Virus record (IMG/VR): IMGVR_UViG_3300044624_003554
Location: 11,566 to 75,565 of that record
Reading direction: 5' to 3' (one strand)
Source of the DNA: a virus
Taxonomy: Duplodnaviria; Caudoviricetes
DNA: 64,000 nt
The number at the start of each line of letters is the position of its first letter. The first letter of the stretch is position 1. Both the position numbers and the translations under genes were made by a program. This document shows, one piece after another, positions 1 to 64,000 of this stretch. The notes under the pieces are model-generated. The model was not told the origin of the DNA and did no database searches. It saw only the letters and a program-made list of their open reading frames with translations.

Positions 1-2
1 CT

Positions 3-617
3 GGAACTGCTACTGGCATTTTCAATACAAAATCAGACAATGGTCATGGCCATGCTATTTCCGATGTAACTGGTTTGGGAGCATGCTTGAATTCAATCAC
101 CACTTTCTACACTGGTGCTGGTTCATATGCAGCAACTCAAAATGCTTCAAATGCAGCAATGAATGAAGCTCTTGGAGACTACTCCGTAGCTTTAGGTTAT
201 GGAGCAAAAGCCGTTCAAGACTATGAAGTCGCTCAGGCTGCTGGATGGTTTAATGATGTCGGTGATGCTCAAGTAAGTAAAATTCCTGCAAAAGCTTCCA
301 CAACTTCTAGCTCATTAGAAACAGTCGCCTCAGTTCAAATGGAAGCGTCTTCAAACATCATGTTCTCTGCTACAATTATCGGTAGAGGAGCTTCTTCAAA
401 TTATGCAGCCTTCAAAGTTGAAGGTGCGGCTCAAAAATCTGCTGGTGGAACAGTCAGCATCTTAAATGCAACAAGCGTTAACACTTTTGAAGATAACGCT
501 GGTGCATACACTGCAGATGCCTATGTAGACGGTTCTAATGGTATTGCATTTAAAGTTGAAGGTGACGCTGGAATGAAATGGGTATCTGATGTCAATGTTG
601 TAAAAGTAAAAATCTAA
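3..617 (+). CDS. Tail fibre/appendage protein, C-terminal part (5' end outside window)
   Basis: The frame is open from base 3. It contains the tail-repeat-like motif GHGHAISDVTGL and a C-terminal ~140-aa domain paralogous to residues ~500-640 of the next ORF. Confidence 0.6.
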   Translation, partial: GTATGIFNTKSDNGHGHAISDVTGLGACLNSITTFYTGAGSYAATQNASNAAMNEALGDYSVALGYGAKAVQDYEVAQAAGWFNDVGDAQVSKIPAKASTTSSSLETVASVQMEASSNIMFSATIIGRGASSNYAAFKVEGAAQKSAGGTVSILNATSVNTFEDNAGAYTADAYVDGSNGIAFKVEGDAGMKWVSDVNVVKVKI

Positions 618-655
618 TTAAGTGGCATTATTAATAAATTTAACTAAATAATAAT

Positions 656-2893
656 ATGGCATTTAATTTCGATCATACAGCTAGTGGTGACATGACTTTT
701 GTCGGTGGTCACTCGGCTTTCGTAGGTGAATTCGCATTCCCCAAGCCAGCAAATACAGCTCAAGAAGCAGTAGTGATGGTTGGTGGAGGTTTATTCGGCA
801 TTGAAGCAATTAGTGGCTTACAAGCATGTTTAGATTCAAAAGTTCCTACTGGCGAATTTAAAAGTGTTGGATGCAAAAATGCAGAAAATTCTGCATGCAG
901 CATTCCACTTCTTGTTAGCGATGGAATGGGTGGAGGTTTACTTGCAGTAAGCACTATACCAGCATCTATTCAAAACACTATATTCGTTTCGCCAACAGTA
1001 AACGGTTTAATAAACTTAACATCAGCAAATAAAGGAGACTTCGCAACAGTTACTGCAACTAGTTCTACTTATGTATTAACTGGTTCAGCATTTGGTGTCG
1101 CAGAAAACTGGCTTGAATTGCAAAATGCAGACTTAAGCATTCTTTCTGTAAATAATTATACTGGATGCGTTCAAATCAGCGGTAACGATCTTGTATTGAC
1201 ATCTGGTCAATACAATGGATGCACTGTTGATCAAGCATTAGATTGTCATTATGCATGCTTAGTAGATGATGTCAATGACTTGCAAGCATGCTATGTAACA
1301 TATACTAGTTTCGACGCTCCTCTTGGAACACTTGGTTGCTACATGAAAACATGTGATTTCACAACCAATTGTTTGGATGTGGAGTTTTTAACCACTGGTT
1401 ACGTTGATGCATGCTTAGGATATTACGAAACAACTGCATCATTTACTGGCACTGTTGCTACTTATGTTCCTTATAGTGAAGTTGATGAAGCGGCATATCG
1501 TAATACAGGTTTAGCTAGTGGCAATGTTGTAGTAGTAATTGATGTCGGAGGTAGTGGAGTTATTGATAAATCTTTAATTCCTAGCTATAACTACAATGAT
1601 ACGTTTGAGATTTCTTCTTCTGGAGAATTAGCTCAGTTATTGATTGATGAAATAATTCATCCTGGAGATTTTGCAATCAATACAGTCGAACCAGCAACGT
1701 ACATTTATAAATCTGGTGAAGGTTGGGTTAAATTTGCAGATGATCAAGGCGCAATTTATTTCGTAAATGGTCATTCCGCAGATGGTTCCTCTACCGTAAC
1801 TATTGACGCTTCTGACATTCATTATTGTCAATCAGAAAATACTCATTTAAATCAATGCATTACCGCAATTGTTACAGGTATTGATGCAATTGAATTAGAT
1901 TATGAATCCTGTGTTCATTTCACTGGTGAAAGAGCGCATTATTCATTAACTTCAGTATTTGATAACATTGCTGCGACCAAATCAGTAACTGGTCATGGTC
2001 ATGCAATGAGTGACATTTCTGGACTTGCTGGATGCATTGATCCAATGAAAGCATTTGTTCAAGGCGATTTGATTAACCTTCAGTGCAGTTATTCATTGAT
2101 GCTCGATCCTAATAGTGCAACTACAGTAAGTGGCGCATTAGTATTGGGTAAAAATGGAAAAGCTGAAAATCAACATTTCTCAGTAGTTAATTCTGCTGGA
2201 TGCTTCGCTGAAAATGGAGATGCTCAAACCGTTAAGTTTGTTGGCAAAGGAAGCTTCACTAGCAATTCCTTTAACGATATAGCCCTTATTCCCGTAAATG
2301 AATTCACTGCAGCATTTGTTTCGGCTGAAGTTGTCGGCAGATCTTCTGACGATAGCGAAAGCGCAGCTTATTCTATTCAAGGTTTTTTTGCCAGAGAATC
2401 TGGTAATTTAAACAAAATAGGTTGTGAATCAGTCACTACATTCGCTACAACTGATACTGGTTATGGAGTTGAATTCATTACAACCAATGATTACGATGTC
2501 CATCTTCGTGTCAAAGGTGACGCTTCTACTGAAATGCATTGGGTCGCAAATGTTAATTATTTAAAATTAACAGATAGCTCAAACGCTGGTGGCGGTGGAG
2601 TTGGAGCGTACTTCTCTGGCGCTAATAATGCATGGTATACAGTTTCAAATAACTGGTTTACAAACTCTTCATTAACAAATCAAGCCTCTTCATTGCCAGA
2701 CGCTAATACTAGCGTAGTAATGAATGGCGTAACTGGCGCATTGGTTGATCTAAGTAATCCTGCTTGGGTGCAACCTGCATCAATCGATACGACTGCGGTT
2801 ACAGATAGCAACGGCATATGCTTTGTTTCTGGAACATTCAGTGGAACAATCTACGGAAATGCAACATTCTTGAATGGTTCATCTTTCGTATAA
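656..2893 (+). CDS. Tail fibre/appendage protein (745 aa)
   Basis: Motifs IEAISGLQACLDSK and GHGHAMSDISGL (phage tail-repeat-like) and a GVIDKSLIPSY motif typical of phage fibres. The C-terminal 97-aa domain is shared with the tail tube paralogue at 54193-55689. Confidence 0.65.
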   Translation: MAFNFDHTASGDMTFVGGHSAFVGEFAFPKPANTAQEAVVMVGGGLFGIEAISGLQACLDSKVPTGEFKSVGCKNAENSACSIPLLVSDGMGGGLLAVSTIPASIQNTIFVSPTVNGLINLTSANKGDFATVTATSSTYVLTGSAFGVAENWLELQNADLSILSVNNYTGCVQISGNDLVLTSGQYNGCTVDQALDCHYACLVDDVNDLQACYVTYTSFDAPLGTLGCYMKTCDFTTNCLDVEFLTTGYVDACLGYYETTASFTGTVATYVPYSEVDEAAYRNTGLASGNVVVVIDVGGSGVIDKSLIPSYNYNDTFEISSSGELAQLLIDEIIHPGDFAINTVEPATYIYKSGEGWVKFADDQGAIYFVNGHSADGSSTVTIDASDIHYCQSENTHLNQCITAIVTGIDAIELDYESCVHFTGERAHYSLTSVFDNIAATKSVTGHGHAMSDISGLAGCIDPMKAFVQGDLINLQCSYSLMLDPNSATTVSGALVLGKNGKAENQHFSVVNSAGCFAENGDAQTVKFVGKGSFTSNSFNDIALIPVNEFTAAFVSAEVVGRSSDDSESAAYSIQGFFARESGNLNKIGCESVTTFATTDTGYGVEFITTNDYDVHLRVKGDASTEMHWVANVNYLKLTDSSNAGGGGVGAYFSGANNAWYTVSNNWFTNSSLTNQASSLPDANTSVVMNGVTGALVDLSNPAWVQPASIDTTAVTDSNGICFVSGTFSGTIYGNATFLNGSSFV

Positions 2894-2908
2894 CGTGTAA
2901 CAATCAAC

Positions 2909-2948
2909 ATAGAGTCCCGTCTTTGGGCGGGACTCTATTTATTTTTTA
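2909..2948 (+). terminator. Rho-independent terminator
   Basis: Hairpin atagagtcccgtc-ttt-gggcgggactctat followed by a T-rich tract, just after the 656-2893 stop. Confidence 0.85.
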
Positions 2949-2973
2949 ACTTTTTTAATTTATTATATAACAT

Positions 2974-5106
2974 ATGAGTCTTATAAGTGGTAACGCAATA
3001 TTCGGTGGTGATGCAGTCAACTGCTCATCTAATTCAATTTCAGGTTTAGCCGCATTCTTTGGAACTGCGACTAATTCTGGTGACGTAACATCTGCAGTCT
3101 TTAATGATGGGGCTGTAAATTTTGGGTCAATAACTTCTGGTGTTTTTTTGGGTAGCGCAATTAATTCTGGTTCGGTAAGTGTTGCTGAATTTTTTGGAAC
3201 TGCATCTAATGCGGGGTTTGTTGTTGAATCTGCAAGGTTTGCAGATACATCTTCTAATGTTGGAACTGTTTCTGGTTCAGCCATCTTCACAGATACTTCA
3301 ATAAGTGATGGTGTTGTTGAAGGAGCTGTTCAGCTTGGAGTTAACGTGACAGAAGGTGAAAATCAAGCATTGACTGAAACTCCTACAGAATACACTCAAA
3401 CAGATGGATTCTTTCCAAACGCGCATTATAGCAGTGGATCTAAAACTGCACCTACAGATTATGAAACAGTAGTTTACCAAGTTGGTGGTTTTTGGTACAA
3501 ATATGACGGTAATGGAAACGGTTCATTAGCGTCTGGCAATTATAGCGATGGAACTTCAATGTTTACATTTGTTAATGGTATCAAGGGTGGTGCATATACT
3601 CCAAGCTATAATGTGTTAGGTTCGTATTACTACGTTGGAACGCTTACTAACGGCACAACCGTATTGTACAGTGATAACAACTTAACAATAGTTGCTTCCA
3701 ACATCACTCCTTTTGTTGTTGCTGGTGTCGCTAGATACAACACAGACGGCAGTGGAGTAGTAACGATAGAAAACATTGGAGTACTTAATGCGAATTACTA
3801 CTACGCTGGAACGCTTACTAGCGGCACAAGCGTATTGTACAGCGATAACGCATTAACAATATCCGCTCTTGACGTACCTCCTTTTATTGTTGCTGGTATC
3901 ACTAGATACAGCACAAACGGCAGTGGAGTAGTAACGATAGAAAATATTGAAACAATTAATTCGTATTACTACATTGGAACGCTTACTAGCGGCACAACCG
4001 TATTGTACAGTGATGACTCATTAACAGCAACTGCTAATGATATAAATCCTTTTGTTATTGCTGGTGTCGCTAGATACAGCACAAACGGCAGTGGAGTAGT
4101 AACGATAGAGAATATAGTTTCTGTTGCCTTTGGCGGTACTACTTATTATCACATTGGAACATTTGGTGATGGAACCGAATTACACACCACCGACGCCTTA
4201 AATGCTCTTGCTGTTTCTATAGGTCCAATTAATATGGGAGATATTAGCGATCCAGTTGATGGATTAGATGATTCTTTCTCAACTAATGAATTGGGTATTG
4301 TGACTATTACTTACGGATCACAATCTTCTTCTGAAGTCAAATTACCTTATGCAGACGGGGCAGGAGGTGCTTCAGTTTCTTACTATTATGATTCACAAGA
4401 TACTTTTGGAGCAGGCATTGCCCTATATACAGACAACGAAAGAACAACACTTGCAAGTGACTTGTTTTTAGTCAATGAAGATGATGATACATTATACACT
4501 ACAGATGGTTCTGGAGTATTATCTATACAGAGTATATCAAACACTTCATTAAATAATATTACGTATTATCACACTGGAACGTTTACTAGTGGTACAATAT
4601 TATACGGCGAAAATGCTTTAACTTCAACTGTTAATAATCTCTTTTATTATTATAACGATGCTGATGAAAATACTGATGCATTATACACGACAGATGGTAC
4701 TGGAATATTATCTATACAAGAGGCATTTCAGGTTACAATAAATGGCATTACATATCGCTATACTGGCACTCTTACAAGCGGTTCAACTGTATTGAGGGAT
4801 AATATTACCTTTGATCCTGTTGGCGCTTTTAGTTATGTAGATGTAAGCGCTAACAAATTATACGGAGCAAACAGTAGCGGGGAATATTATGAAGAAACTA
4901 TATCAAGTATCACAATAGATACTAGTACATATTATTATGTTGGAGCACTTGCTAATGGGACCATTTTATATAGTGAAAACAGCTTAAGTAACATTGCTAG
5001 TAGTTTTCCTAATGCAAATGCTGGAGATTTAAATAATGATGGATTTAATGATTTAATATCCCACGATAGTATTAGTGGTATAACTATTACCTATGGTACA
5101 GAATAA
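2974..5106 (+). CDS. Repeat-rich virion/appendage protein (710 aa)
   Basis: N-terminal beta-helix-like AxFxxxAxNxGxV repeats, YYYxGTLTxG repeats, and a C-terminal GDLNNDGFND Ca-binding-type loop. Confidence 0.55.
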   Translation: MSLISGNAIFGGDAVNCSSNSISGLAAFFGTATNSGDVTSAVFNDGAVNFGSITSGVFLGSAINSGSVSVAEFFGTASNAGFVVESARFADTSSNVGTVSGSAIFTDTSISDGVVEGAVQLGVNVTEGENQALTETPTEYTQTDGFFPNAHYSSGSKTAPTDYETVVYQVGGFWYKYDGNGNGSLASGNYSDGTSMFTFVNGIKGGAYTPSYNVLGSYYYVGTLTNGTTVLYSDNNLTIVASNITPFVVAGVARYNTDGSGVVTIENIGVLNANYYYAGTLTSGTSVLYSDNALTISALDVPPFIVAGITRYSTNGSGVVTIENIETINSYYYIGTLTSGTTVLYSDDSLTATANDINPFVIAGVARYSTNGSGVVTIENIVSVAFGGTTYYHIGTFGDGTELHTTDALNALAVSIGPINMGDISDPVDGLDDSFSTNELGIVTITYGSQSSSEVKLPYADGAGGASVSYYYDSQDTFGAGIALYTDNERTTLASDLFLVNEDDDTLYTTDGSGVLSIQSISNTSLNNITYYHTGTFTSGTILYGENALTSTVNNLFYYYNDADENTDALYTTDGTGILSIQEAFQVTINGITYRYTGTLTSGSTVLRDNITFDPVGAFSYVDVSANKLYGANSSGEYYEETISSITIDTSTYYYVGALANGTILYSENSLSNIASSFPNANAGDLNNDGFNDLISHDSISGITITYGTE
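3613..4119 (+). repeat. Three tandem 168-171 nt intragenic repeats (56-57 aa)
   Basis: Units 3613-3780, 3781-3951 and 3952-4119 share blocks such as ggaacgcttacta.cggcacaa.cgtattgtacag and acggcagtggagtagtaacgataga. Confidence 0.9.
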
Positions 5107-5130
5107 TAAAAAAATTAATTAATAAAAACA

Positions 5131-5164
5131 AAAAAAACCGATGGTCCAATCCCATCGGTTTTTT
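5131..5164. terminator. Bidirectional terminator between convergent genes
   Basis: aaaaaaaccgatgg-tccaatc-ccatcggtttttt. Confidence 0.85.
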
Positions 5165-5185
5165 GCTTTAAAAAATTAAGCTTAA

Positions 5186-6061
5186 TTAAAAAGCCTTAAT
5201 GATTTCATTAAGATCAAAAACATCTGGCGTGGCATAAGGATAATCATGCATCCTATGCCCAGAGAAATCATACTCTTCAAGATAACCTTCAACTGGTGGA
5301 GTTGAAGTTGTTGTTTTTAGTTTGGAATCTGGGAAAATATTTTTGTTGTTCTTGTAGCCAAAGACTACTGGCTTATTGGTGATCCAGCATACTGAAGACT
5401 GTTTGCCAAAGGCAGCAGCAGCGTGCTGCATAAAGCTATCGATACCCAATCTAGCTTGACTGTTCAAAATAAGACCGAACAAGTCCCTAAATGGAGCATG
5501 AATATGCTGAACATTCTGCAACTTAATCTGATCGTCTCTACAGATTTGCAGGATGTGGTACTTTTGGCTTAAAACGTTCGCTATGGCTTGCGCTTGGTGT
5601 GGTGGGATATCCCTATTCCAACTGTACTGAACGTCCTTAGAACCACCGCCAAAGGGCTGGAAGATCATTACTGGTTTGTTGTTTGGGGCTTGAAACTTTG
5701 TTTTGTTAATCTCTAATGGATTTAAGAACAAATCTGGCTTAATCCCGTCAAATTTTACGCCAAGATTTTCGCACCACGCTTCTGTTAAATGAACATTTTT
5801 CTTGAAGTAGCCTTTGGAAAGATAGGGTTCATCAATCATGAAGATTGTATCGTCACCCTTTACAAAATCCTCATAGAAGTAGGGGGCCATTCCAACCCTA
5901 TAAAACCTATGCACATTTGGATTGCCAATAAAGACTTCTGGATATCCAGATAAAACGATCAAATTATAATCTGGATGAGCTTTTTTAATGGCTCTGCATA
6001 CTGCTGTTGCCATGATTGACTTTCCAATGCCGCCGTTTACTTGAAAAATAATGTTCTTCAT
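5186..6061 (-). CDS. Glycosyltransferase family 9-like (heptosyltransferase-like, GT-B fold)
   Basis: N-terminal GGIGKSIMATAVCRAIKKAHPD and C-terminal LGIDSFMQHAAAAFGK match the GT9 pattern (GxGD...; GxDSGxxHxAAA). Confidence 0.7.
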   Translation of the reverse strand: MKNIIFQVNGGIGKSIMATAVCRAIKKAHPDYNLIVLSGYPEVFIGNPNVHRFYRVGMAPYFYEDFVKGDDTIFMIDEPYLSKGYFKKNVHLTEAWCENLGVKFDGIKPDLFLNPLEINKTKFQAPNNKPVMIFQPFGGGSKDVQYSWNRDIPPHQAQAIANVLSQKYHILQICRDDQIKLQNVQHIHAPFRDLFGLILNSQARLGIDSFMQHAAAAFGKQSSVCWITNKPVVFGYKNNKNIFPDSKLKTTTSTPPVEGYLEEYDFSGHRMHDYPYATPDVFDLNEIIKAF

Positions 6062-6084
6062 TTATGAATATAATAAAATATAAT

Positions 6085-6090
6085 GTGTAA
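6085..6090 (+). promoter_or_regulatory. GTGTAA motif (putative phage-specific promoter)
   Basis: 8 nt upstream of ATG 6099; the same motif precedes six other starts. Confidence 0.5.
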
Positions 6091-6098
6091 AAATAAAC

Positions 6099-6272
6099 AT
6101 GGATCAAATACCAGATAGTGTAAAAGTTATAGGCGCTAATGCAGTAGCTTTAGGAGCGTCTTTTACCTCTTTGGAAAATGGATTAAGGTTAGCTGGCTTA
6201 ACTGCGGCTTTTTTATACACTATGCTTAAGATAGTGCATTTAATAAAAAACTGGAAAAATAAGGAAGAATAA
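6099..6272 (+). CDS. Small membrane protein, holin-like (57 aa; not in the ORF track)
   Basis: MDQIPDSVKVIGANAVALGASFTSLENGLRLAGLTAAFLYTMLKIVHLIKNWKNKEE. Two hydrophobic segments and a charged tail; its TAA overlaps the next ATG (TAATG). Confidence 0.6.
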   Translation: MDQIPDSVKVIGANAVALGASFTSLENGLRLAGLTAAFLYTMLKIVHLIKNWKNKEE

Positions 6273-8377
6273 TGGCTAATTTTATTTTAGGTAATACCAC
6301 GGGCGAAATATGCTGCGAAATACAGCAATCTTACATGAGGCTGACTGGCAATTATGTTGGTCCTTTATGTACTTCTAATTTTAGCACATCTGGATTTTTA
6401 ATCAAAGATGCAAATGATAATTCTGGCATATATGTAGCTAATTGCGCAATTCAAACTTGTAAAAATAAAATTGAATACACTGATGCAAATTCCACAAATC
6501 CAGCTCATTTAATTTTACCAGCAAATAAATGTTTTTATATTTCTGGAAATAATTCTCTCTATTCATTTTCTGATAGTGATATTTTTTCTATTGGTAGTGG
6601 ATTTTATTCAGCTTTTGAGGGACTCCAATCATTTTCTTCGTCACCATCAGTTACTTTAATTCCCAAAACTGCAGCAATTAATAATGCATTTAGATCTTTA
6701 AATTCTTTTTGCGAAGTTCAATTTTATATATGTCAATCAGATAATTCTGGAATTTGTTTGAGTGGATCTAACGCATTTAGATTTGACAACTTGGATAAGC
6801 AAGGCGTTTATTACATAAGTGGCAATTCAACTTCAGTTAGTGGCCTTCCATTAAGTAGTTATTCTTTTGCAAATTATGGGAATTCGTATTTTAATGCAGC
6901 TTCATTATTTAGTGGCAATATAAATTTAGCTGGAACTGGTTGTTTTAATGCCCCCGATATTGGATTAGATGTTGATACAAAATCGATCTTTAAAAAAGAT
7001 TCTATATTTTCTGGAAATATTATCTTAACTGGAGGTTATAATTTATTTTCAGATGGTGCATTTTATTTTACAACTGGAATATTTCCAAGTATAAGTGGAA
7101 CTGGAGATATTATTTTTAATAATTCTTTTTTTAATAATGTTGAAGCTAACTCAGTAAGTGGAACTGGCACATCTTATTTTAATTGCGCTGAAATTTTGGA
7201 ATTATATGTAGGTAATGGATATTTTAATTGTATTCGTCCAGCTGTAGAAAATGATTATTTAATAATATCTGGATATTCTAATTTGCATTTATGTGGAAGT
7301 TTTTTTTGTAATTTTGGATCATTTTTTAATAATGGAAATTTTACAAATACTGGTAATGGAAATTTTTACAATATATGTACAACTGGTTTAAGTACATCTA
7401 GAAATGTATTTTCTGGATGCATGTTTGTAAGTAATGATATTTGTAATTCTGGATTTATTTGTTCTTGGGGAAGTGTTTCTGGTCTTAATTTTTTAACAAC
7501 TGGTTTAATAAGTGGAGCAAACATAAGTGGAACTAATATAAGTGGACAGACTTTCACTCAATTAAATGGTTCTACAATTACTTGTTTTGCATCTTCTGGA
7601 TTACACATTGGAACTCTTTGTACTGGTTATGTTAAAGCCGTAAATACAGCAAAAGCTTGGGGGGTATTTTCTTTAAAAGATGGAGTTCCCACATTGTTGA
7701 CTGGTTACAATGCATGTAGCATCACAATTCCAATAACTGGAATTGCCGCATCTGGAAATCCAGGCAGTCTAAAATATTTTCCAACAGGAAATTTGGTATC
7801 TGGTCAATGGAATTATCCATACGTAATGTATGGAATTGCTTTAAATGAATTAGTCAAAGCTCCCTTTACTTTTAACTTGCAATTTCATCCTGTTAGTTGT
7901 TTTGATACTTTTTCAAATGTAACAACTGGCTATGGCACTCATGCTACAAATTTTTCTGGATATCAAAGAACTGGTTGGTTTGCAACAAGTCCTACGGTAA
8001 GTGGATTTGGTTATTATTCTGGAAGTAGTGGAAATGTGGCTGGCGCGGCTAGTACGCCTTTTGCAAGTGGTGTAATTTCAACTGGAGTTGGCGGTAGCGG
8101 ATTGGCGACTGCTTGGGGTCCACTTGGACCATATTATTGCTCGATGCAAGCTCCATTATTTTCTACATTAGTTAATTGTGCTGGAAAAAATACTTTTTCA
8201 CCAACTACTGGTAATTATAGCACTGGAGATTTTTCTAAAATAGCTTTGGGATCTAGTTACGGAGAAATTATTTTTAGTTTACTTCCTGCATCTGTAGCAT
8301 TGCAAAATAGAGAGTATTATAAAATTGAGAATAATGCATTAAATGGCACTGGAACTTTTGTAATATTTGGATATTAA
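6272..8377 (+). CDS. Tail fibre-like protein (701 aa, S/G/N/C-rich)
   Basis: Low-complexity xSG/TG repeats; followed directly by a fibre-assembly chaperone-like gene. Confidence 0.55.
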   Translation: MANFILGNTTGEICCEIQQSYMRLTGNYVGPLCTSNFSTSGFLIKDANDNSGIYVANCAIQTCKNKIEYTDANSTNPAHLILPANKCFYISGNNSLYSFSDSDIFSIGSGFYSAFEGLQSFSSSPSVTLIPKTAAINNAFRSLNSFCEVQFYICQSDNSGICLSGSNAFRFDNLDKQGVYYISGNSTSVSGLPLSSYSFANYGNSYFNAASLFSGNINLAGTGCFNAPDIGLDVDTKSIFKKDSIFSGNIILTGGYNLFSDGAFYFTTGIFPSISGTGDIIFNNSFFNNVEANSVSGTGTSYFNCAEILELYVGNGYFNCIRPAVENDYLIISGYSNLHLCGSFFCNFGSFFNNGNFTNTGNGNFYNICTTGLSTSRNVFSGCMFVSNDICNSGFICSWGSVSGLNFLTTGLISGANISGTNISGQTFTQLNGSTITCFASSGLHIGTLCTGYVKAVNTAKAWGVFSLKDGVPTLLTGYNACSITIPITGIAASGNPGSLKYFPTGNLVSGQWNYPYVMYGIALNELVKAPFTFNLQFHPVSCFDTFSNVTTGYGTHATNFSGYQRTGWFATSPTVSGFGYYSGSSGNVAGAASTPFASGVISTGVGGSGLATAWGPLGPYYCSMQAPLFSTLVNCAGKNTFSPTTGNYSTGDFSKIALGSSYGEIIFSLLPASVALQNREYYKIENNALNGTGTFVIFGY

Positions 8378-8378
8378 T

Positions 8379-8822
8379 ATGTTCACTTTGTATTGTAATA
8401 CGATTTACGGCTTAACAATTAATTTTTTTGAAACATCGGAGCAGTGCAATGATTTTGCAAAAAAAATAAATCCATTAGCGTACAAAATAATAGAAACAGA
8501 AAATCAATTGCCAATGCATTTCTTTCCAGCGTTTTATTGGAACGAAGAAAAACAAGGTCCAGATATTGATATTCTTTCAGCAATAGAATTAAAAAAAGAA
8601 GAATTAAGATCAATTAGAAAGCCACTTCTTGAGAAATTGGATGTTTTATTTGTTAAAAGTCTGGAATTTGACGATAAAGAAAAAAAATCTAAAATAGTTA
8701 AATATAAAAATGATTTGAGAAATATAACGCTTGGTTTTTTTCCATCAGATCCTTATTTATTAATTTATTTTTATCCAAATATTCTTAATGAAATTGCGCT
8801 ATTTATTCAAGATCAATTCTGA
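8379..8822 (+). CDS. Tail fibre assembly chaperone-like protein
   Basis: C-terminal LRSIRKPLLEKLD...KYKNDLRNIT resembles the RxxRxxLLxxxD...YRQxLRDIT chaperone pattern. The start was moved to ATG 8379, just after the upstream stop. Confidence 0.55.
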   Translation: MFTLYCNTIYGLTINFFETSEQCNDFAKKINPLAYKIIETENQLPMHFFPAFYWNEEKQGPDIDILSAIELKKEELRSIRKPLLEKLDVLFVKSLEFDDKEKKSKIVKYKNDLRNITLGFFPSDPYLLIYFYPNILNEIALFIQDQF

Positions 8823-9884
8823 AAATTTTTGAACGAAAAATTGTTTATTTTTTTGAAACGCTTCTATTTCTGAGAAGCGATAAAAATGATTTGAGAAGTC
8901 GCTAGAAAGTCGTGCAATTTTATCTACTCTTGAACTATTCATGACAATAATTTCTTTTACGTAATCTTTCATTAAATCTAAAAGCTTTTTTCTATTCCAA
9001 ATTTGCTTGCATATTTTATATTCATTTAAAAATTCTCCAGCTTTTAATCTGTTTTCTGCCAAACCAATGTCTTTAATTCTTTTTGTGATAAAGTCATACT
9101 CTTTTAATCCAGTCATTTGAAGCTCAAATACAAGATTTGTTAAATCAAAAAATGGACTTCCTACAAACGCATTTTCAAAATTAATAAATTTAAAAGAATT
9201 GTCATTGTTTATAATTGTGCTCAAATCTAGATTTCCATGTACTAATTTTTTTAGCTTTAAAGAGTTTTCATTTTTTTCAAAAATAGACATCATTTCAAAA
9301 AATATTTCTCCATACATATTTTTTGCAAATTCAAATTCATCTTCTTCTCCAGAGTCAACATAAGATAAAATATTTTCAAAATTAATATTTTGATATTCTA
9401 AATAAGATCTGGTATCGTCTAAATGTGGCCAAACTTCTTTAGGAGGCTCATAAAAATGCATTCTGGAAATTACTTTATTAAAATAATTATATTGATCGTC
9501 TAGAATTGCAGAACCTCCAAGATTTAATAAATTTTCTGAATATTCAAATGTCTGAATTGTATAATAAATAGTTTTGCCATATTCGATTTCGTTTCTATCT
9601 ACTGCTTGAGGTGCTATTTCTAAATGCTCAATCCCCTTCAAAATCATAAAATCATAAAAAATTGGAACTTGATCAAAAGAAATTTTCAAACAGAAACCTT
9701 TATCGAAAATTTCGACTAAAAAAGAATCATAGTCGTCATTTTCATCTATTAATTTTATTTTTGTAACTAGCTTTTCGCCATGCCTCGCAAATATAAGTTT
9801 TATTAAACTTTCCTGAGAACCAGAAACAAAGTCAGCTCTTGGGATTAAAAAAGATCTTTGGTTTAAAGCTGTAGTTATGTTCAT
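8799..9884 (-). CDS. APH/choline-kinase-fold protein with substituted catalytic Asp residues (pseudokinase)
   Basis: KLVHGNLDLSTII...FINFENAFVGSPFFDL aligns to the HGDLxxxNI...IDFExAxxGxPxxDL pattern. Likely start is ATG 9884. Confidence 0.65.
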   Translation of the reverse strand: MNITTALNQRSFLIPRADFVSGSQESLIKLIFARHGEKLVTKIKLIDENDDYDSFLVEIFDKGFCLKISFDQVPIFYDFMILKGIEHLEIAPQAVDRNEIEYGKTIYYTIQTFEYSENLLNLGGSAILDDQYNYFNKVISRMHFYEPPKEVWPHLDDTRSYLEYQNINFENILSYVDSGEEDEFEFAKNMYGEIFFEMMSIFEKNENSLKLKKLVHGNLDLSTIINNDNSFKFINFENAFVGSPFFDLTNLVFELQMTGLKEYDFITKRIKDIGLAENRLKAGEFLNEYKICKQIWNRKKLLDLMKDYVKEIIVMNSSRVDKIARLSSDFSNHFYRFSEIEAFQKNKQFFVQKFSELILNK

Positions 9885-9906
9885 AGTATCTATTACATTA
9901 TAAAAT

Positions 9907-9945
9907 AAAAACCCCGCCAAGTAAACTTAGCGGGGTTTATTTTTA
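9907..9945. terminator. Rho-independent terminator
   Basis: aaaaaccccgccaag-taaa-cttagcggggtttattttt. Confidence 0.85.
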
Positions 9946-9960
9946 ACTAAATGTCTGAAA

Positions 9961-10179
9961 TTAGACAGTTGCCGCAGTCACATTAGTCTTAAGAAGACGA
10001 CGATTGCGAGCTTGATTGCGATCATAAACTACCAAATATCGATCAGACTGACTGCGATATTGAGCGTTAATGCGCTCGCCGTTCTGCAGGGTTACTCCAA
10101 AAAAACGACCTGCGGTATTTGCAATGCGATCAAATAGAGCTGTCGTTCTTTTGCTAGTTGTAGTATTTCTGGTTCTCAT
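9961..10179 (-). CDS. Small basic hypothetical protein (72 aa)
   Basis: Arg-rich with a GRFFGVTL motif; has its own promoter and terminator. Confidence 0.6.
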   Translation of the reverse strand: MRTRNTTTSKRTTALFDRIANTAGRFFGVTLQNGERINAQYRSQSDRYLVVYDRNQARNRRLLKTNVTAATV

Positions 10180-10188
10180 ATACAAAAG

Positions 10189-10217
10189 ATACTACAAGAA
10201 GCATATGTCATTGTCAA
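10189..10217 (-). promoter_or_regulatory. Sigma70-type promoter
   Basis: TTGACA-17 nt-TAGTAT, 9 nt before ATG 10179, lying inside the 3' end of the Clp gene. Confidence 0.7.
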
Positions 10218-12603
10218 CTAATTTTAGAGAAATTTTGCTTAAATTTTGATTGGATACCAAAAATTTACAAAGGGGCAATTCAAAATTATTTTTTAATATT
10301 TTCTGAACAGATCTTGCATTATTGCCATCCTTTTCTATTAAAGAATATAAGTGATTTTTAATTTCAGTTGATGTTTCAAGTTTTATATCCTTGTTGTTTA
10401 AAGAATTCTGTATTTCAGATATAGTTTCCGAAATCATCTTTAATAAACCCTCTTTGGAAAATTTATTATTAAAAATTAAAATCTCATCAAGTCTTGATAT
10501 TAATTCTGGTTTAAATTGTCTTTTTACAGCCTTGTCGTAATCATTGTTTCTGTTTTCGGCTGATTGTGAGTTCACAAAGCCCATAGAACGCGCTGTTTCG
10601 GTTTCAGCACCAATATTGCCAGTCAATACGATTATGGTATTAGAAAAATCAATTTTGCGATTAAAATTATCAACAATAGATCCTTCATCCATAATCTTAA
10701 GCAGAATATTGACTACATCTGGATGAGCCTTTTCCACTTCATCAAAAAGAATCAGTGAAAATGGATTATTTCTGACGAATTCAGACAAAAGACCGCCCTC
10801 TTCATAGCCTACATAGCCTGCAGTTGCACCTATTAATTTGGATATTGAATTTTTATCCACATACTCGGCCATGTCTATTTGTAAGAACGAATTAGATTTA
10901 TTATAGAATTTTTCTGCTATAACTTTTGCAGTATATGTTTTCCCAACGCCCGTAGATCCAATGAATAAAAAATTAGCTATTGTTTTCCGATTTTTCTTGA
11001 TGCCAGCTTTTGCACAGAGAAGAACTTCGTAAATTTTATTTATAACTTCTGTTTGATCAAAGATTTTTGATTCAATTTCATCTTTGAGGGAAAGAAAATT
11101 GTCATTGCATTCGGATTTAATTTTATCTACATCTAATCCACTGATCTTGGAAAAGATTTCTAAAATATGATTTTCGTTAATATTAAAAATTGAATTGGCT
11201 GTTTTTTTAAGCCAAGCATTTCTTTTGGTTAGGAAATTTTTTAACATTTTTTCGCATTTATCTTTGTTTTCATTTAAAGATAAATCGAACTTTTCCATTG
11301 AATTTAAAATCTCGTCTTCTTTATTTTTAAGATTTTTAGGAACTTCAAACTTTTGAATTTTACCTTTAGCACCAATTCTATCCAATATATCAAACGCCTT
11401 ATCTGGAAATTTTCTATATGGCATATATTTTTCAGACAATGTAATTATCTTGTCAATGACTGAATCATCATAAGTGACACCATGAAATGTTTCATAAGAG
11501 TCTTTTGCCTTTCTGAGAATTTCAAATGTCTGTTTTTTATTTGGCTCTTCAATATTAATAACTTGAAACCTTCTATTTAAAGCAGAATCTTTTTCAAAAT
11601 ATTTTTTATATTCTGCTTGGGTTGTCGCTCCTATGCATTTGATTTCGCCTCTTGCGAGTGCAGGCTTAATCATGTTAGCTAAATCTAGAGAACCCTCAGT
11701 GGAGCCAGCCCCTACTATTGAATGAATTTCATCTATGAACAAAATAGACTGTCTATCTTCTTTAAGTTCTTCAATAAGACCTTTAAATCTTTCTTCAAAT
11801 TGCCCTCTATATTTTGTGCCAGCAACCATCAATCCAAGATCCAATGAGTAAATTTTGTATCCAGAAAAGAAAATTGGACAATCATTCGCATTGATTATCT
11901 GAGCTAACGCTTCTACAATTGCTGTTTTGCCTACTCCAGCTTCCCCAACTAATATTGCATTATTTTTAATTTTGCAAGATAGGATTTCTATCAATTTTGA
12001 AATTTCTTCATCCCTGCCTTCAATTTTAGATTCGTACTTTGAAACTGATTCATTTAAGTTGTGGCAATATTTAGTACAAAACATTTTTTCAGCTTTTTCT
12101 TCTGAAGAATTTTCATTGCCTTCTGTTTTACTGTCTGTTGAAGATTTTTCATTTGGGTCTAAAAGCCCAATTATAGCTTCTGCAACTTGATCTAATGGAA
12201 ATTCCTTAAAAATTAAAAATTTATTAATTATAGGGTCATTTTTAAGTATTGAATAAGTTAAATGCTCAATGCCTATAAATTCATGACCTAAACTTTTAGA
12301 TAGTTTAAAAGACGCCCTCAATGCATCTTCAATGTCTGAACTCCACCAATCTTCATTATTTTCTTTTAGAAAAAGATTTGGTTCAGCTATTGGAAGTTCC
12401 AACAATAATGATTTTTTTAACCCATCATTGTTTATTTTAAAATTTGAAAAAACTGCTTTTATTGGTAGAGATGCATGATCTATTATAGCACATAATATAT
12501 GAGCATTATTTATTTTCTTATGTTTGTATTTATTGCCTATCTCTATAGCTGACTCAATAACCTTCTTGACTCTAGGAACAAGATTATATTTTTCCATCTC
12601 CAT
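10192..12603 (-). CDS. clpC: ClpA/ClpC-like double AAA+ chaperone/protease ATPase subunit
   Basis: Clp_N repeats, Walker A GEAGVGKT and GSTGVGKT, Walker B FIDEIH and LFDEVEKAH, GYVGY pore loop, MGF ClpP-docking-type loop. Alternative start ATG 12597. Confidence 0.85.
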   Translation of the reverse strand: MEMEKYNLVPRVKKVIESAIEIGNKYKHKKINNAHILCAIIDHASLPIKAVFSNFKINNDGLKKSLLLELPIAEPNLFLKENNEDWWSSDIEDALRASFKLSKSLGHEFIGIEHLTYSILKNDPIINKFLIFKEFPLDQVAEAIIGLLDPNEKSSTDSKTEGNENSSEEKAEKMFCTKYCHNLNESVSKYESKIEGRDEEISKLIEILSCKIKNNAILVGEAGVGKTAIVEALAQIINANDCPIFFSGYKIYSLDLGLMVAGTKYRGQFEERFKGLIEELKEDRQSILFIDEIHSIVGAGSTEGSLDLANMIKPALARGEIKCIGATTQAEYKKYFEKDSALNRRFQVINIEEPNKKQTFEILRKAKDSYETFHGVTYDDSVIDKIITLSEKYMPYRKFPDKAFDILDRIGAKGKIQKFEVPKNLKNKEDEILNSMEKFDLSLNENKDKCEKMLKNFLTKRNAWLKKTANSIFNINENHILEIFSKISGLDVDKIKSECNDNFLSLKDEIESKIFDQTEVINKIYEVLLCAKAGIKKNRKTIANFLFIGSTGVGKTYTAKVIAEKFYNKSNSFLQIDMAEYVDKNSISKLIGATAGYVGYEEGGLLSEFVRNNPFSLILFDEVEKAHPDVVNILLKIMDEGSIVDNFNRKIDFSNTIIVLTGNIGAETETARSMGFVNSQSAENRNNDYDKAVKRQFKPELISRLDEILIFNNKFSKEGLLKMISETISEIQNSLNNKDIKLETSTEIKNHLYSLIEKDGNNARSVQKILKNNFELPLCKFLVSNQNLSKISLKLVDNDICFL

Positions 12604-12606
12604 ATT

Positions 12607-12612
12607 TTACAC
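12607..12612 (-). promoter_or_regulatory. GTGTAA motif
   Basis: 3 nt before ATG 12603 and 9 nt before ATG 12597. Confidence 0.4.
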
Positions 12613-15164
12613 TATTTCAATTCAGACAATTTCATATAAATCTTTTCATCCAAGATAAAAAGATTGTCCAAGAACATTGTATCATTTGATTTCCGTCCTG
12701 TCAATACAACTACGCTATCCTCTTTTGGAATCTTTCCCCCATTCTCAAAATACTGGGTCATTTTATTGTCTCTGCCATCCATTAACATACCAGTAATTGA
12801 CCCCAATTCATCCTGAAGATTTATTTTTAAATATTTATTTTGATTTCGACTAGTTCTCTTTTCAGCTTCTGAAACCCAACCCACAACCCTAATGTTTGAA
12901 TTGTTTTCAGTAGCTCTGAATTCTAAACTGCTAGTAAATCTTTTATCGTCAGAATCCTTAAATATGTCTCTAATGTTATAGGAATAACTGTAACCAAGAA
13001 GCTTTTTCTCAAAAAACCAATTTGCAAATTTATGATGTTTGATGTTTTTCTCATAGATCTCTTTGTATGGTTCATATTTTTTCTTAAACGTCTCAAATCT
13101 TTTGGGAGTCATAATTTTTTTATTATCATCTCCAATCATGTCTTTTGAAACAACATCTTTTATGGAATTAAGGATGTCATAATTATACTTTGAGCCAACG
13201 TTGACAAACTGTATTTTTTCTCTATCCGTTAAAATATTGAATGTCTGAGCCTCTAAAACAAGCCTACATCTATCTGTGGAAAGGCTATCTAAGGCTCCAG
13301 CTTGAATTAGTGCAGACAATGCTCCTATGTTTAAGCCAGACTCTTTTGCGGCAATAAATAAATCATATTTATTTGAAAAACTGTTCTGTCTAAAATCAAT
13401 CAGTGACTCTAGTACTTTTGTAGATATTCCCTTGATTGAGTTTAAGCCATATCTTATATCACGATTTTCAATTTTAAAATCAGAATCAGACTTAATTAAA
13501 TCTGGTGCAAGCAGCCTCATATCGAAATAAATAAGTTCTTTTGAGATCTTAGATATTTCTTCGTGCGGATCTGGTTCGTACTGAGTTGACTTAAGAAGGC
13601 TTAAAAAGAACTCTTTTGGATAATTGAATTTAAGATAAACAGTCCAAGCAGCAAGAATTGCATATGAAATACTATGCGATTTATTAAAACTATAATTGGC
13701 GCTGTCTTCTGCAACCTTCCAAAGAACATTGCCAATTTCTTCTGTCAAATTGTTTTCTTTTATTTTATCTTCAATTTTTTGTTTCCAAGCTTCGATTTGA
13801 TCGACTTTCTTTTTACCCACAATTCTTCTCAATTGTTCAGACTCATCCAATGTAAAACCAACCTTGACGGCCATTTTCATCAACTGTTCTTGATACAGTG
13901 GAATCCCTCCAGTGTAGGAAAGTTCTTCGTCAAAGAATGGATTAACGCTTTGAAAGTTTCCGCTTTCAATATAAGTCGCATAATTTTGCAAAAATTCCAA
14001 AGCTCCTGGTCGCGCAATCGCAACCACTGCAGATAGTTCTTCAAGACTTCTTGGTTTGACTTTTTGACAAACTCTAAAGTTTGTATCCGCTTCAATCTGA
14101 AATAATCCTTGTGGATTTTGAAGATCTTTTAAATGATCATAAATTAAATTTGAAGATAGATCAATATCCATCAAATTTACTCCAGTTTGTTTGCAGACAT
14201 CTTGCAATACGGATAAGGTTCTTAATCCAAGAATATCAAATTTAACCGTCAATTCTGATACGTTGTTCATATCGTATCCAGAAACCAAATCGCCATCTCC
14301 AGTTTTTTGAACTGGCATTAAATCTGTAAGTTCGTCATGTGAGATTGCGATACCTGAGGGATGCACCCCAGTATTTTTATTTAAGTTCTCAAGCTTTCTT
14401 GCTACAGCATAAACCGTTGGGTATGCATTACAGAATTCTCTAAACTTATCGCTATCTTGAAACGCTTGAGTAAGTGGAGCGACTTTCCCGAATTTCTTGG
14501 GAATAGATTCACTGACTTCATTAACTTTTGATTCTTCTAATTCTCCAACGATTTTGCCACATTCTTTAATACAGAGCTTTCCGCTCAATGTATTCATCGT
14601 AAGAATTTTGCACGTTTTACCTTTAAATTTGTTTTCGATATAAGCAATGACTTCCTTTCTTCTTTCATAACTAATATCGTTATCCACATCTGCAAGCAGA
14701 GACCCATCAAGAAAAGTAACACCATTATCAACAATTTTTCTTGCTCGGCTTTTGGAAACAAATCTTTCAAAAAATAATCCATATTTAATTGGGTCTACTT
14801 TTGTTACACCAATAAGATATAAAATTAAACTTCCTGCTGCACTGCCTCGTCCAGCACCAGTAGGAATTTCATTCTCATGACAATAATTTAAAATATCCCA
14901 GTTTAGTAGGATATAATCAATAAATCCAAGTTCTTCAAGAATAGTTAATTCTGTTTTTGCTCTATCGTAATATTCTTGCTTATTTTCAAATGAATCAATT
15001 TTTTTATCTTTAACTCCTTTAAATGCTAGTCGTCTCAAAAAGTCATAATTTGATATTGAGTTTGGCGCACTCAACATCTTGTAATATTTATCTTCAATTT
15101 TAATTTTTGGAAGAAGAACCCCAGCGGCAGTTGGGCTTTGATATTTTTGAAAGTCTGAAAACAT
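12612..15164 (-). CDS. dnaE: DNA polymerase III alpha (family C), catalytic core lacking the PHP domain
   Basis: GRGSAAGSL, ADVDND, GVHPSGI, KFDILGL, FNKSHS and a C-terminal OB-fold region. Confidence 0.92.
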   Translation of the reverse strand: MFSDFQKYQSPTAAGVLLPKIKIEDKYYKMLSAPNSISNYDFLRRLAFKGVKDKKIDSFENKQEYYDRAKTELTILEELGFIDYILLNWDILNYCHENEIPTGAGRGSAAGSLILYLIGVTKVDPIKYGLFFERFVSKSRARKIVDNGVTFLDGSLLADVDNDISYERRKEVIAYIENKFKGKTCKILTMNTLSGKLCIKECGKIVGELEESKVNEVSESIPKKFGKVAPLTQAFQDSDKFREFCNAYPTVYAVARKLENLNKNTGVHPSGIAISHDELTDLMPVQKTGDGDLVSGYDMNNVSELTVKFDILGLRTLSVLQDVCKQTGVNLMDIDLSSNLIYDHLKDLQNPQGLFQIEADTNFRVCQKVKPRSLEELSAVVAIARPGALEFLQNYATYIESGNFQSVNPFFDEELSYTGGIPLYQEQLMKMAVKVGFTLDESEQLRRIVGKKKVDQIEAWKQKIEDKIKENNLTEEIGNVLWKVAEDSANYSFNKSHSISYAILAAWTVYLKFNYPKEFFLSLLKSTQYEPDPHEEISKISKELIYFDMRLLAPDLIKSDSDFKIENRDIRYGLNSIKGISTKVLESLIDFRQNSFSNKYDLFIAAKESGLNIGALSALIQAGALDSLSTDRCRLVLEAQTFNILTDREKIQFVNVGSKYNYDILNSIKDVVSKDMIGDDNKKIMTPKRFETFKKKYEPYKEIYEKNIKHHKFANWFFEKKLLGYSYSYNIRDIFKDSDDKRFTSSLEFRATENNSNIRVVGWVSEAEKRTSRNQNKYLKINLQDELGSITGMLMDGRDNKMTQYFENGGKIPKEDSVVVLTGRKSNDTMFLDNLFILDEKIYMKLSELK

Positions 15165-15794
15165 TTAAATGTTAATTTCTTGTATTTGTTTTAAGAAGAT
15201 CTTGAATGTCATTTCAATATCGTAAAGAGCATTATGTAATTTTAATGGATCATGCTCAATCTCATACTGCTTTAATAGAGCAGCTTGACTTGTTTTAATC
15301 TTTTTATCCCGATGGGAAATGTATTTATACTGAGTTAGAATGTCACTTTTGTCAATATCTTTATTTCCCATAGCAATAGACATTGCCAATGCCCTAGTAT
15401 CTAAAATCCTATGAACGTAAGAGTAATCTGGATCTAAGTCGCAGCATTTTCTTAATACGTTTAAGATATAAACGTCAAAATTAAGTAAGTTTTGTCCGAC
15501 AATAATATAACTTGGATCGGTTATAACTGACCATAAATCTTTTAAAACTTTTAATGGATCTTCTGCTTTGGATTCATAATCGAATTGATTGAATCCAGTT
15601 ATTCTTGCGGCATCTGGACTGACGTTCAGATCGGACCATTTAACAAATCTATCGTTTTTAGATTTGATAGTTTTTCCTTGAGCCGTAATCCAAGAAATCT
15701 GCCAAGGTCTTGAGGAAACTAAATTAAGACCTTCGGTTTCAGTATCGAGGATTAAATACTTTTGATTAAATTTAAACCGTAGCAGGTCTTCCAT
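15165..15794 (-). CDS. DEDDh 3'-5' proofreading exonuclease (epsilon-like)
   Basis: ExoI LDTETEG, ExoII GQNLLNFD, ExoIII HNALYD. Likely start is ATG 15794. Confidence 0.88.
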   Translation of the reverse strand: MEDLLRFKFNQKYLILDTETEGLNLVSSRPWQISWITAQGKTIKSKNDRFVKWSDLNVSPDAARITGFNQFDYESKAEDPLKVLKDLWSVITDPSYIIVGQNLLNFDVYILNVLRKCCDLDPDYSYVHRILDTRALAMSIAMGNKDIDKSDILTQYKYISHRDKKIKTSQAALLKQYEIEHDPLKLHNALYDIEMTFKIFLKQIQEINI

Positions 15795-16542
15795 ATTTTT
15801 CACTTTCTTTTAAAAAGCTTTCCCAGCAAAATTCATCAGATCCAAAATGATTTAAATTTGGACTCGATAAAGACGACTCTTTTCCAAACGATCTATTGGT
15901 CAGACACTTGTAAGTTTGAAATGCAAAAACATCCTTTTTGCTCTTATAAAGAATTGTTTTTACTAAAACTGGATCTTTTGTTATTGAGTTTACTTGTCTT
16001 TCCAGCAGCGAATCAAAAGGTAGATGATTACGCTCGATGAAATAATGTGGCCTAGTGAAAACAAAATTAGGCAAACAAGTTCCAAATCCAAAGCTGTTGT
16101 TATGGATGTAAGAATCATAAAATGGAATTGCTAATTTTAAAGAACTATCATCCCATAGCTCCTGTAGTATTTTACAGTCAATATATCCAGAATGGTCGCA
16201 AAATGCTTTTGAATAAATTTTATTTAATAATTTGCATCCATTGTCGTTTTTTGCAAAAATAATAATCTTGTGTTTTGATTGCTCTTTCTTTTCATCAAGA
16301 ACATCATTGCAACAATTCATTCTTAATCCATAGATTAAATGTATGCCCATATTCTTGGTGGCTTTATGAGCTTCCAAGAAGCCAATCATCGAGTCTTCAA
16401 CTAAAACAAGTTGAGTTAAATTATTCTCTTTGGCAATCTGCAAGATTGAATCTGCCGCATCTTCATCTGGACAAGATTCTGGAGTATCTAACGTCAATAT
16501 GCTCTTGCCTATAGAGAAGTTTGACTTAAAGATTGGTATCAT
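15772..16542 (-). CDS. Stand-alone PHP domain of DnaE (metal ligands degenerate)
   Basis: FKSNFSIGKSIL, VEDSMIGF, IYGLRM and IIIFAKNDNGCKLLNKIYSKA align with the DnaE N-terminal PHP domain; the HxH motif is absent. Confidence 0.8.
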   Translation of the reverse strand: MIPIFKSNFSIGKSILTLDTPESCPDEDAADSILQIAKENNLTQLVLVEDSMIGFLEAHKATKNMGIHLIYGLRMNCCNDVLDEKKEQSKHKIIIFAKNDNGCKLLNKIYSKAFCDHSGYIDCKILQELWDDSSLKLAIPFYDSYIHNNSFGFGTCLPNFVFTRPHYFIERNHLPFDSLLERQVNSITKDPVLVKTILYKSKKDVFAFQTYKCLTNRSFGKESSLSSPNLNHFGSDEFCWESFLKESEKYGRPATV

Positions 16543-16548
16543 AGAGGC

Positions 16549-16576
16549 ATTATGAATGACGAATCTTAAATGTCAA
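16549..16576 (-). promoter_or_regulatory. Sigma70-type promoter, leaderless
   Basis: TTGACA-16-CATAAT, 6 nt before ATG 16542. Confidence 0.7.
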
Positions 16577-17577
16577 CGTTTTTTGTGAGCTGGACATCCT
16601 TCGTATTTAAAAAGAAAAAATTCATGATCTGGATATTTTTTTTCGTATTCTTTTTTTTCTTTAGTGAAACAAGAGTCTATAATTTTCCCGTCTTTTTTAA
16701 TTTGATAAAAATCAAAAGCAAATTTAGCTGGACAGAACCATTTGGGAGATCCATCCACTTTCTTTTCATCGGCAGATTTTGCATAACCGCATAGCAAGGG
16801 TCCGCCAAAAGAATTATCCTTTGGAAAGTCAGCTTTAGCTGCAAAATTTTTCATTGCAACTTTTTCATTAAAATTATCAAGATATTTTTGTATTGAAGTT
16901 AATTGATGTTCAAATCCCCTAAGCTCTTCATCTGAAACTGGAGGCATTTTTATTACCCCTTTTTCTGGAGAGAATTTCAAAAAAACAAATTCACTATAGA
17001 TCTTTTTAAGCTTTGGAAAAAGCTTTTTGACTGCAAGGGTATACATTAAATCTTGCAAATTATCGTCCAGATCTTTTCCTTTAAATACGTCCTTGCTTGA
17101 TTTAAAGTCTCTAATAATAGCTTTTTCATTTTTAATAAAAAGTTTGTCTATAAACCCTTTTGTTTTATAGGAGACTTGTCCGTCATTGACATCGAAATCA
17201 AAATCTCTTTCGGAAAAAGATTCATCTATATCTCCCATTGATTGTCCAAAAAAATCGTAATTTAATCCATTTAGTGTCATTTTCTTGATTAAATCAAGAT
17301 TTTCTGGATCGTCAACATTAGAGCTTTTTGCTTCTGTTAGGATGAGTTTTTTAACTTTAGCACTCGCAAAGACATCTTGTTTTTCTATGATTTTTTCATA
17401 GTTCTTTTTTTCTTTAGCGTCTCCAAGTAATTCAAAAACTAAATGGCATATAGTTCCTCTTTTTGCTCCATCATTACTTTTATCTGGAGCTTTAAGAACA
17501 TACTTAAACCAGTAAAGCCAGCTGCACGATTGAGCGGTTTTTATTCTACTTGCAGATAGCGTTACTCGTTCAGACAT
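16573..17577 (-). CDS. PD-(D/E)XK exonuclease (RecB/AddB/Cas4-like)
   Basis: LSASRIKTAQSC, GTICH, GFIDKL, IRDFKSS; N- and C-terminal Cys consistent with an Fe-S staple. Confidence 0.8.
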   Translation of the reverse strand: MSERVTLSASRIKTAQSCSWLYWFKYVLKAPDKSNDGAKRGTICHLVFELLGDAKEKKNYEKIIEKQDVFASAKVKKLILTEAKSSNVDDPENLDLIKKMTLNGLNYDFFGQSMGDIDESFSERDFDFDVNDGQVSYKTKGFIDKLFIKNEKAIIRDFKSSKDVFKGKDLDDNLQDLMYTLAVKKLFPKLKKIYSEFVFLKFSPEKGVIKMPPVSDEELRGFEHQLTSIQKYLDNFNEKVAMKNFAAKADFPKDNSFGGPLLCGYAKSADEKKVDGSPKWFCPAKFAFDFYQIKKDGKIIDSCFTKEKKEYEKKYPDHEFFLFKYEGCPAHKKR

Positions 17578-18572
17578 TTTTTATAAAATTTAACTAATTT
17601 TGTTTTATTGAATTCGCTTTCGTTCTTTTTGATAAAGCTTAGAATGTCTTCAATAGTTAGTGATTCATTATTATTCCACTGATTGAATAAAAATTTATCT
17701 TTTGAATTTTGCATTTCTCCAAAGTCATTCAACAAAGGAGGTTTAATTTTTAGAATATGAAGATCGAAATAAGATGACAATTTAATAAAAGCTTTGATGG
17801 AAGAAATCAAGCCCCTATTTTTTTCACTAGAAGAGTCGTTATTATTTGATATATAAATACATTTGAGATTCTTAGAAATCAAGAAATTGATTAAAGCGTT
17901 ACTGCAATCCAAGCCAAACATTACAAGATTATTATGATAGCCATTTTGAGATAACGCCATGCTGTCTCCAATACTTTCCACAAGAATGACTTCGTCATTT
18001 ATCTCTGGAAAGTCTGGAATACATGCAGGATAAACCCAATTATTTTTGGAACCAATATGCTTCCATTTTGGAACATCTTTATCTTCATCGACTTTTCTTC
18101 CGCTAAATCCACAAATTTGTTTGTCAAAATTATAAATTGGAAAAACAATCCTCCTATACATTCTGCCAGCAGAAGCTAAACCGCACTTATACATTGACTG
18201 AACTGACTGAGAAATACCTCTTTTTTCGTAAAAGGCATAGTTGGGAAAAAGTTTTTTTAAACATTCTTCTGGATATATTTTTTCCATTTCTAATTTTTCT
18301 TTTGGTTCCTCCGCCTTATAGTCAGCATAATCTTCTACGTATTTTTTGATTATTGAATAATCAGTAGTGTTTAAGGTTAATTCAACAAGTTTCTTGAAAG
18401 GCGTTGGGCCTTTGTTTGCTACAAAATCTTTCCATACGCCAGTGTCCTTATATATCATTACGGAGGTTGGATTATCTCCACCTCTATACATAGCCTTAGT
18501 TCTCCAATGATTGCCGAAATCTGAGAGTTCGTAACCCAGTTCGACCAAGGATGAATAAATTCTAGAGTTCAT
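17562..18572 (-). CDS. dnaG: DnaG-like DNA primase
   Basis: RIVFPIYN...GFSGR, KWKH, TOPRIM VESIGD; adjacent to the DnaB helicase. Confidence 0.8.
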   Translation of the reverse strand: MNSRIYSSLVELGYELSDFGNHWRTKAMYRGGDNPTSVMIYKDTGVWKDFVANKGPTPFKKLVELTLNTTDYSIIKKYVEDYADYKAEEPKEKLEMEKIYPEECLKKLFPNYAFYEKRGISQSVQSMYKCGLASAGRMYRRIVFPIYNFDKQICGFSGRKVDEDKDVPKWKHIGSKNNWVYPACIPDFPEINDEVILVESIGDSMALSQNGYHNNLVMFGLDCSNALINFLISKNLKCIYISNNNDSSSEKNRGLISSIKAFIKLSSYFDLHILKIKPPLLNDFGEMQNSKDKFLFNQWNNNESLTIEDILSFIKKNESEFNKTKLVKFYKKCLNE

Positions 18573-20079
18573 TGAAATCTGGTACTAGTCTGCCGCTAAA
18601 TTCTGAATCATCTAAATCTTCTCTACCATTCAAAAATTGAACAACGTCTCTCAAATCTCCCTTTTCAGTTATTGCAAAATTTTTAAATTCTAGATTAATA
18701 AAATTATTTCTTAAGGTGTCACCAACTAAAACTGGTTCTAACGCACCAACTAAATCGGAACCCAAATGCCTTGCTTTGATATTAATTAGTTTGTGGGTTC
18801 CAAATTGGCTTGCTTCTTGCTGAATCTCATCTGTTGTTTTCTTTCTCAAGATGAACATGTGAGAACAAAACTGAATAATCCTGTCTGATAGCGAGACAAT
18901 GCTTTCATCGTCTACAATGTTTTGAGAGTTTCTATTATTTGTGATTCCACTACGATTGCTTTGAACTGATGTAATCATTGGAATAATTGGCTTTCCATCA
19001 ATCAGCATTTCTTTTTGAATGCATTTCTTGAACTTATCAACCATTTCTCCGACTACTTGCCACTCGTTCTTGTCGCTTTTTTCTGAAGTTGTTTTAATGT
19101 AATCAAAACTAAAAATCATCTTATTCCCCCTTCCGACTTGAGAGTAATAAAATCTTTTCAAAGTGTTAATCATTGAATCAACATCCATGCCACCAACATT
19201 GTAATAAAAGAACTTCATCTTCTTTACCTTTGGCCAAACTGATCTAACCTTTTCGACAACAGCTTCTCCGCACTGTCTCCATTGACCGCTCTCTAATAAA
19301 TGCATTGGAACTCCAGATAATGCAGTACATTGCCGCATCATCAATTCTTCTCTACTCATTTCTCCATTGTCAAAGTGAAGAACTGGTATATCGTATTGCG
19401 CGGCTACCTTGGTAGAATAATCCATACAGAACTGAGTTTTACCAACTCCAGATCTTGCGACAATAACGGTTATATTACCTGGACGAAGTAGAGATCCATA
19501 GATATCGTTTACCTTCTTATGTGGTCCCATTAAACCAAACTCTTTGATTGGATTATTACCCCTGTCCTCAATGACTGATTCCATATCTTCGTAGATATTC
19601 TCTGGAACGTCAGCCCCTATCTCATAGTGGTTTATTTTAGAATTGTAAATTTTATCTGCAGTATTAACAATATCCAGATAAGAACTTTCTGGAGCCATCG
19701 TTTTCATCTTCCTGCCAACATCTACAGAAGATTCATATATCTCTCTGCGAATTGTATACTTCTTGAGTTCTTTTGCGGCTTTAACTGTACTTGATTCAGA
19801 AACCTTCCTCATTCCCAAGGATCGAATATAATCAGCTACATTAATATTATCCTCAAAAGATAAACCCAAAGATTGAATTCTTTGGGCAATAATCACATCA
19901 TCAACGTCTTCGGCATTTTCAATTGCCTGTTTAATGACGGTAAAAATGGTCTTATTTAAAACCGAATCCTCAGAATAAAAATCCCTTTCACTGACGAAAG
20001 AACAAATGTCAATGAAAGAGTTGGGATTTTTAATCAAGCCAGCTAAAAGCTGTTTTTCTAGTTCGTAAGAATAGATCAT
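18562..20079 (-). CDS. dnaB: Replicative DNA helicase
   Basis: Walker A ARSGVGKT, FDNGEMS, FDYIK, SVQSNR, KARH. Likely start is ATG 20079. Confidence 0.88.
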   Translation of the reverse strand: MIYSYELEKQLLAGLIKNPNSFIDICSFVSERDFYSEDSVLNKTIFTVIKQAIENAEDVDDVIIAQRIQSLGLSFEDNINVADYIRSLGMRKVSESSTVKAAKELKKYTIRREIYESSVDVGRKMKTMAPESSYLDIVNTADKIYNSKINHYEIGADVPENIYEDMESVIEDRGNNPIKEFGLMGPHKKVNDIYGSLLRPGNITVIVARSGVGKTQFCMDYSTKVAAQYDIPVLHFDNGEMSREELMMRQCTALSGVPMHLLESGQWRQCGEAVVEKVRSVWPKVKKMKFFYYNVGGMDVDSMINTLKRFYYSQVGRGNKMIFSFDYIKTTSEKSDKNEWQVVGEMVDKFKKCIQKEMLIDGKPIIPMITSVQSNRSGITNNRNSQNIVDDESIVSLSDRIIQFCSHMFILRKKTTDEIQQEASQFGTHKLINIKARHLGSDLVGALEPVLVGDTLRNNFINLEFKNFAITEKGDLRDVVQFLNGREDLDDSEFSGRLVPDFNEL

Positions 20080-20084
20080 GCTGG

Positions 20085-20112
20085 ATGATAGCACGGTCTG
20101 ACTACTTGTCAA
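20085..20112 (-). promoter_or_regulatory. Sigma70-type promoter, leaderless
   Basis: TTGACA-16-TATCAT, 5 nt before ATG 20079. Confidence 0.65.
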
Positions 20113-20399
20113 TCATCTTCTTCCTCTTCTTCGCCATCATTACCTTCAAATGCATCTCCTTGGAATTCAATTCTATGAAGATCTGAATTATCATTCATAA
20201 AAATTTCCATAAATTTGGTCAAAGCAAATTCTGTAGCTTGACAATCAAACTTTTGTTTGATTTGGCCACTTCCCTCTTCATCTATATAACAAATAATGTA
20301 TCCTTTATTTTTGTTTTCTGATCCAGTTAACTCGTACAAAGTATCCAAAAAATTTTCTGGAATTTCAAACTTGTTGAATTTTACCTTTTTTTTGGCCAT
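20109..20399 (-). CDS. Hypothetical protein with acidic C-terminus
   Basis: ORF MAKKKVKF...EEEEEDD; the start was moved to ATG 20399. Confidence 0.6.
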   Translation of the reverse strand: MAKKKVKFNKFEIPENFLDTLYELTGSENKNKGYIICYIDEEGSGQIKQKFDCQATEFALTKFMEIFMNDNSDLHRIEFQGDAFEGNDGEEEEEDD

Positions 20400-20407
20400 A
20401 TTTTTGT

Positions 20408-20413
20408 TTACAC
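20408..20413 (-). promoter_or_regulatory. GTGTAA motif
   Basis: 8 nt before ATG 20399. Confidence 0.5.
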
Positions 20414-20820
20414 TATAAATAGACCCCAAGATTTTCAAAAAATTCTTTGTTCAATTCGTCATTTGGAAAAATCTCTACAAGCTGAATTTCATTCAATTCA
20501 CAAAATTCTATCTTTTTTACATCTCTTTTTATTTGTTTTAAATAACTTCCTCTAGTATTGTGAAAAAATGGAACAAATTTAAAGTGCTGTTCTCCTTGAA
20601 CTTCTATTGCTATTTTTTTATTTGCATTATAAAAGTCCAAAGATAGTCTTGTTCCAGCCACTCTCATTTCCTCAAAAACCACATCTCCTTGCCAGTAACT
20701 TTTTAAGAAAATTTTGACTTTTTGTTGCAATTTGCTTTTACTTTTGGCATCCCATTTTATTAAAGAATTCTTTAAATTTTTTACAACTCTGTCTTTTCCA
20801 TCAAGCGTTTTGAATTTCAT
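20413..20820 (-). CDS. Vsr/DUF559-like endonuclease
   Basis: LDFYNANKKIAIEVQGEQH...RDVKKIEFC...IQLVEI. Confidence 0.7.
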   Translation of the reverse strand: MKFKTLDGKDRVVKNLKNSLIKWDAKSKSKLQQKVKIFLKSYWQGDVVFEEMRVAGTRLSLDFYNANKKIAIEVQGEQHFKFVPFFHNTRGSYLKQIKRDVKKIEFCELNEIQLVEIFPNDELNKEFFENLGVYL

Positions 20821-21937
20821 TGATGGAATTTTTAAAGTAATTAATCAAAAATTTACAAAGATTAGAGTTATCTTCAATAAATTTAAATAAACCTTTTTCA
20901 CCAGAGAAGTTTTCTGGTATTTCTATACCAGTATCTTTGACTAATTCTATAAAATCCTCTGAAGGTTTAACCCACGCTCCACTTCTTACCATAAATTCCC
21001 AAGCATATAGAAGATCTACGATTTCTTTTTCAATCCAAATTGAATTACCATTTTTTCTTCCATATCTAATTGGATACGGAATTGTTAAGTTTGTTTTTTC
21101 ATTTGGAGATTTTTTAACAGTAACTTTTGCCCAATGTCCAATTGGGGGATTTTTTTCAAGGTCTATTTTTTTATTACTAGGATCTTGAAGGATCATGTCG
21201 CCATTAAATCTTGGTTCAAACTCTAAAATCCAATTTGCAAAATGCAATAAAGCATTGCCTCCAGTTGCAGTGGTTTGCCTAATTGGAGCTTTAGAATATG
21301 GATCTAACTTAATATCTGCTCGTACTTGCGATATAAAGACCGCCATATGCCCTCTCTTCGCTAAAGCGATAGACATGCGCTTCATAAAGTTGGCGGCGAT
21401 TACAGCGCCTCCAGCGACTTTATTTGAATCTTCAAAAGTTTTGTCTAAATCACATTTAGAAATAAGTCCATCCACAGCATCAAGAAGAAAGTAATATTTA
21501 ATACCTTCTTGATTGTTTGCAACCAAAGATCTCATTGCGTCTACAACAGTTTCGTAAATATTGCTTTCGAATACGAAACAAGTTCCAGCATTCCAATTTT
21601 CAGCATCAGAAACAAATGGAACTCCAGACCTTTCTTTCATTTCTGGAGAAAGCCTACCTTCAGCTTTAATGTAAAATCCTTTGGCATTTGGAATCGTTTT
21701 TAAAAAGTTCTTCATTACCTCAAGAGCTTGAGATGTTTTGCCACCCTCATTAATGCCGCAGAATCTATGAAGACCTGGACCAAAACCGCCATTCATATGA
21801 AGATCTAATTGAAGAGATCCGCTAGAGACCTTGTAATTAAAATCTTCTTCAAAATTGAAGTGACTGTCTTTGTTTGTCTTTAAGAAATTCGAAAGAATTT
21901 CGTTTGAAGTGATGATTTTTTCGTCTTTTTTAGCCAT
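20801..21937 (-). CDS. recA: RecA/UvsX-like recombinase
   Basis: SSGSLQLD, GINEGGKT, LLDAVDGL, FISQVR, GGNALLH. Confidence 0.88.
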   Translation of the reverse strand: MAKKDEKIITSNEILSNFLKTNKDSHFNFEEDFNYKVSSGSLQLDLHMNGGFGPGLHRFCGINEGGKTSQALEVMKNFLKTIPNAKGFYIKAEGRLSPEMKERSGVPFVSDAENWNAGTCFVFESNIYETVVDAMRSLVANNQEGIKYYFLLDAVDGLISKCDLDKTFEDSNKVAGGAVIAANFMKRMSIALAKRGHMAVFISQVRADIKLDPYSKAPIRQTTATGGNALLHFANWILEFEPRFNGDMILQDPSNKKIDLEKNPPIGHWAKVTVKKSPNEKTNLTIPYPIRYGRKNGNSIWIEKEIVDLLYAWEFMVRSGAWVKPSEDFIELVKDTGIEIPENFSGEKGLFKFIEDNSNLCKFLINYFKNSINEIQNA

Positions 21938-22274
21938 TTAGAAAGTCCCTAATTGTTTTAATTTTCTTTTTTACCGTTGAATCTTTGCCATGCTTGATGG
22001 CATCCACTTTATAAACCTCGTACTTAGAATAATCAATCTCGTAATTAAAATTTCTGAATTTTCTATCAAGTTCAATCTTGAACGCTTCGCATATGACAAC
22101 AGCCATGCTATCAAATTTTTTAGCAAAATTAAGTTTAGAAACAAACTCTTCTGAATATCTTTCTATCAAAGAATTCAGCATCTTCATTTCGCGAGAATAA
22201 AAATCCCTAGATGCAGATCTAGGGATTTCTAAGAACTTCTTAAGCAAATTTCTTTTATTCAATTTTTTTGCCAT
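21930..22274 (-). CDS. Hypothetical protein
   Basis: 114-aa ORF coupled to recA, with its own promoter. Confidence 0.6.
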   Translation of the reverse strand: MAKKLNKRNLLKKFLEIPRSASRDFYSREMKMLNSLIERYSEEFVSKLNFAKKFDSMAVVICEAFKIELDRKFRNFNYEIDYSKYEVYKVDAIKHGKDSTVKKKIKTIRDFLNG

Positions 22275-22279
22275 AAGGC

Positions 22280-22308
22280 ACTATATCACGATCTTAAATC
22301 GTTGTCTA
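22280..22308 (-). promoter_or_regulatory. Sigma70-type promoter, leaderless
   Basis: TAGACA-17-TATAGT, 5 nt before ATG 22274. Confidence 0.65.
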
Positions 22309-23338
22309 CCATTTTCTCAACTAATTTTTGAAACGATGTTTCTGGTTGCCATTTAAGTTCTTCTCTTGCTGGGGTTGAATCTCCAAGGAGTAAGTCAACT
22401 TCTGCGGGCCTATAAAATTGAGGATCTATTTCCATTAAAATGTTACTTTTAATATCTGAGACATCATGCGCATAATTTGGCACAATATATTTTTTATTTT
22501 GCCCATCTCCAATCCATTCGCCATCAATTTTTGCATGTTTAAATGCCAGTTCAACAAATTCTTTAATTGTATGAGTCTCATTTGAAGAGAGGACGTAGTC
22601 TTTGGGCTTTTCTTGATTTAGCATTAGCCATACTCCACGCACAAAATCTTCAGAATCGCTCCAATCTCTCTGAGAGAGAATATTTCCAAGCCTTAATGGT
22701 TCAAAAGTTTTTCCTTCTTTTATGGCTTTGTATATTCTTGCTACATTTTTTGTAATTTTTCTAGTCACGAATTCTTCTCCCCTACGAACGCCTTCATGAT
22801 TGAATAAGATTCCTTGAACTGCAAAAATGTTATAAGATTCTCTATACACCTTTACCAAATGATGTGCAGTACATTTGGAAACCCCATATGGAGATCTTGG
22901 TTTAAACGGGTGCTTAATATCTTGTGGCGCGTAATCTACATCTCCAAATTGCTCTGAACTGCCAGCGTTATAAAATCTAGTTTCTGGTTTAATATTTTTG
23001 ATTGCCTCAAGACAGTAAAGCACACCCATCGCATTCGTTTGCATGTGGTTAATTGGCATCTTCCAACTATTACCGACAAAAGAATTAGCTGCAAAATTAA
23101 TAAAATAATCTGGATATATTTCGGCAAAAGTATTATTTATGCTTTCTGGATCTGTGATATCCATTTCAACAACTTTAAATCTTGGGCTTGATTTTAAATG
23201 TTGGATATTGCAATGATTGGGTACACTAAGTCTTCTGTGCGCACCGTAAACTTCAATATCTTCATATTTACATAAAAGATATTCTGCCATTAAACTGCCA
23301 TCTTGGCCAGTTACGCCAGTAATTAAAACTTTTTTCAT
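22286..23338 (-). CDS. gmd: GDP-mannose 4,6-dehydratase
   Basis: ITGVTGQDGS, AGSSEQFG, PRSPYGVSK, GILFNHE, FVTRKIT, RDW, YRPAEVD. Confidence 0.93.
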   Translation of the reverse strand: MKKVLITGVTGQDGSLMAEYLLCKYEDIEVYGAHRRLSVPNHCNIQHLKSSPRFKVVEMDITDPESINNTFAEIYPDYFINFAANSFVGNSWKMPINHMQTNAMGVLYCLEAIKNIKPETRFYNAGSSEQFGDVDYAPQDIKHPFKPRSPYGVSKCTAHHLVKVYRESYNIFAVQGILFNHEGVRRGEEFVTRKITKNVARIYKAIKEGKTFEPLRLGNILSQRDWSDSEDFVRGVWLMLNQEKPKDYVLSSNETHTIKEFVELAFKHAKIDGEWIGDGQNKKYIVPNYAHDVSDIKSNILMEIDPQFYRPAEVDLLLGDSTPAREELKWQPETSFQKLVEKMVDNDLRS

Positions 23339-23343
23339 TTTAT

Positions 23344-23919
23344 TTATTTTCTTATTACAAAAAGAATATCATCAAATCTATTTATCCTGCTCCTTAAATC
23401 TACATGTTGGATATTTTTTTTATAAATCTCTGGAACAAATTGATCAAGTGTTGATAAGTAATCATAATGTTGAATGTCCTCAATTATTAATACTCCTCCA
23501 TCATTTAATTTAGGCAAATATATTTCCAAACATTTAACTTGAGTTTCTATAGTGTGAGGTCCATCGTCAATTATGATATCAAAATTTGGAAGCGAATTTG
23601 CTACCTTGTGATCGTAAGCGTTTTCAAAAACTTGCTTTACATTATTTAAATTTTTATATTGTTCAAGAATATTTAAATTTGTAATATCAAATCCATATAT
23701 TTCAGCATTATTGAAGTATCTACTCCATAAATCTAAAGATCCACCATGATATATTCCAATTTCCAATAAATTTATTTTTTTATTTTGATATTTAGAAAAT
23801 TCATTTTCGTAAAAATTTTCAATATAACTATGGACTGTATTTTTGTCAGTTCCAGTATCTTGATTGTTGAGTTCTGGATTTGCATTTAATATGCTTGTTA
23901 ATGTTTTAGGCGTGCTCAT
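23344..23919 (-). CDS. Class I SAM-dependent methyltransferase (sugar O-methyltransferase-like)
   Basis: TDKNTVHSY, LLEIGIYHGGSL, IIIDDGPH, GGVLIIED. Confidence 0.8.
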   Translation of the reverse strand: MSTPKTLTSILNANPELNNQDTGTDKNTVHSYIENFYENEFSKYQNKKINLLEIGIYHGGSLDLWSRYFNNAEIYGFDITNLNILEQYKNLNNVKQVFENAYDHKVANSLPNFDIIIDDGPHTIETQVKCLEIYLPKLNDGGVLIIEDIQHYDYLSTLDQFVPEIYKKNIQHVDLRSRINRFDDILFVIRK

Positions 23920-24580
23920 TTTGTGATATTTTTTTTAAAAATTCTGCTTTCTTCTGAATTGCTGTATTAAAATCCATATCTAATGTAGAAAAATTACAAG
24001 CATGGTGAATAAATAAACCTTCATGGTTAAAGGCATGACTTGGAAATATTGCAGTTTTATCACTCAATTGCTTATAATTGTTTAGAAGCATGTTTTGAAA
24101 AATTGGCTGTTCTACAAAAAAATCATTATCTATTGCATATGATAAAATATCATTTATTATTTCCTTCATATATGAAGAATTTTTGCAAAAAAATACACCA
24201 GTATTAACATTCCAAAATTTGGTTTTATATTCTTGATTAGTTTCACAGACTAAAAATTCTTTATTTTGTTCTACTAAATTTGGAAAAAAATTAAGATCTA
24301 ATTTGTCATTTAAAACAACTACATCAGAATCTAGTAAAAAAAACCAATCTGTACTAACATCTGTTTCAAGTAAGTTTTTCAAAATAAAAATTTTAGTCCA
24401 GTATTTTTTATTTTTAAAAGACATTTTCTCGGAAGAAAAAATATTTAGATTTTCGCAAAAACTTAAATACTTTATTTCGTATTTTTCAAAGTATTTTTTA
24501 TTTATCGGTTCTACAATTTCTTGTATTGTTTTAAAATTTTCATCAAAACTAGAAAATGCAGTTATATTATATTTTTTCAT
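23906..24580 (-). CDS. Glycosyltransferase (GT34/GMA12-MNN10-like)
   Basis: WTKI, WFFLLDSDVV (DxD), NTGVFF, EQP. Confidence 0.7.
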   Translation of the reverse strand: MKKYNITAFSSFDENFKTIQEIVEPINKKYFEKYEIKYLSFCENLNIFSSEKMSFKNKKYWTKIFILKNLLETDVSTDWFFLLDSDVVVLNDKLDLNFFPNLVEQNKEFLVCETNQEYKTKFWNVNTGVFFCKNSSYMKEIINDILSYAIDNDFFVEQPIFQNMLLNNYKQLSDKTAIFPSHAFNHEGLFIHHACNFSTLDMDFNTAIQKKAEFLKKISQNEHA

Positions 24581-24581
24581 A

Positions 24582-25286
24582 TTAATCTTCGCACCACCAC
24601 GTTAAAAATATATCTTGTTTTTCAATACAACACGGCCTGTCTATGCCATTCAATGGTCTTGGAAATTTATCCAAAAATGGAACAATATCGGTCATATCTT
24701 TTCTTAAAAAAGAAATCTCAAGACAAGTTGGAAGTTTTCCAGATTCATCAAAAACATCTGTATGATTATTTGCATGTAAGTGATAAATATAATAGTATTT
24801 ATTCAGCAATTTGAAAGTTTCAAAATGCTCTTCTTTTAATTTTTCTAAATCATGGAACTCAACACAGAGTTGAGAAAAGTGAGAGAACCAATCTTCCCCG
24901 CAATTCAAAAATAATTCATATTCCGATCCTTCTATATCTATTTGAGCTAAAAGATTTTTTTTATTTTTGTGTTTGTTTTCTATTAAATGTTTTTTTGCGG
25001 CTGCGGAATCTACAAATTGTTTTTGAAAATAAAAATTTTCGTGATCTAAAACTGGTTTTTCTATGCTGCCATCGTACATAAATACTTTTTTCCCATTTTG
25101 AGCCATTTGTAAATCAAAAAAACATTGCTCTGGAATATATCCAATTCCGTAAGAATATACGTCATCACATTCAATTGTGAATTTTTCATAAAGTCCATAT
25201 CCGCCATCTCTATATGGATTCCCAAATCTTCGCATTTGAAACGGAAAATAATATGGTTTCAATTCGTTTAAAATTTTATTTATCAT
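24582..25286 (-). CDS. FkbM-like methyltransferase
   Basis: DGGY, VYSYGIG, IDIEGSEY, QLCVEFH, HLHANN. Confidence 0.75.
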   Translation of the reverse strand: MINKILNELKPYYFPFQMRRFGNPYRDGGYGLYEKFTIECDDVYSYGIGYIPEQCFFDLQMAQNGKKVFMYDGSIEKPVLDHENFYFQKQFVDSAAAKKHLIENKHKNKKNLLAQIDIEGSEYELFLNCGEDWFSHFSQLCVEFHDLEKLKEEHFETFKLLNKYYYIYHLHANNHTDVFDESGKLPTCLEISFLRKDMTDIVPFLDKFPRPLNGIDRPCCIEKQDIFLTWWCED

Positions 25287-26010
25287 TATATTTAATTAAT
25301 AAAGAATCCCAATCTACATAATTTGAATAAGTGCCAGTGTGTAGATGCGTTACAACGCCTGGAAGAGGAGAGAAACACAACGCTTGATCTCCAAAAATTT
25401 TAGAAAAAATCCCATCATCTCCAACGCCCACACAAGCTTCATTAAAGTGGTTATAAAATTTTTTAAATGTTTTAGCTAAAAACATCATTGTAAAGGTTGT
25501 TGAACTGACTTCTCTCCAATATCCACTTTTGGTTTGAAAAATATAAGATTTTTTTGGCTTTCTATATTGATCTGGATAGTCCGAGGGATGAATGAACCAA
25601 GGAAAATTAAACTGTTTAGAAAATTCTAAAAAATCAAAAACTCTATGAAAATTTTCTGAGTCATGCAAATAGTCGTCTTCAACCATGTATACAAAATCGT
25701 CATCATTAAACGAAATTGCAATTTCGGCGCATTTAATTAGACTACCTAGTCCACCAAGTTTTTCAGTTGAATTTTTTGAATATTTTGGGTTTAATTCATT
25801 TAATAAAAATGACCAAAGCTCTTCAGAAACCATGTCCCCAATTAAATAAAATTCATGTTTAGTTTTTTTTAAACTGTCTTTTAAGGATTTTGCACAAGCT
25901 TTAATTACTTGTGATTTGGACATTCCGTTTGGTCTTGGATTTTCACTTCCATCCAACCCCTTATGCAAGCTATTTATAGCGTCACATACTCTATATATTA
26001 TCTTGATCAC
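25276..26010 (-). CDS. GT-A fold glycosyltransferase (GT2-like)
   Basis: VYMVEDDYLH, STTFTM, GDDG; located in the glycan cluster. GTG start. Confidence 0.65.
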   Translation of the reverse strand: MIKIIYRVCDAINSLHKGLDGSENPRPNGMSKSQVIKACAKSLKDSLKKTKHEFYLIGDMVSEELWSFLLNELNPKYSKNSTEKLGGLGSLIKCAEIAISFNDDDFVYMVEDDYLHDSENFHRVFDFLEFSKQFNFPWFIHPSDYPDQYRKPKKSYIFQTKSGYWREVSSTTFTMMFLAKTFKKFYNHFNEACVGVGDDGIFSKIFGDQALCFSPLPGVVTHLHTGTYSNYVDWDSLLIKYNDK

Positions 26011-26022
26011 TCAGATAATAAT

Positions 26023-27171
26023 CTATTCTTCAATAATTTCTACGGAAGCTAAAGAAGGGTCGAGTTTTAATAATTCTTCTTGAGAAAATTCTTCTTCTCC
26101 ATCCCATTCATATTCATCAGCTTGAGCTTTTTTCCAAGCTTCTGGATCTGGGCGATCTTTATCGCCTAGTTTTGCGGGTTTGTATTTTTTACCCATTCTT
26201 TTTTTCTTTTCTCTGATATTGTCCCAAAGTCCTTTTTTGGCACCCTCGATATCAATTAAATCTTCAATATCTGTTTCTCTGCAACCACATTCACATTCTT
26301 CCGAAGAAGTCATTTTGCTTACTGGAGTTTTACTCCACATTTTACATGACCAATAATTAGCTTTCCATTTAGGTCCAGGGTTATCGCAGCCATGTCTTGA
26401 TCTATACGCTTTTCTGCGATCTGGATCGTCACGTTTAATACTCATGTTTGGATCACCAAACTTAACCATTACAACGTTACCTTTATCGTTTTTAACGTAA
26501 ACTCCAAATTTCTTTTTTGATCCTGAAGGAAGTCTAAACGGCTTGTTTAGTGTCTTACTTTTTTTTTTATCTTCAGCTGAAGATAATTCAAATTCTGAAT
26601 CTGAAAATCCAGCTTCTATGCAGCATAATTTAGCTAATTGAAATTCAATATCCTGAAAATCTGAAAATTCATAGTTTTCAGATAAATCTTGATTATTTAA
26701 AATGTCGCTGTCTGCCTTTGCATATGAAGCTTTTACGTTTTGACCAGATGCCATTTTTAAAAATAAATTTACTCTAGCAAATGCCCATTCATCTTCCGAC
26801 TTTCCAGGTCTAAAAATTTTAGCTGATTCTTCTAAACCTCTTGCGTAAACCTTGAGCAGTTGATCCAACGAAACCAAAAATGGATTATTTCTGCCATTAT
26901 GAGCGGAAACTTTCTTCATCAAAAATGCAACTATTTTATTCTTTTTGCGAGATTTTGCTTCATCTTCTTCCATCTCTCCCTCTTCCTCGGAGTCCTCGGC
27001 TTCTTCTTCGTCGCTATCTTCCTCTTCCTCGCACTCGCATTCAGACATTGATTTATTGCATTCGGAACATGTTTTTTCAATTTTGTCCTCGGCAGTAATA
27101 GTAGAATTAACTGCAGCCAAGTCTTTTGACTTTAAAAGTTCTTTAATTTTTTCAGAAAAATCGAGTTCCAT
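26023..27171 (-). CDS. Modular acidic/basic hypothetical protein (possible virion-internal protein)
   Basis: Acidic tract plus three short basic modules (RPG...EWAFARVNLF; KFGDPNM...RHGC...YWSCKMW; GLWDNIREKKKR). Confidence 0.55.
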   Translation of the reverse strand: MELDFSEKIKELLKSKDLAAVNSTITAEDKIEKTCSECNKSMSECECEEEEDSDEEEAEDSEEEGEMEEDEAKSRKKNKIVAFLMKKVSAHNGRNNPFLVSLDQLLKVYARGLEESAKIFRPGKSEDEWAFARVNLFLKMASGQNVKASYAKADSDILNNQDLSENYEFSDFQDIEFQLAKLCCIEAGFSDSEFELSSAEDKKKSKTLNKPFRLPSGSKKKFGVYVKNDKGNVVMVKFGDPNMSIKRDDPDRRKAYRSRHGCDNPGPKWKANYWSCKMWSKTPVSKMTSSEECECGCRETDIEDLIDIEGAKKGLWDNIREKKKRMGKKYKPAKLGDKDRPDPEAWKKAQADEYEWDGEEEFSQEELLKLDPSLASVEIIEE

Positions 27172-27182
27172 TTGTTCATTAA

Positions 27183-27188
27183 TTACAC
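27183..27188 (-). promoter_or_regulatory. GTGTAA motif
   Basis: 11 nt before ATG 27171. Confidence 0.5.
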
Positions 27189-27214
27189 AAAGAAATTAAT
27201 TTTTTGAAAAAAAA

Positions 27215-28861
27215 TTATCCTTCGCAAGATTTACATCCAAGTATGGATCTGGCTAATTCCTGTGCTGGATTAGCGCTTCTTTGATAATAAAGAGACTTTA
27301 TCCCTTGCTCCCAAGCAAAGATCATTAAATCACTTACGTCTTTTGGCTTCGTGTCTGGAGGAATATGAATATTTAAACTTTGTCCTTGGTCAATATGTTT
27401 TTGTCTTTGAGCCGCTTGAATGATTATTTCCTTCTGGGAAATTTCACCAAACGTTTTAAATACATCTTTTTGATCTTGGGTCAAGAAATCAAGGTGCTGA
27501 ACACTTCCAGCTTTTTGAAGAATAGAATCCCAAACTTCTGGCGTATCTTTTTCTATCGATGCAAGAAATTTTTTAAGGCTTGGATTTTTGTAAGTTGATC
27601 TTGTTTTTGCTAAATCTTTAATAAAATAATTATCTTTCAATGGTTCTATGCTTGGAGAAACTTGTCCCAAAATAAATGAACTTGAAACAGTTGGGGCTAC
27701 AGCAAGCAGCGTGGTATTCCTCCTTCCATAGCCCTTTAATAAATCTGGCTCACCAATAATGTCAGCTAAAAGTTTGCTTGCCTGCAAAGCTTTTTCTTTT
27801 ATAATTTTCCATATCTGAGAGTTAAGCATTTTTGCTTCAAACGATTCAAATGCAATCATATGATCTTGAAGATATGTACTCCAACCTAATCCACCAAGTC
27901 CCAAGGCTCTATGTCGGATAGAAAAATTTCTAGCTGCCTCCATATATTTCATGCCTTTCGTTTTATTAATAAATTCAGTCATTACTGTATCAAGGAAGTA
28001 AATCATTACTTCGACAGCATCGGTATCTTTCCATTCATCCCATTTAGCTAAATTCATGGAAGACAAACAGCATACAAAAGATTCCTCTTCATTATTTGGA
28101 AGCATTATTTCTGAACAAAGATTGCTATGCTTTATTTTTAAATTTTTATCTTTATAAACGTCTGGAGCTTGATTATTTGCATTGTCAGAAAAAAAGATAT
28201 AAGGATAACCGCTGGCATATTTTTTCTTAATAACTTTTCCCCATAAGGATCTTTTCTCCTTGTCTCCAGCTGTCATTGCTTTCATCCATTCATCAGAAAT
28301 GCAAACTCCTATTGAAATATCTTGAACTATAGAACCTTCATCTTTAATTCTTAAAAATTCTTCAATATCTGGATGTTCAATTGGAAGATAAGCAGCAAAA
28401 CTTCCTCTTCTTGTGTTGCCTTGCGATATGACATTTGTGTTCGTTTCGAACATTTTCATGAAGTGAACTGATCCAGACGTTTCACCTCCGCTTGAAATTT
28501 TTGCACCCCTTGGCCTTAAGTTGCCAAAATAACCGCTTGTTCCGCCTCCCATTTGAGACATCTTCCCAACCTCCGCCGCCTTTCCCAAAATGCTATCCAT
28601 TGTGTCTTCGACAAAAGAACCAAAACAAGAAATCGGAAGTCCTCTTTTTCTGCCATAGTTAGACCATACTGGAGAACTTAAAGAATAAAAGCCGTTTTTT
28701 AAATGGGTCAAAAATTTTTCCTTAAACTCTATTTCTGGTAAATAATTTTGAGCTGTTTCGGCAATTTCTTCAATTCTCTCCTCTGCACTCTCCCCTTCTA
28801 ACAAATAACCTTTACTTAAAAAATTGCGTGATTCTTTATTTAACCAGTATATATTTGACAT
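27215..28861 (-). CDS. nrdA: Ribonucleotide reductase class I alpha subunit, short, no ATP cone
   Basis: ISCF, GGGTSG, SNLCSEI, CCLSS, RALGLG, APTVSSS, SLYY, terminal CKSC. Confidence 0.93.
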   Translation of the reverse strand: MSNIYWLNKESRNFLSKGYLLEGESAEERIEEIAETAQNYLPEIEFKEKFLTHLKNGFYSLSSPVWSNYGRKRGLPISCFGSFVEDTMDSILGKAAEVGKMSQMGGGTSGYFGNLRPRGAKISSGGETSGSVHFMKMFETNTNVISQGNTRRGSFAAYLPIEHPDIEEFLRIKDEGSIVQDISIGVCISDEWMKAMTAGDKEKRSLWGKVIKKKYASGYPYIFFSDNANNQAPDVYKDKNLKIKHSNLCSEIMLPNNEEESFVCCLSSMNLAKWDEWKDTDAVEVMIYFLDTVMTEFINKTKGMKYMEAARNFSIRHRALGLGGLGWSTYLQDHMIAFESFEAKMLNSQIWKIIKEKALQASKLLADIIGEPDLLKGYGRRNTTLLAVAPTVSSSFILGQVSPSIEPLKDNYFIKDLAKTRSTYKNPSLKKFLASIEKDTPEVWDSILQKAGSVQHLDFLTQDQKDVFKTFGEISQKEIIIQAAQRQKHIDQGQSLNIHIPPDTKPKDVSDLMIFAWEQGIKSLYYQRSANPAQELARSILGCKSCEG

Positions 28862-28862
28862 A

Positions 28863-29834
28863 TTAAAATAGATCTTCTTCGGAAAATGATTGACTATTCT
28901 TGGAGTATTCTGTTGGCCTTTTTTTAAAAAAATCTGTCAATGTGTTCGCTAAAAGCTCTTCTTTAAACCAAGATGTCTTTTCTAGAAGACTACTATCTAG
29001 ACGAAAAATTTGCTTAAATCCTATTTCTTTTAAAGAATCATTTATTCTTGATTTTACAAATTCCTTTAAAATGTCCGCGCTTAAATTTTCTTCTTTGATT
29101 CCATTTACCATCCAATCGATAATTTTTGATTCTGCAATGAAAGCTTGTTCTGCTTCTTCTAAGATTTTCATCTCCAAGTCATGATCAAAAAGTTCTGGAT
29201 ACTCTTCTCTTATCGTGTTTACTAGCTTCATGCCGACCATAGCATGAATCGTTTCTTCGTTTCTTGTATATTTAACTTGCGTGTCAGTGTCTGGCAAAAC
29301 GTTCCTAAATCTATTAAACCAATTTATTACGTAAAATTGAGAAAATAAAGAAACGTTTTCTACAAACAAGGTGAATAAAATTAAAGCATAAAGATATTGT
29401 TTTTTGGAGTCTTTATAGAACTTATGAGTGTACTTTTTTAAGTATTTTACTCTGCCTTGAATCCATTCAAGCTTTAAATTTTGCTCAAACACTTCTTCCA
29501 ATCCAAGAACAGAGAGTAGTCTTTCATAAGCATCGTTGTGAATAACTTCTACATTTGCCATCACGTATCCTAAATCGGCGAGGGATGGATGCGGTAAGTT
29601 CTCTCCAAGCTTTGCCCAGAAAGTTTTTACGGCTACTTCTATTTGACCAATGGCAGATAAAGTGCGAACAACAATTTCTTTTTCCTTGTCGTTTAAATTT
29701 GTTTTAAAGTCTTGAATATCAGCAACAAAAGTAAAAACTTTATCTGTCCAAAAACCGTTATGCATAGCTTGTTTGGCCTCTTCTGCCCAAGGATAAAAAT
29801 TTGGTTTTCTAGAAATTTGTTCATTGAATATCAT
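28863..29834 (-). CDS. nrdB: Ribonucleotide reductase class I beta subunit (class Id-like)
   Basis: QIEVAVKTFW, EVIHNDAY, ENVSLFSQF, EETIH. Likely start is ATG 29834. Confidence 0.92.
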   Translation of the reverse strand: MIFNEQISRKPNFYPWAEEAKQAMHNGFWTDKVFTFVADIQDFKTNLNDKEKEIVVRTLSAIGQIEVAVKTFWAKLGENLPHPSLADLGYVMANVEVIHNDAYERLLSVLGLEEVFEQNLKLEWIQGRVKYLKKYTHKFYKDSKKQYLYALILFTLFVENVSLFSQFYVINWFNRFRNVLPDTDTQVKYTRNEETIHAMVGMKLVNTIREEYPELFDHDLEMKILEEAEQAFIAESKIIDWMVNGIKEENLSADILKEFVKSRINDSLKEIGFKQIFRLDSSLLEKTSWFKEELLANTLTDFFKKRPTEYSKNSQSFSEEDLF

Positions 29835-29848
29835 AGGTATAGGAAATC

Positions 29849-29854
29849 TTACAC
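29849..29854 (-). promoter_or_regulatory. GTGTAA motif (overlaps a possible TTGACC-16-TAAGAT promoter)
   Basis: 14 nt before ATG 29834. Confidence 0.45.
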
Positions 29855-29912
29855 AAAAGTGGCGACAGGTCAATAGCGTTTTAACGAAAAGTGAATTTTT
29901 AAAAAATAATGC

Positions 29913-29942
29913 TTGACAAAATCAAAAAAGCGTCTTTATAAT
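29913..29942 (+). promoter_or_regulatory. Consensus sigma70 promoter
   Basis: TTGACA (29913)-18 nt-TATAAT (29937) at the divergent strand switch. Confidence 0.8.
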
Positions 29943-29947
29943 TTAAA

Positions 29948-30010
29948 GACTTCGAAGGAAAGTTTCTTTCGTCGCTTCGCTCCGAACGATTTCCACTTCG
30001 TGAAAATCGT
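29948..30010 (+). other. Structured non-coding segment (two hairpins)
   Basis: Hairpins at 29953-29971 and 29986-30010 with a GC-rich cgcttcgctccg linker, immediately after the promoter. Confidence 0.45.
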
Positions 30011-30076
30011 AAATTTAATTTGACTTTCTTTACAAGAGTGTTATTCTTAAGTGTGATTAGAAAAATTACAGAGGGA

Positions 30077-30355
30077 ATGTATTTCTTTTTGTGCCAAACC
30101 GCAGATTGGCAAACGGTAGTTCTTGCAGAGGATGAATCATCAGCTGCCACAAAAAGCATGGAAGAAGCAATGCGTAATGATGAGAAAAGAGGATTGGCAG
30201 CTTTAATTTTAGTTAAAAAAATTACAGAAGATTTAACAAACAAAGTTTTTGAAAGCCAAACGTTTTTTACTCCTATGATTTTAGCCGACGCTGGATTTCA
30301 TAATGAGGCATTAAAATTAATTGATTTTTTAGAAAAAAAAGAAAATGAACAATAA
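30077..30355 (+). CDS. Hypothetical protein
   Basis: MYFFLCQTADW...; ATG 30077 is preceded by gaggga, and the stop overlaps the next start. Confidence 0.55.
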   Translation: MYFFLCQTADWQTVVLAEDESSAATKSMEEAMRNDEKRGLAALILVKKITEDLTNKVFESQTFFTPMILADAGFHNEALKLIDFLEKKENEQ

Positions 30356-30863
30356 CAAAAACAAAATTTTTCTCAAAAAAGATTTCAAACTACAACCGAA
30401 AACTTGGCCAAGAGATATTGGTTTTGATGTTAAGGCCATAAAGGAACCTGAAATCTGTGGATCAAAATATATTGATGGTTTATATTCCAGCGTTGATTAT
30501 ATTGAATATGACACTGGAGTTTGTTTAGACACAATTCAAAGAAATACTGAAGAAGATATTTTTACTCTTGTATTTCCAAGATCCAGCATAAGTAAAAAGA
30601 ATTTAACTTTAGCTAATTCTATTGGTCTTATAGATCCAGAATGGAGGGATTCTGTAAAATGCCGATTTAAATATGTAGCTCAACCAGAAGATTTTGTTTT
30701 CCTTGAAGGCAAATGCTATATACGTTTAAACATGGAAAAAATTTACAAAATTGGAGATAAAATTTGTCAGTTTGTTTTCTTGAAAAATGAAACTATAGAA
30801 ATTCAATACGTAGATCAGTTAGCTGAATCTGGTAGAGGTGGATTTGGTAGTACTGGAGATTAA
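30345..30863 (+). CDS. dut: Trimeric dUTPase
   Basis: GFDV, PRSS, GLID, KICQ, RGGFGSTG. Confidence 0.88.
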   Translation: MNNNKNKIFLKKDFKLQPKTWPRDIGFDVKAIKEPEICGSKYIDGLYSSVDYIEYDTGVCLDTIQRNTEEDIFTLVFPRSSISKKNLTLANSIGLIDPEWRDSVKCRFKYVAQPEDFVFLEGKCYIRLNMEKIYKIGDKICQFVFLKNETIEIQYVDQLAESGRGGFGSTGD

Positions 30864-30864
30864 T

Positions 30865-31452
30865 ATGATAATAGGAATTTCTGGTTACGCAAGAAGTGGA
30901 AAAGATACTTTTGGACTTTCCCTTCAAAGAATTTTAAAAACTTACAAAATAGAATGTACTCTAGATGCATTTGCAAATGTCTTAAAAGAAGATTTAGAAC
31001 CATTTCTTTTAGATAAATTTAAAATTTCAGCATTTACAAAAAATGATGCGGAAAAATTCTTGATAAGACCAATGCTTGTTGCTTACGGTGAATCCAAAAG
31101 AAATCAAGACCAAGATTATTGGATAAATCAAATTAAAGAAAAATCAAAAAATAAACTAACAATCATAACAGATGTTCGTTATGAAAACGAAGCAAAATGG
31201 ATTATTAATAGTGGTGGATTTTTAATACATTTAAATCGTCAAAAGAGTGATGGTTCATATATAGAAGCTCCAAATCCTCAAGAAGCTAAAAACAACCCTA
31301 AAGTTGCAGAATTAGCTTCTTTAAAAATAGTTTGGCAAACTGTAGAAAATAATGGAGTTGTAGACGAAGAAACGATAGATAAAATTGTTGAGTCTTTTAT
31401 TTGCAGTTGTGACGACCTAACGGAAAAACTGCAATCATGGAAAACGACATAG
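30865..31452 (+). CDS. Deoxynucleoside monophosphate kinase-like P-loop protein
   Basis: IGISGYARSGKDT, ITDVRYENEA. Confidence 0.78.
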   Translation: MIIGISGYARSGKDTFGLSLQRILKTYKIECTLDAFANVLKEDLEPFLLDKFKISAFTKNDAEKFLIRPMLVAYGESKRNQDQDYWINQIKEKSKNKLTIITDVRYENEAKWIINSGGFLIHLNRQKSDGSYIEAPNPQEAKNNPKVAELASLKIVWQTVENNGVVDEETIDKIVESFICSCDDLTEKLQSWKTT

Positions 31453-32012
31453 ATTTAATAGAAAAAGTAAAAAAAGAAAACGATCAAAATAGTTTGACAA
31501 AACTAATCGAAAGGCATTCTGGCATTTATTTAGAAATGGTAAATTCTGTAATACCAAATAATTGCACTTTTTTAGATAAAAATGATTTGATTGAAGATAA
31601 AGACTATTCAATTTACAAAGCAATTCTTGCTTTTGATCCAAATAAAAAAGCTAAATTTTCAACTTATCTTGGCAATGAAACAAGATGGAAATGTTTAAAT
31701 CTTTTTAATAGAGGAGTTAAATATCAATACGTAGATATTGAAGAGTATAAAGAAGATGGAAAATTTTCAGAATCAGATAAAGTTGAAAAAATTTCTTGCA
31801 ATGAGATTTTGGATAAGATATTTTCTATAGCGTCTTCTCATCCAGATAAAAGAGTTTTCAAAATTATTAATTTAAGATACAATGTCGGAAGCGGAAATAA
31901 ATTAATGTCTTGGAAAAATGTCGCTAAAGAAGTAAACGTCAGTATACAAGGATGTATAAATATTCACAATAGATTCTTGGAAGAAATAAAAAAAGAAATA
32001 AATTATGTATAA
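31437..32012 (+). CDS. Phage-encoded RNA polymerase sigma factor
   Basis: Region 2 DLIEDKDYSIYKAILAFDPNKKAKFSTYL; region 4 HTH MSWKNVAKEVNVSIQGCINI. Confidence 0.8.
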   Translation: MENDIDLIEKVKKENDQNSLTKLIERHSGIYLEMVNSVIPNNCTFLDKNDLIEDKDYSIYKAILAFDPNKKAKFSTYLGNETRWKCLNLFNRGVKYQYVDIEEYKEDGKFSESDKVEKISCNEILDKIFSIASSHPDKRVFKIINLRYNVGSGNKLMSWKNVAKEVNVSIQGCINIHNRFLEEIKKEINYV

Positions 32013-32397
32013 TAAAGTAGTATTAATAGGAAATGTAGTTAAAGATGTCGAAACAAAAGAAGTTGGCTCTTCTTCCGTTTCAAGAATTAGATTAGCAGTG
32101 GACGACCCATTTAGGGAGAAAAATACCGTTTATATTGATTGTGAAGCTTGGGGCGATCAAGCTTCATTCGCCCAAAAGTGGTTAAAAAAAGGATCTGGAA
32201 TTATTGTTGATGGCAGATTGTGTATGGACTCTTGGGAGAAAGACGGTAAAAAGGAAAGTAAAATTTTCGTAAAAGCTCAAGAAATTAGATTTTCAAACGT
32301 TGGACCTAAATCTGAAAAATCAGACCAAGAGCCAGCAAAGCAAAACAAGGCCACCAAAAGTAAAAGTGTAGAAGAAGATTCAGAAGTACCATTTTAA
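32005..32397 (+). CDS. ssb: Single-stranded DNA-binding protein
   Basis: NKVVLIGN, YIDCEAWG, GSGIIVDGRL, acidic tail ending EVPF. Confidence 0.9.
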   Translation: MYNKVVLIGNVVKDVETKEVGSSSVSRIRLAVDDPFREKNTVYIDCEAWGDQASFAQKWLKKGSGIIVDGRLCMDSWEKDGKKESKIFVKAQEIRFSNVGPKSEKSDQEPAKQNKATKSKSVEEDSEVPF

Positions 32398-32399
32398 TT

Positions 32400-33464
32400 A
32401 TGGATTTAATAGTAGAAGCACCACTTAATTCACTAAGTTTTGGAAATGTCTCTTACAACATATTAAGAGAATTGTTTAAAGCTGGCAAACAAATTGCCTA
32501 TTTTCCAATAGGTGATCCAGATTTATCCGCAATGCAGCCAAGCCAAGAGTTTATGCAATGGCTTAATGAAGCTGCAAATCGAAGATATGAAGCTTTAAAT
32601 AAAAATTTAAAAACTTTAAAGCTATGGCATCTAAACGGATCTGATTCATTGAGGTCCAGAGAACAATATCTTTTGACTTTCTACGAAAGTAATAAGCCTA
32701 CCGAAATTGAAAAAAATATTGCTAACTTGCAAGACAAAACAATTTTCTCATCAAAACATGCTTCAGATTTATTTGGAACTCAAGATACTTTTAAGTTGGG
32801 ATTTGACGAAGACTTTCACATAACTGGAAAAAAATATTTAGAGAACGTAATTCATTTTGGAATTTTTGGTAAATTTGAAAAAAGAAAACATACTGAAAAA
32901 CTAATCAAGACATGGTTGAAAAAATATGGAAACAATAATAAGTATTTACTTTCTTGTTGTGTAACAAATCCATTTATCAAGCCAGAGCAAATGCAGCAAA
33001 TTATTGGTGCATGCTTAGAAGGAAAACATTACTCAAATATAAATTTTATTCCTTGGTTAAAAACTAACAGAGAAATGAATGAAGTTCTTAATGCTATTGA
33101 TATTGATCTAACTGGCATGAGTGGAGGAGAAGGTTGGAATTTGCCAGCATTTAACGCTACATGCCTCGGCAAGTGGAGTATTGTTTTAAACGGCACAGCT
33201 CATAAAGAATGGGCCAATGAAGATAATTGTATTCTTGTTCAACCAAATGGTGAGCAAGATTCAGAAGATGGTATCTTCTTTAAAAACGGAACTCCATTCA
33301 ACCAAGGAACATTTTTAACATTTGATGAAAATGACTTGATCTCTGCTATGGAAAATGCCGAAACAAAAGTGGGTCAAATTAACTCACTTGGCACACTGCT
33401 GGGACAAACTTTCACATATAAACGTGCCACTGAAGAGATTTTAACCTTAATTGGTTTGGCATAG
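32400..33464 (+). CDS. Glycosyltransferase family 4-like (GT-B)
   Basis: GKFEKRKH, SGGEGWNLPAFNATCLGK (EGxGLP-type motif). Confidence 0.75.
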   Translation: MDLIVEAPLNSLSFGNVSYNILRELFKAGKQIAYFPIGDPDLSAMQPSQEFMQWLNEAANRRYEALNKNLKTLKLWHLNGSDSLRSREQYLLTFYESNKPTEIEKNIANLQDKTIFSSKHASDLFGTQDTFKLGFDEDFHITGKKYLENVIHFGIFGKFEKRKHTEKLIKTWLKKYGNNNKYLLSCCVTNPFIKPEQMQQIIGACLEGKHYSNINFIPWLKTNREMNEVLNAIDIDLTGMSGGEGWNLPAFNATCLGKWSIVLNGTAHKEWANEDNCILVQPNGEQDSEDGIFFKNGTPFNQGTFLTFDENDLISAMENAETKVGQINSLGTLLGQTFTYKRATEEILTLIGLA

Positions 33465-33480
33465 TAAGTGCTAAATAGAT

Positions 33481-33843
33481 ATGCATATGTATTTAACAGA
33501 CGAAATTATCAATCAAGCCTTTGGTCTAAAAACTAATTTAAATTCAAATTCATTATCGACCTTGGCAAATCAAGGATACGCTGATGAAAATGGTATTTCT
33601 AAAATTAAATTTAGAGTACCTGGATATGAAAAATCAGAAATTAAATTAAGTGTAGATAAAGGATCTTACGGTAAAAAGATTTTAAATATTAAAGCCGAAA
33701 ATCAAGAGTTTGGCGTTCTGAAAATTTCAGAAACATTAAGCTCTACTGTTGACGAATCTTCAATTAAAGCTTCATTAAAAAATGGCATATTGACAATCAC
33801 TTGTGAAACCAGCAACAAGACCATTCAAATTGATGTGGCTTAA
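33481..33843 (+). CDS. Small heat shock protein (Hsp20/alpha-crystallin)
   Basis: VPGYEKSEIKLSV...KASLKNGILTIT. Confidence 0.8.
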   Translation: MHMYLTDEIINQAFGLKTNLNSNSLSTLANQGYADENGISKIKFRVPGYEKSEIKLSVDKGSYGKKILNIKAENQEFGVLKISETLSSTVDESSIKASLKNGILTITCETSNKTIQIDVA

Positions 33844-33867
33844 TTTTACCATTTAAAATAAAAATTA

Positions 33868-33900
33868 GAAAACCCGTCGAAATCGACGGGTTTTCTTTTT
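33868..33900 (+). terminator. Rho-independent terminator
   Basis: Perfect inverted repeat gaaaacccgtcga-aa-tcgacgggttttc followed by a T tract. Confidence 0.88.
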
Positions 33901-33905
33901 ATAAT
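33877..33905 (+). promoter_or_regulatory. Sigma70-type promoter inside the terminator, leaderless
   Basis: TCGAAA-17-TATAAT, 4 nt before ATG 33910. Confidence 0.5.
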
Positions 33906-33909
33906 AGTT

Positions 33910-34299
33910 ATGCCATTATATCTTTATCAAAATGAAAAAACTGGAGAAATTAAAGAAATTCTCCAATCAATGAATGACATTCATGAATACAATGGAGAGA
34001 ATGGTAGGGAAAAAAATTGGAAAAGAATTTTTACAATACCTCAAGCCTCAATTGATACAAAGCAAGATCCATTTAGCACAAATGATTTTTTAGATAGAAC
34101 AAAAAGCAAAAAAGGCACATATGGAAACATGCTTGATTACAGCAAAGAGTTAAGTCAAAAAAGGGAAGCTATTGCTGGCGGAAAAGATCCAATTAAAGAA
34201 AATTATTATAAAGAATATAGTAAAAACAGAAGGGGTGCAAAACATCCAGACACCTTTAAGAAATCATTTGAAAACAAACATGTAAAAATTGAACTTTAA
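33910..34299 (+). CDS. FmdB-like N-terminal ribbon protein lacking the Cys ligands
   Basis: MPLYLYQNEKTGE resembles MPxYxYxCxxCG. Confidence 0.55.
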   Translation: MPLYLYQNEKTGEIKEILQSMNDIHEYNGENGREKNWKRIFTIPQASIDTKQDPFSTNDFLDRTKSKKGTYGNMLDYSKELSQKREAIAGGKDPIKENYYKEYSKNRRGAKHPDTFKKSFENKHVKIEL

Positions 34300-35495
34300 A
34301 TTAAAGTTCTCAAATAACTTATATCTCCATCAGAAGCGCCCTTTGGAAGTAGCTTATCTCCATTACTAGCTCTGATAACATCATATATCAAATCGTTTAC
34401 TTTTGTTTTAATAACTTTTATTATAAAACCTGTTTTTTCGTCAGATTCAAAAGATGCATCCATTGAGTACGTCATATTATTGCCAATATCTGCACTATAA
34501 GAAAAATTTTCAATATATATATTTTCAATAAGTATTTCCGAATAATCGGAATTATTATTTTCATTATCTCCAATTGCAATAGTTAAAGAAAATTTAGAAT
34601 CGCTTTGTAAAAATTGAGATAATGCATTTTTGTTAAAATTACTAGTAACTCCAGACATTTGCAATCTTCCATTAACTGGATAGAGAAATTCCCTATCAGT
34701 CGGTTTATTGATTTCTTTAAAGAAATAATCTTTATTTCTTGATAGATCAATTGAAATGCTTAAATTTTGTATAAGCCCGTTTAAAAAATTAGAAATATTT
34801 GTAAATGGCAAATCTAAAGACTCAACAGAAGAAGCATCTAGAGAAAAATTTACAACTTGATATGTAATATTTTTTCCCAAATTCTGAGAAGTTCTATCGT
34901 TTAAAGATTCGATATTTTTTTGAGATAATTTTATATTTTCAACATCATTCTTTTTTATGTAAAAATTATGTGGATTTGGTATATATATTAAATTAGCCAC
35001 ATTTAATATATCTTCAAAAGAACATGAAATTTGCACATTTGGAAGCGAGCCAATTGAATATTGAAACGAGTAATTTTCAATAAATAAATTTGAAAAAAGA
35101 ATACTTATCATATTCTGGTTAAAATCATTTGCTATTATTTTTGTCAATAATTCGCCTTCTTTAGATTCATCAATTAATAAAAAAGCGTATTTATTAAAAA
35201 AATTATTTTTAAAGTTTGAAAAAATTGTTTTCTCTCCAGTTTCAGAAATATTAAATCCAAACATTCTTTCTTGCAAGAAATCACTTCTTTGCAAATAAGA
35301 TATTTGCAATTTTAAATCTTTATCTGCATAAATGACTTTATCACTAAAACCTTTTCCTATTGATTTTTGACTTATTCTACCAACATCATAACTCAGTGAA
35401 ACACTTTGCAAGAAATCTAAATAGTAAAAATCATCTAAATTATTTAAAATTTTCTTATCCAAAGCGAAAAGCGTATTATGACTTTTAAATATCAT
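34296..35495 (-). CDS. Tail-tube-fold paralogue (tail tip/tube initiator candidate)
   Basis: FLQSVSLSYDVGR...NLFIENYSFQYSIGSLPNVQIS and LIQNLSISIDLSR...IENFSYSADIG align with both halves of the tube proteins. Confidence 0.55.
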   Translation of the reverse strand: MIFKSHNTLFALDKKILNNLDDFYYLDFLQSVSLSYDVGRISQKSIGKGFSDKVIYADKDLKLQISYLQRSDFLQERMFGFNISETGEKTIFSNFKNNFFNKYAFLLIDESKEGELLTKIIANDFNQNMISILFSNLFIENYSFQYSIGSLPNVQISCSFEDILNVANLIYIPNPHNFYIKKNDVENIKLSQKNIESLNDRTSQNLGKNITYQVVNFSLDASSVESLDLPFTNISNFLNGLIQNLSISIDLSRNKDYFFKEINKPTDREFLYPVNGRLQMSGVTSNFNKNALSQFLQSDSKFSLTIAIGDNENNNSDYSEILIENIYIENFSYSADIGNNMTYSMDASFESDEKTGFIIKVIKTKVNDLIYDVIRASNGDKLLPKGASDGDISYLRTLI

Positions 35496-38400
35496 TACAA
35501 AATTCCTCCTCTAATTTCTATGCAGACGTTATTATTTTCGGAAAAACATAAATAATAAGGATTTGAAGAAATCAAATTACCAACACAATATTTTATATAC
35601 CCAGCACTATTTTGTATTTTACCCTCTGAATTAAAATTGTCACTAAATGAAACATTTTTTGATCCGACTCCATCGTTCCAACAAATGCAAGAAATAAAAG
35701 TTAAATCTGGAGATAAAAATTTAATAGATTTTTCTTGGAAATTCGCAATATCATAAACAAAATAATAAAAATTATTTAATCCAGATTCATTAATTTCATC
35801 ACAGTATTTCATTAAACTCTGCGTATATATAGGTTCCTTTATATCTAGAAGTGGATAGTTTGTTGAAAATTTAATTGGCTGTACTCCACTAAAAATATAG
35901 TTTTTGCTAAAGCTCAAACATTTACCACTTAATGTTTGATTAATACTTTCGGAATCAATGTTTATAGAAAACTGACTTGGGAAAATTGAAACATTTGAAT
36001 TTATTAAAAAACCAGTTTCTATATTTAGAAAAGTTCCATCTTCATTATATAGATAAACTTCGCCAGTTGCGCCGCCAATATAAGAAAATCCCGTTGTTGA
36101 AAAATTTAAATTTTTACTTAAATTTTTCTCTGAACATAGTGCGCCAGATTCACAATGAATAAAACAATCATTAAAATTTAAAAAATTTACTATAGGCAAT
36201 ACATAAGAGTATCCATCTCCAGATTTTAATTTGTATGGAAATGGATCTATAGAATTGGAATCTCTACAAGAGATTTTTTGATCTATAATAAAATTGCCAC
36301 TCCCATTCGGAATTTGCATACAGCAATCATAAAAATCATTTTCTAGATCTATCATTAAAAAATTATATTCCGAAGAATTGTAACAAAAGCTCGAATAATT
36401 ACATTGATGAATGTTTCCACAGTTCAATTCATTTGCAATAAAAAACAATAAATTATTTAATCCGTAATATCTATCTGAATTAAAATTACTATAAGGGTCT
36501 AAATACAATGTTACCGAGTCTTCTATTTTTATACCATAGCAAGAAGATAAATATGTATTTGGAGATTCAAAACCATTACTAGAAACATTGTAAATTTTAG
36601 GAATATGAAAACAAATTAAATTACAACAACCACAAGAAAAGTTAAATTCAATCCCACTATAACTTAAAACTAAATTTGAGTTGCATATTTTTTCGTAAAC
36701 TTCAGAATTAGATATTACTTTTAATTTATCCAAACTTAAAGCTTGGATCGGAAAATCTAAAGTTGTTGAATTTCCAGAAGTGACAAGAGTTATATTTATT
36801 GAAGATTCTGGTATTTCGTATACTAAATCTTTATAAATGATACAGCATACTGGAAAATATCTATATTCAAGACCGCTATAAAAAAAACTTTTTTCAAAAT
36901 TACCAATTTGAGGTATAAAAAATTCACTAATATCAGAACCGCTTTTGCATAAAATTGAATTTGTACAAAATCTATTTTCGCAATAATTTAAACATAAATA
37001 ATAATCTAGCGGTTTATTATCTATAAAAAGTTGATCTGAACACGAAACTATTTGAGAGTAATTAAAAAATTCTCCAGTAGAAAAACAATATCCAGAATCA
37101 ACAAATTTTCCAGAAATTCCAGTATTAAAACAAAATGATGAATTTGCAAGTTCATAACAATACGAATATGGAAAAACTTCACAACTCGGCAAAAACATAC
37201 AATTTCTATTTATACTTTTATTTTTTAATGACGCAATAGAAAAACCAGAATTTAAATTAATATTTATATAAAATTTATCACAAGAATTTCCAGTAAAGCA
37301 ATATTCTGTTGTTGGCTGAATTACACAGCATCCAGAAAACTGAATAATGGAACAAGGATTTGAAGCGGTTAATAGTAACAGATTTTGATTTGAATCTCCA
37401 GAAATTCCAGAATACTGATATTTATATTTAAATATTTTTTCTGAAGATAAATTTAAATCATATAAAAAACATATTTTTGTATCTTTATCAATTGTTGTAG
37501 AGAAAAAATTACAATAAAAATTAGAGCCAGTTGGATAAGCAAAATATAAAAACTTATCATTGCAGTAAACATGCAAGCAATTAATTGCTATGCAGTAATT
37601 ATATCTATTTTCTCCAAATTCAGAAAACGAACTGATTCCACTGTCAATAATTTTATCAGAACCAGAAAGCATCAAAGTTAAATTAATTTCATTATCAACT
37701 AGTGAAGATGTGGAAAATTCTTTATATGGAAAAACTGGATTGCATATCCAATCAAAATTCAACGATAAATCAGAATATCCAGTATTATTAAATCCAGAAG
37801 CGCATGGAGAAAAATTTGATCCAAATGGATGGCATGAATTTGTGTTCATGTATTGAACATATCCAAGTAGTCCATTAAAATTGTCAAAAGTATTTGATTT
37901 ATTTCCTAATATTAATTTATTCGTTCCAGATTGAGGCATTGGAATTCCATTGCAGTCAAAACCAGAAAATATACACTTTAGATCTCCGTTTATCCAAATG
38001 CAGCCAGTACAACTATAAACATCCAATGCAAAATGATTCCATTTATTTAATTGCAGTCCTAATTTTACAAAAAAACCACATTCATAATTTTCACATATTA
38101 ACGTAGCTGGCACAAATGAATTTACGCAATCCACGCACTGGTGATACCACCCAGAATCTAAATCCCCAGATAAAAGACCTAAAAATACAATTTCTCCAGT
38201 TATATTTTGATTACAATTAATATAACCACTACATGAAAGCGGTGGTAATATTCTTGAAATACAATCTGAATTATAAATAGATTGGTTTTTAATATATCTA
38301 AAACTATGCATGCATCCAAATAAACCGCATCCAATGTAATTTGGTGAATTATTTGAAACAGTAAAACAGCATGTATTACAAACTCCAAATACACAACAGT

Positions 38401-39604
38401 AATCGACATAAATTCTTATGCATCCATTATTTTTCGATATAGCAAAATGCTGCCATTCTCCTGTTTTTACATAACATCCAGTATTCCAATCATGGTGACA
38501 ATTACCTAAAATTAACGGAGCATATCCACCACCTAAATTTAATTCTATTCCATCAAATTTTAAAAATGAACTTCCATCTAAACAGTCATTTTTTGAAAAA
38601 AATTCAATTGTAAAATTATTTGATGGCAAATATAGCCCACTATTATTATCCGTATATATTCCAGCATATCCATTCACAAGCGCATCAAAAAAAATTGCAT
38701 CAGTATTATAACATAAGTCATAGAAACAAGAATCGCCACTACCAACAAGAATTCTGTCGCATTTAAAACCAAGCAAAGAAAATGGAATATTTGAATCTAA
38801 ATATGCCGCATTAAAAATACCACTTCCAGTTGGTGCGCAATTTAATTTAAACCAAGATTGAAAATTAAAATTTCCGCCAGTTATATCAAAGCAAGTTGAT
38901 TCCCCTGTTCCAGATGGAATAACTAAATATTCTTCATCTTCAATTAGTAAACTAAAAAAATTTCCAGAGCTTGGGCTTTCGTAGGCTCTTGTCGTGCCTG
39001 CATTTTCTATTAAAAAATTATTATTTCCACAATCAACATAATCAACTTGAATTCCAGATATATTTTGATATGTAAAAATTGGATGATTATCAACGCAACA
39101 TATCGGATACAAACCACAAGAATTTTTTTCTGTTAAATTATTTATTTTGTAAAAATATCCAAAATCAAAATTACCGCTTGAAAAATAAGACGAACCATCT
39201 TGATCAACATACAAATTTAAAATAATATTTTCTTTTGGTTTTAATAAAAAATTAGAAAAAGAACAAGAATATTTTTTATTTATTTTTTGACCTTCGTATT
39301 CAAAATATGAACCGCTAGAGCCATCATGTGCTGAACATATATTTAGATCAAAACTTCCAACATTCCTAATGTATAAAAATGGTTTTGTTACTGCATCTAA
39401 AAATATAGCTTTTCGCTTTACAGATTCGTCTATAAATATTACAGAATTGCTTTCTGAGCATATTTCATAAAATGGCAATAAATTGTCACAAAATGAAATG
39501 CAATAAGTCGGACCATTAACACAAATAAGTTCATTAAAATATTTGCTTTTTGTATCGGCTGAAAAATCCCAATCAATATTTAAATTCTGTAGTGGGTATG
39601 CCAT
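35495..39604 (-). CDS. Cys-rich tail/baseplate protein with LamG/concanavalin-like domains (1369 aa)
   Basis: FTIEFF...WQHFAISKNNGCIRIYVD and WNHFAL LamG-type strands; about 84 Cys by manual count. Confidence 0.6.
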   Translation of the reverse strand: MAYPLQNLNIDWDFSADTKSKYFNELICVNGPTYCISFCDNLLPFYEICSESNSVIFIDESVKRKAIFLDAVTKPFLYIRNVGSFDLNICSAHDGSSGSYFEYEGQKINKKYSCSFSNFLLKPKENIILNLYVDQDGSSYFSSGNFDFGYFYKINNLTEKNSCGLYPICCVDNHPIFTYQNISGIQVDYVDCGNNNFLIENAGTTRAYESPSSGNFFSLLIEDEEYLVIPSGTGESTCFDITGGNFNFQSWFKLNCAPTGSGIFNAAYLDSNIPFSLLGFKCDRILVGSGDSCFYDLCYNTDAIFFDALVNGYAGIYTDNNSGLYLPSNNFTIEFFSKNDCLDGSSFLKFDGIELNLGGGYAPLILGNCHHDWNTGCYVKTGEWQHFAISKNNGCIRIYVDYCCVFGVCNTCCFTVSNNSPNYIGCGLFGCMHSFRYIKNQSIYNSDCISRILPPLSCSGYINCNQNITGEIVFLGLLSGDLDSGWYHQCVDCVNSFVPATLICENYECGFFVKLGLQLNKWNHFALDVYSCTGCIWINGDLKCIFSGFDCNGIPMPQSGTNKLILGNKSNTFDNFNGLLGYVQYMNTNSCHPFGSNFSPCASGFNNTGYSDLSLNFDWICNPVFPYKEFSTSSLVDNEINLTLMLSGSDKIIDSGISSFSEFGENRYNYCIAINCLHVYCNDKFLYFAYPTGSNFYCNFFSTTIDKDTKICFLYDLNLSSEKIFKYKYQYSGISGDSNQNLLLLTASNPCSIIQFSGCCVIQPTTEYCFTGNSCDKFYININLNSGFSIASLKNKSINRNCMFLPSCEVFPYSYCYELANSSFCFNTGISGKFVDSGYCFSTGEFFNYSQIVSCSDQLFIDNKPLDYYLCLNYCENRFCTNSILCKSGSDISEFFIPQIGNFEKSFFYSGLEYRYFPVCCIIYKDLVYEIPESSINITLVTSGNSTTLDFPIQALSLDKLKVISNSEVYEKICNSNLVLSYSGIEFNFSCGCCNLICFHIPKIYNVSSNGFESPNTYLSSCYGIKIEDSVTLYLDPYSNFNSDRYYGLNNLLFFIANELNCGNIHQCNYSSFCYNSSEYNFLMIDLENDFYDCCMQIPNGSGNFIIDQKISCRDSNSIDPFPYKLKSGDGYSYVLPIVNFLNFNDCFIHCESGALCSEKNLSKNLNFSTTGFSYIGGATGEVYLYNEDGTFLNIETGFLINSNVSIFPSQFSINIDSESINQTLSGKCLSFSKNYIFSGVQPIKFSTNYPLLDIKEPIYTQSLMKYCDEINESGLNNFYYFVYDIANFQEKSIKFLSPDLTFISCICWNDGVGSKNVSFSDNFNSEGKIQNSAGYIKYCVGNLISSNPYYLCFSENNNVCIEIRGGIL

Positions 39605-39605
39605 A

Positions 39606-40622
39606 TTATACTATATAATAATAATCCAAATTATCTATGTTATCAATAAATATATTTGGACTTGGTTCTTCAATTAATTCCATTTCAATAGAATGGCAAT
39701 TTTCATATTTAAAAACATGAGTCCATCTTGTGCATATAAAAACTTTACTTGCTTTTAAAAAAAATGGATACTCATATATGAATCTCCTATAGCCGCATTT
39801 TTTTTCTAAAAAGAAAATAATTGACCTACACTCAATATCATCTATATTTTCAAATTTTAAAGATATTTTTTTTAATGCGTTTGAATTATTTTTATGTTTT
39901 ATCGTTTGTATAAATGAATTTTTAAAATCCATTTTATAAAAATCTAATTGATTTGAAAGCTCAAAGGGAAGCTTATGGTCATGATTAAAGTTTTTAGTCC
40001 AATTCTGCAGTGAAAATGCCGTATTTTGAGCTATGTCATTTTTTGCAAACCAAAAATTATCTATTTTATTTCCAGTGTAATTTTTGGCATTTGCGATAGA
40101 ATTTGGATCTATATATACGAATTGATGTCTTTTATAAGATTTTTCTTGATCAAATAACGTATCAGACGAAGTTACATTTGATAAGATTGAACTAGTTCTC
40201 CAATTTAAAAGCGGAGCTTTTATGTAAGAAAGTAAAGATACATTTAATTCATTTAAATTATTTCCTCCAGAATTTTTATTTATAGAATAAGCTTCAATTA
40301 CCCCAATTATATCTTTATAAAAATCAGAAGGATCTTTAAATTTTAAATTTTTATAACCTCCAGCAACTTCTATTGTTTTGAGTAAATTTCCAGCATCATT
40401 ATCGTTTAGTAGAAATTTAAATGAATAATTTATTGTTATATTATTTTCCGAAGCAGGTAGTATTTTTAAAGAATTGTCAACAGTTTCTAGGAAATTTAAT
40501 CTTGAAGAAAATGATACAGAAGATCCATAAATAGGTTTGTATACACTTAAATCATTTATATAAGTGTACGAATCGCTTACAGAAGAATCTCTGTTATAAA
40601 GAAATGGATTATTATAAGCCAT
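39606..40622 (-). CDS. Distal tail protein (lambda gpM/Dit-like), internally duplicated
   Basis: Two similar halves (YSFKFL...LKFKDP; ISLKFE...IIFFLEKKCGYRRFIYEYP...FICTRW...IEMELIE) in the usual position downstream of the tape measure. Confidence 0.6.
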   Translation of the reverse strand: MAYNNPFLYNRDSSVSDSYTYINDLSVYKPIYGSSVSFSSRLNFLETVDNSLKILPASENNITINYSFKFLLNDNDAGNLLKTIEVAGGYKNLKFKDPSDFYKDIIGVIEAYSINKNSGGNNLNELNVSLLSYIKAPLLNWRTSSILSNVTSSDTLFDQEKSYKRHQFVYIDPNSIANAKNYTGNKIDNFWFAKNDIAQNTAFSLQNWTKNFNHDHKLPFELSNQLDFYKMDFKNSFIQTIKHKNNSNALKKISLKFENIDDIECRSIIFFLEKKCGYRRFIYEYPFFLKASKVFICTRWTHVFKYENCHSIEMELIEEPSPNIFIDNIDNLDYYYIV

Positions 40623-41427
40623 AAAATCCTAAAAAGTCGTGTTTAACATCAAGGGTATTTTGGCTTGCAATTGAAACTGTAGAATTTATTAATTTAGATT
40701 TTCTTATTGGCAATTTAAAAAAAGAAGACGATCCAGAGACAATGATATCAAAATCTCTAAACCCATCGTCATTTTTTGAAAAATCAATTTCTTTTGAATT
40801 GTTTGGAATTTTTGAACTTAAAGAAATTTGTATTTGTAATGGCAAAATCGGACAAACTTCAGTCGGCTCTTTTTGTCCAACAGAATAATATGGTTGCCTA
40901 TTAATTGTTAAGCTGTAATTAAAACCATATATATTGTATTTTTCCTTTAGATTTTGATCATAAAGTCCAGATATGCTTATTGAATTTAATTTTGGAATAT
41001 CTAGTGGTTTAGAATTAATTGATCCTCCATCAAAAAATTCAATTTGTTTTAAATCAGATCCATATGATATGAATTCGGTGGAAATTTTAGGCAAATCTCC
41101 AACAGAAAAAGATGCGGAATAAGTTTTTAAAAAAAGATTTGTAATTGAATAGTAATTGTTTCCATCATATATTCTAAATTCTCTTACTGGATTTAATCCA
41201 GTATAATCAAACATGTTGTCATAATTAACAAAACTTCTATTAATTAAAACCTGTATTTCCTCTGGAGCATTTACGCTATAGGCGGCGTCAATTCCACCCA
41301 ATGAAAAATGTTGATCATAAGATAAATTTTTTTGTAAATTTAAATCATTAATTCCATCTAATTCGTAGAATGAATCTCCAGCAATTCCAGACAAGTAATA
41401 TAGTTTATAAATTGATGAGTCTATCAT
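40612..41427 (-). CDS. Tail-tube-fold paralogue following the tape measure
   Basis: NLFLKTYSASFSVGDLPKISTEF and FNYSLTINRQPYYSVG...LPLQIQISLS match tube-protein motifs. Confidence 0.55.
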   Translation of the reverse strand: MIDSSIYKLYYLSGIAGDSFYELDGINDLNLQKNLSYDQHFSLGGIDAAYSVNAPEEIQVLINRSFVNYDNMFDYTGLNPVREFRIYDGNNYYSITNLFLKTYSASFSVGDLPKISTEFISYGSDLKQIEFFDGGSINSKPLDIPKLNSISISGLYDQNLKEKYNIYGFNYSLTINRQPYYSVGQKEPTEVCPILPLQIQISLSSKIPNNSKEIDFSKNDDGFRDFDIIVSGSSSFFKLPIRKSKLINSTVSIASQNTLDVKHDFLGFYGL

Positions 41428-44400
41428 TATCTTAACATGCCCCCTAATCTTCTCTCATCTTTTAAAACAGTTAAAACTACTTCTTTTATTCTCCTTGCCA
41501 ATTCTTTATTTTGTTGATCTTGTCTTGAGTCGCTATTTTGATTTTCTGTTTTTTCTCCTTTTCCATCAGAATTTACAGATATATTAATTGTTCCAACACC
41601 AGCTATTTTCTCTACAAGTTCTTCCAATTTAGCTTCTATTCTTGATGCCATTTCTCCAGTATTGCCAGATATTTCGCCAGTTGAATTTAATTTTTGTAAA
41701 TTTCCATAGCCAGTTTTTTGTGCAGCTTGTTTAGAAACAACAAATTCTCCACCATTTAACATTGCTGGAACATTATCACCCATTCCATTGCCAGCTACAT
41801 ATCCGCCAGCAGCTCTTCTGACTACTGGAATTGCCATCGGCGCAGTTCTGCCATTATATACAGACCTGTTTCTTCCATAAAATGAATCAAAATAAGTTCC
41901 AGAATTTAATGCAGTAGGAGTTCCTAGTTTATCATAGGATGCGCCTAATGGAAATTGAGCATTGTAGGTATCCATACTCATTCTTGAATATGAATTTGTT
42001 TTATTGTTCCAGCTATACAATCCGCCACCTTGTTGACCTAAAGCGCCAGCTCCAATTGTTGAGAAATCCTTGGTTGCAGAACTGTTGAAAATATTTGCCA
42101 ATCCACCTCTACTTTCGCCGCCAAAAGATCCTCCTGTAAATGCTCCCGTAAATTTTTCTCCAAATGTCGCCGTCCTACCTTGTAAAGCTGCTGCTTGTTT
42201 GGTTGCACTTACACCTTTAGACATTGCGCTTCCAGCATAACTAACTCCAGCCATTATAGCTGTTGTTGCTAATTGGGTGACTAATGCTCTCTGAGCTTGT
42301 TTTTTAGCTTCTTTTTTAGCTTTTTCCCATTCTTCCATTTGTCTCTTGTATTCTTTTTCATTTTCAAAATCCATTCTTATCTTATCTTTGGAAGTTTGAT
42401 AATCTTGAAAGTATAAATCTAAAGCTTTATTTTTGGATTCTAAGTATTGAGTATTTCTAACGTTGCCTTGATCGCGAAGAGCAAATAATGAAAGATTTCC
42501 ACTTCCTCCAGCAATGTCAATTGAAGCAGAGTTGCCAGATGATGAAATTTTATCGTATTGAGTACCAACTGTTTCTTGAGTCGCAAATGAAAGTAAATTT
42601 TTCTGTCCAATTATTGCTCCTTGACCATAGCTTCCAGGCATGAAGAAGCCATTCTGTCCAGTCTGTTGATTTTGGTTATAAAAATTTGTTTGAGCCTTTA
42701 ACAATGCATCTTGCTTATCTTCTTCTTTTCCTTGATAATTTTCAATACCAGTCACCTTTCCGCTTTGATCGAATGAAAGACCAGCCATTCTATTCTCGCC
42801 ATAAGTAGTATATTTGTTTGGATTTCTGATTAAATCATTCAAATCAGTCTCTTGCATTCCATATGGCATGACTGGTCCACCAGCGGCAAAACCTTTCAAT
42901 TTTCCAGAATTAAGTTTTTCAAAAAAATCTTTTCCATATTTATTTACAACATCTTTTCTAATAACGTATTCGCCACCCATTAACATTGCTGGTACATCAT
43001 CTTTAACTCCAGAACCGCCTTCAATTTCGCCTCCAGAAGCAAAACCAAGCGCTCCAGCAAGACCAGTTCCAGCTTGACCATTTCCAAAAATACCACTAGT
43101 AATTCTATTCGCTGCGTTAGTCATTAATGCTTCATTGATTTTATTTACGAACGCTGAAGCGACACCCATTAATCTTTCTCCTAAAGACGCAGTAGAACTT
43201 GGATCTGACAAAACCCTCATTGCATCAACTAGTCCATTTCTGAAATCTGTTGGAATTTGTTTTCCAAGTTTTCCTTGGAATTTAGTAATTTCGTCATCTA
43301 TATCTCTTAATCCAGAGCGAAATCCCTTTCCGAATTGTTCCTCTTGCGCAAATCTTTCATTAACTGTTCTTGTTTTATTCAAAGCAAGTTGATTTATATT
43401 TTGAGCTCTATCTACAAACGGAAGCGGTTGATCTTGATTAAATACTAAGGATGCATTTTTTTGAGAAAATTTATCTTTTTCTTGTTGAGCTTTTTCTTTT
43501 AAAGCTAAAGTTAACTCTTCTATTTTTATTGGTAATTCTTCCGTATATTTTAGGATCGCTTCTTGATCTGCGCTTATGGGTCCAGTTTGATTTTTTATTA
43601 TTTCAGCTTGTGGAGATAATGCATTAAAATCTTCCCTATATTTTTCTAGTTCAGCTTTCTTTAAAGAAAATTTTAACTCTTCATTTCTTGAATTACTTTG
43701 AACTTTATCTATTGGAGATGGAAAGGCTTTTCCTTCTTCTGTTGTTTTACTGCCAAAGCCTAAAGTTTTTAAATCTAAACCTTCAGGTTTAGATTCATTT
43801 TGCGCTATTTTCTTTCCTGTGACGAAAGATGCTCCAGCACCTAATATAATCTGTCTAAATTCTTTTGCCGCTTCTACTACTTGTTCTGCAAATGGATCTT
43901 TTTCCAATCCATACATTTTGTCTATGTTTCTATCTTCAATTGATTTGAGTATTTCTGGTCCTGTTTTTTCTCCTGTTAAAAAGCTATTTATTTCTGAAAG
44001 AGACGCGCCTCTAGACTGCAAAGTTTTGATTCCAGCTTGTCTGGACTGCAATGATCTTTCTTGCATTCTATCGGTATTTTCCTGCAATCCTCTTGTTCTT
44101 TCTTCTCCGATATTTCTATATGCAGCAGATTTTTCTGCTTGATATGGACTTAGTTGCGTTTGATAAAATTCAAATGCAGAATCTCTTAATTTTTGCTGCC
44201 AATCTCTTTCTTCTTTTCTGAGGTCGATTGCTTTTTGTGCATTTGTAATTTCCGCAGCTGTTAATTCTAATTTCCTATCTAATGCTCTTTTTTCTTGTGC
44301 AAAAATTAATTGCTTAATTGTTTGTTCTGTTTGAGCATTGATTAAAGCTTTAGGATCTTGAACAAAAGTTTGGCCAATCATTAGATTTGGAGCAGCAGCA

Positions 44401-47400
44401 GCACGAGCGGGAAGTCCAGATTCAGTTCTAGCGCTAGTAGGCAATTCTTCTTTAAAAACTCTACCTGCGGCAATTCGCGCTGCTGGTGTAACAGCGCCAG
44501 AACGCTCTATTTGATTAAAATAATCATTTGATGATTCAAATCCTTTTGCAATATTAATTTGAGCTTGAATATCTGATTCAGAAACCGAATTTAGTATTTT
44601 AAATATTTCTTCTCCAACCGCCTTTCCTGCTTCTTGCGCTTTAATAAAGAATGCATCTCCAGCTTTAATAACCCTATCATTTATACTTTGGGCTTCTTTA
44701 TCCAGAACTGTTTGAAGCGCTTGTTCTAAAGATTGATAATCTTGGGCTTCTGTTATTTTTTGAACATCGCTTGCATTTGCTCCTCTTTGAAAGGCAATGT
44801 TTAATGCATTTAATCTGTCAGCTAATAATGCTGATTGTCTTTGGATTTGATAATCCTCCATTTGTCTTGGCCCACTTGTAGCCAATGATCTTTCTAGATC
44901 TAATCTTTCTTTTACAGAAGGATCTTGATTTGGCGTTGCCAAGGTTCTGGTTTCGTATTGAATGTCGCTTATTTTTCTAACTATATCTAATCTCTGCCTG
45001 TCTTGATCTAATAATTTTTGATTTATACTTAATCTTGCGGTTAAAGATTCTCTTATAGTTGTTTCTATAAAGTTGTCTTTTGTTGCAATTGCTAATCTTT
45101 GATTTTCTATTAGAATTGCATCTCTTCTTGCAGCTTGTTGGCTACGAGTAAGTTTTTGTGAAAATTCTAACTGCCTAACTTCTTGCTCTAAATAACTTAA
45201 ATATTGTTTTTTTTCAGCACTTAACTCTTTACTTCCGTTAACTGAAGATTTTATCGCTTTGACTTCATCTTGTGCAAATTTAATTCTTTGTTCATCAGTA
45301 GTTTGAGGATTGTATACATTTTGTGCAAATTTTTCCATTGCAGCAGTTCTTGTTGTGGCATAGTTTTCTGGCAAAGAAGTGCCTAGTCTTGTTATTGCAG
45401 TATTCTGTATATTTTTTACAAAATCAAAAGCAGCACTTCCAAGCTGTTCGTTTGTTTGTCTTTCTTCCTGCTTTAATCTTAACTCAGCTTCAAGATTTGC
45501 TTTTTCTTGCGCGTTTACTGTTAATAATTCTTTTTTAAGCGCTAGATTGTTTTCTTCTGCAGAAGCATATGAAAGTATAACTTTTTGAAGTTCTCCAAAT
45601 ACATTTATTTGAGCTTTTAAAGTTTCTGCTGGAATTAAAAATGATTCAGCAATAAAAGTTTTTACTAAATTTTCTACTCCAACTTTTTTGGCATTATCTT
45701 GGAAACTTTTTTGCAAATTTCCAAAAAATTTATCAAAATCTATTCTTCCAGAACTCACTTGTTTTGCAACAAATTCTTTTATTTCTTTGTTTGCTTCGTC
45801 TATTGTAAGTTCATTTGCTTTGACTTTTGAATTTATTTTTTCTTTAAAATCTTTAAAAGTTTTAGATTTATCAACTTCTTCAAGCTGCAAATTTAATCTT
45901 GAATTTGTTGGTACATCACTTCTTTTTTGAAACGCTTGCATTTCTGCAAAACTTCCGAATTTTATCATTGATTTGTCTGCAATTTCATTTATTTTTTCTG
46001 CAACCATTTTATCTATTATTTCGGTTTGTGTAATTTTTTTATTGCCTTTTTTTCTTTCTGTTGTAAACTCTCTTTCTGCATCTGGTTGCACCATTTGAGT
46101 CAAACCTGAAAGTATACCTGTATTAACAGAACCCTCTAAACCCAAAGATTCAAGCGCATTTTTTGTTTTTTTAGTTTTATCTAAAGGATTTATATTTTGA
46201 AAATTAAACGTTCTATCAAAAGCTGTCGCAGCTTCAAAAGTTCCAACTTTTTTAACAAATGATTCAGATTTAGCTTTTTGTTCTTCAGTTAAATTTAAAG
46301 TATAGGTTTTTTGGATATCATTCAATCTTCCAAGCGCATCAGCAGTTCGATCTACAGTTTCTCCATATTTTTTATATACGCTATTTCCTATATCAAGAAT
46401 TTTATATGTTGCGTAAATTGCAGCTGCTGGACCAGCTAAACCCGCTGCAATACCACCAATAGCCCCAGAAACACCAACTCCAGCAGTTCCAGCTACTCTT
46501 GAAAAATTTCCAGCTATTGATAAAGAAGATCCTAATGAAGGCGCTCCTTCTCTACCAGCACCACCAAGTCTTAAAGCTTTTCCTACCCCAGAGCTTCTAT
46601 CTTTTGTAAATCCCTCTAATACTTCTTTTCCCTGAGTGAATAACAAAACAACAGAAGAAAGTTCACTTAAAACTTCCGCTGCTACTTTTCCACTTTCTCC
46701 CAAAGAACTTATAGCTCCACTCACTAGTGAAATTGCGCTCTGCCATTTAATTAAAGTATATAAAGAATCTTGTACTGTTTTTGTTTGTTTTTCGTTTGTT
46801 GTTTTTCTATTTTGAGCATCTTTACCTTCTTGAACAGTGTTTTGAGTTGAAGCTTTTGATTCTTTTTGATTTGTATTTGTGACCTCATTTCCACTTGAAG
46901 TAATTTTATCAAAAACTTGATATACAGCTTCTCCACTCACTCCCAAATTTTCAGCAATTTTCTTAAATGCAGTATCAAGATCTGTCGATGAATATTTTAA
47001 ATTCTCAAGAGCTTCTTTTATTGCATTGAATAAATCGCCATTCATTCCAGACGGAGCTGAAAAATTTGGAACTCTACCATCTGGTTCGTCACGATTGTTT
47101 ATGACCGCATATCCGTCTGGATTTTGCGGTCCGCGCACGCGAGCGTCTTGAACGACTTTAATCGCTGACAATGGCAAGCCAGATTCTTTTTGTTCACGAT
47201 CTATTGCATTTAAAATTGCTTGTTTTGAAAAATTTGGAATGTATCCTTTTGCAGCAGTTCTTTCTGGAGCATCTTCTGGCGGCGGACCTTTATACCCATA
47301 CTTCAAAAAGTCTTCCCTTCTTTTCATTTTTTTAGGGAATTTTCTCTTAAGTTCAGCTTCTGTTTTAATCCTATTTAATTCTGCTTCAGGTTCTTGAGCT

Positions 47401-50400
47401 TTTTGCGCAAATTTCAATTGCTCTATTATTTCAAATAGATCTATTCCCTCTGGCATGTTCAATAAATTGCCAATAATATTATTTGTTAATTCTTTTGCAA
47501 TTGGTGAAAACTTTTTCGCACTATCCATTAATTTTTTTATAAATGGATCGTTTCTAGTTACTTCTCCATCACCATCAACATCTTCAGCCGCAAAATTTGG
47601 TACGTATCCTACCGCTGCAGTTTTGCCCACATTTGTACTTCCCATTGTGTCGTACATAGTATGCAAGCCACCTTTGCTGCCAGCAATTCTATTAAATTCT
47701 TCGACATTTAATTTTAAAACTTCTGCATATGGATCTCCACCTTTAAATAATTCTTTAGTTTTCTGTATCAAAAATTTTTGCATTACTTCGTTAACTTTGA
47801 AGTTGCCAGCATAAATATCGTAAAGTCTTATTGAGTCTGGTCCATATTTTTGCTTATAAGCTTTTAAGATATTATCCGCAGCTTTTTGGGCCATAGCTTC
47901 GGATAAACCAAATGCAAACATTTGTTCCTGTGGTTTTTTGCTAAGAGCTTGTGTGACAAACTCATCTACACCAGAACCGCCAACCACCTCACGCTCAAAG
48001 CCAGCAAGTTTAGTTTCGTCACCCGTTTGAGGATATGTTAACAATTTACCAATGTCAGTAAATGAAATTGCATTTTGCTTAAATAAGCTTGAATTTTGTT
48101 TTTCAAATTGTTTCAAAGCTTGATTTACGTTGTATTCTTGTGCAATTTTTTCAGCACCTGGTTTATAGAATATTTTTTGACCCAGTTCGTCTTTAGACTT
48201 TGGAATTAAGAATTTTCCACTTTGACCGCTACCAACTTCTGTAAAATTAGGATCTTCATAAAGCATTCCAACTCCCTTGCCCATCAGCTGCTTTGTGTCA
48301 GAAAAATTTGGAATAAAACCTTCTACCGCAGTTTTTGCAACATCATAAGTTTGAAGCGACTTTTCAAAATTAATATTCTCCCAATCAGAAACTCCAAAAT
48401 CTCTTAAAGTCTCTAAAATAGTTCTGAGATTTTGAAACTCAGCTTGGTTTGCAACAACCATTTTCTTTTTAATTTTATCGTAAGTAAAATTAGATTTTAT
48501 TTTTTTTGCAAGAAATGGATTTTTTTCAGATAATTTATTTAATTTGTTTTCAATTCCATATTCGCCTTTCCAGCCTGTAATGAATGCGGTGCTTGTTCTA
48601 CCATATTTATCTTCTTTGGTTTTTTCATAAGAACCATATGGATATTCACTTTTTTCAATTATTGAAAGAACGTCAGAAGCATTAAATTTAGTTTTATAGA
48701 ACGTAGAATCTTCTCCTTCAGATGGACGTTTTTTAGGATCTTTTAATACAATTCTATCCAATTTAGATTTACCAACTCTTTTGAGTTTATCTGGAGTTTC
48801 AAGAGGCATGACAAATCTCCTTTCCTCTTGAAGCTTGTCAACTTTTAATTTATCTGGAGCAAGTAAATTTCCGTATTGATCTATGTCAACACTTTTTCCT
48901 AAAGCTAAAAATTCTGCATCGTCTCGACCTATTGTAGTCATTATAGCAGATATTTTAGTTTTTAATCTTTTTGTTAGTTCGTCTATGACTACTGGTCTAA
49001 ATTGAGTAACTAGTTTTGATATTTTACTTTCTTCACTTGGAGCATTGATTGAACGAACTCCAGCGCTGGCTTTTGTTTGATATATTTGAGCCCAAACATC
49101 TTGCATGTTTCTATTTTTAGCAATAATGTCAAATATTTGACCTAATTTTTCATACTTTAATTCCCTTGCAAAACCACTAACCTCTCCAGTTACGACTTTA
49201 TTTTCATCTGTTTTAATTTCTGGCATTTCGCCAAAAGCAGTTTTGTTAGTTTTGCCAGTTTTATAATTTGCAAATGCTGACATTAACCTTCCATAATAAG
49301 CTTTATCAAGATTTCCATCGCTACCAACTAAATGATAATTTGGCCCTAAAATAGAAGCCGCCATATCATTTTTAATTTTATTAATGTCTAAATTTTCATT
49401 GTTTTTTGTTCCAGCTAAATCAGTTGTATATGTTTCGTCACCGCCAAGTCTATACTTTAACTGTTCAAGAGTAGCTGTTTTCACCCTATCACCAAAAGTC
49501 ATTAATGGTGCATTTTTTAGTTCTTTTATTGCAAAATTGGGAACGTAACCTTCGGATGCAATGAAGGCCGAATCACTAGGTAAAACTAAATTAATTGTCT
49601 TTAAATCAATTTCATCTTTTTTTGGTTTTTTCCCAACTCCATTATTTGCAATATTATTTTTAGGTTGGTTGCTTAACCAATTATTCACTCCCTTTCTTAA
49701 AACATCGAAAGCTGATTGTTTCGCTCTCGTTCTTACTTCTGTTTGATTTGGCAAATCAAAATAAGAATTTCCAGATGTTAAATTTTTCTTTAACGCTTTG
49801 GAGGCAGCTATTTCTCCGATAACTCCCTGAATTCTAAATTTTAAAGCTTTAAATTTATCACTATAATCTTTTTTGTTTTTAGGATCTACAGTTTGATACA
49901 GAGACTCAATTGCGGATAGCGAAGATCGATCAACGCCAGCTTTACTCCATTCAGTAAAATACTCATCTTTTATTTGGGAATTTTTATATCCATTCTTTTT
50001 ATTTCCAATTAATCTTTTTGCAATTCTGTCAGATTCAGATCTGAAAAAACCAATAGTCTGATCTTGTTTTTCTTCATTTTTTCCTAATCTTTTAACTTTG
50101 ATTCTTGCTTTAAATTCATCAAATGGGTCTGCATATTTTGCATTTTTTAAATTTTTAAAATCTCCAACTTGTTGTTTTTTAATTGTGGATTCTATTGCAA
50201 AATTTGGAATATAACCCTGAGAGGCAGTTTTTATTTTTTCCTGCGGATTTACTTTAACTTGAGCTAGAAGTTTAGCCTTTAAAGATTCTCCACCATTCTC
50301 AGAAAGCTGTTGTATGAATTTTGTACCAAGTTCGTCATTAAGAGCTTTTTCTGAGGATTTAATTTCGACATACTCCCAAAACTTTTTCGGCAATCCATAT

Positions 50401-52862
50401 TGTTCTGCAATGTCTGGCTTTAATCCATATATGTCAAATCTACTATTTGAATCATTAAAGAATTGACCAAAATTATCATCTTCTGCAGACATGTTTGCCA
50501 TTTTAAGCATTGTCTCGAAAAATGTTCCCGCCATGCTGTCGTTAACGAAATCGAATTTTCTTCCACTTTTCATCAAATACTGCATTGTTGCAGTCGGCTT
50601 TATGCCCAAAGAACTCAATTCATCTTTTATGAAAGTTCCAATTTGAGGACTTAATGCGTCATTTGCTTTTTTGATAAAGTGATTTTTAATGTCTTGTTCA
50701 CTTGCCTCAAGTGAGTCTAAATTTTCATCGCGCCTTCTATAAATATTTCCAACATCTACGTTTGAGAAATTAAGTTTGCTATAATTTGATAATGCGTTTG
50801 ATAAAGCTGGATCTTTTATTTGAGAAAGAATTTGCGGCGTTATTTCTTTCGACCTGACAGCCTTCCTTCCAGTTCCACCTATCGTTAACCCAGCAAACGA
50901 ATAAGAACCTCCATCAATAGTTAAACTCTTTAATAGATTTTCTTTTTGCTTTTCTTTTTCTTTTTCCTCTGCAAAATTTGGAACATATCCAAGGGCCGAA
51001 AATAAAGTTGGTTTTCCAGTTCTTGTTTTTGAATAAGAAGGCACAACGAAATCACCCATCGGAGTTTTGTATACAGACTCCATTGAGTTAACTATCATTG
51101 TTCCCCTGCCTTCTGTTGGGCCAAAATTAAAATTTGAAATTTCTTTTATTGAAGCTCCCGCTGGGGCTTCTTGCATTTCCATTTTTCTAGCAACATCTTT
51201 AGGCATATATCCACCAGCAGCAGTTTTTGCTTTGACATTTTTCGTTCCTTCTTCAGTTAATCTAATTCCACCTTCATAAACTGATGGTCCAATGTCTTTA
51301 CTTAATTTAGACATTTTTTCCAAGGTCGCGGCTTGTTTTGAATACAAACTTAAAAGATATTCAGCCTGTGCGGTTTTATTGCCTTCTAAAGAAACAATTT
51401 TACTTTGAACCGCTGTATTTTGAAGCAATAAACCCAGTATAGATTTTTCTATATCTTGTTGTTCTTTTTTAACATTAGTTACGCCGAGTTGATTCTTTAA
51501 ACTGTCAACTCCAAATTTAGCAAGATCGCCAAAAAGCTTAATACCAAGACCAGCAATTAAAAGAGCACCTGGACCTGTGATAACTGCACCTATTCCCTTA
51601 ACAATTGCCTTTCCAATTGTTGCGCCACCTTCTTCTCCACCAGAAATACTTTCATTTAAAGATTCGAGAAAAGAAGAGGTCTTATTTAAAATAGATCTAA
51701 AATCATCTGAAAAAGCAACCTTGCCAATCGTTGCGGCAAATTGAGTTCCAGAGGTCGTTAATCTATCAAACGAAGCCTGAACTGTTTTATTTAATTCATC
51801 TAGCTTTTTAAAACCTTGATTGCCTGCGTTTGTCGATTGTTCTAAACTTCTATTAAATGTGCCATTAGCGTTTGATATATCATTAAGAAGTGCAGCTAAT
51901 TTATCAATTTGAAAACCGCCACCGATTTTTATTAAAAGACCTTTTCTTGTTGCAGAATCTAAGTTTTGAAATTCGTCTGCAAGTTTTTTAATGATTGTTG
52001 TAGCTGGAAGAATGTCGCCACTAGCATCATTTACTGCAATACCTAAATTTCTAATATAATCAAGATTTTCAGTAGTCTGAACTCTTTGGAAAATTGTTTT
52101 TAAAGCGTTACCGATAACAGCTCCACCACGTGCAGTTTTTTCTTGCAATGTGGTAATTAAAGCTGTTAATTCATCAAATGAAACTCCAGCTTCTTGAGCT
52201 ACGGAAGCTGAACGGGAAATACCCTCAATTAAATCTCTTGAACTAACTGCAAATTTAGTATCAACTGCAGCTAATTTATTTACGACAGTTTCGTAATCTA
52301 AGCCAACTTGATTAAATGACAAAACAGCAGCAGTAAGACCCTTTACCGCCTCTGCCGCATCTAAACCAGTTGTTCTAGTTAATACTAATGCTGCCTTTGC
52401 TTTCATCAAGGAATCTTCTAGAGTTCCGCCTTGACGAGCAAATTCCAACGTAGCCTCAGACGCTTGCTTGAAGGATAGTCCAGTTGATCTCGCGACTTCA
52501 AATATTCCCTTACCAAGTCTTTCTAGATTTCCACTAGTTTCTCCAGTAGCTACTTGAATTTCTTTGAGAGAAGCTTCTACTTGAGTACTGGCAGTAATTA
52601 TGTTTTGAAAACTTTTTGCTACAGCATTTAATACTCCAACGGATGCGCCGAACGCGAGTACGCGAGCATTCGCAGCCTCCATTGATTTGGAAAATTCATC
52701 AGCTTGTCCAGTAATTCTGCCAAGCGGAGCACTTATCTTTTCAAGACCTTTTGAATCAATAGTTGGACGAATTACGACAGTAGCTTTACGCGCAGCGTTA
52801 GCTATCTGCGATTCCATTTGCGTTGTGTCCGCTCCTACTGATAAACGAATATCTTCTGCCAT
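41427..52862 (-). CDS. Giant tape measure protein (3811 aa) with an internal cassette array
   Basis: N-terminal TP901-type tape measure domain (LEFARQG...VVNKLAAVD...GGAVIGNALKTIF), coiled-coil regions, seven GxxPNF(A/S) motifs, two FAxGG..DxVPAMLxGGE modules. Confidence 0.9.
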   Translation of the reverse strand: MAEDIRLSVGADTTQMESQIANAARKATVVIRPTIDSKGLEKISAPLGRITGQADEFSKSMEAANARVLAFGASVGVLNAVAKSFQNIITASTQVEASLKEIQVATGETSGNLERLGKGIFEVARSTGLSFKQASEATLEFARQGGTLEDSLMKAKAALVLTRTTGLDAAEAVKGLTAAVLSFNQVGLDYETVVNKLAAVDTKFAVSSRDLIEGISRSASVAQEAGVSFDELTALITTLQEKTARGGAVIGNALKTIFQRVQTTENLDYIRNLGIAVNDASGDILPATTIIKKLADEFQNLDSATRKGLLIKIGGGFQIDKLAALLNDISNANGTFNRSLEQSTNAGNQGFKKLDELNKTVQASFDRLTTSGTQFAATIGKVAFSDDFRSILNKTSSFLESLNESISGGEEGGATIGKAIVKGIGAVITGPGALLIAGLGIKLFGDLAKFGVDSLKNQLGVTNVKKEQQDIEKSILGLLLQNTAVQSKIVSLEGNKTAQAEYLLSLYSKQAATLEKMSKLSKDIGPSVYEGGIRLTEEGTKNVKAKTAAGGYMPKDVARKMEMQEAPAGASIKEISNFNFGPTEGRGTMIVNSMESVYKTPMGDFVVPSYSKTRTGKPTLFSALGYVPNFAEEKEKEKQKENLLKSLTIDGGSYSFAGLTIGGTGRKAVRSKEITPQILSQIKDPALSNALSNYSKLNFSNVDVGNIYRRRDENLDSLEASEQDIKNHFIKKANDALSPQIGTFIKDELSSLGIKPTATMQYLMKSGRKFDFVNDSMAGTFFETMLKMANMSAEDDNFGQFFNDSNSRFDIYGLKPDIAEQYGLPKKFWEYVEIKSSEKALNDELGTKFIQQLSENGGESLKAKLLAQVKVNPQEKIKTASQGYIPNFAIESTIKKQQVGDFKNLKNAKYADPFDEFKARIKVKRLGKNEEKQDQTIGFFRSESDRIAKRLIGNKKNGYKNSQIKDEYFTEWSKAGVDRSSLSAIESLYQTVDPKNKKDYSDKFKALKFRIQGVIGEIAASKALKKNLTSGNSYFDLPNQTEVRTRAKQSAFDVLRKGVNNWLSNQPKNNIANNGVGKKPKKDEIDLKTINLVLPSDSAFIASEGYVPNFAIKELKNAPLMTFGDRVKTATLEQLKYRLGGDETYTTDLAGTKNNENLDINKIKNDMAASILGPNYHLVGSDGNLDKAYYGRLMSAFANYKTGKTNKTAFGEMPEIKTDENKVVTGEVSGFARELKYEKLGQIFDIIAKNRNMQDVWAQIYQTKASAGVRSINAPSEESKISKLVTQFRPVVIDELTKRLKTKISAIMTTIGRDDAEFLALGKSVDIDQYGNLLAPDKLKVDKLQEERRFVMPLETPDKLKRVGKSKLDRIVLKDPKKRPSEGEDSTFYKTKFNASDVLSIIEKSEYPYGSYEKTKEDKYGRTSTAFITGWKGEYGIENKLNKLSEKNPFLAKKIKSNFTYDKIKKKMVVANQAEFQNLRTILETLRDFGVSDWENINFEKSLQTYDVAKTAVEGFIPNFSDTKQLMGKGVGMLYEDPNFTEVGSGQSGKFLIPKSKDELGQKIFYKPGAEKIAQEYNVNQALKQFEKQNSSLFKQNAISFTDIGKLLTYPQTGDETKLAGFEREVVGGSGVDEFVTQALSKKPQEQMFAFGLSEAMAQKAADNILKAYKQKYGPDSIRLYDIYAGNFKVNEVMQKFLIQKTKELFKGGDPYAEVLKLNVEEFNRIAGSKGGLHTMYDTMGSTNVGKTAAVGYVPNFAAEDVDGDGEVTRNDPFIKKLMDSAKKFSPIAKELTNNIIGNLLNMPEGIDLFEIIEQLKFAQKAQEPEAELNRIKTEAELKRKFPKKMKRREDFLKYGYKGPPPEDAPERTAAKGYIPNFSKQAILNAIDREQKESGLPLSAIKVVQDARVRGPQNPDGYAVINNRDEPDGRVPNFSAPSGMNGDLFNAIKEALENLKYSSTDLDTAFKKIAENLGVSGEAVYQVFDKITSSGNEVTNTNQKESKASTQNTVQEGKDAQNRKTTNEKQTKTVQDSLYTLIKWQSAISLVSGAISSLGESGKVAAEVLSELSSVVLLFTQGKEVLEGFTKDRSSGVGKALRLGGAGREGAPSLGSSLSIAGNFSRVAGTAGVGVSGAIGGIAAGLAGPAAAIYATYKILDIGNSVYKKYGETVDRTADALGRLNDIQKTYTLNLTEEQKAKSESFVKKVGTFEAATAFDRTFNFQNINPLDKTKKTKNALESLGLEGSVNTGILSGLTQMVQPDAEREFTTERKKGNKKITQTEIIDKMVAEKINEIADKSMIKFGSFAEMQAFQKRSDVPTNSRLNLQLEEVDKSKTFKDFKEKINSKVKANELTIDEANKEIKEFVAKQVSSGRIDFDKFFGNLQKSFQDNAKKVGVENLVKTFIAESFLIPAETLKAQINVFGELQKVILSYASAEENNLALKKELLTVNAQEKANLEAELRLKQEERQTNEQLGSAAFDFVKNIQNTAITRLGTSLPENYATTRTAAMEKFAQNVYNPQTTDEQRIKFAQDEVKAIKSSVNGSKELSAEKKQYLSYLEQEVRQLEFSQKLTRSQQAARRDAILIENQRLAIATKDNFIETTIRESLTARLSINQKLLDQDRQRLDIVRKISDIQYETRTLATPNQDPSVKERLDLERSLATSGPRQMEDYQIQRQSALLADRLNALNIAFQRGANASDVQKITEAQDYQSLEQALQTVLDKEAQSINDRVIKAGDAFFIKAQEAGKAVGEEIFKILNSVSESDIQAQINIAKGFESSNDYFNQIERSGAVTPAARIAAGRVFKEELPTSARTESGLPARAAAAPNLMIGQTFVQDPKALINAQTEQTIKQLIFAQEKRALDRKLELTAAEITNAQKAIDLRKEERDWQQKLRDSAFEFYQTQLSPYQAEKSAAYRNIGEERTRGLQENTDRMQERSLQSRQAGIKTLQSRGASLSEINSFLTGEKTGPEILKSIEDRNIDKMYGLEKDPFAEQVVEAAKEFRQIILGAGASFVTGKKIAQNESKPEGLDLKTLGFGSKTTEEGKAFPSPIDKVQSNSRNEELKFSLKKAELEKYREDFNALSPQAEIIKNQTGPISADQEAILKYTEELPIKIEELTLALKEKAQQEKDKFSQKNASLVFNQDQPLPFVDRAQNINQLALNKTRTVNERFAQEEQFGKGFRSGLRDIDDEITKFQGKLGKQIPTDFRNGLVDAMRVLSDPSSTASLGERLMGVASAFVNKINEALMTNAANRITSGIFGNGQAGTGLAGALGFASGGEIEGGSGVKDDVPAMLMGGEYVIRKDVVNKYGKDFFEKLNSGKLKGFAAGGPVMPYGMQETDLNDLIRNPNKYTTYGENRMAGLSFDQSGKVTGIENYQGKEEDKQDALLKAQTNFYNQNQQTGQNGFFMPGSYGQGAIIGQKNLLSFATQETVGTQYDKISSSGNSASIDIAGGSGNLSLFALRDQGNVRNTQYLESKNKALDLYFQDYQTSKDKIRMDFENEKEYKRQMEEWEKAKKEAKKQAQRALVTQLATTAIMAGVSYAGSAMSKGVSATKQAAALQGRTATFGEKFTGAFTGGSFGGESRGGLANIFNSSATKDFSTIGAGALGQQGGGLYSWNNKTNSYSRMSMDTYNAQFPLGASYDKLGTPTALNSGTYFDSFYGRNRSVYNGRTAPMAIPVVRRAAGGYVAGNGMGDNVPAMLNGGEFVVSKQAAQKTGYGNLQKLNSTGEISGNTGEMASRIEAKLEELVEKIAGVGTINISVNSDGKGEKTENQNSDSRQDQQNKELARRIKEVVLTVLKDERRLGGMLR

Positions 52863-52882
52863 TCCTTAATCCTTTATAATAC

Positions 52883-52888
52883 TTACAC
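52883..52888 (-). promoter_or_regulatory. GTGTAA motif
   Basis: 20 nt before the tape measure ATG, just downstream of the tube-gene terminator. Confidence 0.5.
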
Positions 52889-52894
52889 AACAAT

Positions 52895-52927
52895 AAAAAA
52901 ACCCGCCCTTTGCAGAGCGGGTTTTTT
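52895..52927 (-). terminator. Rho-independent terminator after the tail tube genes
   Basis: Minus strand: aaaaaacccgctc-tgcaaa-gggcgggttttttt. Confidence 0.88.
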
Positions 52928-52953
52928 ATTAATAATTGCTATTAATTATTATT

Positions 52954-54129
52954 TTAGTAACCCCATTGACCATCCAATGTATCTGTATATGATCCAGATA
53001 AGTAGATACCATTATTCGTATCTGTTGGGCCACCGACTTGAGTTTGGAAAACAAGATCAACAGTTTTATTTGCTCCGATACTTGATGAGAATGACTCACT
53101 TTGTAATTGAGAACCTTTGAACTTGAAGATGAGTGCTTTTTCTGTTGAGCCAGGCTTGCCAATTGTTAAAGTAATTTCCCTCTTTGAGTTGTCGTCCAAC
53201 ATTTGAGCGACACTCTTGGTTTGAACTTCATTCAATACAGCGCTAACATTCAATGTTGCAACAATTGGGAAATCTACCACCCTAGCAAATGCAAATCTCG
53301 AACCCAATCTTTCAATTGGTGTACGGCTTAATGGGAGAGTGATTGATGCTGTTTGAATATTAATTCCATTAGTTCCTTCAAGAACGGCTATTGGAGCGCC
53401 AGTTGCATTTGCTCCAGTATAGTCACCAAAACTTAATGTGATATCACCTGGACGTAAAGCGGAAACGTATTGAGTTCCTGTTGCCTCAACTGGGCTTGGA
53501 ATTCTTCCAGTAATAGATAATTCTGATCCAGCCACTGGATCAATTGTTGGAGAAAGTACAAAATTTCCAGTAGCCGCGCCACCGTTTGAACCAGTCTTGC
53601 CAAGAATTGCTGAAGATTTGATATTAAGACCTTCGATAGTTACGGAGGCGGTTGGAAGATTTCCAACACTAGCATTAAATGTATAATTACTTAAATAACC
53701 ATTTCCGATAGCAATAGTATTTTTCCCAGAGAGTGCATAATCTCCAGTAAGAGTATTTAGATCAGAACCCTCTTCCGCAGTGATAATGTAAAAATTTTGG
53801 CCGCTTGATCCAGCCATTTGACCAGAAGCAAAGTTAGCTTCTGTAGTATCTCCTTTGACTGTGTTCTGAACGTAAAAACCCAATGCTTTTTCATTATATC
53901 CATCAGTAGGATAATATGTAAAATCTAAAGTTACAGTTGGACTTTTAAGAACCAAAGAGTCAATACGAGCCAATTGACCAAATTGGTTAACGTCTTGACG
54001 TTCAATACTAAAATTGTAATTAGCACTTTGAACTCTTCTTAATTGAGCGTGATCACCACTTGCAGTAGAGTTGATATTCTTACTGACATAAAGGGCTTCA
54101 CTTTGATAAATTACGCGATTACGTGCCAT
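52954..54129 (-). CDS. Major tail tube protein A (391 aa)
   Basis: Upstream of the tape measure and followed by a strong terminator; beta-rich with two internally homologous halves. Confidence 0.7.
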   Translation of the reverse strand: MARNRVIYQSEALYVSKNINSTASGDHAQLRRVQSANYNFSIERQDVNQFGQLARIDSLVLKSPTVTLDFTYYPTDGYNEKALGFYVQNTVKGDTTEANFASGQMAGSSGQNFYIITAEEGSDLNTLTGDYALSGKNTIAIGNGYLSNYTFNASVGNLPTASVTIEGLNIKSSAILGKTGSNGGAATGNFVLSPTIDPVAGSELSITGRIPSPVEATGTQYVSALRPGDITLSFGDYTGANATGAPIAVLEGTNGINIQTASITLPLSRTPIERLGSRFAFARVVDFPIVATLNVSAVLNEVQTKSVAQMLDDNSKREITLTIGKPGSTEKALIFKFKGSQLQSESFSSSIGANKTVDLVFQTQVGGPTDTNNGIYLSGSYTDTLDGQWGY

Positions 54130-54192
54130 ATGATTAAAAAATTATTTGTTAGATTTTACAGTAGTCATGTTCTGTTGTGAAAATTTAAAAAC

Positions 54193-55689
54193 TTAAATTA
54201 GAGTAGCTCCATCAAAAAATGAAATATTTCCATAAACAACACCACTAAAAGTACCAGAAACAAAACATATTCCATATGGATCTGTTACAGCGGTAGTATT
54301 AATTGAAGCTGGTTGCACCCAAAGTGGATTACTTAAATTCACTAAAGCTCCAGTAGATCCAAGCATTATTGCATTTGTGTCGCCAGACGGCAATGAAGTT
54401 GCCTGAGTAGTTAACGAAGAATTTGAAAACCAATTATTTGATAATGAATACCACTGGTTATTTATACCTGCGAAATATCGACCGATTACATTTTGATTAG
54501 CGACTCCTGTTCCTGCGTAACCCCATTGACCAGCTAAAATATCAACATAAGATCCAGATAAATAAATTCCATTATTTGTGTCAGTTGGCCCTCCAATTTG
54601 AGTCTGAAAAGTAAGATCAACAGTTTTATTTGATCCTATGCTTGATGAAAATGATTCGCTTTGCAATTGAGAACCTTTGAATTTAAAAATTAAAGCGTTT
54701 TCTGTAGATCCAGCTTTTTTTACCCTTAGTGATATTTCTCTTTTTGAGTTATCGTCTAACATTTTAGATAAACTTTTTGCTTGAACTTCATTTAAAATTG
54801 CATTAACGTTTAATGTGGCAACAATTGGAAAATCTACTGCTCTTGCAAATGCAAATCTCGAACCTAATCTTTCAATTGGAGTACGACTTAATGGTATAGA
54901 AATTGAAGCGCTTTGAATATTAATACCGTTTGATCCTTCAAGAATGGAAACTGGAGAACCTGTTGAATCAATTCCAGTGTACGAACCAAAACTAATTGAG
55001 ATATCTCCTGGACGTAGTGCGGAAGTATAACCCACTCCAGTTGCTTCTAGCGGACTGGGAAGCATTCCAGTTATAAACAACTCTGATCCAGCTACTGGAT
55101 TAATGGTAGGCGAAAGAACAAAATTTCCAGTAATTTCATCAGCCCCAATTCCAGATTTAGCAAAAATTGTTGAAGATTTAATATTTAATCCCTCAACTGA
55201 TACTGAAACAGTAGGAAGATTACCAACACTTGCATTGAATGTATAATTGCTCAAATAAGCATTTCCAATAGCAATAGTTGACTTTCCAGAAAGCGCATAA
55301 GATCCAGTAAGAGTATTCAAGTCTGAACCTTCTTCCGCAGTCACAATGTAAAAATTTTGTCCACTCGAATTTCCCATCTGACCAGAGACAAAATTAGCTT
55401 CAAGATTATCGCCTAAAGCATCATTTCTAACATAAAAACCTAAAGCCTTTTCATTATATCCGTCGGTTGGATAATAACTAAAATCTAATGATACTGTCGG
55501 ACTTTTCAATACCAATGCGTCAATTCTAGCTAATTGGCCTACTTGATTAACATCTTGCCTCTCAATATTAAATGAATAATTTGCATTTTGCACCCTTCTT
55601 AATTGAGCATGCTCTCCAGTTTCAGTAGAGTTTATATGTTTACTGATATAAAGAGCTTCGCTTTGATAAATTACTCTGTTTCTTGCCAT
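54193..55689 (-). CDS. Tail tube protein B (498 aa), paralogue of A with a C-terminal extension
   Basis: 50 of the first 60 residues identical to A; an extra ~107 aa follow GQWGY. Confidence 0.7.
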   Translation of the reverse strand: MARNRVIYQSEALYISKHINSTETGEHAQLRRVQNANYSFNIERQDVNQVGQLARIDALVLKSPTVSLDFSYYPTDGYNEKALGFYVRNDALGDNLEANFVSGQMGNSSGQNFYIVTAEEGSDLNTLTGSYALSGKSTIAIGNAYLSNYTFNASVGNLPTVSVSVEGLNIKSSTIFAKSGIGADEITGNFVLSPTINPVAGSELFITGMLPSPLEATGVGYTSALRPGDISISFGSYTGIDSTGSPVSILEGSNGINIQSASISIPLSRTPIERLGSRFAFARAVDFPIVATLNVNAILNEVQAKSLSKMLDDNSKREISLRVKKAGSTENALIFKFKGSQLQSESFSSSIGSNKTVDLTFQTQIGGPTDTNNGIYLSGSYVDILAGQWGYAGTGVANQNVIGRYFAGINNQWYSLSNNWFSNSSLTTQATSLPSGDTNAIMLGSTGALVNLSNPLWVQPASINTTAVTDPYGICFVSGTFSGVVYGNISFFDGATLI

Positions 55690-55700
55690 ATATGTTAAAT

Positions 55701-56549
55701 TTAAAATGTGAATCTGTGTCTGAAAACTGATAAATCAAAATCAATAAATCCTATATACAAATCTTTTAATAAGTTTTGTTTTAACTTATCGGAAAGCTTT
55801 GACGTATAAACTTCTTTGACAAAAAGCTCTTTTGGATATTGTGATTTAAAATCTTCATAAGAATAATATCCAGTTTTAAGACTCGAATACTCATTAAATG
55901 GATGAGATTCAAATTCGATAAGTGGAATATTTTCATTATAAGAGTCTGCAAAAATCGATAAGACTGTATCTAATTCATAACTATTATTGGCAATGATAGT
56001 TGCTCTCGCTTTTGTTAATGTCTCATTCATTCCGCCAAATGCGAAAGGTTTATTTTTCATACTGTCATTCGACATATAAATTGCTGGAATTTTTTGTTCG
56101 TAAGGTTGATAGTAATCAGTATGAACGTTTGAAACGCTTTGATTTATTTTTTCTTGAACATTTAATACTATATTTTCTTCAGTATCATTCGTGTAATAAA
56201 AATTTATATCTTTAACCGTAAATTGCCCAGTAATATTATTTCCAATAGGAGTTCCGCTTGCAATAAATCTTCCATTATCAAAATCCAGCATATACTTGTC
56301 TTTTTCAAAAGGAACAAAATTACTATTAATATATAAGCCAGAAGGCACATAAACATTTGGCAAGGAAGAATCATAAACCATTTGTTTGTATTGACTTCCA
56401 AAACTTTCATATATGACAGGAAGTCTATCGTCTACATAATGAGTAAACGCACCAGTTTTTACAGAATAGGCTTCAGATTTTTTCATAAAAAAATTCTCAA
56501 ACCATAGCAAATAAGATGTTGCGAGTTTATGTTGGAATTGAGGTTTCAT
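55701..56549 (-). CDS. Putative tail terminator/neck protein
   Basis: Position between the head-tail genes and the tube genes; KIPAIY...ARATIIA pattern. Positional inference only. Confidence 0.4.
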   Translation of the reverse strand: MKPQFQHKLATSYLLWFENFFMKKSEAYSVKTGAFTHYVDDRLPVIYESFGSQYKQMVYDSSLPNVYVPSGLYINSNFVPFEKDKYMLDFDNGRFIASGTPIGNNITGQFTVKDINFYYTNDTEENIVLNVQEKINQSVSNVHTDYYQPYEQKIPAIYMSNDSMKNKPFAFGGMNETLTKARATIIANNSYELDTVLSIFADSYNENIPLIEFESHPFNEYSSLKTGYYSYEDFKSQYPKELFVKEVYTSKLSDKLKQNLLKDLYIGFIDFDLSVFRHRFTF

Positions 56550-57202
56550 TATTCGAGTGAGCTTACTTCTGTAAATATATTTTTACTCTTATTTCCTAGA
56601 GAAGAGAACTTTGTTTTATATTTTTTTAATAAAGTACTGATGTATTGAGTTGGATTGTACCTTGCAGATGGAGATACTTTCTTACTCGATTGAATTGCTG
56701 TTCCAGATCTGGAATCCTCAAAAGCCCTTAAAGCTTTTACGCCAGCTTTTTGAACTGAAAGATAAAAATTTAATCCAGAAATACCAGATTCAATTCCCTT
56801 TGCCCAACTTCTTCCATCCGCCCAAGGCATGGGCGTGACAGCCCAAATATCTTCTGGCGTTGGAATTTTAATATATAAAAAAAGATTGTTGCCGCTTAAT
56901 CTTAGATCTATTCTTGTGGCATTTAATAAATCTAAAATTGGAATAGTTGGATCTTCTGGATAATTAAAACCTATAAAAGAATATAGGTTTCCATAACCTA
57001 CTAGAGTTTGACTGTAATTTTGAGCTGTATTTTTTTCTAACAATTCTCTTGTTACTGGATGTCTTAAAAATTCAGCTATCATTTCTTGTTTAATTTTCTG
57101 AGCAGTTTTTTCAATATCTTTATTTTTGTTTTTAATTACTTTAACTGCGGCGTTTTGCATTTTTTTTCTCAAAACTGCATTAATTTTAATTTGATTTGCC
57201 AT
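56549..57202 (-). CDS. Putative neck/tail completion protein
   Basis: Basic protein coupled to its neighbours in the morphogenesis operon. Positional inference. Confidence 0.4.
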   Translation of the reverse strand: MANQIKINAVLRKKMQNAAVKVIKNKNKDIEKTAQKIKQEMIAEFLRHPVTRELLEKNTAQNYSQTLVGYGNLYSFIGFNYPEDPTIPILDLLNATRIDLRLSGNNLFLYIKIPTPEDIWAVTPMPWADGRSWAKGIESGISGLNFYLSVQKAGVKALRAFEDSRSGTAIQSSKKVSPSARYNPTQYISTLLKKYKTKFSSLGNKSKNIFTEVSSLE

Positions 57203-57648
57203 TAGTTTTCAAGTGGTATTAACAAAAATTTATAATATTGAGGCCCAAACATTCCCTCTGGTTTTCCAGGGCTTTTGATTGCAAACGTTTTACCATCTAA
57301 TTCTACTGTTTTTGCATCTTTTATGTAATTGTAATCTTCTTCATTTACTTTTATATAGACAGCGCCTTCTGGAATAACAATTTTTTCTTGAGATTTTTCT
57401 TGATAAAAATTAGTTTGATCAAATTTTTCGTATTTAATTCTTGCCATTATATTTCTGGAAACTTGCGTCAATTGTTGCGGACCAGCATTTACATTCGTTT
57501 TATATAGAGCGTTGTATGCACTAGTTGTTGCAATGGCTACTTTCTGTCCGAACTTATAAACAGTTATTTCTCTTGCAAAAGTATCATGAATTCGGTCAAT
57601 GATATCTTTAATATTATTCTTCTGATTTTCTGTTAAAAAGCCTGACAT
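57202..57648 (-). CDS. Putative head-closure/stopper protein
   Basis: 148 aa, beta-rich (AKTVELDGKTFAI); first gene of the tail operon. Confidence 0.45.
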   Translation of the reverse strand: MSGFLTENQKNNIKDIIDRIHDTFAREITVYKFGQKVAIATTSAYNALYKTNVNAGPQQLTQVSRNIMARIKYEKFDQTNFYQEKSQEKIVIPEGAVYIKVNEEDYNYIKDAKTVELDGKTFAIKSPGKPEGMFGPQYYKFLLIPLEN

Positions 57649-57656
57649 ATTTATGT

Positions 57657-57662
57657 TTACAC
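57657..57662 (-). promoter_or_regulatory. GTGTAA motif
   Basis: 8 nt before ATG 57648, at the start of the tail operon. Confidence 0.55.
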
Positions 57663-57693
57663 TTTTAATTTTATTATAAAATAGGTATAAGGT

Positions 57694-57984
57694 ATGAACG
57701 CAAAAGAATCTTTAGCAAAGAAATCATCTAAATCAATTAGTCAACTCTTTAAGCAATATTTAATGCTTATTGAAGATCTTAAATTTGAGCATGAGCAACA
57801 AGTAGTTAAAATCAAACAAAACATTCCAAAAGAATATCATGGATATATAGACGCTTCAAATTACTTTACTGAAGCAAAAATGGCTTGGCTTAGAAAAAGA
57901 GTTTTAGATATTGGCAATGAAGCAGTCCGATCAAATGACGATAATCTGCAAGATTTTAGTGTAAGTTTTGTATTTAAAAATTAA
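57694..57984 (+). CDS. Hypothetical protein
   Basis: 96-aa helical ORF, divergent from the tail operon. Confidence 0.6.
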   Translation: MNAKESLAKKSSKSISQLFKQYLMLIEDLKFEHEQQVVKIKQNIPKEYHGYIDASNYFTEAKMAWLRKRVLDIGNEAVRSNDDNLQDFSVSFVFKN

Positions 57985-57999
57985 TATAAGTTAAGGAAT

Positions 58000-58752
58000 A
58001 TGGAATTAAAAAATTTATATAGTTTTACCCTCTTTTCTGAAAGAGAAAACACAGTAGAGGAAAAAAGAGTTGACGAACAAACAAAAGAAGAAATTGTTGT
58101 AATGAAAAAGGTAATGGAAAAAGTGCCTTTTGAAGTTTCTTTGAAAAAGCCAACTCGTCGCCAAATCGAAGAAGCAGATTTGGAATATAGTGTAGAAATG
58201 AGCAAATGCATTAAAAAAGGCATTCTTACAAAAGCCATGTTAGCTAAAAAGTATTCAGATACTGGTGGAATGCTTTCTGAAAACGAATCAAAGAAATTGG
58301 TAGATCTATACAAGAAAATCTACGATCTTCAAAATGAAAATATTCGTTTAGAAAGTTCTACAAAAAAGAAAGAAAATAAAGAAAAAATCGACGCAGTTTT
58401 AGAAGATCTTACAAAAACTCGCAAAGAAATTATTGAGATCGAATCTAATTATAGATCTTTATTTGATCACACTGCAGACTCAAAAGCTCAAAACAAATTA
58501 TTGCTTTGGTATATCTTGAATCTGACTTATGTTAAGCCAGACGGCGAAGAAAAAGAAAAGCCTTATTTTGGAGGAACTGATTTCGAGGAAAAGCTTCAGA
58601 ATTTTTATTTAAAAGAGGAATCTCCAGACGAGCATTATAGCGTTATTTCCAAGAAAGTTTCGACATTAATTGCATTTTGGTTTTTTAATCAAGCCTCAAC
58701 AAAAGAGGACTTCGAAGATCTTGACAAAAAAATAGAAGCTGGTGAACTATAA
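58000..58752 (+). CDS. Hypothetical coiled-coil protein (tail assembly chaperone candidate 1)
   Basis: KKPTRRQ...IKKGILT; paralogous to the next ORF. Confidence 0.55.
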   Translation: MELKNLYSFTLFSERENTVEEKRVDEQTKEEIVVMKKVMEKVPFEVSLKKPTRRQIEEADLEYSVEMSKCIKKGILTKAMLAKKYSDTGGMLSENESKKLVDLYKKIYDLQNENIRLESSTKKKENKEKIDAVLEDLTKTRKEIIEIESNYRSLFDHTADSKAQNKLLLWYILNLTYVKPDGEEKEKPYFGGTDFEEKLQNFYLKEESPDEHYSVISKKVSTLIAFWFFNQASTKEDFEDLDKKIEAGEL

Positions 58753-59713
58753 CCCATTATCTAATAGCCTAATAGATATATTCGATGGGAGAACAGCCTT
58801 TGACCTTAACGGTCAAAGGTTGTTTTTTCGCCATTTTACAATCCGTGATCAAAACTCAATTGCTTCTTCATATGAGAAGTACAAACAAATTGCAATAAAA
58901 AAGGGAATAGAAACAGAAGAACAAATTTATAAAAGACTAAAAGACGATGGGGATTGGTCTAATGATGATGATTTAAAAATTGCAGAGCTGGAAACCTATG
59001 TTAAAAATTTAAAAAATACAAAAGAAAAATTATTTTTACCTTCTCAAAAAGAAAATCATCAAAAATTAATTGATGAACAACAAAGCGAATTAAGTTTGCT
59101 TCTTTTTAGAAAAAGCGAATTAGTCAGAACCAGCGCAGAAGGCTACGCAAACAAAATGGCAAATGAAGAATTTCTGCGCACATTAATATACGAAGATTCT
59201 AATTTAAATAAATTAAAATACTCTGATGAAGATTTCGGCAGTTTAACTTCTGATGATATTGCCGAATTAAGCAAAGCTTATTTTCGCATCTCAAGCGACT
59301 TATCAGATTTAAATATTCAAAATATTGTACTACAAGATTTTTTTAACATATATCTTTCCGCTTGCGAAAATCCATATCATTTTTTTGGTAAATTCATTCA
59401 TCAATTGACCGCTTATCAAATGAAACTATTATTGTATGGAAGAATATTCAATAACATTTTTCAATATCACGACGATATTCCAGACGATATCAAAAAAGAT
59501 CCTCAAGCCATTTTTGACTTTGTTGATTCAAAGAAAAATAGAGAAAATTTCCAATCTCAAAATAAAGATGGAGCGACAGCTATCTTTGGAGCGACTTCTA
59601 GCGATTTAGAAATTTTAGATCCTTCTGCTAGGAAGGTTTCTCTTTCTGAAGAGATTAAAAAAAGTGGTGGTTCTTTAAATATGGAACAGATGATGAAATT
59701 GATGGGACAGTAA
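58742..59713 (+). CDS. Hypothetical protein (tail assembly chaperone candidate 2)
   Basis: RHFTIRD...IKKGIET; GTG start overlapping the previous stop. Confidence 0.55.
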   Translation: MNYNPLSNSLIDIFDGRTAFDLNGQRLFFRHFTIRDQNSIASSYEKYKQIAIKKGIETEEQIYKRLKDDGDWSNDDDLKIAELETYVKNLKNTKEKLFLPSQKENHQKLIDEQQSELSLLLFRKSELVRTSAEGYANKMANEEFLRTLIYEDSNLNKLKYSDEDFGSLTSDDIAELSKAYFRISSDLSDLNIQNIVLQDFFNIYLSACENPYHFFGKFIHQLTAYQMKLLLYGRIFNNIFQYHDDIPDDIKKDPQAIFDFVDSKKNRENFQSQNKDGATAIFGATSSDLEILDPSARKVSLSEEIKKSGGSLNMEQMMKLMGQ

Positions 59714-59725
59714 TGTGTGAACTTT

Positions 59726-62278
59726 TTAGAAGCAATAAAATATTTTTATTGCTTCGTATGTATTATAGAGTGGAAGTGGATTAATCAAAAGTCTTTCATT
59801 AAATGCAAGTTTATCTAAATTAGAATTTGCTACTAAAAGACCTCCTAATCTATCTTCTTTTAAAATTTCACTATCTAAAATCCAATCTGTTGAATCATAT
59901 TTGTATTTTTTAATAGAAAAATCATCTTGAAATATAATTTGATTACCGCTTGAATTTAAGACAATTGGACTCATAGCATAATTACATATACTTGTTCCTA
60001 AATTTGTCCATTGAGATAAATTTTCATTATAACAATATACATTAACCATTGGATTGCAAACAGCACCCCAATAAGGAAATGGAGTACCTATGGCAATAAC
60101 ATTTCCAGATTCATTTAATGAAAAGGCTGTTTGATAAACATTCGGTGGTGGTATGTATATAGGTGATCCTAATTCGCCCCATTTATTTATCCCAGTATTA
60201 TATTTAAATGTTTTTACTGCTCCAGAAAAACTACTTCCATTAAAAGTGCCAGAGGATAAAAGTTCCAGAACAGAAATTGTATCACCAATCCCATTCATTA
60301 CAACTTTATGACCAAAACAAGAGTTATTTTGATTTCCACTTAATATTTGCCCCAATCTAAGCCAACCCGATTGGTTATCATATTCATAAACATGAACGAA
60401 ACCAGAAGTTCTCGACGCACTACTTAAATATGGTCTTACAGGCGCACTAACCACCATTTTATCGCCTTCATTATTTAAATCTATAGAATGTCCCCAACTG
60501 CAACAAAAGTCATCATTGGCGAACCTTGCTCCATTTCCCAAGCCCGATAATGCAACCCAAGTATTGCCAACAGTATTACAATATGCTTTTAAACAGCCTT
60601 CATAATCAGTACCAAAAGACGCATTCCAGCGATTAGATTCTGAAAATATAATTATATTTCCTTTGCAATTTATTTTTACATTAGTAGCAGCAAATCCAGG
60701 GAAACTACAAATATTACACCACACTCCAGACTGACTATTGTATGTATGTATCCTAGCTAATTTATCTCCATAACTTAGAGCGTTTGTATAAATTATGGTA
60801 CAAAAATCATCGCTTGCATCAAGAGAATTAATTAATGACCTCGCTTCACCCCAAGCAAAACATTGCCTTTCATTTATAAAAGCACCTATATTTTTCCAAA
60901 CTTGACTATCATCAAAGCTAGTATAATTTGAATATACATTAAAATATCCACGCCCGTTACAACCACTTGGAGCGCCAATTGCAATTCGATGTCCACCTAA
61001 TGATATTGATTTGCCGAAAAGATCATTGCTTACTGAAGTGTCGTGAGAAAATTTTGAAATAAATTGCCAATTTGATATTTCTTTATTGTAACTATAGAGG
61101 TTAACATAAGCGCATTTATAATAATTTGAATTAGTAACGCATGGCGCTGCAATTGCAATCATATTACCTAAAGGATTCATTGAAATTGAAGTCCCAAATC
61201 CAGTAACATTTTGATCAAAACTGCATATATCTGTTCCTAATTGCATCCAATTTGATGTATTATTATCATAACAATATGTTTTTACGTAATTACACGTAGT
61301 TCCAATTGCAATTATATTACCTCGATCATTAATACAAATGGAAGTTGCAAAACGATGATTAGTGCCAGTGCCACTAATTATTTGTCCCATTTGCAAAAAA
61401 GAAGTTTCATTACTATTTAGGCAATATACAGAAACATAACCAGCACAATTGACGGAATTAATATGTGCGCCTGGAGCACCAATTGCGATTATATTTCCTT
61501 GATGATTTAGCGAATTAGAAGAACCAAGTAAAGAATTCTGATAAATACCAGTAATACTTGATCCAATTTTGTTCCAAATATAACCACTAATTGAACTATT
61601 ATTAGTAACTTCACTAAGTCTTGTTAAACAATATATACCTACACAACCATTATTTGTTAAAGGGCTTATGTTTGCAAATGGACTTCCAACAGAAATTTTA
61701 TTTCCTTCATTATTTAATGAAATAGAACTTCCGAGCATTTCGCCAGCAACTGATCCACAAATTCCACTTGTATATTGCGCATTTTCGATATATGTTTTTA
61801 CACAACCAGCATTTGCTCTGCCAACTGGATCGGCGCATGGAGCGCCGACTGCTATCATGGTAGCTCTTGAAAAAGAAGAATCTTGACCAAAAAAACCGTT
61901 TATTCCAGCAATCGCCACACTTCTTCCAAAATCATCATTTGTCGCCAATCCACTGTATGTTCGTTGCAAAATCCAACACTCATTATAATTAGTTGAAAAA
62001 ACTTTACCATAAACATTTCTAAATATATCGCATTGCATATATACTCTTACTTCACCAACATTATTTGTTTGTCCTGCATCTGAATCGAAAAGGGGCGCAC
62101 CAACAATTAAGCAATTTCCACGTGGATTCATTGCGATAGAAAAACCTAACGCATCGGTAGTTTTTTGCCCTGAAAATGTATTCTGTATTGCAGGTCTAAC
62201 TTTAATAAATTTATTTTCAGAATTGGAAAAAAAGCATCTCTTTGAATCTATGTTATTAAATTTTTTAAAAAAAGACAT
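59726..62278 (-). CDS. FG-GAP/integrin-like beta-propeller repeat protein
   Basis: Repeated FGxSxSxNxxGNxIAxGAP...GxVxVY units; likely start is ATG 62278. Confidence 0.75.
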   Translation of the reverse strand: MSFFKKFNNIDSKRCFFSNSENKFIKVRPAIQNTFSGQKTTDALGFSIAMNPRGNCLIVGAPLFDSDAGQTNNVGEVRVYMQCDIFRNVYGKVFSTNYNECWILQRTYSGLATNDDFGRSVAIAGINGFFGQDSSFSRATMIAVGAPCADPVGRANAGCVKTYIENAQYTSGICGSVAGEMLGSSISLNNEGNKISVGSPFANISPLTNNGCVGIYCLTRLSEVTNNSSISGYIWNKIGSSITGIYQNSLLGSSNSLNHQGNIIAIGAPGAHINSVNCAGYVSVYCLNSNETSFLQMGQIISGTGTNHRFATSICINDRGNIIAIGTTCNYVKTYCYDNNTSNWMQLGTDICSFDQNVTGFGTSISMNPLGNMIAIAAPCVTNSNYYKCAYVNLYSYNKEISNWQFISKFSHDTSVSNDLFGKSISLGGHRIAIGAPSGCNGRGYFNVYSNYTSFDDSQVWKNIGAFINERQCFAWGEARSLINSLDASDDFCTIIYTNALSYGDKLARIHTYNSQSGVWCNICSFPGFAATNVKINCKGNIIIFSESNRWNASFGTDYEGCLKAYCNTVGNTWVALSGLGNGARFANDDFCCSWGHSIDLNNEGDKMVVSAPVRPYLSSASRTSGFVHVYEYDNQSGWLRLGQILSGNQNNSCFGHKVVMNGIGDTISVLELLSSGTFNGSSFSGAVKTFKYNTGINKWGELGSPIYIPPPNVYQTAFSLNESGNVIAIGTPFPYWGAVCNPMVNVYCYNENLSQWTNLGTSICNYAMSPIVLNSSGNQIIFQDDFSIKKYKYDSTDWILDSEILKEDRLGGLLVANSNLDKLAFNERLLINPLPLYNTYEAIKIFYCF

Positions 62279-62288
62279 AAAATTATAA

Positions 62289-63998
62289 TTAAACAAAAAA
62301 TCCTAAAGAACCAAACACGCTAAACAAATTATTTCCAGTTTTAAATGCAGTTATAGAATAAACATTAGTTGCATTAATAATTCCAGTTGGAATGCCTTGT
62401 CCACCTGCCCAATTTACTGTTCTAGATGTTCCATCTATATTTACTCCAGTTAAGGAATAAACTATTGGACCTACATTTCTATGAATAAAACTTACTGACA
62501 AACTATTATTTAATGGTAAAAAAGAATTTAAGCTAGTAGTGCTGTTGCCTCTTAAGTTTATATAGAAATTGCCAGTTGAATTTCTGACATAATACATTGT
62601 AGAGTTGGTTATTATATCAAAATTAATTAAATTTCCACCAGCTCCAGTATCACATACAGTTAATTCTTCATAAAGAGTTTTTACTCCGCTAGTTACACTA
62701 AGAGGTAATTGCGAAACAAGTGCTCCCGTCTGACCCGTAGTAACATAGCAGTTACGTGCGTAGCCAGTTGTTTCGTAAACATCAGCCTGAGACGTTGTGA
62801 TGAAATTTCCCGTACTTCCCGTCCAAACATATTGGCCCGTCTGACCCGTAGTAACATAGCAGTTACGTGCGTAGCCAGTTGTTTCGTAAATGCCTGTCTG
62901 ACCCGTATTAACAAAGCAATTACGTGCGTAGCCAGTTGTTTCAAATCTACCAGTTTCAGAACATAAAGCAAACACACCAGATTGTATTTTACTTGCATCG
63001 ATTGCTGCGCTTTCAGATATGTCAGAATTTGTAATTAAACTCGCTTTACTTTGCGTAACGCCATTGATGACTTTAACCAATCCAGAACCTCCAACCGAAG
63101 GAACTGTCGTATGTATATGAGATGGCGTATTGCCGCCAAAATAAAAAGTAATTGAATGATTATTATTCAAAGCCCTAGCCAACAACTCTACATACAATCT
63201 ATCATTAGTAGATAAAGTCGTTTGCGGCAAAATAACAGATGCGGCATATTGAGATACTGCAGCATCATCATATGCGTAGACATCGTTTGACGTAGCTAAT
63301 AAAGTAGGAGAATTTGATCCATCGTATTTGTAAACTTTTATTTGAAATAATACGTCTGTTGGGCTATTGCTTGAAGCCCAAATATTAAAATCAAATAAAC
63401 CAGCAGGAATCGCTTCCACGCTTGGGTCTAAAACATCAGTAACAAAACCGACAATAGACTCAAAACTTGTTAATAAGTTTGTTTTTTGTATTGCAAGTTG
63501 ACTGGAAACTCCGCTTCTTCCTAATTCAAATGTTCCAGAAATAGAAGCGGGTAAATTTGCAGTTGGAGAGTCTGGGGCTACATTATTATTAAAATAATAA
63601 ATTAATCCACCTCCACCATTGCCACCAGCAGGAATATCACCTGGAACCCAAGAAGTACCATTGAATTGTAGAGTTTGACCATTTATTGGAGCAGCGTTTG
63701 ATACTGGATATCCTTGTATTTTGCAAATTAAAGCGTTATTGGAACCAGCGATAATGCAAACATCTCCAGTGATTGTGGGAATTTGTGATGATAAAAGATA
63801 TCCATTACTTGTGCTTGCAAACACGCTAGTAAGCGTACCCGTTTGAGTGGCTGTGACGTAATCGCCAGTAGGAGCAAACACGCTAGTAAGCGTACCCGTT
63901 TGAGTGGCTGTGACGTAATCGCCAGTAGGAGCAAACACGCTAGTAAGCGTACCCGTTTGAGTGGCTGTGACGTAATCGCCAGTAGGAGCAAACACGCT
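62289..63998 (-). CDS. Tail fibre-like protein with TGQTG repeats (5' end outside window)
   Basis: TGQTG/TQTG repeats, PINGQTLQFNGTSWVP knob motif, C-terminal NLRGNSTTSL...WAGG...YSITAFKTG domain; the frame is open to the window edge. Confidence 0.7.
   Translation of the reverse strand, partial: SVFAPTGDYVTATQTGTLTSVFAPTGDYVTATQTGTLTSVFAPTGDYVTATQTGTLTSVFASTSNGYLLSSQIPTITGDVCIIAGSNNALICKIQGYPVSNAAPINGQTLQFNGTSWVPGDIPAGGNGGGGLIYYFNNNVAPDSPTANLPASISGTFELGRSGVSSQLAIQKTNLLTSFESIVGFVTDVLDPSVEAIPAGLFDFNIWASSNSPTDVLFQIKVYKYDGSNSPTLLATSNDVYAYDDAAVSQYAASVILPQTTLSTNDRLYVELLARALNNNHSITFYFGGNTPSHIHTTVPSVGGSGLVKVINGVTQSKASLITNSDISESAAIDASKIQSGVFALCSETGRFETTGYARNCFVNTGQTGIYETTGYARNCYVTTGQTGQYVWTGSTGNFITTSQADVYETTGYARNCYVTTGQTGALVSQLPLSVTSGVKTLYEELTVCDTGAGGNLINFDIITNSTMYYVRNSTGNFYINLRGNSTTSLNSFLPLNNSLSVSFIHRNVGPIVYSLTGVNIDGTSRTVNWAGGQGIPTGIINATNVYSITAFKTGNNLFSVFGSLGFFV
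62725..62945. repeat. Intragenic repeats: two identical 55-nt copies plus one diverged copy
   Basis: 62725-62779 = 62836-62890; 62893-62945 is diverged. They encode YETTGYARNCYVTTGQTG. Confidence 0.9.
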
Positions 63999-64000
63999 AG
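63817..64000. repeat. Perfect 57-nt tandem repeat (at least 3.2 copies, continues off window)
   Basis: Units 63817-63873, 63874-63930, 63931-63987 and a partial unit; each encodes FAPTGDYVTATQTGTLTSV. Confidence 0.95.

Follow-up and report, generated by a model that had tools for sequence, protein, structure and literature searches.

The protein encoded on the minus strand by positions 41427-52862 of the window (the whole 64,000-nucleotide stretch of DNA analysed here, from an uncultured freshwater phage) is, judged by its sequence, a TP901-type tape measure protein (TMP). We consider it fairly probable that this TMP is built from folding modules that are fenced by a junction peptide, are swapped at the junctions and would travel as cargo with the TMP into the host, the peptide being most likely a processing site. 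The phage tail would probably bring a varying set of ready-made enzymes to the host, because relatives gain, lose, replace and reorder modules at the peptide.

Layout of the tape measure protein and its junction peptide

The TP901-type TMP domain that the initial annotation had recognised in the 3,811-residue protein was recovered in a Pfam search, where PF10145 scores 95.8 bits against a gathering cut-off of 33.2 (Table 1), and the N-terminal part of the protein matches several PHROG TMP families, down to E 6e-47. The gene is the largest of the tail module and is followed in the gene order by distal-tail and fibre genes. One downstream ORF (39606-40622) has a weak Phage_min_tail match that lies under the cut-off (E 1.8e-4), and a 1,369-aa ORF downstream of the TMP gene contains a Laminin_G_3 domain. 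A 391-aa protein is encoded immediately upstream of the TMP (52954-54129). The array is located between the N-terminal domain and the long C-terminal part of the TMP, with six modules between motifs in the order B-G-C-D-E-A. A Gly-rich and a Gly/Ala-rich hydrophobic segment, called by the Kyte-Doolittle method with a window of 19 and a score above 1.4, lie upstream and downstream of it, respectively.

A regular-expression scan of the translation located seven copies of G-x-[IV]-P-N-F-[AS]. These are the positions claimed in the initial annotation, whose coordinates are right within 1 nt and whose spacings of 258, 222, 410, 237, 121 and 56 aa are exact; the degenerate TAAGGYMP that it had reported upstream of motif 1 is also present, as KTAAGGYMP at aa 546-554. 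At the composition of the TMP, 0.005 occurrences of G.[IVLM]PNF are expected by chance versus the seven seen, and the six frames of the 64-kb window contain no further copy of the motif outside the TMP. The full junction peptide, (K/R)(T/S)A(A/S)xG(Y/F)(I/V)PNF(A/S), occurs at every junction, and none of the papers searched for the motif strings mentions them. In the AlphaFold models the motif stretches have pLDDT<50 and lie between domains at 70-97, with the exception of motif 4 in one model: it forms a strand with pLDDT of about 52-57 in the D-E-A model and is under 50 in the other model.

Conservation is at the level of the peptide and not of the DNA, because all synonymous codons occur at the motif positions. 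Among 98 motif instances from 20 loci, Gly and Pro are each encoded by all four of their codons, and Asn and Phe by both of theirs; at the residue level G, P and N are invariant, and F is present in 88%. TMPs that are less than 30% identical elsewhere still keep the motif. Both the codon usage and this retention argue against a motif that is primarily a DNA-level recombination signal with an incidental translation. We disfavour that reading as highly improbable, even with the CCA AAT TTT core almost invariant within the window TMP gene, exact runs of 6-14 nt shared by the motif copies, and breakpoints among relatives that coincide with the motif.

Table 1 Features of the TMP gene in the window, listed from the N-terminus of the protein.
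Feature	Residues (aa)	Coordinates	Strand	Basis or remark
TMP ORF	3,811 in all	41427..52862	-	ORF list and translation, PF10145, PHROG TMP families
PF10145 PhageMin_Tail domain	122-315	51918..52499	-	Pfam match, E 4e-27
Gly-rich hydrophobic, transmembrane-like segment, upstream of array	418-452	51507..51611	-	Kyte-Doolittle
F' domain, small alpha+beta	545-624	50991..51230	-	AF2 pLDDT 68-83
Junction motif 1, GYVPNFA	625-631	50970..50990	-	regex; linker pLDDT<50
Cassette B, folded alpha/beta domain	632-882	50217..50969	-	pLDDT 70-90
Junction motif 2, GYIPNFA	883-889	50196..50216	-	regex; linker pLDDT<50; L002 DNA HSP stops at aa 889
Cassette G, helical bundle and small sheet; variable slot 2	890-1104	49551..50195	-	pLDDT 62-94
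Junction motif 3, GYVPNFA	1105-1111	49530..49550	-	regex; DNA HSPs restart at aa 1104
Cassette C, largest, model partly confident	1112-1514	48321..49529	-	pLDDT 26-87
Junction motif 4, GFIPNFS	1515-1521	48300..48320	-	regex; DNA HSPs stop at aa 1520
Cassette D, minimal protein-kinase-like domain (predicted)	1522-1751	47610..48299	-	pLDDT 77-97 over most
Junction motif 5, GYVPNFA	1752-1758	47589..47609	-	regex; pLDDT<50; DNA HSPs restart at aa 1747
Cassette E, helical, optional	1759-1872	47247..47588	-	pLDDT 51-83
Junction motif 6, GYIPNFS	1873-1879	47226..47246	-	regex; pLDDT<50; DNA HSP restarts at aa 1867
A domain, one helix and two strands, near-universal terminal module	1880-1928	47079..47225	-	pLDDT 75-90
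Junction motif 7, GRVPNFS	1929-1935	47058..47078	-	regex
Second Gly/Ala-rich hydrophobic segment, downstream of array	2129-2151	46410..46478	-	Kyte-Doolittle

Modules of the array

The six modules are mutually unrelated in an all-against-all BLAST comparison and have separate folds. The inter-motif segments had initially been described as mostly unrelated and not coiled-coil, which is borne out: cassettes B, G and D are each predicted to form a compact domain rather than parts of a single continuous helix. Most cassettes have no family recognisable by Pfam, PF10145 being the only match of the window TMP.

The F' domain begins with KTAAGGYMP and closes with the degenerate motif copy FVVPSY, which AF2 models as a strand of the F' fold, so the motif can also be structural. 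A clean F' seed aligns with the A domain in hhalign (probability 88%, E 2.8e-6), and the iterated F' profile recovers A in 138 proteins; the F' and A domains are likely homologous. The A profile matches 183 of the 190 related TMPs, and more than 100 TMP clusters of 1,000-2,500 aa match the window TMP in the A part alone. Searches of solved structures with the A domain, by single sequence or by profile, returned nothing.

Cassette B is present in 38 of 41 close relatives and in 67 of the 190 related TMPs overall. Its signature comprises E783, F809-D810, a (D/E)xK at 832-835 and K848. E783 is conserved in 62 of 65 sequences and F809-D810 in 65 of 66, residues 831-835 read YVEIK or ADAKR, and the charged residues are kept across 67 sequences with identities down to 13%. 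The AF2 secondary structure around the signature is helix, strand, strand. The E...D...(D/E)xK signature is nuclease-like and points to B as a candidate PD-(D/E)xK-type domain.

In relatives, the cassette G of slot 2 is swapped for H, I, K, L, O or Ag, or is missing. Cassette C, which falls into no known family, is found in 34 of 41 relatives (BLAST single-linkage cluster, length classes 309-515 aa), and cassette E in 16 of 41. ESM Atlas gave no lead for C or D, with scores of 0.75-0.78. With the 983-residue F'-B-G-C model, Foldseek against the PDB returned mixed matches with a best E of 0.24, the wide VIA search and a second look yielded generic helical-bundle matches to cassette G with Z at most 7, and BFVD contained nothing below E 0.02; cassette G crowds the matches of this model, and B, C and F' are hardly probed by these searches.

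The model of cassette D has a protein-kinase-like fold. Foldseek gives nothing but protein kinases among its top 50 matches (E 0.02-0.15). Almost only kinase-like folds came up over model residues 5-244 when 48,161 chains were searched with VIA in an unbiased way, among them Bud32, RIO, aminoglycoside phosphotransferases and PknB; the Z values, 4.5-6.2, are middling, and it is the uniformity of this list that carries weight. D occurs before or after C, and at least 80% of its 21 homologues keep G.G.SGKF, GQKIFYK, D.YA.NFK.N and HTM.DT, the catalytic roles of which are putative. DNA patterns for cassette D found just one viral and one metagenome locus. Two alignments were discarded, A1 with a depth of only 3 over D and A2 with D columns made up of non-homologous cassettes. 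An extra cassette of relatives, J, contains a GNAT domain (PF00583; P0004, aa 1783-1852, 33.4 bits against a cut-off of 20.7), which occurs in two of the 15 relatives scanned and is absent from the window TMP. The enzyme motifs initially claimed for several segments are supported in that some cassettes are enzyme-like, namely D by its predicted kinase-like fold, B by its nuclease-like signature and, in relatives, the GNAT cassette.

The lack of Pfam matches in most cassettes would also suit an array that is mainly a length spacer, in which captured, decaying domains lengthen the ruler, the motif is a packing hinge and the modules have no effector function. The same can be said of the TMP lengths of close relatives, which range from 3,015 to 4,015 aa without compensation, and of the helical C-terminal half of the TMP, which is likewise mosaic among relatives. 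Such a spacer is improbable: the catalytic-type residues of B (E783, D810, (D/E)xK and K848) are kept over deep divergence in 67 sequences, 80% or more of 21 D sequences retain the glycine loop, the Lys in GQKIFYK, D.YA.NFK.N and HTM.DT, and the domains are modelled as compact folds and not as extended helices.

Cassette exchange among relatives

About 40 long relatives all carry the motif, in 4-10 copies that occur only within aa 500-2300, and when cut at the motif they yield exchangeable cassettes. The alignment of related TMPs, proposed in the initial annotation as a check, shows that cassettes change in number, identity and order, whereas the motif is constant and so are the two flanking domains, F' and A. 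Relatives have other slot-2 cassettes, C-D or D-C order, an optional E and the extra GNAT cassette. Identity is mosaic from cassette to cassette, amounting in P0003 to 98% in D and 84% in C, and in P0022 to 94% in the N-terminal part and 37% in B. The ends or starts of DNA HSPs with three IMG/VR relatives fall at aa 889, 1104, 1520, 1747 and 1867, which are motif positions. Of 32 protein-level HSP ends within the array, 21 are no more than 10 aa away from a motif, compared with 12% for random placement (maximum 41% in 10,000 trials). As read from these alignments, relatives have added, dropped, replaced and permuted whole modules at the junction peptides, and the comparisons support a motif that acts as the recombination joint of a variable module array. 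The proposal of a recombination joint is upheld in this sense by the DNA and protein breakpoints; recombination is probably not the primary purpose of the motif but a consequence of linker position and of 6-14 nt of microhomology, since the peptide rather than the DNA is conserved. Recombinants at the junctions would be viable because the linkers lie outside the folds and the microhomology, with its CCA AAT TTT core, is shared.

The commonest form among related TMPs is F'-B-A with three motifs. By this comparison the motif is a constant element of a large TMP family, the usual form of which frames one B-type domain and A. The initial view of the motif as the mark of a cassette array is correct in that the array is variable, and has to be widened in that the motif belongs to the family at large, usually in three copies. 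P0077 has nine tandem copies of the motif plus about 14 residues with no cassette in between; these motif-only repeats suit a docking or length unit no less well than a cleavage site. P0015 starts just before a motif and may be the product of a split gene. MAG contigs of several phyla, the bins of which do not establish hosts, contain another fourteen giant ORFs, each with 2-9 motifs.

The phage recurs in lakes. Contigs from an independent 2019 freshwater run of another study cover each of the seven motif positions, with the cassettes in the same order and roughly 90-97% likeness; the TMP architecture is no assembly chimera, because these contigs bridge all seven motifs. A joint of 48224 to 51199 in contigs of another run was not used, as it had only 30 letters on one side and an 85% threshold. 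Contigs in the chosen metagenome runs are mostly short. The array had no tblastn match in 50,697 phage records, a first genome-contig scan with cassette B found no relative, and the viral-contig scan found only three loci.

Proposed role of the peptide and known systems

TMPs are usually treated as rulers and channel formers that have at most a wall-degrading motif. We propose that the TMP chain would stay whole while measuring the tail and that the modules would go along with the TMP, which in studied siphophages moves out of the tail and into the envelope before the DNA does. The two hydrophobic segments flanking the array would suit a loop that lies exposed at one face of the membrane. At least some modules would have to act in the cytoplasm, because a kinase-like domain needs ATP and the GNAT domain of relatives acetyl-CoA.

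The TMP of phage T5, pb2, is cut after R1127, between a hydrophobic stretch and the muralytic domain, during tail assembly, and both parts remain in the tail (PMC10038345). On the precedent of this cut between body and enzymatic domain, the junction peptide is tentatively taken as a maturation or processing site that would separate the modules after assembly or on ejection, the role that appears most likely. Scans of the TMP, of 15 diverse relatives and of 30 window ORFs turned up no protease domain; about 11 kb of the contig is outside the window, and the protease could also be one of the host. The missing protease agrees with a reading of nearly equal probability, in which the peptide is an uncut docking or anchoring peptide that pins the non-helical modules to the tube wall, to the assembly chaperone or to neighbouring TMP chains. 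The modules would then stay attached to the channel that the TMP forms in the host envelope, an arrangement proposed for the RNA polymerase fused to the TMP of Thermus phage P23-45. An aromatic and hydrophobic motif in a disordered linker with strongly conserved flanks is typical of short linear binding motifs, and both the tandem repeats of P0077 and the F' copy modelled as a strand of the fold point the same way. A docking peptide would, however, bind enzymes with differing targets to one membrane site, and the TMPs of T5 and lambda undergo processing. Asn-dependent self-cleavage occurs in some animal-virus capsid maturations. A peptide that is itself a self-contained address or cleavage signal (e.g., Asn-dependent PN|F self-cleavage) is a rather unlikely further possibility, one that would make the TMP of a very large group of aquatic phages a programmable rack, built as one chain and then releasing strain-specific enzymes (kinase-like, nuclease-like, acetyltransferase) into the cytoplasm of the host before the DNA arrives, with cargo gained by recombination at the peptide.

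Mycobacteriophage TM4 reportedly has a TMP with an embedded enzyme. TP901-1-type TMPs such as T5 pb2 and that of TM4 resemble the window TMP in having PF10145 at the N-terminus, hydrophobic segments and an enzyme inside the ruler, and in their place within the tail module. Theirs, however, is one wall-degrading motif or domain in a fixed place, whereas the TMP family described here has as many as ten unrelated modules, which are separated by a delimiter peptide at each junction and exchanged in combinations between relatives, and has modules predicted to be of cytoplasmic type (kinase-like, and GNAT in relatives). The 5,002-aa TMP of P23-45, gp96, is likewise a giant, and its N-terminal part is an active virion RNA polymerase (PMC10770324). 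An active cytoplasmic enzyme carried into the host is a feature of gp96 itself; its authors propose that the polymerase stays with the TMP pore, which favours docking (PMC10770324). Packaging of the enzyme part poses the same question in gp96 as in the array. In contrast to the array, gp96 has a single fixed N-terminal enzyme, and neither a repeated delimiter motif nor cassette exchange is reported for it (PMC10770324).

The polyvalent proteins of phages and conjugative elements (Iyer, Burroughs, Anand, de Souza and Aravind 2017; PMC5512222) likewise unite many unrelated domains in a single polypeptide that is associated with the virion or with transfer, and evolve as mosaics, and release of the domains after delivery was proposed for them (PMC5512222). 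With six mutually unrelated modules, the TMP falls within the 2-15 unrelated domains by which polyvalent proteins are defined. Their repertoire (ArdC-N, MPTase etc.) was not found, Pfam yielding PF10145 here and PF10145 and GNAT in 15 relatives, and no peptidase family matches the window TMP or these relatives in Pfam, which distant versions may escape. Polyvalent proteins differ in being head- or conjugation-associated, in their embedded peptidases such as MPTase and in having no common delimiter peptide; tape measure proteins are not mentioned in the paper that describes them (PMC5512222).

Short conserved motifs at the border of exchanged modules occur in secreted bacterial toxins as well. 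In CdiA (VENN) and Rhs (DPxGL) such a motif borders exchanged variable modules, and MARTX toxins contain a strain-variable row of effector domains that are freed by an internal cysteine protease. CdiA and Rhs, however, vary at one tip and MARTX has a built-in protease, whereas the carrier here is a phage structural protein with the motif at every junction and no evident protease.

In three copies, domains of 25-45 kDa are too bulky to lie folded in the tail-tube lumen of ~4 nm, and the array raises the physical question of how 150 kDa of foldable domains per chain, in an intact chain of about 420 kDa, are stored in and threaded through the tail tube. It also offers a natural modular scaffold for protein delivery. 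If the proposal is true, the TMP would give phages, next to proteins packaged in the head, a second way of introducing pre-made proteins into the cell, and the modules could serve host take-over or counter-defence before phage gene expression.

The tape measure protein and its junction motif

The 3,811-residue ORF encodes a TP901-type tape measure protein (TMP), with a PF10145 domain (E 4e-27) and matches to several PHROG TMP families. A regular-expression scan identified seven copies of G-x-[IV]-P-N-F-[AS], the junction motif, as against 0.005 copies expected by chance from the protein composition; the initial annotation had placed all seven correctly to within 1 nt. A degenerate copy, KTAAGGYMP, is also present. 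Outside the TMP, none of the six frames of the 64-kb window contains another copy. Contigs of an independent freshwater run span every one of the seven junctions, with their order unchanged, and near-identical DNA recurs in lake, freshwater and estuary metagenomes from 12 studies; thus, the ORF is not a chimera. The protein contains no cysteine, and His and Trp are nearly missing from every region, a composition that might ease unfolded transit through the tail. Pro, Tyr and Phe are enriched in the array, the stretch of modules (cassettes) between motif copies, relative to the remainder of the protein.

Features of the window TMP and of its neighbouring genes
Feature	Window position (nt)	TMP residues	Strand	Basis
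TMP ORF, 3,811 aa	41427-52862		-	ORF translation
PF10145 TMP domain		122-315		
Gly-rich hydrophobic segments flanking array		418-452 and 2129-2151	-	composition/topology analysis
F' domain		545-632		
Degenerate junction motif		546-554		
Junction motif, seven copies		625, 883, 1105, 1515, 1752, 1873, 1929		regex scan
A domain		about 1865-1939		
C-terminal half	41427-47057	1936-3811	-	
Second TMP motif, copy 1	42933-43034	3277-3310	-	
Second TMP motif, copy 2	41703-41807	3686-3720	-	
391-aa ORF directly upstream of TMP	52954-54129		-	
Helicase, RecA-like and metabolic genes	18562-28861		-	

Cassette exchange among related tape measure proteins

A search with residues 540-1960 yielded 40 TMPs of 2,236-4,015 residues, whose coverage of the query (13-86%) is very uneven even where identity is high. 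The motif is present in all 40, with 4-10 copies each confined to about residues 500-2,300. The 41 proteins were split at the motif and the pieces clustered by BLAST. The window TMP has the order B-G-C-D-E-A (252, 216, 404, 231, 115 and 50 residues). The first cassette is B in 38 of the 41 proteins and the last is A in every one. Slot two is occupied by G, H, I, K, L, O or Ag, or left empty; C and D occur in both orders; and any of E, J, M and N may be absent, J being a GNAT domain (PF00583, scoring 33.4 bits where the cut-off is 20.7). The smallest arrays are B-A, B-C-A and B-E-A. Cassette number, identity and order thus differ between related TMPs while the motif persists and A stays last, in line with the proposal of a cassette polyprotein.

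Identity to the window protein is mosaic from cassette to cassette. In relative P0002 the N-terminal part, G and C are 98-99% identical, B 83%, and the region directly downstream of the array 23-31%; D is 98% and C 84% identical in P0003; and P0022 is 94% identical in the N-terminal part and 37% in B. The largely helical C-terminal half is mosaic as well, so recombination is not limited to the array: some relatives are 96-99% identical over the N-terminal 540 residues, yet 20-36% over residues 1936-3200, where P0009, P0010 and P0013 retain 70-89%. The gene calls of P0015 (2,236 residues) and P0030 (2,916 residues) are without the PF10145 N-terminal part. P0015 starts ~30 residues ahead of a junction motif, with upstream room left on the contig, and both may be either gene-calling artefacts or TMPs encoded by two genes that part at a junction.

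The suggestion that the motif is a recombination joint is supported by the positions at which homology ends. Comparison of the window TMP gene with three IMG/VR relatives by blastn placed block edges at residues 889, 1104, 1520, 1747 and 1867, matching motifs at 883-889, 1105, 1515-1521, 1752 and 1873; two blocks stop 15-19 residues short of motif 2. Within the array, 21 of 32 protein block ends fall no more than 10 residues from a motif, compared with 12% (maximum 41%) for random placement in 10,000 trials, a comparison that gives no strict probability as the sequences are related. Motif copies in the window gene have CCA AAT TTT in common and exact runs of 6-14 nt. Across 98 instances from 20 loci, all Gly codons, all Pro codons and both Asn and both Phe codons are in use. 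The peptide profile of 699 instances in 204 proteins is A(60%) A/S(81%) x G Y/F(82%) I/V(94%) P N F(88%) A/S(82%), in which G, P and N were fixed beforehand by the search pattern. Codon usage indicates that constraint acts on the peptide, not on the DNA. Recombinants would survive at the junctions because of microhomology and the linker position.

Cassette folds and the bracketing domains

The whole array is covered by two AlphaFold2 models built from curated alignments. In that of residues 1508-1945 (mean pLDDT 70), D is well folded (77-97 over most of its length), E is helical (51-83) and A comprises one helix and two strands (75-90). In that of residues 540-1522 (mean pLDDT 63), F', the small domain opening the array, is alpha+beta (68-83), B reaches 70-90, G 62-94, and C is patchy (26-87). 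The junction motifs all lie in stretches with pLDDT <50 except, in part, motif 4, which the D-E-A model shows as a weak strand (about 52-57).

The top 50 Foldseek matches of D are all protein kinases (E 0.02-0.15). An independent VIA search of 48,161 representative chains returned almost only kinase-like folds (Bud32, RIO, aminoglycoside and macrolide phosphotransferases, PknB, PknE, WaaP and lanthipeptide kinase domains), with middling Z scores of 4.5-6.2 over model residues 5-244. Because this match list is uniform and D homologues conserve G.G.SGKF, GQKIFYK, D.YA.NFK.N and HTM.DT, the best reading of the modelled D is a minimal kinase-like domain. Among 67 sequences, down to 13% identical, B conserves G779, E783, F809-D810, (D/E)xK at 832-835 (two registers) and K848, which the model places on a helix-strand-strand stretch; the signature is PD-(D/E)xK-like. 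The initial annotation's view of the segments as mostly unrelated, partly enzyme-like modules fits the compact models of B, G and D, the kinase-like matches of D and the nuclease-like signature of B.

F' and A align over the first 28 columns (hhalign probability 88%, E 2.8e-6, clean seed alignment), and an iterated F' profile recovers the A region in 138 proteins. F' is thus probably an A-like domain, in which case the array is framed by two related small domains, both starting with the motif. Of 190 collected proteins, 183 match the A profile and 67 are reached when the B profile converges. At E<=1e-3, an exhaustive HMMER search with residues 876-1940 gave 165 clusters, over 100 of which match A only, near residue 850-1,000 of TMPs of ~1,000-2,500 residues; the motifs of these TMPs usually number three and lie at about 630, 900 and 960. 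The basal form of the family is F'-B-A. Scanning with a DNA pattern built on the A domain retrieved 14 genuine giant ORFs, each with 2-9 motifs, all from MAG bins and none from isolates, labelled Flavobacteriaceae (3), Flavobacteriales, Flavobacterium, Crocinitomicaceae, Halobacteriovorax (2), Verrucomicrobiales, Neomarinimicrobiota (2), Cellvibrionales, Saccharibacteria, Thermodesulfobacteriota and Proteobacteria; a bin label does not prove the host. Many distant TMPs on MAG contigs (loci L006, L009, L011-L013, L015, L016, L018 and L020) conserve G-x-x-Q-G-I-x-R-x-x-x-M-G-[IV]-[DN] directly after A, with the next PNF motif ~40 residues beyond. A second TMP motif, A-x-G-G-x-[IV]-x-G-x-G-x-x-D-[DN]-VPAML-x-GGE-[YF]-V, is kept in nearly all of 60-odd aligned relatives and starts A-A/S-G-G-Y, like the KTAAGGYMP of F'.

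Role of the junction peptide

TMP processing has precedents: in T5 pb2, cleavage after R1127 separates a hydrophobic stretch from the muralytic domain, both parts remaining in the tail, and lambda gpH is likewise processed (PMC10038345). By this analogy the junction peptide could quite possibly, if tentatively, be a processing site, as the initial annotation proposed. Scans of the window TMP, 15 relatives and 30 window ORFs turned up no peptidase family. Nearly as likely is a peptide that stays uncut and serves for docking. A docking or structural role is favoured by relative P0077, in which nine of 12 motifs form tandem units of ~20 residues (residues 985-1216) with no intervening cassette, each made up of the motif and the opening turn of the A-domain helix, and by the degenerate copy, which is structural in F' (FVVPSY, its final strand in the model). 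Some other role is less likely than either. A candidate partner of the peptide is the product of the 391-aa ORF, which occupies the usual place of the tail assembly chaperone pair and has no Pfam or PHROG match, as is true of most structural genes of this phage. Elsewhere in the window are genes for a DnaB-like helicase, a RecA-like protein, a GDP-mannose 4,6-dehydratase (E 1e-106) and a ribonucleotide reductase large subunit.

The motif strings occur in none of the approximately 8.4 million papers and preprints searched. P23-45 gp96 demonstrates that an active cytoplasmic enzyme can be part of a TMP; its authors think that the enzyme stays at the TMP pore (PMC10770324). Tape measures are never mentioned by Iyer et al. 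in their account of polyvalent proteins; the window TMP works like a polyvalent protein but does not show the domain repertoire and peptidase features of that class.
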